The notes under the pieces: generated by a model
What the model saw: only the letters and a program-made list of their open reading frames with translations
Databases searched by the model: none
Told to the model about the DNA's origin: nothing
Program-made: the position numbers and the translations under genes
Origin: Pseudomonadota bacterium
Lineage (GTDB): Bacteria > Pseudomonadota > Gammaproteobacteria > Burkholderiales > Burkholderiaceae_C
Length of the DNA stretch: 26,522 nt
Direction of reading: 5' to 3'
Assembly: GCA_046046715.1 (NCBI GenBank)
Contig: JBJOJH010000206.1
Location: forward strand, 1 to 26,522
Shown here: positions 1 to 26,522 of the stretch, one piece after another
Layout of the letters: the number at the start of each line of letters is the position of its first letter
How positions within the stretch are numbered: the first letter of the stretch is position 1

Positions 1-25
1 GTGGAGTAAAACCGCCCCGCCTTTG

Positions 26-60
26 CATAAAAAAACGACCTTCGGGTCGTTTTTTTTATG
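26..60. terminator. Bidirectional intrinsic (Rho-independent) terminator
   Basis: CAT-A7-CGACC-[TTCG]-GGTCG-T8-ATG. GC stem closed by a cUUCGg tetraloop, with a T-tract on both strands. Lies 64 nt past the stop of the minus-strand MipA gene. Confidence 0.9.
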
Positions 61-124
61 ACCAGCTGGGGAGAACCATGGGAAAAATTGCCCATCTTGG
101 TCAGAAAGGCGCGTTCGGCGCAAC

Positions 125-925
125 TCAAAATGCGTAGCCAAGCGACAAGCTGCCAGAAACACTTTGTGGGCTCGTGACGATGGGGCTATTCCTTGCATCG
201 CCGACCAAACTGCTGGCCTTCAGCCCACCGGTGACAGAAATGTTTGGCGTGAGCTGGTAGCTCAGATTCACGCTTGTGCCCACATCGCGTATGCCGGCAG
301 CGGGTGTATACGCCGCGTGCCCACTCTGTTGTGACTGCGCTGCGCTCACGCCAAAGTACGACTGCATGTATTGCGAATTGGCCCAGGTGGTGGACACCCC
401 CCAATCCAGACGCCACTTGGGTGCGATGTCTAGGGTGTAATTCGCGCCGAAGTTGGCGGTCGCGCCCTCCCCTGCATCGCCAGACCCGTATCGCAGCACC
501 GAAGAGAGACGCAAATTGCGGACTGGCTCGTAATTCAAGAACGCGCCATATTCCACCTTGGAAGCGATGCTGCCCATGCCGGCAAGGGCACCCGTGGCGC
601 TTTCCTTTCGACCCAAGTCCAGGCCCAAGCCTAGGCCATATTGCAGGGCCCGATCCTTGGAAAAGTTGTAGCCCACGCCACGGTTAGTTCCTGCAAACCA
701 GCCATTGGCCCATTGGTATTCAAGCGCGGGCATGACGGAAGCCCTTGGTCTATCACTGTCTGAATTGTCTGCATTGGTGGAGACCGAGAGGCTCACTCTT
801 CCACCTTCTCTGGCGGGATCGGGTCCTGTGAAATCCCCCTCGTCTGAAGACTGAGCAGTAGCCAGCGATGCAAAGCTGAAGGCAATAAGAAAAAGTGAGG
901 TGTTCTTGGATGGGTAATGAGGCAT
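125..925 (-). CDS. MipA/OmpV family outer-membrane beta-barrel protein (266 aa)
   Basis: N-terminal signal peptide (LFLIAFSFASLATA|Q), alternating aromatic/Gly beta-strands, family-typical YMQSYFGVS segment, and a C-terminal Phe (LGYAF) as BAM signal. Confidence 0.85.
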   Translation of the reverse strand: MPHYPSKNTSLFLIAFSFASLATAQSSDEGDFTGPDPAREGGRVSLSVSTNADNSDSDRPRASVMPALEYQWANGWFAGTNRGVGYNFSKDRALQYGLGLGLDLGRKESATGALAGMGSIASKVEYGAFLNYEPVRNLRLSSVLRYGSGDAGEGATANFGANYTLDIAPKWRLDWGVSTTWANSQYMQSYFGVSAAQSQQSGHAAYTPAAGIRDVGTSVNLSYQLTPNISVTGGLKASSLVGDARNSPIVTSPQSVSGSLSLGYAF

Positions 926-997
926 GGTGGTGTCAAGGAGTGAATAGAAGAGGTCAAAAAAAGTGCGCCTATAGGGATGGCTCGTCTTGGGGGTTGT

Positions 998-2089
998 TCA
1001 CCCCATGGCCCTCTGGAGAAACCAGAAGGCGCCCAAAGCGATCGAGCCATAGGAGGCCAGGCGGGTAGCTTTGACGAGGCCCGCAAGCCCGCTCACTTGA
1101 CGTATGCCATGCATCACCAGTGCAGCAAATAAAGCCAGGGCAATCTGCCCCAGTTCAATGCCAGCATTGAAGCCTGCCAAGCTCAAGACCCGGCCTAGGC
1201 CATTTAGGCCCAAGTCGCTGAAGGCACCGGCGAGACCCAGCCCGTGAATCAAGGCGCAAGCGAAGACCAGGCTCAGTCGGATAGACAGCGGATGCTTTAA
1301 GCGGCGATGCGCCGACCAGCGGTCAAACACAGCCATGCCCACGATGGTCGCGGCAATGGCGGGTTCGACCAGGCTGGACGGCACCGTCAAGCCGTACCAC
1401 ACACAGGCCACCAGCGTCATGGCGTGACCCGCTGTGAAGCAAGTGAGAGCCAGCACCACCTGGCGCAGGTTCCATGCCGCAGCCAGCACCACCAGCAAAA
1501 ACAGCAGGTGATCCGCACCCGACAGCACATGGAACGCGCCGAGCCGGACTTGCTCAGAAAAGGTGACCCAGACCGAGGGCAACACAGCCCCCTGCGGGTG
1601 CTCCGGTGTCAGCGTGATGAGCTGAGATTGGGCACCCCGCGTGACCGAGATGTGCTCTGTTTGCTCCGCTGCGCGTATGCCAAACAAGCGCAATGAAAGC
1701 TTGAGTTCAGCGGCCTGCGCTGAAAGAGAAAAGCGTCCCAACACCACCAAGTGAGTAGATGGCGCAGAGGGGGTACTGTCAGGCGGTGCCGTGTTGAGCA
1801 TGACGCCTTCAAGTTCACTGTGCCCCTGGTCGCTTTCCAGTGCCACGCCCTGCTTGATTTGCGCCTCGATGCTTGCGCCATGAGCACGCAGTTCATTTGT
1901 TGATAGCAGGCCGTCGTGGTCGTCATCGAAGCCGGTCAAGGCCGATACTGGAAGCGACAGCACCATGTAGGCCCCATTGCCCACGATGTTTAGCGTTCCG
2001 TGCTGCGCCACCACCAGATGAGCATGGGCGGCTGACACCGCAGCCCATGCCAGCAGGCAGGCGAGCAGCCGCTGGCACAGGCGATTCAC
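998..2089 (-). CDS. HupE/UreJ-type (HupE_UreJ_2-like) membrane protein with N-terminal periplasmic domain (363 aa)
   Basis: Signal peptide ending AHA|H. Membrane domain with GAFHVLSGADHLLFL, CFTAGHAMTL and LIHGLGLAG motifs. The GTG start overlaps the YHYH stop (GTGA, 2086-2089). Confidence 0.82.
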   Translation of the reverse strand: MNRLCQRLLACLLAWAAVSAAHAHLVVAQHGTLNIVGNGAYMVLSLPVSALTGFDDDHDGLLSTNELRAHGASIEAQIKQGVALESDQGHSELEGVMLNTAPPDSTPSAPSTHLVVLGRFSLSAQAAELKLSLRLFGIRAAEQTEHISVTRGAQSQLITLTPEHPQGAVLPSVWVTFSEQVRLGAFHVLSGADHLLFLLVVLAAAWNLRQVVLALTCFTAGHAMTLVACVWYGLTVPSSLVEPAIAATIVGMAVFDRWSAHRRLKHPLSIRLSLVFACALIHGLGLAGAFSDLGLNGLGRVLSLAGFNAGIELGQIALALFAALVMHGIRQVSGLAGLVKATRLASYGSIALGAFWFLQRAMG

Positions 2090-3048
2090 AGACTGCCTTT
2101 CACGCAGCGCTGCAGGTGGGGGAAGGTATCAGTGGCGTAGTAGTGATAAATGCCATTGGGAAATTCGGGTGTGACGCCGGTCCGACCATTGCATTCGTCC
2201 AGATCGCCCAAGCCGGCCACGTATTCGTAGTCTTGCGTGAAGGTGCCCATCGCATAGGTCGTTGTGTCGGCTGGTCGATTGGCATCCGGCGTCGTCTTGG
2301 TGCGATAGCTGGACGCGACCACCTTCACCGCTGAGCTTGCGTCGGTTGCCACGGTGTAGCCATAGCGCGCGTAGATCGGAAAACCGTCAGCCGCCCAGCC
2401 AATCATGGTCATGGCCGGGTTTCCGTTGCTCAGCTTGGTGAGCAAGCCTTCTGGAATCCCGTGGTAGTGATACATGCCGTTGGGCTGCACGTGCGCGTTG
2501 TTGTCGTCCGTTCCCCACTTGAAGAATGTCTGGCCCATGGCCTCCAGATTCCAAGTGCCCAAAGACGGTCCCCCTTGTTGACAAATTCCCGTGTCACTGC
2601 AAGTACCCGCTGTTCCTGGGTCAAAGACGATGCCATTCAAAGCGATGCCAGGCTTGTCCATGGGGCCGACACGCGGCGTGACGACCGAAGTCGCGGTAGG
2701 TGTCAAGGTCACAGAGGCCGAGATGTTTTGTGCAGAGATGGTGTTGGGGTTGTCGGGGTTGGGGAATGTGCCCACGGCGTGATCTGGCAGGCCATTGGCC
2801 GTGATGGAGCGCAGTGTGCTGCTGCATGACCAGGTCGCCGTGGCGGTGGCATTGACCGACGCAGAACTATTGAACGCACTGGTGGCGTAGCCGCAGAGCA
2901 CGCCAGCCGTGCTGGTGCCCGTGGTGGTCGTCGTGGAATCACCGCCGCCGCCACATGCGGTCAACCCGAGCCCGGTCAGAATGGCTGCGGCGACCACTAA
3001 TAGGTGAGCATGGCGATGGCTAGACGAAAAGCTTTTAAACGTGTTCAT
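2086..3048 (-). CDS. YHYH-domain lipoprotein (320 aa)
   Basis: Lipobox LTAC followed by a Gly/Thr linker. Motifs DDNNAHVQPNGMYHYHG, IGWAADGFPIY, GDLDECNG and GIYHYY are typical of the YHYH family. Six further Cys residues. Confidence 0.88.
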   Translation of the reverse strand: MNTFKSFSSSHRHAHLLVVAAAILTGLGLTACGGGGDSTTTTTGTSTAGVLCGYATSAFNSSASVNATATATWSCSSTLRSITANGLPDHAVGTFPNPDNPNTISAQNISASVTLTPTATSVVTPRVGPMDKPGIALNGIVFDPGTAGTCSDTGICQQGGPSLGTWNLEAMGQTFFKWGTDDNNAHVQPNGMYHYHGIPEGLLTKLSNGNPAMTMIGWAADGFPIYARYGYTVATDASSAVKVVASSYRTKTTPDANRPADTTTYAMGTFTQDYEYVAGLGDLDECNGRTGVTPEFPNGIYHYYATDTFPHLQRCVKGSL

Positions 3049-3098
3049 GATGTTGTGATGTTGGTTGTGTTGTTTAAGGCCTGAGATGCATGCGTCTG

Positions 3099-3176
3099 CT
3101 ATTTGCTGGCATAGGCAAAGCGTTCCGTTTCGCTCACCATGCAGTCCTGGTTGGTGTCGGCCGGGGTTTTATCGCC
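3099..3176 (-). pseudogene. In-frame EF-hand-like coding remnant directly after the stop of the 99-aa protein
   Basis: Reading on past the TAA at 3179-3177 gives GDKTPADTNQDCMVSETERFAYASK-stop (TAG 3101-3099). DTNQDCMVSETE (3158-3123) fits the 12-residue EF-hand loop pattern except Cys for Gly at position 6 (TGC vs GGC). Confidence 0.45.
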
Positions 3177-3476
3177 TTACTGCTTGGGCGTTGTAGGACC
3201 GCCTGGAGGTGGGCCTTTGGGCTTGCAGGCCAGTGGCTTGCCTTCGGGGGCCCAGCATGTGCCAGTCACTGTGCCTTGCGGAGATGCAAAGCTGCATTCG
3301 GTGCCACTGCCAAGTGCCTTGCACGATGCCAGCGCCTCGGCGGGCGGTTTGGGGGGGCCGCCCTTGCCATCGGTGGTCTGAGCCGAAAGAGCGCAGCAGG
3401 CGGTCAAGGCGACGCAACAGAGGGTCAGGCTCATCACGCGGCCTAGGGGCATGGTCAAAATCTCACTGGCTTTCAT
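3177..3476 (-). CDS. Small exported Pro/Gly-rich protein with four conserved-looking Cys, unknown function (99 aa)
   Basis: Start placed at ATG 3476, which has GGAG 7 nt upstream (CCTGGAGTAAACCC-ATG). Hydrophobic signal region, then GGPPKPPAEALASC-x8-C-x12-C-x9-C-KPKGPPPGG. It is the 3' part of the 258-aa track ORF. Confidence 0.8.
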   Translation of the reverse strand: MKASEILTMPLGRVMSLTLCCVALTACCALSAQTTDGKGGPPKPPAEALASCKALGSGTECSFASPQGTVTGTCWAPEGKPLACKPKGPPPGGPTTPKQ

Positions 3477-3559
3477 GGGTTTACTCCAGGTGTGTCGGCA
3501 AGCACCTGCGTTGCCGTGCCTGTAGTGTGAAAAATCAATGTGGTGAAAATATGAGCAAG

Positions 3560-3584
3560 TCCTCACAATCTCTCCACAATTGCG
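3560..3584 (+). promoter_or_regulatory. Tandem direct repeat, candidate response-regulator (BaeR-like) binding site
   Basis: TCCTCACAA (3560) and TCTCCACAA (3571) repeat with 11-bp period in the divergent intergenic region. TCTCCACAATTG resembles the E. coli BaeR consensus as I recall it (TCTNCANAA); verify against the literature. Confidence 0.5.
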
Positions 3585-3613
3585 TGGCCCAATGACCCTA
3601 AAAGCCAGCAGAC

Positions 3614-5080
3614 ATGCGCCTTCGACTTGCCCACACCCAAGCCCTTCTTTTGCTGTCGGCCGTGTTGCTGACGGTGCTTTGTATGGGGACCTTGAATGCG
3701 TGGAATCTGCGCAATGGCTTCTCCGACTTTTTGGCCAGCCGCGACGTCGAGCGACTTGAGACATTCGCAGCCCTGGTGTCAGAACGGGCCGAAGTGGCGG
3801 GCGGTCTGGACGCCTTGGCTGCCCAAGGTGTGGATTTGCACTTGCTACTGCGAGAATTTGGCCGGGCGCAGGGGATTCTTCCGCGCGAGTTTTTGCCACC
3901 CCGCATCCCCGGCCCAGGACCCAGAGGCTTCTTCGCTCCGCCCCCACCGCCACCCCCGCACATCGACAGCATTGATGCCTTCAAGGACCGGGTCGCGCTC
4001 TATGCCCCCAATGGCCAAGCGCTCTTAGGCAAAACGCTCCCGCCCGACGTAGGCGCTCATGTGGAAAGGCCTGTGTATGTGCAGGGCAAAGCAGTCGCGG
4101 TGATGCACATGCAGAAGCTCAAACCGGTGCCGGATGATGTGGAGGTCCGGTTCCTGACCTCGCAGTACCAAAGCATCGTGGTGGTGTCTGCTGTACTGTT
4201 GTTGGGCGCATGGTTGATTGCCCGATGGCTGGCCAGCCACTGGGTACGCCCGCTGTTAGAAATACAGGGCGCCACCCAACAGATTGCGCAGGGGGCGTTC
4301 GACACGCGGCTGAGTACGCGCCGGGCGGATGAGATTGGGGACACCATGCGCAACATCAACCGCATGGCAGAGGGGCTACAAGCCCTGGAGACCTCACGTC
4401 GCCGGTGGATTGCTGATATATCGCACGAACTTCGCACCCCCCTGACCGTGCTGCGCGGTGAAATCGATGCGCTGATGGAAGGCATCACTGCGATGTCGCC
4501 ACAGGCCCTGCTATCGCTGCGCGAAGAGGTGCTACAACTCAATGCACTGGTCGACGACCTGCACCTGCTGGCCATGGCGGATTTGCGGGCCCTGCCCTGC
4601 TACTTTGAAGACATCGACGCGGTTGCGCTGCTTGAAGGTATCGTGCAGCGCTTTTCACTGCGGGCGAGCCAACAAGGCTTGACCCTACGATGGGAGGGCA
4701 AGCCCACGACGCCGTTGGCGGTGCGCTGGGATGCAAAACGCATCGAACAACTGCTGGGCAATGTGCTGGACAACAGCTTGCGCTACACCGACGCACCTGG
4801 GCAAGTGGTGGTGCAAATTCAAAGCGACAACACCCGCGCCATCATCAGTATTGAAGACACGGCTCCTGGCTTGCAGCTTGACGACCTGACACGCATTTTC
4901 GAGCCCCTGTACCGGGCAGACCGCTCAAGAAGACGGGATGCGGGTGGCAGTGGCCTCGGACTGGCCATCTGCCAACACATTGCCCTGGCCCACCACGGCC
5001 TCATTCGGGCAGCAGAGTCCCAAATGGGAGGAATTCAAATTCTCATCGAGCTGCCCTTGATGGGAGACGTTGCAGCATGA
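3614..5080 (+). CDS. Sensor histidine kinase, BaeS-like (488 aa)
   Basis: Two TM segments, HAMP (DEIGDTMRNINRMA), H-box DISHELRTPL, N-box GNVLDNSLRY, EDTAPG, and G2 box GSGLGLAI. Confidence 0.93.
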   Translation: MRLRLAHTQALLLLSAVLLTVLCMGTLNAWNLRNGFSDFLASRDVERLETFAALVSERAEVAGGLDALAAQGVDLHLLLREFGRAQGILPREFLPPRIPGPGPRGFFAPPPPPPPHIDSIDAFKDRVALYAPNGQALLGKTLPPDVGAHVERPVYVQGKAVAVMHMQKLKPVPDDVEVRFLTSQYQSIVVVSAVLLLGAWLIARWLASHWVRPLLEIQGATQQIAQGAFDTRLSTRRADEIGDTMRNINRMAEGLQALETSRRRWIADISHELRTPLTVLRGEIDALMEGITAMSPQALLSLREEVLQLNALVDDLHLLAMADLRALPCYFEDIDAVALLEGIVQRFSLRASQQGLTLRWEGKPTTPLAVRWDAKRIEQLLGNVLDNSLRYTDAPGQVVVQIQSDNTRAIISIEDTAPGLQLDDLTRIFEPLYRADRSRRRDAGGSGLGLAICQHIALAHHGLIRAAESQMGGIQILIELPLMGDVAA

Positions 5081-5763
5081 CCACAGAAGCACCCAGCCGT
5101 GTGCTGGTCGTGGAAGACGACCGAAAGATATCGGAGCTGCTGCTCAACTATTTGCGAGCACAAGGGTATGAAGCGACGGCTGTCCACGATGGCCGTGTCG
5201 CGGTACAACACATTTCACAAACGCAGCCCGATGCCATCATCCTGGACTGGATGCTGCCGGGTCTGGAGGGTATCGGAGTCTGCAAGGCAGTACGCGCGTT
5301 CAGCGATGTGCCAATCCTGATGTTGACGGCGCGCGTAGATGAGCTGGACCGTTTGCTTGGCCTGGATACTGGCGCCGATGATTACGTTTGCAAGCCTTTT
5401 GCACCGCGCGAGGTGGTGGCTCGGGTGCGCGCTCTGCTGCGCCGGGCTGGCGGCAAACCTAAGACGTCGCCCACACCTTGGGTGGTGGAAGACGCATCCT
5501 TCCGTATCAGTTGGCTGGGCCAGTGGCTGCCTTTGACCCGGATTGAATTCATGATGTTCAGAACCTTGCTGTCGCGCCCAGGGCGGGTCTACTCGCGCGA
5601 CCAGTTGCTGGCGAGCGTGCATGACAGCCAACGAGACATCAGCGACCGGGCGATCGACACCCATATCAAGAACCTGCGCAAGAAGATTCAGGCAGTAGAA
5701 CCCGCAAGTGACTGCATTGCCTCGGTCTATGGGATTGGGTACCGGTTTGATCTACCTGAGTGA
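5077..5763 (+). CDS. OmpR/PhoB-family response regulator, BaeR-like (228 aa)
   Basis: Receiver domain (VLVVEDD, ILDWMLP phospho-Asp, CKPF) plus winged helix (DRAIDTHIKNLRKK, VYGIGYRF). ATGA overlap with the kinase stop. Confidence 0.94.
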   Translation: MTTEAPSRVLVVEDDRKISELLLNYLRAQGYEATAVHDGRVAVQHISQTQPDAIILDWMLPGLEGIGVCKAVRAFSDVPILMLTARVDELDRLLGLDTGADDYVCKPFAPREVVARVRALLRRAGGKPKTSPTPWVVEDASFRISWLGQWLPLTRIEFMMFRTLLSRPGRVYSRDQLLASVHDSQRDISDRAIDTHIKNLRKKIQAVEPASDCIASVYGIGYRFDLPE

Positions 5764-5807
5764 TGGCTATGCTTTAGAGAAGATCTTTTTCATTTGCCTG
5801 AAAACGC

Positions 5808-5816
5808 TGGCATGCT
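5808..5816 (+). promoter_or_regulatory. Candidate extended -10 element (TGn-CATGCT) for the LysE gene, leaderless geometry
   Basis: TGG-CATGCT is followed by exactly 6 nt and then ATG 5823. No Shine-Dalgarno sequence. Confidence 0.4.
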
Positions 5817-5822
5817 CGGCAC

Positions 5823-6473
5823 ATGTCACTATTTTCTGATGCAGGCTCACCCCTGGTGGGCGTTTTTATGCAGGGCTTGGCCCTGAGTTTGGGGCTGATT
5901 GTGGCCATAGGCGCGCAGAACGCGTTTGTGCTGCGTCAGGGCCTGCGTCGCGAACATGTGCTGGGCGTCGTGCTCTTTTGTGCGGTGGCCGATGCCTTGC
6001 TGATTACAGCGGGTGTGATGGGCATGGCCCAGGCGCTAGGCGACCGTCCGGCATTGGCGCGTGCGCTGGCTCTGGCCGGGGCGGTTTTTTTGGCGGTCTA
6101 CGGATGGCAGGCGCTCCAACGTGCACGGAGCTCAGGCCAATTGACTGCGGCTGAGGGCGGTGAGGGCCTGAGCCTGACAGCAGCATTGGCCCAGGCGGCG
6201 GGCTTCACCCTGCTCAACCCGCACGTTTATCTGGACACGGTGCTGCTCGTGGGCAGCATCGGTGCGCAGCAGCCCTCTGCTTTGCAAGGCTGGTTTGTGG
6301 CTGGCGCAAGCACCGCCAGCCTGCTGTGGTTTGGACTGTTGGGCCTGGGCGCACGCTGGCTGGTGCCCTGGTTTCGCCGGCCCAGGGCATGGCAGGTGCT
6401 GGATGGCCTAATCGGCCTGACCATGTTTGTGCTGGCGACCCTGTTGTTGCGCCACGCGATGAACGGCCTTTGA
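5823..6473 (+). CDS. LysE/ArgO family amino-acid exporter (216 aa)
   Basis: LIVAIGAQNAFVLRQG, TLLNPHVYLDT, ASLLWF and PRAWQVLDGLIG motifs; highly hydrophobic. Confidence 0.92.
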   Translation: MSLFSDAGSPLVGVFMQGLALSLGLIVAIGAQNAFVLRQGLRREHVLGVVLFCAVADALLITAGVMGMAQALGDRPALARALALAGAVFLAVYGWQALQRARSSGQLTAAEGGEGLSLTAALAQAAGFTLLNPHVYLDTVLLVGSIGAQQPSALQGWFVAGASTASLLWFGLLGLGARWLVPWFRRPRAWQVLDGLIGLTMFVLATLLLRHAMNGL

Positions 6474-6504
6474 GGTTTGACAAATGGCCCACGCGGAAGT
6501 TGAT

Positions 6505-7272
6505 TCACGGCATGGCAGACCGCCACACCATCAGCCCCCCGATCAACACCGGCTGATGGAGCATGTAGTAACTCAAACTCCATCGCCCCAGTCGGGCCAG
6601 CTGGGTCTGTAAGGGCCAGTGCTGCCCGGTGCGCACGTATGAGGGATAGTGCCTCAAGGCAACCGGCGCCATAGCGGCGCCCCACCACATTACGCCCAGC
6701 CAGGGCAGCAAGGGCACGTAGTCTTCGGTGATGGGTTTTTGGCTGATCAGACCCAGCCAGTTGTAGGCCTGGCCATTTAGCAGCTGAAGTGCTGGCCAGT
6801 GCTGGTGCAACACGGGGGCCAACTGAGCTGCCGTTACGGCCAGGGCCCCTGCCAGCCATAGCCATGCGCCCCAGGCTGCCGTCAGGCGCACCACGATCAG
6901 CATCAGCGCCATGCCGTGCAACACCCCAAAGTAGATGTAGCTTTTGGGGTACATCCACCACGACGCAGCGGTGACCAAGCAGGCGCACAGGGCAATTTGC
7001 GCCCAGCGCCGCCAAAAACGCGGCCAGCTCTGGCCTTGCGCCACGGCGATGGCTTGGCCAGCACCCGCGCACAGCAAAAACAGGCTGACGATGGTGGTGC
7101 GCTGCCAGGTCCAGAACGGGTCGGCATAAAAGTTTTGATGCAAATAGCCGAACTGATTCAGATCAAACGAGGCATGAAACACCGTCATCCAGACCATGGC
7201 GATGCCGCGAATGGCGTCCAGGCCATCCATACGTTCGGTTGCTTGCGGTGCGGGGACTTGATCACGGGGCAT
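6505..7272 (-). CDS. DUF1624 / heparan-alpha-glucosaminide N-acetyltransferase-like membrane protein (255 aa)
   Basis: RMDGLDAIRGIAMVWMTVFH, FLLCAG, IYFGVLHG, DYVPLLPWLG and LGRWSLSYYMLHQP motifs. ATG 7272 preferred over the track TTG at 7290. Confidence 0.85.
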   Translation of the reverse strand: MPRDQVPAPQATERMDGLDAIRGIAMVWMTVFHASFDLNQFGYLHQNFYADPFWTWQRTTIVSLFLLCAGAGQAIAVAQGQSWPRFWRRWAQIALCACLVTAASWWMYPKSYIYFGVLHGMALMLIVVRLTAAWGAWLWLAGALAVTAAQLAPVLHQHWPALQLLNGQAYNWLGLISQKPITEDYVPLLPWLGVMWWGAAMAPVALRHYPSYVRTGQHWPLQTQLARLGRWSLSYYMLHQPVLIGGLMVWRSAMP

Positions 7273-7288
7273 GCGGTAACGATACCGC
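7273..7288 (-). promoter_or_regulatory. -10-like hexamer (TATCGT) inside a perfect 6-4-6 palindrome, candidate promoter/operator
   Basis: GCGGTA-ACGA-TACCGC abuts the ATG at 7272. On the minus strand TATCGT (7284-7279) is 6 nt before the ATG. Confidence 0.4.
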
Positions 7289-7308
7289 AATGCACCCCGG
7301 CAGGGTCG

Positions 7309-8598
7309 TCAAGGACCTAGCGACCGCAAGGGTCTCGGGGCGTCGAAACTGCCCGCAGACAAGGCAGACTGCAAAAACACCACGGGGCCGTCATTGACGA
7401 AGATATCGGTCAGCTGATCACCATTGGCATCGCCCAGCGCCAGGAAGTTGGCACCCATGGGCCCCTCCAGCCGTTGATAGACCGAAAACTGGCCACGCTG
7501 CGTGCGCGATTGCAACACCACGCTGATGTAAGACGGCAGGTTTTGCGCCTGGTACACCAAAGAAATCGCCGCAAGATCGGGCAGACCATCGGCGTTCAGG
7601 TCTGCGATGGCGACCTGGCGGGCACCATCGGGGAGGGGCAGTGTGGTGGAAGCAAACGCCCCGGGCGCCGTTTGCCGCAAGATGCTCAGGCTGGCCCCAC
7701 CCGTGCCACCGCTGGCGGCGTTGCCTGCATTGGCAGCCACGATGTCGGCTCTGCCGTCACCGTCCAGGTCGGCAACGGCCACGCCATGCACGTCGAGGCC
7801 GGCGCTCATCACCAATGCGGGGCCAAAGCCACCCAGGGGCAACTGATAGAACACCACCACGCTGTCGGTGGCGGCCAGCACGACGTCGTTGCGTCCGTCG
7901 CCGTTCAGGTCGTGGGTGACGACGGTTCTGGATCCTCTGAGGCCGCCAGTTACAAGGACGTCTGGTGCAGCATAGGTGCCAGGCAAGGACGAATTTTGTA
8001 CGTAAACCAATGCGCGAGCATTGGCCAAAACACCGTCGGCCACCACCAGATCTGCCAGCGCATCGTTGTTCAGATAGGAAATGGCAGCATGCTGGGCTGC
8101 GCCGCCGGTCGCGAGCCACACACTGGGGAGAAAACGACCAGGATCAGACGGGTTTTGCACCAGCAGGGACACGCCGCCGCTGTCGCTGCTCGCGCCCACT
8201 TGCACCGGCAAACTGGCAGGGGTGGCCACTACCAGGTCGAGCCACCCGTCACCGTTCAGGTCCCCCGCACCCAAGCCCCAGGGGTCGGGTCCCACGGCGT
8301 ACTGCTGCGGTTCCCCGAACAGACCGGGTGCGGTTTGCAAATACACCTCCACCACGCCCGGATGAGGTGGTTCACCGGCGACCAGGCTAGACGCCAGCAT
8401 CACATCGTCCAGGCCATCCCCATCCAGGTCTTTCACCACCAGCCCTGCGGGCACTCGGTAAGAGAGCGAGGTGGTGCCCGGCTCGCCTCCACCAGAACCA
8501 CAGGCCCCCAGCAGCAGCGAGCACGCAACGAACAAGACTCGCCAGAGGGCTGCTATGGCGTGGGATGTGCCTTTGTGGCGTAGCCGGTGTGGTGTCAT
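7309..8598 (-). CDS. FG-GAP/VCBS-repeat beta-propeller lipoprotein (429 aa)
   Basis: Lipobox LGAC. Seven repeats: DLDGDGLDD, DLNGDGWLD, YLNNDALAD, DLNGDGRND, DLDGDGRAD, DLNADGLPD, DANGDQLTD. ATG 8598 preferred (track ORF starts at 8643). Confidence 0.87.
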   Translation of the reverse strand: MTPHRLRHKGTSHAIAALWRVLFVACSLLLGACGSGGGEPGTTSLSYRVPAGLVVKDLDGDGLDDVMLASSLVAGEPPHPGVVEVYLQTAPGLFGEPQQYAVGPDPWGLGAGDLNGDGWLDLVVATPASLPVQVGASSDSGGVSLLVQNPSDPGRFLPSVWLATGGAAQHAAISYLNNDALADLVVADGVLANARALVYVQNSSLPGTYAAPDVLVTGGLRGSRTVVTHDLNGDGRNDVVLAATDSVVVFYQLPLGGFGPALVMSAGLDVHGVAVADLDGDGRADIVAANAGNAASGGTGGASLSILRQTAPGAFASTTLPLPDGARQVAIADLNADGLPDLAAISLVYQAQNLPSYISVVLQSRTQRGQFSVYQRLEGPMGANFLALGDANGDQLTDIFVNDGPVVFLQSALSAGSFDAPRPLRSLGP

Positions 8599-8604
8599 CC
8601 GCAG

Positions 8605-8613
8605 AAAGTAGCA
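8605..8613 (-). promoter_or_regulatory. Candidate extended -10 element (TGn-TACTTT) for the FG-GAP gene, leaderless geometry
   Basis: Minus strand reads TGC-TACTTT-CTGCGG-ATG, with 6 nt between hexamer and ATG 8598. Confidence 0.5.
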
Positions 8614-8718
8614 CCGCGACGTGTGGTGGGTGTTGAGCGGCATCTATTGCGCTGCGTTTTGACGGTTTTGGCGCTGGCCCATGCGCTTTTTTGCACGTAC
8701 AGGCAAGCAACGCTGCGC

Positions 8719-8724
8719 CATACT
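8719..8724 (+). promoter_or_regulatory. Candidate -10 element (CATACT) for the P-type ATPase
   Basis: CATACT lies 8 nt before ATG 8733. No strong SD. Confidence 0.3.
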
Positions 8725-8732
8725 GGACCGCC

Positions 8733-11408
8733 ATGACCGACAAGCACCAGCACGCCGGAGACGACAAGTCAGCCACGACGCCACCCCACCAGATCGAGGC
8801 GCAAGCCTTGGCGCGGCAGCTGGGGGTAGATCCCGCTCGGGGTCTGAGCACTGCACACGCCGCCACGCGCCTGCAAGAGCACGGTCCCAACCGCCTTCCG
8901 GGTCCTGTCCCGAGGTCTATGGCGGCCCTGCTGCTGGCCCAGTTTCGAGACTTCATGATCGGCGTTCTGCTGGCGGCCGCCCTGGTGTCAGGGCTGGTGG
9001 GTAAGTGGGTGGACATGCTGGTGATCGTGGTGATTGTGGTTCTCAACGCCCTGATCGGTGTTGCCCAGGCCTGGCGTGCCGAGCGCGCCATGGCGGCACT
9101 GCGCATGCTGGCCCAGGCACAAGCCACGGTCATGCGCGACGGAATGACCAGCACGCTGGACGCCGAGGCGCTGGTACCCGGCGACATCGTGTTGCTGGAC
9201 GCGGGCTGCCAGGTTCCGGCCGACCTGCGTTTGCTGGAGGTGGTTCAGCTTCACGTAGACGAATCTGCCTTGACCGGTGAGTCCGTCACGGTGCCCAAGG
9301 TCAGCGACGTTTTGGCAGAGGACGCGCCCACGCTCGGGGATCGGCTGAACATGGCCTACAAGGGCACCTCGGTGACGCAGGGCCGTGGCCGGGGTGTGGT
9401 TCTGGCCACCGGCATGAGCACCGAATTGGGCAAGCTGGCGGGCTTGCTGGCGCAGGACAGTGAGCGCAGCACGCCGCTGCAAAAGCGCTTGGCTGCGCTG
9501 GGCCAGCGCATGGCGTGGGCGGTGATGTTCATTTGCGCTCTGGTGTTTGCCGTGGGCGTGCTGCGGGGCGAAGGCCCCTTGCACATGATTTTGGTGGCCG
9601 TCAGTCTGGCTGTTGCTGCCATCCCCGAGGCCCTGCCGGCGGTGGTCACCGTGTTGTTGGCCCTGGGTGCCCACAAGATGGTGGCGGTGCATGTGCTCGT
9701 CAAACGGCTCTCGGCGGTCGAAACCCTGGGCTCCGTGAGCATCATTTGCACCGATAAAACCGGCACGCTCACCCAGAACCGCATGCACGTAGAGCACATC
9801 ACCACGGCCGATGGGCAGGATCATGATCTGAAGGGCTGGCAGCCGGATGTGCAGGGGCATGAGCTCTTGCGGGCGGTGACTCTGTGCAACAACGCTCAGC
9901 CCAGCGCAAACGGCTCCTGGCAGGGTGACCCCACCGAGACCGCCCTGGTCGACGCCGCTCACAGCCTGGGCCTGAGCAAGCTGGCCTTGGACGACGCGCA
10001 TCCACGGGCGCACGAGCATGCCTTTGACGCCAGCCACAAACGCATGAGCACTTACCACCCGGCACCAAGCGGCTATGTGCTTTACACCAAGGGCGCGCCG
10101 GAGGCTGTCATCCCACTTTGCCATGAGGTTTGGTCACCCAGCGCGCCTTTGCCCCTGCATGCGGCACAGTGGCTGGAGCGAGCCGACGCCATGGCGCAAA
10201 GCGGCCTGCGCGTGCTGGCGGTGGCACGCATGGCACTTCCCACGCTACCGGACGATCCCAACCCGGCCGTCGCCTCCAAGGGCCAGATGCAGCTCCTCGG
10301 GCTGGTCGGCATGATGGACCCGCCGCGCCCAGAAGTGGTGAAGGCCGTGCAGTCGTGCCTGCATGCGGGTATCCGCCCCATCATGATCACCGGCGATCAC
10401 CCCGCCACGGCACTGGCGATTGCCCAGCGGGTGGGGATTGCGCCCACAGACGCAGCCCGGTCAAACCTGGCTGGACCTGTCATGACTGGCGCGGCGCTGG
10501 CGACCCTGGATGCCGCCGCACTGCAGGACCGGCTGGCCCACACCAGCGTCTATGCGCGCGTGGACCCGGCTCAAAAAATTCGCATCGTTCAGGCCTTGCA
10601 GGCCCAAGGACACTTCGTTGCCATGACGGGCGATGGGGTGAACGATGCGCCCGCCCTGCAGTGCGCGGACATCGGGGTGGCGATGGGAAAAGCCGGCACC
10701 GACGTGGCCCGCGAGGCCGCCAGCCTGGTGCTGCTGGACGACAACTTTGCCTCCATCGTGCGGGCGGTGCGCGAGGGGCGGCGTATTTACGACAACATCC
10801 GCAAGTTTGTTCGCTACGCCATGACCGGCAATTCGGGCGAGATCTGGACCATCTTTTTGGCGCCCTTGCTGGGTTTGCCCCTGCCCCTGCTGCCCATCCA
10901 CATCTTGTGGATCAATCTGGTCACCGACGGGCTGCCCGGCCTGGCTTTGGCGGCCGAGCGCGCCGAGCCGGGTGTGATGCAGCGCCCGCCCCGCCCTCCT
11001 GACGAAAGCCTGTTTGCCGGGGGGCTTTGGCAGCACGTGCTGGGTTTTGGTCTGTTGATGGGCGGACTGTGCCTGGCCGTGCAGGCCTGGGCGCTCAGCA
11101 GCCCGGCAACATCAGGCCAGGCACAGACCATGGTGTTTACAGTGCTGACCTTCTGCCAGATGGCCCATGTGCTGGCGATCCGGTCCGAGCGTGAGTCATT
11201 GATGCAGCTGGGCCTGTTCAGCAACCGGCCCTTGCTGGGCGCCGTGCTGATGACGCTAGCCCTGCAACTGGCCACCCTCTACATCCCCGTTCTGCAGCCC
11301 ATCTTCAAGACCGTTCCCCTGGGGGCCGCCGAGCTGGCCTTGTGCGTGGCAGCGGCAGGGGTGGTCTATGCGGCAGTTGAGCTGGAGAAGCTATGGCGCA
11401 GGCGATGA
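8733..11408 (+). CDS. Cation-transporting P-type ATPase, P2A (Ca2+-ATPase/SERCA-like) (891 aa)
   Basis: TGES, DKTGTLT phosphorylation site, KGAPE, TGD, TGDGVNDAPAL. Ion-binding helices TM4 IPEALP, TM5 TGNSGE and TM6 INLVTDG. ATG 8733 preferred over the track TTG at 8691. Confidence 0.92.
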   Translation: MTDKHQHAGDDKSATTPPHQIEAQALARQLGVDPARGLSTAHAATRLQEHGPNRLPGPVPRSMAALLLAQFRDFMIGVLLAAALVSGLVGKWVDMLVIVVIVVLNALIGVAQAWRAERAMAALRMLAQAQATVMRDGMTSTLDAEALVPGDIVLLDAGCQVPADLRLLEVVQLHVDESALTGESVTVPKVSDVLAEDAPTLGDRLNMAYKGTSVTQGRGRGVVLATGMSTELGKLAGLLAQDSERSTPLQKRLAALGQRMAWAVMFICALVFAVGVLRGEGPLHMILVAVSLAVAAIPEALPAVVTVLLALGAHKMVAVHVLVKRLSAVETLGSVSIICTDKTGTLTQNRMHVEHITTADGQDHDLKGWQPDVQGHELLRAVTLCNNAQPSANGSWQGDPTETALVDAAHSLGLSKLALDDAHPRAHEHAFDASHKRMSTYHPAPSGYVLYTKGAPEAVIPLCHEVWSPSAPLPLHAAQWLERADAMAQSGLRVLAVARMALPTLPDDPNPAVASKGQMQLLGLVGMMDPPRPEVVKAVQSCLHAGIRPIMITGDHPATALAIAQRVGIAPTDAARSNLAGPVMTGAALATLDAAALQDRLAHTSVYARVDPAQKIRIVQALQAQGHFVAMTGDGVNDAPALQCADIGVAMGKAGTDVAREAASLVLLDDNFASIVRAVREGRRIYDNIRKFVRYAMTGNSGEIWTIFLAPLLGLPLPLLPIHILWINLVTDGLPGLALAAERAEPGVMQRPPRPPDESLFAGGLWQHVLGFGLLMGGLCLAVQAWALSSPATSGQAQTMVFTVLTFCQMAHVLAIRSERESLMQLGLFSNRPLLGAVLMTLALQLATLYIPVLQPIFKTVPLGAAELALCVAAAGVVYAAVELEKLWRRR

Positions 11409-11414
11409 ATCGGC

Positions 11415-14400
11415 TCAGCCGACCCACTTGCGGGCGTTGTGCCACAGCTGCATCCAGGGGCTGGCCGCCTCCAGACCACCGGTTTGGGCCAGGTCGGTCC
11501 AGCTCATCTGGATGTTGCGAAACACGCGCTCGGGGTGGGGCATCATGGCCGTGAAGCGGCCATCGGCCGTGGTCACTGCCGTCAGGCCGCCCGGACTGCC
11601 GTTGGGGTTGAAGGGGTAACGCTCTGTAGCCACCCCCGCGTGGTCGGTAAAGCGCATGGCGGCAATGGCCTGGGCCGCGTTGCCACGGGCAGAGAAGTTG
11701 GCATAACCCTCGCCATGCGCCACCGCGATAGGCAAACGAGTGCCCGCCATACCGGCAAAGAACAGCGAGGGCGATGCCAGCACTTCCACCTGGCTCAGGC
11801 GGGCCTCAAAACGCTCGCTCTGGTTGGTGGTGAAGCGTGGCCAGGCGTCAGCGCCGGGGATGATGTCGGCCAGCTCGGCAAACATCTGGCAGCCGTTGCA
11901 AACGCCCAGGCCAAAGGTGTCTGTGCGGGCAAAAAAGGCCTTGAACTGGTCTGACAGCGCGGCATTGAAGGTGATCGACCGGGCCCAGCCGATGCCAGCA
12001 CCCAGGGTATCGCCGTAACTGAAACCGCCGCAGGCCACCACACCGGTGAAGTCCTGCAGGCGCGCCCGACCGGTTTGCAGATCGGTCATGTGCACGTCCA
12101 CTGCTTCGAAACCAGCTTGCGTGAAGGCGTAAGCCATTTCCACATGCGAGTTGACGCCCTGCTCACGCAAGATGGCCACACGGGGCCGCGACAGCGTCAA
12201 CGCGGGGGCCGCAGGCAACGCCGGCGAGACAGCAAAGCCGGCAGGCAGCACCACATGCAAACCAGGGTCGCCCGGCTCACCAGCGGCAGCGTGTTCTGCG
12301 TCTGCACAGGCCGGGTTGTCACGCAGCTGGCAAATCTTCCAGCTGGTGGCGTCCCACACCTGATGCAGGTCGGCCAGCTTGGCCGTGAACACGGCTTTGG
12401 CATCGCGCCAGACCTGAACCTCGCCCACGCCCGCCGTGATGGTCGAGTTGGCCGGGCGCGTCTTGCCGATGAAGTGGCTGTGCTTGCTCAAGCCGTGCTC
12501 GCGCAGGGTTTGCATGACTTCACTGCGCTCGGTGGTGCGTACTTGCAAAACCACGCCCAGCTCTTCAGTGAACAAGGCCTTGAGCGTGAGCTCCTCCCGG
12601 CGGGCGCTGACCTGGCTCGTCCAGTTCTTGCTGTCACCGTGCTCGGCCCGGCTGTCGCTGATGCCATCACCTTCGGTCACCAGCATGTCCACATTCAGTG
12701 CCACGCCCACATGGCCGGCAAAGGCCATCTCGCAAGCGGTGGCAAACAGACCGCCATCGCTGCGGTCGTGGTAAGCCAGAATCTTTCCCTGCGCGCGCAG
12801 CAGGTTGACCGCCTTGACCAGATTCACCAGGTCTTGTGGGTCGTCCAGATCGGGCACCTGGTCGCCAGTCTGCCCCAGGGTCTGGGCCAGCATGCTGCCG
12901 CCCATGCGGTTTTTGCCATGTCCCAGGTCGATCAGCACCAGCGTGGTGTCGAATTCTGCGTCCAGCTGTGGCGTGAGGGTGCCGCGCACATCGGCCAGGG
13001 TGGCAAAGGCCGAGACGATGAGCGATACCGGCGAAGTCACTTTTTTGGCTTGACCACTGGCATCGTCTTTCCACTGCGTGCGCATCGACAGGGAGTCTTT
13101 GCCCACGGGGATGGACACGCCCAAGGCCGGGCACAGTTCCATGCCCACGGCCTGGACCGTGGCGTACAGGGCCGCGTCTTCGCCGGGTTCGCCACAGGCT
13201 GCCATCCAGTTGGCCGACAGCTTGACGCGAGACAGCTCGATGGGCGCTGCCAGCAGGTTGGTGATGGCCTCGGCCACCGCCATGCGGCCGGAGGCTGGCG
13301 CATCCAAGGCCGCCAAAGGCGTGCGTTCACCCATGCTCATGGCCTCACCCGCAAAGCCTTGGTAGTCGGCCAGGGTCACGGCGCAGTCTGCGACCGGCAC
13401 CTGCCAGGGGCCGACCATTTGGTCGCGATGGCTCATGCCGCCTACGGTGCGGTCGCCTATGGTGATCAGGAATCGCTTGGACGCCACCGTCGGGCTGGCC
13501 AGCACCTGGATGGCGGCAGTTTGTAGCGCCACACCGGTGAGGTCGAGCGGCTTGAAGGTGCGCGCCACGGTTTTGACGTCGCGGTGCATCTTGGGCGGCT
13601 TGCCCAGCAGCACATCCATAGGCATGTGAACTGGAGCGTCCTGCTGGTCGTCACTCAGTACCAGCTGACGCTCTTCCGTGGCCACGCCCACCACGGCAAA
13701 CGGGCAACGCTCACGCTCGCACAGGGACTTGAACAGGTCCAGCGACTCGGGCGCAATGGCCAGCACGTAGCGTTCCTGGCTCTCGTTGCACCAAATTTCC
13801 TTGGGCGCCAGGCCGCTTTCTTCCAATGGTACGGCGCGCAAATCAAAGCGCGCACCACGGCCCGCATCGTTGGTCAATTCGGGGAAGGCATTCGACAAAC
13901 CGCCTGCGCCGACATCGTGGATCGCGAGGATGGGGTTGGCGTCCTTGCCCAGGTTCCAGCAGTGGTTGATCACCTCTTGCGCCCGGCGCTCGATTTCTGG
14001 GTTGCCGCGCTGCACCGAATCAAAGTCGAGCTGGGCCGCATTGGCGCCGGTTGCCATGGAGCTGGCTGCACTGCCCCCCATGCCGATGCGCATGCCCGGG
14101 CCGCCGAGCTGAATCAGCAGGCTGCCGGCAGGAAACACCACCTTGTGGGTCAGGTCTGCATCGATCACACCCAAACCACCGGCAATCATGATGGGCTTGT
14201 GATAACCGCGCTGCTCGGAGCTGTCGACACCCGCTGTGCTGCTGGCCACGCTTTGCTCGTATTCCCGGAAGTAGCCCAGCAGGTTGGGTCGGCCAAACTC
14301 GTTGTTGAAAGCAGCTCCGCCCAGGGGGCCTTCGATCATGATTTGCAAGGGGCTGGCAATGTGCTCGGGCTTGCCATAAACGCCCTGGTCCTGTGGCCAC

Positions 14401-15473
14401 AGGCTGGACACGGTGAACCCGGTCAGGCCGGCCTTGGGTTTGGAGCCGCGACCCGTGGCGCCCTCGTCCCGAATTTCCCCACCGGCACCGGTCGAGGCGC
14501 CCGGAAAAGGCGAAATCGCCGTGGGGTGGTTGTGGGTCTCCACCTTCATCAGCACATGGCTGGTAGCCTGAATCTTTTGGTAGCTGGGTGACTGGCCCTG
14601 CGCCTGATTAGCCTTGGCCACGAACCGCTCCACCTGGGTACCTTCCATCACTGAGGCGTTGTCCGAATAGGCCACCACCATGTGTTGGGGATGCGTCTGG
14701 TGCGTGTGGCGAATCATGCCAAACAGGCTCTTGTCCTGCGCCACGCCGTCGATGGTGAACTGCGCATTGAAGATCTTGTGACGGCAGTGCTCGCTGTTGG
14801 CCTGCGCGAACATCATCAACTCGACGTCGGTAGGGTTGCGCTGGAGTTGCGTGAAAGCCTGTACCAGGTAGTCAATCTCGTCCGCCGCCAGGGCCAGGCC
14901 AAACTCGGCATTGGCCGATTCCAGAGCCGTCTTGCCGCCGCCGAGCACATCCACATGTGCCATCGGGGCCGCCTGCAATTCAGTGAATAAGTTCAGCGCA
15001 TGGTTGCGCTCGAACATCACACTTTCGGTCATGCGGTCATGCAATAAAGCAGCAACGTGCTGTCGCTGGTCTTCGCTCAGACTTGCTTGCCCGCCCAGCA
15101 GGCTGCCCATCAGCCCGGTTTTGAGGCTGATGCGGTATTCCACGATGCGCTCCACCCGGCGGATGGGCAGGCCACAGTTGTGGGCAATGTCCGTGGCTTT
15201 GGAAGCCCAGGGCGACACCGTGCCAAACCGGGGCGTGACGACGATCAGCGCTCCGCCAGAGGCTGTGGTGGCAGGCTCGCCATAGGTCAGGAGCGCCGCC
15301 AGCTGGGTATGCAGTGCAGCGTCGGGAACAGCGTCAGACGTCACCAGATGCACAAAGCGTGCACTCAGGCCATCAATGCGCTCATGAACGGCTTGCAAAC
15401 GGGGCAGAAGTTGCTGAATTCGAAACGAGCTAAGAGCGCTGCCGCCCTCGAATTGGGTGATGTGCAGGGTCAC
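11415..15473 (-). CDS. purL: Phosphoribosylformylglycinamidine synthase, large single-chain type (1352 aa)
   Basis: [31 protein letters not shown], glutaminase GVCNGCQM and MMPHPER motifs; full length with GTG start. Confidence 0.98.
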
Positions 15474-15512
15474 GAGAGGCCTGGAAGGTGGGCTGTAGAG
15501 ATGAAAGAGGAC

Positions 15513-15544
15513 ACCGGCTTACGGTTCGATGGGTCGAAGCCGGT
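15513..15544 (-). other. Stem-loop in the putative purL 5' leader
   Basis: Outer inverted repeat ACCGGCTT/AAGCCGGT plus inner TTCGA-TGGG-TCGAA, 40-70 nt upstream of the purL GTG. Confidence 0.45.
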
Positions 15545-15559
15545 CGCCAAGAGCTCAAG

Positions 15560-15565
15560 ATTTTA
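15560..15565 (-). promoter_or_regulatory. Candidate purL -10 element (TAAAAT)
   Basis: TAAAAT on the minus strand about 87 nt upstream of the GTG. No clear -35 box. Confidence 0.4.
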
Positions 15566-15691
15566 ACGACCGGGCACGCCGGTTATTGATGTGACGACCG
15601 ATTGCCAAACTCGACTTGGCTGCGCTCCGTCAGGCGTCAAAAACGTGCGATCAGCTAATATGGACAAGGTTTCAACACAAGGGGGAAGACT

Positions 15692-16894
15692 ATGTTTCAG
15701 GAAATGATCTCGCATCGGGGAGCGCGTTTTGGGCTTGCATGTTTTGTTTTGGCGGCGTCAAGCATCGCGATGGCGGCCAAAGCTCCTCCCCCAGCACCAG
15801 CCACAACCTACACTTATAAGTGGTTGGGGGATCCTGAAAAAGCCGGCATCACCGTTCAAACCAACCTCAAGCCGAGTTTTGTGTTGATGGGCGGCGGTCC
15901 AGACGTGGATGAGGGATTCCGCTGGCTGATCAAAAAAGCGGGCATCACACCGGCCACGGGTGGCCGCCTGGTGGTGATACGTGCCACGGGTACGGATGCC
16001 TACAACCCCTACATTTATTACAGCGATGCCAGTTTGTCGCCCGACACATTGCCGGTGGATCAATGGGTGGGCGGTGCGCAAATGGGGCTGAGTTCTGTCG
16101 AAACTTTGATCATTCCTACCCGAGCTGCAGCCAATGACCTCAGGGTCAATCAATTGGTGGCCCGCGCTAATGTGGTCTGGATTGCTGGGGGCGATCAGAA
16201 AAACTACATTGAACAATGGAAGGGCACAGCGCTCGAAGACACCTTAAAGGCGCACCTGGTGAAAAACACGCCCATGGGCGGCACCAGTGCTGGCTTGGCC
16301 GTGATGGGGGCCTTTGACTTTGCCGCGCTCAAAGGCACGGTCACATCCCTGCAGGCGCAGGCCAACCCGTACAACACTTACATGACTTTGGACCCAAGCC
16401 CTTTAAGCAATGAAACGGGTTTTATCTCGCCCCTGGCTTTTAAAAACATCATTTTTGATTCTCATTTGGATGAGCGCGACCGCATGGGGCGCCTGATCAC
16501 TTTCATGGCCCGAGCGGTAGCACCCAATGGCACTACCGGTTGCGGCGGTGGTTATCTGGGTGAGACGGTAGTGCGAGGCATAGGTCTGGGTGTTGAAACG
16601 GCTCTACTTGTTGAAGGTGACGGTGCGGGTACCTACACCGTCCAGAGGCAGACCAATGTATCGACCACCAGCACCAGCGCAGCTTATTTCGTGAAATTAA
16701 AAGTTGCGCCCAGCGTGTGCCTCGCAGGTAAGCCTTTGAGCTTTCCCAGTTCAGCGGCGTTTGAAGTGCAAAGGCTAGACAAGACCGGAGCGTTTATCAA
16801 TCTGGACGCCAGCACCCTACCAGTGTTCTCCAGCGGAACCATCACCAACGGCGTCTTGTCCCCGGCCACTAGAAAAGGCGCGTTCAGCTACTGA
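15692..16894 (+). CDS. Secreted cyanophycinase-like serine peptidase (peptidase S51 family) (400 aa)
   Basis: SD AAGGGGGAAG, signal peptide (FGLACFVLAASSIAMA|A), VLMGGG, IAGGDQ, nucleophile GGTSAG, and DSHLDERDRMGRL with the cyanophycinase Arg pattern. Confidence 0.8.
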   Translation: MFQEMISHRGARFGLACFVLAASSIAMAAKAPPPAPATTYTYKWLGDPEKAGITVQTNLKPSFVLMGGGPDVDEGFRWLIKKAGITPATGGRLVVIRATGTDAYNPYIYYSDASLSPDTLPVDQWVGGAQMGLSSVETLIIPTRAAANDLRVNQLVARANVVWIAGGDQKNYIEQWKGTALEDTLKAHLVKNTPMGGTSAGLAVMGAFDFAALKGTVTSLQAQANPYNTYMTLDPSPLSNETGFISPLAFKNIIFDSHLDERDRMGRLITFMARAVAPNGTTGCGGGYLGETVVRGIGLGVETALLVEGDGAGTYTVQRQTNVSTTSTSAAYFVKLKVAPSVCLAGKPLSFPSSAAFEVQRLDKTGAFINLDASTLPVFSSGTITNGVLSPATRKGAFSY

Positions 16895-16927
16895 GTCAGG
16901 CCCGTAGCCAGCAGGGCGAAAGCCCTC

Positions 16928-16936
16928 TGGGATAAT
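16928..16936 (+). promoter_or_regulatory. Candidate extended -10 element (TGn-GATAAT) for map, leaderless geometry
   Basis: TGG-GATAAT, then 7 nt, then ATG 16944. Confidence 0.5.
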
Positions 16937-16943
16937 CGGGAAC

Positions 16944-17765
16944 ATGACGATCACCTACAAAGACGCTGAAGGCGTGCAAGGCATGCGCATCGCATGCAGA
17001 CTGGCATCCGAGGTACTGGATTACCTCACCCCATTTGTAAAGCCCGGGGTTAGCACCAATGAGCTGGATCAACTGGCTCACGACTACATCACCCAGGTTC
17101 AGGGGGCGATTCCAGCTCCCTTGAATTACACCGGCGGTGGTTCGGTGCCCTACCCCAAGTCCATCTGCACCTCGGTCAACCACCAGGTGTGTCATGGCAT
17201 ACCCAACAACAAAGCCCTGAAAAAAGGCGACTCGGTCAACATTGATATCACCGTGATTAAGAACGGCTGGCATGGCGACACCAGTCGCATGTTCATGGTG
17301 GGCGAGGCATCGATCGCGGCCCGCCGCCTGAGCACCATCACCTACGAGGCCATGTGGCACGGCATCGTCAAGGTACGCCCGGGGGCTCGCCTGGGCGACA
17401 TCGGCCATGCCATCCAAAAATTTGCCGAAGGTCACGGCTACAGCGTCGTGCGCGAGTTTTGCGGCCATGGCATCGGCCAGGTGTTTCATGAGGAGCCTCA
17501 GGTGCTGCATTACGGCAAGCCCGGCACTCTGGATGAGTTGAAGGTGGGCATGACCTTCACCATCGAGCCCATGATCAATGCCGGCCGCAAGGACATCAAG
17601 GAAGGCCCCGAAAAAGACGGCTGGACCATTGTGACCAAGGATCACTCCTTGTCTGCACAGTGGGAGCACACCGTGCTGGTCACCGAGACCGGCTTTGAGG
17701 TGCTGACACTGTCTGAGGGCAGCCCCGCTATGCCTGCGTTCGTGCAGGCCCTGCTGGCGCCCTGA
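16944..17765 (+). CDS. map: Type I methionine aminopeptidase (273 aa)
   Basis: [45 protein letters not shown] and SAQWEHT metal-ligand motifs. Confidence 0.97.
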
Positions 17766-17790
17766 TTCCACCTCGCAAAGCAGGATCCTT

Positions 17791-20364
17791 ATGGTCACCC
17801 CCCAGGCATTGCGCGAGCGTTATCGCGCTGACAAGGCCCAGGTGCTGCAGGGCATTGCCGGCAGTGGCGCCTCGACGCGTGGCCTGCGCAATGGACTACA
17901 AAAAATCTCCCATCTGGCCGACCAGGTTTTGCGCACGCTCTGGCAGCAGAGTGGGTTTGGCGACGACTGCGCCTTGGCTGCCGTGGGCGGGTTCGGACGA
18001 GCCGAGTTGTTCCCGCAGTCGGATGTGGACGTGCTCCTGCTCTTGCCAGACGAGGTGACGCTGGAGACCAACCCAGCCTTGCGTGAGCGTATCGAGGGCT
18101 TTATAGGCCAGTGCTGGGATGCTGGCCTTGAAATTGGCTCCAGCGTGCGCACGGTGAGCGACTGCCTGGCAGAAGCCGCAAAAGATGTGACCGTACAGAC
18201 CGCCCTGCTGGAAGCCCGCCTCATTACGGGGAAGGCGGCCTTGTTCGCAGATTTTTTTCAACGTTTTCGCGCGGCCATGGACGCCCCGGCCTTTTTTGTG
18301 GCCAAGACCTTGGAGTTGCAGCAGCGCCACAACAAGTTTGAAAACACACCCTATGCCCTGGAGCCCAACTGCAAGGAGTCACCTGGCGGATTGCGTGACC
18401 TGCAAATCATCTTGTGGGTGGCGCAAGCGGCGGGCTTTGGCAACAGTTGGGATGATCTGGCGCGCAACGGCTTTGCCACCGCGTTTGAGGTGCGGCAAAT
18501 CAAGCGCAACGAGAACCTGCTGAAACTGATTCGTGCGCGCCTGCACCTGATTGCGGCACGTCGTGAAGACCGTCTGGTGTTTGACCTGCAGACCGCTGTG
18601 GCCGAGTCCTTTGGCTACCGTGCCGAAGATGGCCGCCGCGCCAGCGAGGCTCTGATGCGCCGCTACTACTGGGCAGCCAAGGCGGTGACCCAGCTCAATC
18701 AGATCTTGCTGATGAACATCGAGGAGCGACTCAACCCCTCGGCCCACAGCCTGCGCCCCATCAACGAACGGTTTTTTGAAAAAGCCGGAATGATCGAAGT
18801 GGCCAGCGACGATCTGTATCAGCGCAATCCCCACGCCATTCTGGAAACCTTCCTGCTGTACCAGACCACCGCAGGCGTCAAGGGTTTTTCTGCCCGGACA
18901 CTGCGGGCCCTGTACAACGCCCGCGGCCTGATGAATGGCGCCTTTCGAGCCGACCCCGTGAATCGGGCAAGCTTTGTGAAGATCCTGACCCAGCGCGACG
19001 GCATCACGCACGCCATGCGGCTGATGAACCAGACCTCGGTGCTGGGTCGCTACCTGTGGGTGTTTCGCAAGATCGTGGGCCAGATGCAGCATGATCTGTT
19101 TCATGTCTACACGGTCGATCAGCACATCTTGATGGTGCTGCGCAATGTGCGGCGATTTTTTCTGCCTGAACATGCGCACGAATATCCGTTCTGTTCGCAG
19201 CTGGCCGCCGGCTGGGACAAACCCTGGGTACTCTATGCGGCCGCACTGTTTCACGACATTGCCAAGGGCCGAGGTGGCGACCACTCGGTGCTGGGTACTT
19301 TCGAAGTGCGGCGCTTTTGCCGTGCCCATGGCATCGATGCTGATGATGGCGAACTCATCGAGTTTTTGGTGCATGAGCATCTGACCATGAGCCGTGTGGC
19401 CCAAAAGTCCGATCTGAGCGACCCCGATGTCATTGCCGAATTTGCACGGCGCGTGGGTGACGAGCGCCATCTGACGGCGCTGTATCTGCTGACCGTGGCC
19501 GACATCCGTGGCACCAGTCCCAAGGTATGGAATGCCTGGAAAGGCAAGCTGCTCGAAGACCTGTACCGCTACACCTTGCGCGTGCTGGGTGGGCGTGCAC
19601 CTGACCGCGACGCCGAAGTCGAGGCACGCAAGCGCGACGCTCTGGTGATGATTGCCTTGCACGCGCCACCGTCCGAAGGCCACAAGAAGCTGTGGGACAC
19701 GCTGGATGTGGGCTACTTCATGCGCCACGACGCGCAAGACATTGCTTGGCACACCCGTAAGCTGTCCCGCCTGGTGGGTGCTACCGAGCCCATCGTCCGG
19801 GCCCGACGCTCCCCTGTGGGTGAGGGCCTGCAAGTGCTGGTGTATGCACCCGACCAGCCCGACCTCTTTGCACGCATCTGTGGTTACTTTGACCAATGCG
19901 GTTTCAGCATTCAGGACGCCCGCGTTTACACCACCCTGGACGGCCGGGCACTGGACACCTTTCAGCTGGTCACCAGCGCCAGTCCAGACGAGTACCGCGA
20001 GCTGACCGACCTGCTTGAAACCCGGCTTGCCCTGGCCATCACGGAAGCGGGCCCCCTGCCCTCACCGAGCCGGGGACGACTGTCGCGCCGGGTGAAGAGC
20101 TTTCCGATTGCGCCGCGCGTCAGCCTGTCTCCTGACGAAAAAGCGCAGCGATGGCTGCTGAGCATTTCTGCCAGCGACCGAGTAGGTTTGCTGTACTGCA
20201 TCGCGCGTGTTCTGGCCCGCCACCGCATCAATGTGCAACTGGCCAAAGTGGCTACCTTGGGTGAGCGGGTGGACGACACCTTCTTGCTGGTCGGGCCCGA
20301 ACTGCAGCACAACAAGACCCAGATCGAGATTGAAACCGAGCTGCTGGACGCACTGACAGCCTGA
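17791..20364 (+). CDS. glnD: [Protein-PII] uridylyltransferase/uridylyl-removing enzyme (857 aa)
   Basis: Nucleotidyltransferase [43 protein letters not shown] domain [14 protein letters not shown], and two C-terminal ACT domains. Directly downstream of map. Confidence 0.97.
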
Positions 20365-20396
20365 AGCGCCGCCCCCTGCAGACACCGTGGAGCGGC

Positions 20397-20959
20397 TTAG
20401 TCGTCCTCGCTGGCGGCGATCTCTGGAAACAAGACATCGGTGTAACCAAAGCGTGTGTAGTCTCGCACCCGCATGGGATATAGCTTGCCGATGAGGTGAT
20501 CGCATTCGTGCTGGACCACCCGCGCATGAAATCCCTCGACCGTGCGGTCTATGGGGTCGCCGTACTGATCAAAGCCTGTGTAACGCACGCGGCTGAAGCG
20601 CGGCACCACGCCACGCAGGCCAGGCACCGACAGACACCCTTCCCAGTCTTCGTCTTCAGGTGGCACACCTTGGGCGTCATCCGCCGCAGGTAGCGGCGTG
20701 ATCACAGGATTGATGAGCACCGTGGGCGGCACCATGGGGCGATTGGGATAGCGCGGATTGCTCTCCAGACGACCAAAGACGACCACTTGAAGATCGACTC
20801 CAATCTGCGGCGCAGCCAGCCCCGCGCCATTGACCGAGCGCATGGTGTCGTGCAGGTCCGAGATCAACAAATGCAGGGCATCGCTGTCAAATTCGGTCAC
20901 GGGTTGGGCGATGCGCAGCAGACGCGGGTCACCCATCTTGAGAATGTTTCGAACCGTCA

Positions 20960-20960
<1 letters not shown>
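20397..20960 (-). CDS. def: Peptide deformylase (187 aa)
   Basis: [13 protein letters not shown] and QHECDHL motifs. ATG 20960 has AGGAG 5 nt upstream and shares one base with the ligA stop (TGATG). Confidence 0.95.
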
Positions 20961-24111
<3,151 letters not shown>

Positions 24112-24118
24112 GATGTTT

Positions 24119-26522
24119 TCAATTCAAGTCTGCGAAGGTGTCCGCCGACGCCATGTCGACCGCCACGATGCGTGAAACTCCCTGCTCCTGCATGGTCACG
24201 CCGATGAGTTGCTGAGCCATTTCCATGGCAATCTTGTTGTGACTGATGAACAGGAACTGCGTCTCGCGGCTCATGCTCGACACCAGCCGGGCGTAACGCT
24301 CGGTATTGGCGTCGTCCAAGGGCGCGTCCACCTCGTCCAGCAGGCAAAACGGCGCCGGGTTGAGCTGAAAAATGGCAAACACCAGCGCAATCGCCGTCAG
24401 TGCCTTCTCCCCGCCAGAGAGCAAGTGAATGGTCTGGTTCTTTTTGCCCGGCGGCTGGGCAATCACCTGCACACCTGAGTCCAGAATCTCGTCGCCAGTG
24501 ATCACGAGACGCGCATTGCCGCCACCAAACAGTTCGGGGAACATGCGCCCAAAGTGTTCGTTGACGGTGTTGAACGTGCCCGACAGCAGCTCGCGTGTCT
24601 CGCCGTCGATCTTGCGAATGGCATCTTCCAGGGTGGTCATAGCCTGGGTCAGGTCTGCGGTCTGGGCATCCAGAAACTGCTTGCGCTCGCGTGCTGTGCC
24701 CAGTTCTTCCAATGCCGCCAGGTTCACCGCGCCCAGTGCGTTGATGTCACGCTGTAGGCGGTCAATTTCGGTCTGCAGACCCAACAGCTTGACCGGGCCT
24801 TGTTCTATGGACGCGGCCACGGCATCGAGGTCGGCCCCGGCGTCTAGCAGAAGCTGGGCATATTGCTCAAAGCCCAGTCGGGAAGCCTGTTCTTTCAGCT
24901 GAAACTCCATGATGCGCTGACGCAGGGGTTCCAGTTCGCGCTCCAGCGTGAGACGGCGTTCATCGCTGGCACGCAGTTTGGCGGTGAGCTCGTCGTACTC
25001 GCTACGCCTGGACCCCAGGGCGCGCTCGCAATCCAGCTTCAGGGCCAGAGCGTTTTGCAGACCGGCCTGGGCTGCGGCGTCGGTCAGGCGCGACAACTCA
25101 TCTTGCGCGCGCTGCAGCTCCAGCTGCAGGGATGCAGCCTGTTGGGTGGCGGTGTCGATGGTGCGGGCCAGCTCCTGGCGCCGAGCGTCCAGGGTGCGCA
25201 GCGAGAAGGCGGCTTCTTGCGCCTGACGCTCCAAACCGCGCTGTTGCTCACGGCACAGATTGAGCTTGCGCTCGGCCTCCATCACCCGGTCGTCCAACTG
25301 GGCGTGGCGTTCCTGGGCGTCAGCCAGTTGCATGTCCAGCTCTTCAAAGCGGCCCTCGGCAATGGCCCGGCGCTCTTGCAGCGCGTCCATCTGCGCCTCT
25401 ACTTCTGCCAGATCCTCACCCAGTTGCTGATTCCGGGCCTTGGACTGCTCGGCCAGTTGCTGGAGCCCCAGCAGCTCCACCTGCAGAGTGTGCGCCTGGC
25501 CGCGAGCGTCTGTGGACTCGCGCTGGGCCGCCACCAAGCGCTGACTGGCCTCCGCATAGGCTGCCTCGGCACGCAGCAGGGCGGAGCGCGATTCATCACA
25601 AATCAGGCTTTGGGCACGCAGCGCCTTGTCCAAGTCTTCGATTTCGTGGGCCCGTGCAAGCAAGCCGGCTTGCTCGCTGTCGGGGGCATAGAAGCTGACG
25701 CTGTGTGGGCTCACGCAATGGCCCGTGGGCACATAAATCACCTCGCCAGCCCCCAGCTGGTTGCGTTGAGCCAAGGCATCTTCCAGGCGATCTGCCACAA
25801 AGCAAGGTGCCAGCCAGTCCGCCAACACCGCACGCAGGCCTGCATCGTTCAGCCGCAGCAAATCCAGCAGTCGGGGCAGCTTGGACGGGACAGGAGGCTG
25901 TCCCGCATCGGGCGGTGTAAAAAACGTGAGTTTGGCGGGTGGCGCCTCTTTGGCACCGTGACCAAGAAAAGCACTCACCCTGTCCAGGCGGGACACTTCC
26001 AGCGCGCCCAGCCGTTCACGTAGCGCCGCCTCCAGGGCGTTCTCCCAACCCGGCTCAACGTGCAAACGCGTCCACAGACCCTGCAGCGCCTCCAGGCCCT
26101 GCTTGGCCAGCCAGGGTTTGAGCTTTCCGTCGGTGCGTACCTTTTCCTGCAGGGCTTTCAGGGCTTCCAGGCGGGCCCCCAGTCCAGACCGGCGAGTGGT
26201 GTCGGCATTCACCGTGTGTTGGGCCGTGCGACGGGCCTCATCCAGGGTCGGCACCGTTTCCTGCAACTCCTGCAGGCGCGCATCGGCGACGTCGGCGCCT
26301 TCCTGCGCCTGAGCCAGTTGCTCTTGCAAGCGCTGCAAACGCGCATCGTCGGGCGCAGACAGCGAGTTGCGGTCGGTGGCCAGGCGTTCTTGCCGTTGCT
26401 GCAAATGACGGGTTTGCTCGTCCATGCTGCGCTGCTCAGCGCCCAGCACCTGAATGTGTTGCTGAATGGTGCCGACGGCTGCTCGTTGCTGTAGCGCGTT
26501 TTGTTGCGCGGCACGCAGAGCG
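24119..26522 (-). CDS. smc: Chromosome segregation protein SMC, 3' part (5' end lies beyond the window)
   Basis: Hinge region, long coiled coil, signature LSGGEKAL, Walker B/D-loop [10 protein letters not shown] and FISH. The frame stays open from the track start at 26449 to the window edge ([25 protein letters not shown]). Confidence 0.97.

Follow-up and report, generated by a model that had tools for sequence, protein, structure and literature searches.

Six neighboring genes of a freshwater bacterium (125-5763) raise two questions: whether they work as one module of the cell envelope and, if not, which of them belong together. The window, i.e., the whole stretch of DNA that was analyzed, is 26,522 bp long and is an entire contig. 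The conserved core of the operon is formed by a secreted YHYH protein and an "anglerase"-like, putatively metal-catching protein, and the adjacent sensor pair probably switches the operon. In the part shown, the gene of a YHYH lipoprotein is translationally coupled to that of a protein whose periplasmic domain has the Ang-1/ZrgA/PA4063 fold, and this pair is kept in several phyla. A two-component system (TCS)-controlled envelope operon around the conserved YHYH/Ang-like two-gene cassette, for which we infer roles in metal handling and catalysis, is the best explanation of the locus, and we give it about an even chance of being correct. The pairing provides a concrete route to the function of YHYH proteins, an unstudied group.

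Organization of the operon

Inspection of the ORFs and their Pfam matches confirmed the layout from which the question arose: six genes, a GTGA overlap, a divergent gap with repeats (3477-3613, exactly 137 bp), and a terminator. The stop of the YHYH gene and the start of the HupE gene overlap as GTGA (2086-2089), and the identical 4-nt overlap is found in the related loci L004 and L083. The kinase and regulator genes overlap as ATGA (5077-5080 region). The operon ends in an intrinsic terminator (29-57, minus strand) close to the contig edge, with an A-run, a 6-bp GC stem (ACGACC/GGTCGT), a CGAA loop, and a T-run. On folding, it reaches -25.8 kcal/mol (z -4.98), and none of 200 shuffled sequences was equally stable. 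The gaps within the operon, 926-997 and 3049-3176, do not fold into a stable structure (z about -0.1 to -0.2). Translational coupling, the lack of internal terminators, and the single strong terminal terminator suggest from the DNA sequence that the minus-strand genes form one transcription unit, as had been proposed. A sigma-70 consensus promoter was not found for the operon. The G+C content of the locus is 0.56-0.61, versus 0.62-0.67 in most of the remaining contig, except for dips at 15-20 kb. At 3-5 kb from the locus, the contig encodes a P2-type cation ATPase and an FG-GAP protein, and the flanking genes of the window are not syntenic with those of any related locus.

The last gene (125-925, minus strand) encodes a MipA/OmpV-family outer-membrane beta-barrel of 266 aa (full-length match to PF06629, E 4.4e-43). 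MipA is a lineage-specific passenger gene. It adjoins the cassette in three loci only, namely the window, L004, and L012, and is also located 3' of the 4-Cys gene in L084 and L085, both of which lack YHYH. The gap between the 4-Cys and YHYH genes (3049-3176, minus strand) holds what is left of an EF-hand protein gene, a non-coding piece of its 3' end. As far as the YHYH start codon, this piece aligns with the 3' ends of the EF-hand genes in L004 and L086 (tblastn, 71% over 24 aa). At this position, L004 and L086 carry a gene for an Lcl_C lipoprotein and one for an EF-hand protein of 174-176 aa. Judged from these alignments, the window is a deletion derivative that has lost both genes, about 1.8 kb.

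The YHYH/Ang-like cassette

The comparison set comprised about 85 related loci, and cassettes were counted over 81 species-level YHYH loci. The original prediction described a self-contained module, and across the set the six genes do not stay together as a unit. YHYH loci are a mosaic, not one fixed six-gene module. The gene of the Ang-like domain is located directly 3' of YHYH in 66 of the 81 loci. The domain is joined to HupE_UreJ_2 in 33 of them and stands free in 28; in the other five, a contig end truncates it. The conserved partner of YHYH is therefore the Ang-like domain and not the permease. Thirteen loci have no Ang-like partner. According to the record titles, the loci with the pair include Pseudomonadota, Myxococcota, Gemmatimonadota, and Bacteroidota. 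A sample of 400 genomes of the class contained the Ang-like family in only two other genomes, just one of them with an adjoining YHYH gene; thus, the reverse linkage, from the Ang-like domain to YHYH, is poorly sampled. HupE_UreJ_2 was searched in five genomes with a free-standing partner, and no match was found in two, both Pseudoalteromonas. Together with the 28 permease-free loci, this means that the supply or removal of YHYH metal by HupE, as originally suggested, cannot be the general mechanism.

The YHYH-domain lipoprotein of 320 aa (2086-3048, minus strand; PF14240, E 4e-68) carries a lipobox, LTAC, followed by GGGG. No solved fold in the PDB matches its AF2 model (pLDDT 88), with Foldseek E-values above 2 and a VIA-wide best Z of 2.3. 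In 84 sequences, the invariant residues are H90, D181, H186, H194, H196, D221, D273, D282, D284, R80, R258, R289, C286, and C315. The protein is a candidate metalloenzyme with an unsolved fold. The invariant His/Asp set makes a His-ligated metalloprotein plausible, and a metal-handling partner is plausible too; both ideas of the original prediction had been put forward in the literature before. In AlphaFold DB, some YHYH proteins also carry fused EF-hand and Calx-beta domains.

The partner gene (998-2089, minus strand) encodes a fusion of the Ang-like domain with a HupE_UreJ_2 permease, 363 aa in length, of which PF13795 matches residues 181-330 only (E 8e-34). The signal peptide is predicted to end at AHA, immediately before His24, which would leave a free N-terminal His. 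The AF2 model has a pLDDT of 93. The periplasmic beta-sandwich domain (residues 24-175; 1565-2020, minus strand) was recognized by its Foldseek and VIA fold matches, His24, and an EF-hand-type loop. The best Foldseek match is RbAng-1a (PDB 9GCE; E 5e-6), which has a mono-histidine brace with a Kd of 74 nM for Cu and 220 nM for Ni (Franco Cairo et al., Nat Commun 2025; PMC12537917). VIA gave Z-scores of 11.2 for 9GCE (residues 27-171, 134 aligned residues), 9.9 for ZrgA, and 9.2 for PA4063. Within the family, His24 is kept in 63 of 64 sequences, and Asp55 and Glu66 are present in all 67. The loop DDDHDGLLSTNE (residues 55-66; nt 1892-1927, minus strand) is of the canonical EF-hand type, and the family profile matches calmodulin loops (E 1e-4). 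All 35 full-length relatives share H187, D193, H194, H222, E242, H282, N308, E312, and Q315 in the permease domain.

The two-component system and the 4-Cys protein

The facing TCS consists of a BaeS-like sensor histidine kinase of 488 aa with HAMP, HisKA, and HATPase_c domains (3614-5080, plus strand) and an OmpR/PhoB-family, BaeR/CreB-like response regulator of 228 aa with Response_reg and Trans_reg_C domains (5077-5763, plus strand). In NCBIfam, the kinase scores 325 bits against BaeS_SmeS (NF012163, cut-off 500), and the regulator scores 271 bits against BaeR (cut-off 380) and 242 against CreB (cut-off 273). Since the BaeS and BaeR scores are well under the equivalog cut-offs, the pair is called BaeSR-like only. 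Kinases with full-length similarity, sensor domain included, are found within 3 kb of the cassette in about 20 of the 81 loci, and the presence of the TCS changes at least eight times on the YHYH tree. About 60 cassettes are without a nearby TCS, partly because contigs are short. The recurrence in at least five clades and in differing orientations shows that the proposed link between TCS and cassette is non-random.

The divergent gap contains a direct repeat, ATTGTG-N5-ATTGTG, with an 11-bp period (3564-3580, minus strand; CACAAT-N5-CACAAT on the plus strand), which is a candidate response-regulator box. The box lies upstream of both genes, at 88-104 nt from the 4-Cys start codon and 34 nt from that of the kinase. 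Allowing at most one mismatch, it recurs in several lineages, beside TCS-facing genes in L004, L005, L008 (twice), L012, L056, L083, and L084-L087, and in L064 ahead of the 4-Cys gene. An exact match occurs nowhere else in the 2.18-Mb assembly. Inspection also revealed an imperfect repeat, TTCAC...TTCAC, with 16-nt spacing (3527-3547, minus strand; GTGAA...GTGAA on the plus strand). This repeat, possibly the "tandem repeat" noticed originally, is kept in the close loci L004, L084, and L086 and is not found in L005, L008, L056, and L083.

The first operon gene (3177-3476, minus strand) encodes an exported, Pro-rich 4-Cys protein of 99 aa. It belongs to a small unnamed family of 110 clusters, for which no Pfam or NCBIfam family was found. 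Its ORF is masked by a spurious 258-aa extension. Q33, C52, C61, C74, C84, and the motif GTCWAPEGKPLACKP are invariant. The leader is an SPase I signal that ends in SA before the invariant Q33, and other family members do not keep the Cys of the lipobox. A minority of the loci carry the gene, and it faces a TCS wherever enough flank is seen, except in L044, where no TCS is found within 10 kb. It faces a TCS even without YHYH (L084, L085, and L088). The 4-Cys protein thus goes mainly with the TCS. The operon leader contains a conserved hairpin (3496-3516, minus strand); RNAalifold on only four loci gave eight pairs, two of them with compensatory changes, both in L084.

Proposed function and alternative explanations

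As an extracytoplasmic metalloenzyme, YHYH would use its conserved His90, His186, His194, and His196 and several Asp. The Ang-like domain may serve as its dedicated periplasmic metallochaperone, catching Cu, Ni, or Zn at the His1 site, and Ca2+ at the EF loop perhaps gates or stabilizes this capture. Where encoded, the permease domain would connect the metal pool of the Ang-like domain with the cytoplasm. An envelope or metal cue may reach the BaeS-like kinase, which together with the regulator would turn on the operon through the ATTGTG-N5-ATTGTG box, abutting a weak -35 region. By analogy to Spy and CpxP in the Bae and Cpx systems, the 4-Cys protein could be a small periplasmic accessory of signaling. 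MipA would be a lineage-specific extra outside the core scheme.

The conservation of all permease motifs in the fused forms is also compatible with a metal-uptake relay, which we consider rather doubtful. YHYH would be an outer capture or release component, e.g., binding metal or hydrolyzing a metal chelate at the outer membrane, and the metal would pass to the Ang-like domain for import by HupE/UreJ-2. Such an extended "anglerase" system, which the TCS would induce when metal is scarce, agrees with the published Ang-HupE/UreJ-2 model of metal capture and uptake (PMC12537917), and ZrgA and PA4063, which resemble the domain in structure, are encoded in operons for zinc import. However, 28 of 61 classifiable cassettes are without a permease domain, two of the five free-standing-partner genomes lack a HupE_UreJ_2 match, and the cassette neighborhoods show no recurring TonB-dependent receptor or ABC importer. 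A calcium-centered module, unlikely in our view, would take the EF-hand loop as the functional site. YHYH would then be a secreted hydrolase in need of Ca2+, and its partner would regulate or stabilize it as a Ca2+-dependent subunit. The TCS would respond to Ca2+ or to the cation status of the envelope, with the permease domain acting chiefly as a membrane anchor. No residue of the partner family other than Asp55 and Glu66 is invariant, although His24 comes close. Separate EF-hand proteins are encoded in the TCS-linked operons L004, L006, L007, L009, and L086, with the remnant in the window, and the fusions of YHYH with EF-hand and Calx-beta domains, the many invariant Asp in YHYH, and the nearby cation ATPase and FG-GAP genes point the same way. 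Yet His1, the proven metal ligand in the solved relative, is conserved like the EF loop, and the richness of the permease motifs in His suggests a transition metal. Moreover, Ca2+ sites of exported proteins are often merely structural, and the flanking genes of the window lack synteny.

This lack of synteny agrees with a third possibility: outside the YHYH-Ang pair, the TCS, 4-Cys, and MipA genes would be independent envelope genes that share neither regulation nor function and that rearrangements have gathered in a variable island. Gene content differs greatly among the close relatives (the window, L004, L084, and L086), phage-like genes border the TCS in L086 and L087, and the G+C content is below that of most of the contig. 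We regard such a chance assembly as very unlikely, as the TCS-cassette link recurs in at least five clades with differing gene orders, the box is kept ahead of the first operon gene, whether 4-Cys or YHYH, and internal terminators are absent.

Comparison with known systems

In E. coli, a small exported protein is a prominent target near or within the regulon of BaeSR (spy/mdtABCD) and CpxAR (cpxP). The present locus resembles these systems in the kinase-then-regulator order, the BaeS-like periplasmic sensor domain, the OmpR-family regulator with a direct-repeat box, and the small exported protein. Unlike BaeSR, the pair scores below the NCBIfam equivalog cut-offs, and no efflux pump is encoded. 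The ATTGTG-N5-ATTGTG box differs from the published BaeR box. Instead of an LTXXQ helical protein, the locus encodes a Pro-rich 4-Cys peptide of the disulfide type. The YHYH protein shares its Pfam family (PF14240) with the proteins for which a His triad plus Asp, Zn2+ binding, and hydrolase activity were predicted independently by Iyer et al. 2021 (PMC7824862) and in the N-Zinclopedia 2026 preprint. These predictions cover phage-tail fusions or single models and report no Ang-like partner, TCS control, or lipoprotein form.

ZrgA of Vibrio cholerae (8F1B) and PA4063 of Pseudomonas aeruginosa (7BGO) are periplasmic zinc-binding proteins with the same fold. They are free-standing and thought to hand metal to a membrane partner, and thus resemble the free-standing Ang-like form. 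They differ in having His-rich loops instead of the conserved His1, no EF loop, no YHYH pairing, and no TCS. Their genes accompany those of ABC-type importers and are expressed when zinc is deficient, PA4063 being Zur-regulated.

Like the Ang-1-HupE/UreJ-2 proteins, also of Pseudomonadota, the fusion has a predicted cleavage site that leaves an N-terminal His, an Ig-like beta-sandwich, and, joined to it by a flexible segment, a HupE_UreJ_2 membrane domain that forms the C terminus and has conserved His. No sequence similarity to RbAng-1a was detected, and kinship rests on fold and architecture, with 16% identity in the structural alignment. Unlike RbAng-1a, the domain has an EF-hand-type loop, which sits between beta2 and beta3; placed by residue numbering only, Asn41, the second Cu ligand of RbAng-1a, comes from this same connecting segment. 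Calcium and EF-hands are not mentioned in PMC12537917. The Ang-1 neighbors given there are proteins "of unknown function", DUF4198, indigoidine-A-like proteins, and PfkB, and YHYH is never mentioned in the paper and its supplements. As to the claim of an undescribed module, the Ang-HupE/UreJ-2 architecture was already published in 2025 (PMC12537917), so this claim holds only in part. Unlike Ang-1, the domain is often free-standing, and it is tightly paired with a YHYH gene.

Gene Organization of the Operon

An ORF and domain search of the window confirmed all six genes of the original prediction. The minus strand carries a MipA/OmpV gene (125-925, PF06629), a gene for a HupE_UreJ_2 protein (998-2089; PF13795, covering residues 181-330 only), a YHYH lipoprotein gene (2086-3048, PF14240), and a gene for a 99-aa protein with four cysteines (4-Cys protein; 3177-3476) that has no Pfam or NCBIfam family. 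On the plus strand are a histidine kinase (HK; 3614-5080, with HAMP, HisKA, and HATPase_c) and an OmpR-type regulator (5077-5763, with Response_reg and Trans_reg_C). The predicted GTGA overlap and 137-bp divergent gap were both found in the sequence, and the strong terminator said to close the block lies at 29-57 (z -5.0). Both internal gaps of the minus-strand operon fold without stable structure, so a single transcript fits these genes. A sigma-70 promoter scan of 1-6000 returned no site, and none of the public RNA runs listed contains the stretch (share 0.00). The window is one entire contig of a metagenome-assembled genome that is 73% complete. Its best matches are Rhodoferax and other Comamonadaceae, and the related sequencing runs originate from lakes and fresh water.

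The Conserved Partner of the YHYH Protein

The HupE_UreJ_2 protein's N-terminal part is a periplasmic beta-sandwich, here called the Ang-like domain. Gene neighbourhoods were surveyed in 80 loci of species-representative genomes with YHYH relatives (46-85% identical) and in one metagenome contig, and Ang-like domains in these 81 loci were called with a profile HMM. An Ang-like gene lies directly downstream of the YHYH gene in 66 of the 81 loci. It is fused to HupE_UreJ_2 in 33 loci, free-standing with about 170-200 aa in 28, and interrupted by the contig end in five. The domain is found at another place in two loci and is missing from 13, mostly of Bacteroidota and Marinimicrobia, some of which adjoin sulfatases. 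Because the domain directly follows YHYH in so many loci and is fused in 33 only, it is the Ang-like domain, not the permease, that is the conserved partner of YHYH. The HupE/UreJ permease was rejected in this role, as the 28 free-standing partners have no permease domain. Several of the cassettes formed by the YHYH and Ang-like genes contain tandem YHYH paralogues. Cultivable organisms among the carriers are Limnohabitans sp. T6-5, which has a 4-Cys gene, two YHYH genes, and a fused partner but lacks a TCS (two-component system) nearby, Sphingomonas aquatica LMG 28596, which has a TCS, and Pseudoalteromonas distincta ATCC 700518 and P. phenolica, whose partner is free-standing.

A general link between YHYH and HupE_UreJ_2 was also rejected. 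Among 301 genomes of the window's order, including one unpublished genome (G294), YHYH occurs in 16 and HupE_UreJ_2 in 96, and the two are adjacent only in the window. The adjacency is specific to these subfamilies. The HupE_UreJ_2 domain, C-terminal on the Ang-like polypeptide, scores 117 bits (gathering 24.5); since order-level matches typically reach 145-189 bits, it represents a divergent subfamily. The permease residues H187, D193, H194, H222, E242, H282, N308, E312, and Q315 are kept in 35 of 35 relatives. The permease domain is missing from 28 of 61 Ang-like relatives, and of five genomes whose partner is free-standing, two have no HupE_UreJ_2 match genome-wide.

MipA was likewise dropped as a core member. 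It matches PF06629 over the full length (148 bits, gathering 24.2; profile positions 4-221 of 221), and it adjoins the cassette in only three loci, namely the window, L004, and L012, so the fixed module that was to include it is not borne out.

No recurrent third partner was found in the loci without a two-component system (TCS), whose contexts differ from one to another and include a phosphodiesterase/sulfatase-like gene, GH3, multicopper oxidase, and NUDIX. Genes seen adjoining YHYH include Lcl_C, sulfatase, phosphodiesterase, and Metallophos. Phosphodiesterase- or sulfatase-family genes adjoin YHYH at L020:11533-13692, L047:1109-2533, and L057:10961-12301, and YHYH is fused to a calcineurin-like phosphoesterase and DUF4214 at L059:7367-10825. 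Ester hydrolases from the alkaline-phosphatase and metallophosphatase superfamilies are recurrent associates of YHYH.

The Ang-like Domain

The HupE_UreJ_2 protein's first 175 residues form a beta-sandwich in an AF2 model (pLDDT 93). The closest solved structure is that of the 'anglerase' RbAng-1a, PDB 9GCE (Foldseek E 5.4e-6, probability 1.0; VIA Z 11.2, rmsd 3.5 over 134 residues), followed by ZrgA (Z 9.9) and PA4063 (Z 9.2), both of them periplasmic proteins that bind zinc. The model thus indicates an Ig-like beta-sandwich periplasmic domain of the 9GCE type. Sequence homology to RbAng-1a was not detected, as phmmer up to E 10 missed 9GCE, and a search with the family profile gave only EF-hand proteins and no RbAng-1a among the best 60 matches. 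Judged from the sequence, the signal peptide ends in AHA and is followed by His24, which is present in 63 of 64 aligned relatives; Ala precedes the N-terminal His in 61 of 62. His24 is the predicted first residue of the mature protein.

The connector between beta2 and beta3 contains an EF-hand-type loop, DDDHDGLLSTNE (residues 55-66). The loop was judged by the EF-hand pattern of 12 residues with ligands at 1, 3, 5, 9, and 12, Gly at 6, and a hydrophobic residue at 8, with which it agrees as a canonical type. D55 and E66 are conserved in 67 of 67 relatives, D59 in 60, and G60 in 55; only loop positions 1 and 12 are invariant throughout the family. Among the matches of the family profile are calmodulin loops (E 1e-4), and on the window protein itself none of the Pfam EF-hand models reached E 0.01. 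The entering helix is short in the model. By its sequence, the loop is a canonical candidate calcium site.

At 50% identity and E up to 1e-30, the family numbers 297 clusters. Free-standing forms are the majority of the best 150 matches, a share biased by a search profile built mainly from such forms. In a class-level sample, the family occurs in three of 400 genomes, and in one of the two genomes other than the window's, a YHYH gene stands immediately upstream.

The YHYH Protein

The YHYH protein matches PF14240 with 229.6 bits (gathering 25). The motif is formed by Y193-H194-Y195-H196, in which H194 and H196 are invariant. The other invariant residues in 84 YHYH sequences are H90, D181, H186, D221, D273, D282, and D284, together with three Arg and two paired Cys. 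Earlier in-silico work (PMC7824862; N-Zinclopedia preprint) predicted a Zn site of the His3(+Asp) type and a function as hydrolase. The invariant residues agree with these predictions.

The AF2 model of the protein is confident (pLDDT 88). It has no solved match in the PDB (Foldseek E above 2; VIA-wide best Z 2.3) and none among the reviewed Swiss-Prot entries of AlphaFold DB. The AlphaFold DB clusters that do match contain YHYH proteins only, including fusions to EF-hand and Calx-beta domains. Residues 45-320 of YHYH, modelled as a complex with the Ang-like domain (24-180), scored 0.07, a value that weighs neither for nor against binding. The full operon of the L004 type in two metagenome contigs has a YHYH gene that is reduced to a 150-aa ORF or uncalled (L086:9087-10118 and L087:8383-9409), and the Ang-HupE gene downstream is intact. 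YHYH may be undergoing pseudogenisation there.

The Two-Component System, the 4-Cys Protein, and Promoter Elements

BaeS and BaeR are the best-scoring families for the kinase and the regulator, with full-length alignment. The scores are far under the NCBIfam equivalog cut-offs used for assignment (NF012163, NF007837, and NF007982), at 325 against 500 for BaeS_SmeS, 279 against 603 for PRK10549, and 271 against 380 for BaeR, and the TCS is accordingly called BaeSR-like, not BaeSR. Such a TCS is recurrently linked with YHYH cassettes. In about 20 of the 81 loci, a kinase and regulator are found no more than about 3 kb away from the cassette. Other cassettes have no TCS nearby, and some of these absences reflect short contigs only. 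The kinases near cassettes are similar to that of the window over the full length including the sensor domain (28-64% identity). These loci belong to Comamonadaceae and Sphaerotilaceae, Sphingomonadales, Halieaceae, Colwelliaceae, and one Myxococcota MAG. The TCS is located upstream or downstream of the cassette on either strand, and a maximum-likelihood YHYH tree requires at least eight changes in TCS presence.

About 110 clusters make up the small, unnamed family of the 4-Cys protein, and a Protein Atlas search found 'hypothetical protein' clusters only. Q33, the four Cys, and the motif GTCWAPEGKPLACKP are invariant. Q33 is probably the mature N-terminus, after cleavage behind SA. A lipoprotein was considered and rejected, since the lipobox-like Cys is not conserved and the A-Q cleavage site is. 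In loci with enough flank, the 4-Cys gene usually comes first among the genes that face the TCS, with or without YHYH. Three loci without YHYH contain TCS, 4-Cys, MipA, and an unknown gene (L084 and L085) or TCS and 4-Cys (L088). The idea of all six genes as one unit was abandoned, as the 4-Cys gene goes with the TCS even there. The exception is L044, with a 4-Cys-like gene, two YHYH genes, a fused partner, and no TCS within 10 kb.

Among close loci, the divergent intergenic region shows strong conservation (alignment A4). It contains a direct repeat, ATTGTG-N5-ATTGTG, which occupies 3564-3580(-) and lies 88-104 nt upstream of the start codon (ATG) of the 4-Cys gene. Its 11-bp period is the expectation for OmpR/PhoB-type regulators. 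With up to one mismatch, this box precedes the first operon gene, 4-Cys or YHYH, in L004, L005, L008 (twice), L056, L083, and L084-L087; it is also close to the cassette of L012, and in L064 it lies upstream of the 4-Cys gene. It is the one promoter element that reaches distant loci. The exact box occurs once in the 2.18-Mb assembly, at this site. A TTCAC repeat (3527-3547) is kept in close loci only. The leader of the 4-Cys operon contains a conserved hairpin at 3496-3516(-) with two compensatory pairs, both in L084 among the four sequences compared, which could be a transcript stabiliser or operator.

A second exact box at L004:14587-14603(-) lies 3' of a 520-aa unknown gene after MipA, before the next gene, and may mark a second regulator target in that genome. 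Seven Pseudoalteromonas loci that have no TCS nearby (L011, L014, L016, L022, L023, L026, and L029) carry a similar repeat (ATTGTGCAAATAGTGTG; ATTGTGCAnnnnnTGTG, one mismatch) in reverse orientation, some 150-400 nt upstream of YHYH; these loci are kin and not independent evidence. Of the 27 repeat matches with up to one mismatch, about six are expected by chance.

Reduced Copy and Possible Horizontal Movement

The closest full relative, L004, has the order TCS, 4-Cys, Lcl_C (DUF1566) lipoprotein, 176-aa EF-hand protein, YHYH, Ang-HupE, and MipA, and L086 and L087 are similar. EF-hand proteins are present also in L006, L007, and L009. In alignment A6, the 128-bp spacer of the window (3049-3176) pairs with the EF-hand gene's 3' end as far as the start of YHYH. 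Therefore, a deletion of about 1.8 kb took two genes from the window.

The G+C content is 0.56-0.61 over the operon and TCS (1-6000) and 0.62-0.67 in the housekeeping stretch of purL and its neighbours (6001-14000). Flanks differ in every related locus, and phage-like genes (Zot, AlpA, and HNH) lie beside the TCS in L086 and L087. Taken together, these features suggest that the module moves horizontally.

The right-hand neighbours (LysE, HGSNAT, FG-GAP, and P-type ATPase) have no syntenic match in any related locus. Two of them, an FG-GAP repeat lipoprotein at 7309-8643(-) and a P-type cation ATPase at 8691-11408(+) (Cation_ATPase_N and Cation_ATPase_C; P2, Ca/Mg-type by domain make-up), are 3-5 kb from the operon. 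Because neither is syntenic, a link to the EF-hand theme is unsupported. Farther away, 15692-16894(+) encodes an exported protein that matches Peptidase_S51 (cyanophycinase-like) weakly (E 2e-7); the gene lies where G+C is low, upstream of map and glnD.

Proposed Function

Alongside the established gene order, fold relationship, conserved signatures, YHYH-partner linkage, recurrent TCS linkage, and conserved repeat, we propose the following mechanism. YHYH would be an exported metalloenzyme that has the Ang-like domain as its metal-handling partner in the periplasm. Where there is a permease, it would join the pair to the cytoplasmic pool. The TCS would switch the operon on via the ATTGTG repeat, with the 4-Cys protein as a putative accessory of the signalling system. 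Spelled out fully, YHYH and the EF-hand-bearing Ang-like protein would be an obligate two-protein extracytoplasmic metalloenzyme system, in which a chaperone with a histidine brace, gated by calcium, loads the enzyme with Cu, Zn, or Ni, and the dedicated BaeS-like TCS, together with the 4-Cys protein as its partner in the periplasm, senses that metal or Ca2+. We regard this complete version as speculative and rather unlikely to hold in every part.

Other readings of the same genes compete with a metalloenzyme and its partner. YHYH could serve the permease in an uptake relay, which would suit the fused proteins; this reading is weakened by the permease-less forms of the partner. The subfamily is often free-standing, sometimes in genomes without a HupE/UreJ-2 match, which suggests that Ang-like domains act as client-enzyme chaperones rather than for uptake, at least in the EF-hand-bearing subfamily. 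A calcium-centred module is a rival reading, to be weighed by the candidate calcium site on one side and the conserved N-terminal His on the other. The genes might also be mere neighbours, a rival that has the varied contexts of the cassette on its side and the recurrent TCS linkage against it.

If the complete two-protein version is true, it gives a first function for PF14240, a family of bacteria, phages, and diatoms, and makes 'anglerase' domains enzyme-specific metallochaperones, not uptake devices only. YHYH is a widespread exported domain, found also in phage tails, and its fold is unsolved; the partner gives an experimental entry. The TCS, the candidate box, and the 4-Cys family make the inducing signal accessible by simple genetics.

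Comparison with Anglerases

RbAng-1a binds Cu (Kd 74 nM) and Ni (220 nM) via its N-terminal His, and 'anglerases' were proposed to catch metal ions for the permease fused to them (Franco Cairo et al., Nat Commun 2025, PMC12537917). The conserved, translationally coupled partner of YHYH resembles this family just shown to bind Cu and Ni. Calcium, EF-hands, and YHYH are absent from the text and supplements of that paper. Already known are the published Ang-HupE/UreJ-2 architecture and the predicted YHYH metal site. New here are the Ang-like subfamily that bears an EF-hand and is often free-standing, the near-obligate pairing of this subfamily with a single YHYH subfamily, the 4-Cys family, and the putative TCS control with a candidate box.

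Like Ang-1/HupE-UreJ-2, the window protein has a predicted post-cleavage His, a beta-sandwich, and HupE_UreJ_2 as its C-terminal domain. It has no detectable sequence similarity to 9GCE. Unlike the published Ang-1, its domain bears a canonical EF-hand-type loop in the beta2-beta3 connector, and the 2025 'anglerase' concept is thereby widened by a large EF-hand-bearing subfamily.

Follow-up and report, generated by a model that had tools for sequence, protein, structure and literature searches.

The spacer between two genes of a conserved operon, at positions 3045-3176 on the minus strand of the DNA analysed here, was very probably a non-functional remnant of the 3' end of a separate EF-hand gene of about 170 amino acids. 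It is an ordinary pseudogene fragment and not a cryptic extension of the 99-aa protein encoded upstream of it, which we here name A99. An earlier note on the window (the whole stretch of 26,522 nucleotides) had drawn attention to an EF-hand-like tail behind the A99 stop codon and had proposed, among other readings, that it was the stump of a deleted EF-hand gene. This proposal was borne out, as intact syntenic EF-hand genes aligned codon for codon with the tail.

The relic and its intact counterparts

The genes surrounding the spacer were the following.

3180-3476, minus strand: intact A99 gene, the first gene of the operon, encoding a 99-aa exported protein with four Cys; TAA stop at 3179-3177.
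2086-3048, minus strand: gene of a YHYH-family lipoprotein (Pfam PF14240, E 4e-68).
998-2089, minus strand: gene of a HupE/UreJ_2 membrane protein of the same operon (Pfam PF13795).
3614-5763, plus strand: histidine kinase (3614-5080) and OmpR-type response regulator (5077-5763), divergent from the operon (Pfam, synteny).

Synteny indicated that the two-component system adjoining the operon was conserved in related loci. According to tblastn gene maps, the gene order in related freshwater Comamonadaceae/Burkholderiales was two-component system, A99, an optional gene, EF-hand gene, YHYH, HupE-like and MipA. The response regulator and the histidine kinase were located on one strand, and A99, the EF-hand gene, YHYH, HupE/UreJ_2 and MipA on the other. 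By Pfam, the layout of the window was that of its relatives, save that a mere 128 nt separated A99 from YHYH.

The operon is modular. An extra gene of about 1.2-1.3 kb was present between A99 and the EF-hand or YHYH gene in L008 (5300-6566), L010, L033, L083, L097, L013, L093 and L099, while L017, L020 and L090 had a MipA-like gene instead. A second YHYH copy was seen in L017, L043, L076 and L109. The N-terminal part of HupE/UreJ_2 contained an intact canonical EF-hand-type loop of its own (D-D-D-H-D-G-L-L-S-x-x-E, 1927-1892 on the minus strand), and this loop was kept in about 30 related loci, including loci that had no separate EF-hand gene.

The earlier note had suggested looking for a separate EF-hand gene at homologous loci, and such a gene was found: 16 related Comamonadaceae/Burkholderiales loci encoded an intact protein of about 170 aa with EF-hand domains. 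The gene had a start codon and an upstream spacer of its own, and YHYH was located directly downstream in all 12 loci where the next gene was covered. It followed A99 directly in L011, L012, L075, L076, L089, L052 and L053, and was separated from it by one extra gene of about 1.2 kb in L008, L010, L033, L083 and L097. The encoded proteins were 169-176 aa long and scored above the cut-offs of Pfam EF-hand_1, _5, _6 and _7; their nearest solved relatives were eukaryotic EF-hand sensors, which were only distant. These proteins (L089 464-982, L011 5326-5835 and others) started with Met-Val-Ser-Pro-Ile followed by a Pro run, and had no obvious N-terminal signal peptide. All the other products of the operon were exported or membrane-bound.

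In the window, the following elements of the relic were recognised.

3045-3176, minus strand: the whole stump of the EF-hand gene, with 44 codons that share one frame (tblastn, HMMER, DNA and protein alignments).
3165-3176, minus strand: the twelve bases after the A99 TAA, which by eye look like the Ala-Asp-Lys-Ser codons that L101 has before its loop.
3123-3158, minus strand: what is left of the last EF-hand loop, 12 codons, with Gly>Cys at loop position 6 (TGC 3143-3141) and Thr>Met at position 7 (3140-3138).
3099-3101, minus strand: TAG within the relic; CAG (Gln) in the six intact relatives of equal length.
3045-3047, minus strand: TGA at which the EF-hand gene originally ended; it shares the frame of the tail and overlaps the YHYH start codon (3048-3046) as ATGA.

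Minus-strand translation of 3090-3479 gave the A99 protein with a signal-like N-terminus, four Cys and a C-terminal PKQ, then the TAA at 3179-3177, 25 in-frame codons and the TAG at 3101-3099. It reproduced all 25 residues of the tail that the earlier note had read in the A99 frame, including the EF-hand-like loop. The ligands D, N, D, S and E at positions 1, 3, 5, 9 and 12 and the Val at position 8 gave the ligand and hydrophobic pattern of a 12-residue EF loop, with Cys in place of the Gly of an EF-hand at position 6. The note had attributed this Cys to a single-base change from GGC to TGC, which was right because all nine intact relatives (9/9) held a Gly codon there. Both the Gly and the Thr codon at loop positions 6 and 7 were unanimous in the six equal-length relatives, and L101, outside this set, had Met at position 7. 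Because the same six genes had CAG where the window had TAG, the latter arose by nonsense substitution and is not where the gene originally stopped. Accordingly, the interval 3099-3179 given in the note did contain the tail but was too narrow, since the relic continued for 17 codons past the TAG to the TGA at 3047-3045. The stump thus corresponded to about the last quarter of the EF-hand gene, and what remained of it now formed the A99-YHYH spacer. The same ATGA overlap with YHYH was present in the intact loci L011, L089, L033, L008 and L097.

The first hint of homology came when the spacer was searched as DNA against 200 genomes of the family; this gave only short matches of 16-36 nt, some of them within EF-hand genes. 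A scan of related loci for EF loops then identified the separate gene of the same operon, whose last loop and following residues matched the tail in L011 at 18 of 21 positions. In tblastn, residues 132-160 of the L011 EF protein matched the stump at 76%, and intact EF proteins searched against the window's whole own genome matched this spot only (E about 1e-6). The HMMER match of the EF family to the stump had an E of 2.3e-9, and the stump aligned with residues ~130-170 of the intact proteins. At the DNA level, comparison with L089 gave a 76-nt block with 68 identical positions and a 54-nt block running into YHYH with 48, at an alignment score of 117.6 versus a shuffle mean of 0.7 (sd 5.7). 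Identity reached up to 84% over 120 nt (L089, L097). Moreover, the 39 codons from Pro-Ala-Asp-Thr-Asn to the stop aligned without any indel with L011, L012, L089, L010, L033 and L097. No other copy of the EF family was found by tblastn or HMMER in the organism's own assembly, a MAG that was 73% complete.

The Pfam EF-hand models (PF00036, PF13202 and PF13499) gave no match for the 25-aa tail, the 125-aa readthrough product or the 43-aa stump. The earlier note had proposed scoring the tail against EF-hand HMMs after restoring the Gly, and formally the tail failed (13.2 bits versus a Pfam cut-off of 25.9). Yet this test was too strict because the fragment had only 25 residues, and homology was found by other means. 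EF-hand pairing was also lacking in the stump, whose upstream EF-hands and start codon were gone and which was bounded by stops on both sides. Thus, although its origin is a bona fide EF-hand gene, the relic fails the tests for an EF-hand domain in model score, loop Gly, pairing and translation.

Taken alone, the loop pattern is only mildly unusual: its relaxed form had 18 occurrences across all six frames of the 2.18-Mb genome, compared with 4-13 in shuffled genomes, and roughly 0.1-0.2 occurrences are expected per 26-kb window. These shuffled counts, together with the failure of the tail against Pfam models, were what could be said for a chance match in non-coding DNA. Such a match was nevertheless vanishingly improbable in view of the 84% DNA identity, the 39 codons colinear with syntenic EF-hand genes and the shared stop/start overlap with YHYH. 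It is this homology, and not the bare pattern, that settles the EF-hand origin of the tail.

The A99 protein and its stop codon

The family search, in which the 125-aa readthrough product was the query against 5.8 billion proteins, gave 111 A99 homologues. Nearly all of them were 99 aa long, covered exactly the first 79% of the query and shared a common PKQ-stop end in the alignment. The few longer ones had N-terminal extensions or unrelated C-terminal ones. An EF-hand tail fused to the 99-aa protein, which the earlier note had suggested searching for among homologues, was found in none of the 111, and a search limited to longer proteins gave no A99-EF fusion either, its sole yield being one 185-aa form with an N-terminal extension. 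Furthermore, the A99 stop was conserved across 54 genomic loci in which the in-frame sequence 3' of it was unrelated to the tail of the window.

These observations refuted another suggestion of the note, namely that an ancestral A99 of about 125 aa had recently lost a C-terminal Ca2+-binding motif by nonsense mutation at 3179-3177. In favour of such a truncation, the tail is in frame with A99, and in HMMER the alignment of the EF Pro/Gly linker can run on past the TAA and reach the C-terminal, Pro-rich part of A99. However, this extension consisted of low-complexity Pro/Gly sequence, and the tail was homologous to the end of a separate gene with its own start codon and upstream spacer. Along with the uniform PKQ-stop end of the homologues, the 54 loci with a conserved stop and the lack of any fused form among longer proteins, this made a truncated A99 extremely improbable.

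The shared frame also prompted the idea of readthrough into a Ca2+-binding isoform, which the note itself had ranked as less likely. A functional peptide could come from programmed readthrough or from a 13-codon internal ORF (ATG 3140 to TAG 3099), as the Thr>Met change makes an ATG with AGGA four bases upstream. We considered either route highly improbable. The second in-frame stop, TAG, breaks the relic, and the loop no longer has its invariant Gly. An unpaired EF-hand is not a stable domain, and the tail would be just that. In addition, no RNA structure that would promote readthrough was detected (z-score 0.5), the frame after the stop was not conserved in relatives at the 54 loci, and the substitution pattern looked neutral, being flat over codon positions. 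The A99-YHYH spacer contained no promoter- or terminator-like site, no Rfam family and no stable or unusual fold. The stump of the separate EF-hand gene is presumably untranslated.

The nearest A99 relative seen in protein space, P0001, was 94% identical and was followed by P0002 at 78%; a metagenome scan gave nothing closer than 74%. Both A99 and the EF protein were rare in the 40 nearest reference genomes, and the A99/EF protein search had no match in a genome of the same genus (93% complete).

The 3' end of A99 in the window (3183-3215, minus strand) encoded Gly-Pro-Pro-Pro-Gly-Gly where most homologues had Asp-Ala-Pro-x-Gly-x. It contained a 17-nt string identical to part of the Pro/Gly linker of the L011 EF-hand gene (L011 5640-5660), which could be a low-complexity codon coincidence or a small gene conversion. 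This likeness is also what lets the HMMER alignment of the EF protein run across the TAA. We rejected this 17-mer as a recombination junction, given that the A99 3' end was colinear with, and of equal length to, other A99 genes and the junction was located 3' of the TAA.

Decay and loss of the EF-hand gene

At six sites, the six intact genes of equal length agreed with each other and the window differed, including Gly>Cys (3143), Thr>Met (3139), Leu>Phe (3119) and Gln>stop (3101). Compared with intact genes, the stump had diverged evenly at all three codon positions (5/7/7, 7/7/8 and 8/8/8), whereas differences between intact genes fell mainly on third positions (4/0/5, 1/2/9 and 5/2/11). The compared pairs were not independent and the counts were small, so this comparison is supportive and not a formal test. 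The substitutions in the stump look neutral, which suggests that it evolved under relaxed constraint.

In this lineage, a deletion of roughly 400-450 bp very probably took away the A99-EF intergenic region together with the start codon and some 125-130 codons at the beginning of the EF-hand gene. Judging its size by comparison with L011 and L089, the deleted part would have included the other EF-hand motifs and the Pro/Gly linker. The surviving part of the EF gene probably has its left edge in bases 3165-3176, and because of the likeness of these bases to L101 the border of the deletion would be at the A99 TAA or within about 12 nt of it. The last loop and the C-terminal tail would thereby have been joined to the A99 stop codon, in frame by chance (a 1-in-3 event). 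The relic would then have drifted, acquiring Gly6>Cys, Thr>Met, Leu>Phe, Gln>TAG and other changes.

The deletion might instead be an artefact of assembly or binning, the organism itself having an intact EF-hand gene. The MAG is indeed fragmented (366 contigs, 73% complete), Pro/Gly-coding repeats are present in both A99 and the EF linker, and the 17-mer is common to the window and L011. However, the junction was not at this 17-mer, and flanking synteny was perfect along the 26.5-kb contig. Moreover, a collapse in assembly is unlikely because it would not create the independent point changes (TGC and TAG) or the flat pattern over codon positions. We therefore regarded an artefact as very unlikely.

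Among the loci in which the A99-YHYH interval was covered, the EF-hand gene was intact in about 12 and absent from about 37. On a kinase tree (a quick IQ-TREE maximum likelihood tree), the EF state required at least 4 changes. The window belonged to a clade of ten with 97% support that included one EF-intact locus (L076) and six EF-less ones, and L076 and the EF-less L078 were sisters on this quick tree. Since the gene was distributed patchily across the tree of the operon, it is a dispensable accessory that was lost repeatedly, and the window represents one such loss caught half-way.

Two Limnohabitans-type loci had A99-YHYH spacers of 117 nt (L019 2583-2700 and L100 3300-3417). The first ~35 nt of these spacers were ~69% like the A99-EF spacer and the first EF codons of L089, and the last 20 nt resembled the EF 3' end (17/20). 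They may be independent stumps left by a different internal deletion, though their alignment scores against the EF gene were no better than those of shuffles.

The loss might also have affected the translation of YHYH. A stop codon that overlaps a downstream ATG is a classic arrangement for translational coupling. Where an intact locus had the ATGA overlap, the 30 nt preceding the start of YHYH were A/C-rich and had no Shine-Dalgarno sequence, whereas EF-less loci such as L006 and L078 had a site of the GGAG/GAGGA type before YHYH. This difference suggests coupling in the intact arrangement, so that stop-start coupling to the EF-hand gene probably drives the translation of YHYH in intact operons. 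The window (3020-3050 region, compared with L006, L078 and L041) retained the leader without a Shine-Dalgarno sequence but had lost the upstream translation, and the stump now would serve only as an A/C-rich leader of this kind. As a result, YHYH may be translated less efficiently here, or by Shine-Dalgarno-independent initiation. In many relatives the EF-hand gene was fully deleted, unlike the stump of the window. It could be imagined that the stump was retained as the only translation-initiation region of YHYH, the dead coding sequence having been co-opted as a regulatory leader that tunes YHYH expression, perhaps through the 13-codon mini-ORF. We considered this unlikely.

Significance and comparison with known systems

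For annotation, the spacer should be treated as a pseudogene fragment and should neither be joined to the 99-aa protein nor read as a readthrough isoform. The direction of change was loss, and what was lost is an accessory EF-hand gene, patchy in its occurrence within a conserved uncharacterised operon (A99, YHYH, HupE-like and MipA) under the control of a two-component system. The link to an EF-hand gene gives mild support for a Ca2+-related role of the operon, and this organism is probably without its soluble EF-hand component. Otherwise, the case is one of routine gene decay.

The closest known counterpart was the operon-linked EF-hand family itself (L011, L012, L075, L076, L089, L097 and others; EF-hand_1 PF00036, EF-hand_5 PF13202 and EF-hand_7 PF13499). 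The stump was homologous to its members and syntenic with them, and it had the same length from loop to stop and the same ATGA overlap. It differed from them in that the start codon, the partner EF-hands and about 125-130 codons of the N-terminal part were missing, in having Cys for Gly6 and an internal TAG, and in giving no score with EF models.

Among described bacterial proteins, the nearest analogues of the intact gene product were small Ca2+ proteins of the EF-hand type such as EfhP (PA4107) of Pseudomonas aeruginosa and the periplasmic CaBP of Caulobacter vibrioides (PMC9132961, PMC11559002, PMC13171946). The intact relatives of the stump may be likened to them, since they too are bacterial, small and equipped with canonical EF-hand loops. 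Their being encoded beside a two-component system and envelope proteins could be counted as a further likeness. The intact relatives differ in having no obvious N-terminal signal peptide and a long Pro/Gly linker, and the copy in the window is dead. The type III effector family XopAW (NCBIfam NF041410) shares EF-hand motifs with the intact relative L089. Membership in this family was rejected, as L089 scored 44.1 bits against a cut-off of 120 bits and the resemblance was limited to the EF-hands.

Finally, the stump resembled gene remnants that deletions have left within other bacterial operons: it was likewise truncated at the 5' end, carried nonsense and missense changes, showed relaxed constraint and was flanked by intact genes. 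The sole twist compared with the usual remnants was that it was in frame with the upstream gene and still carried the start region of the downstream one.
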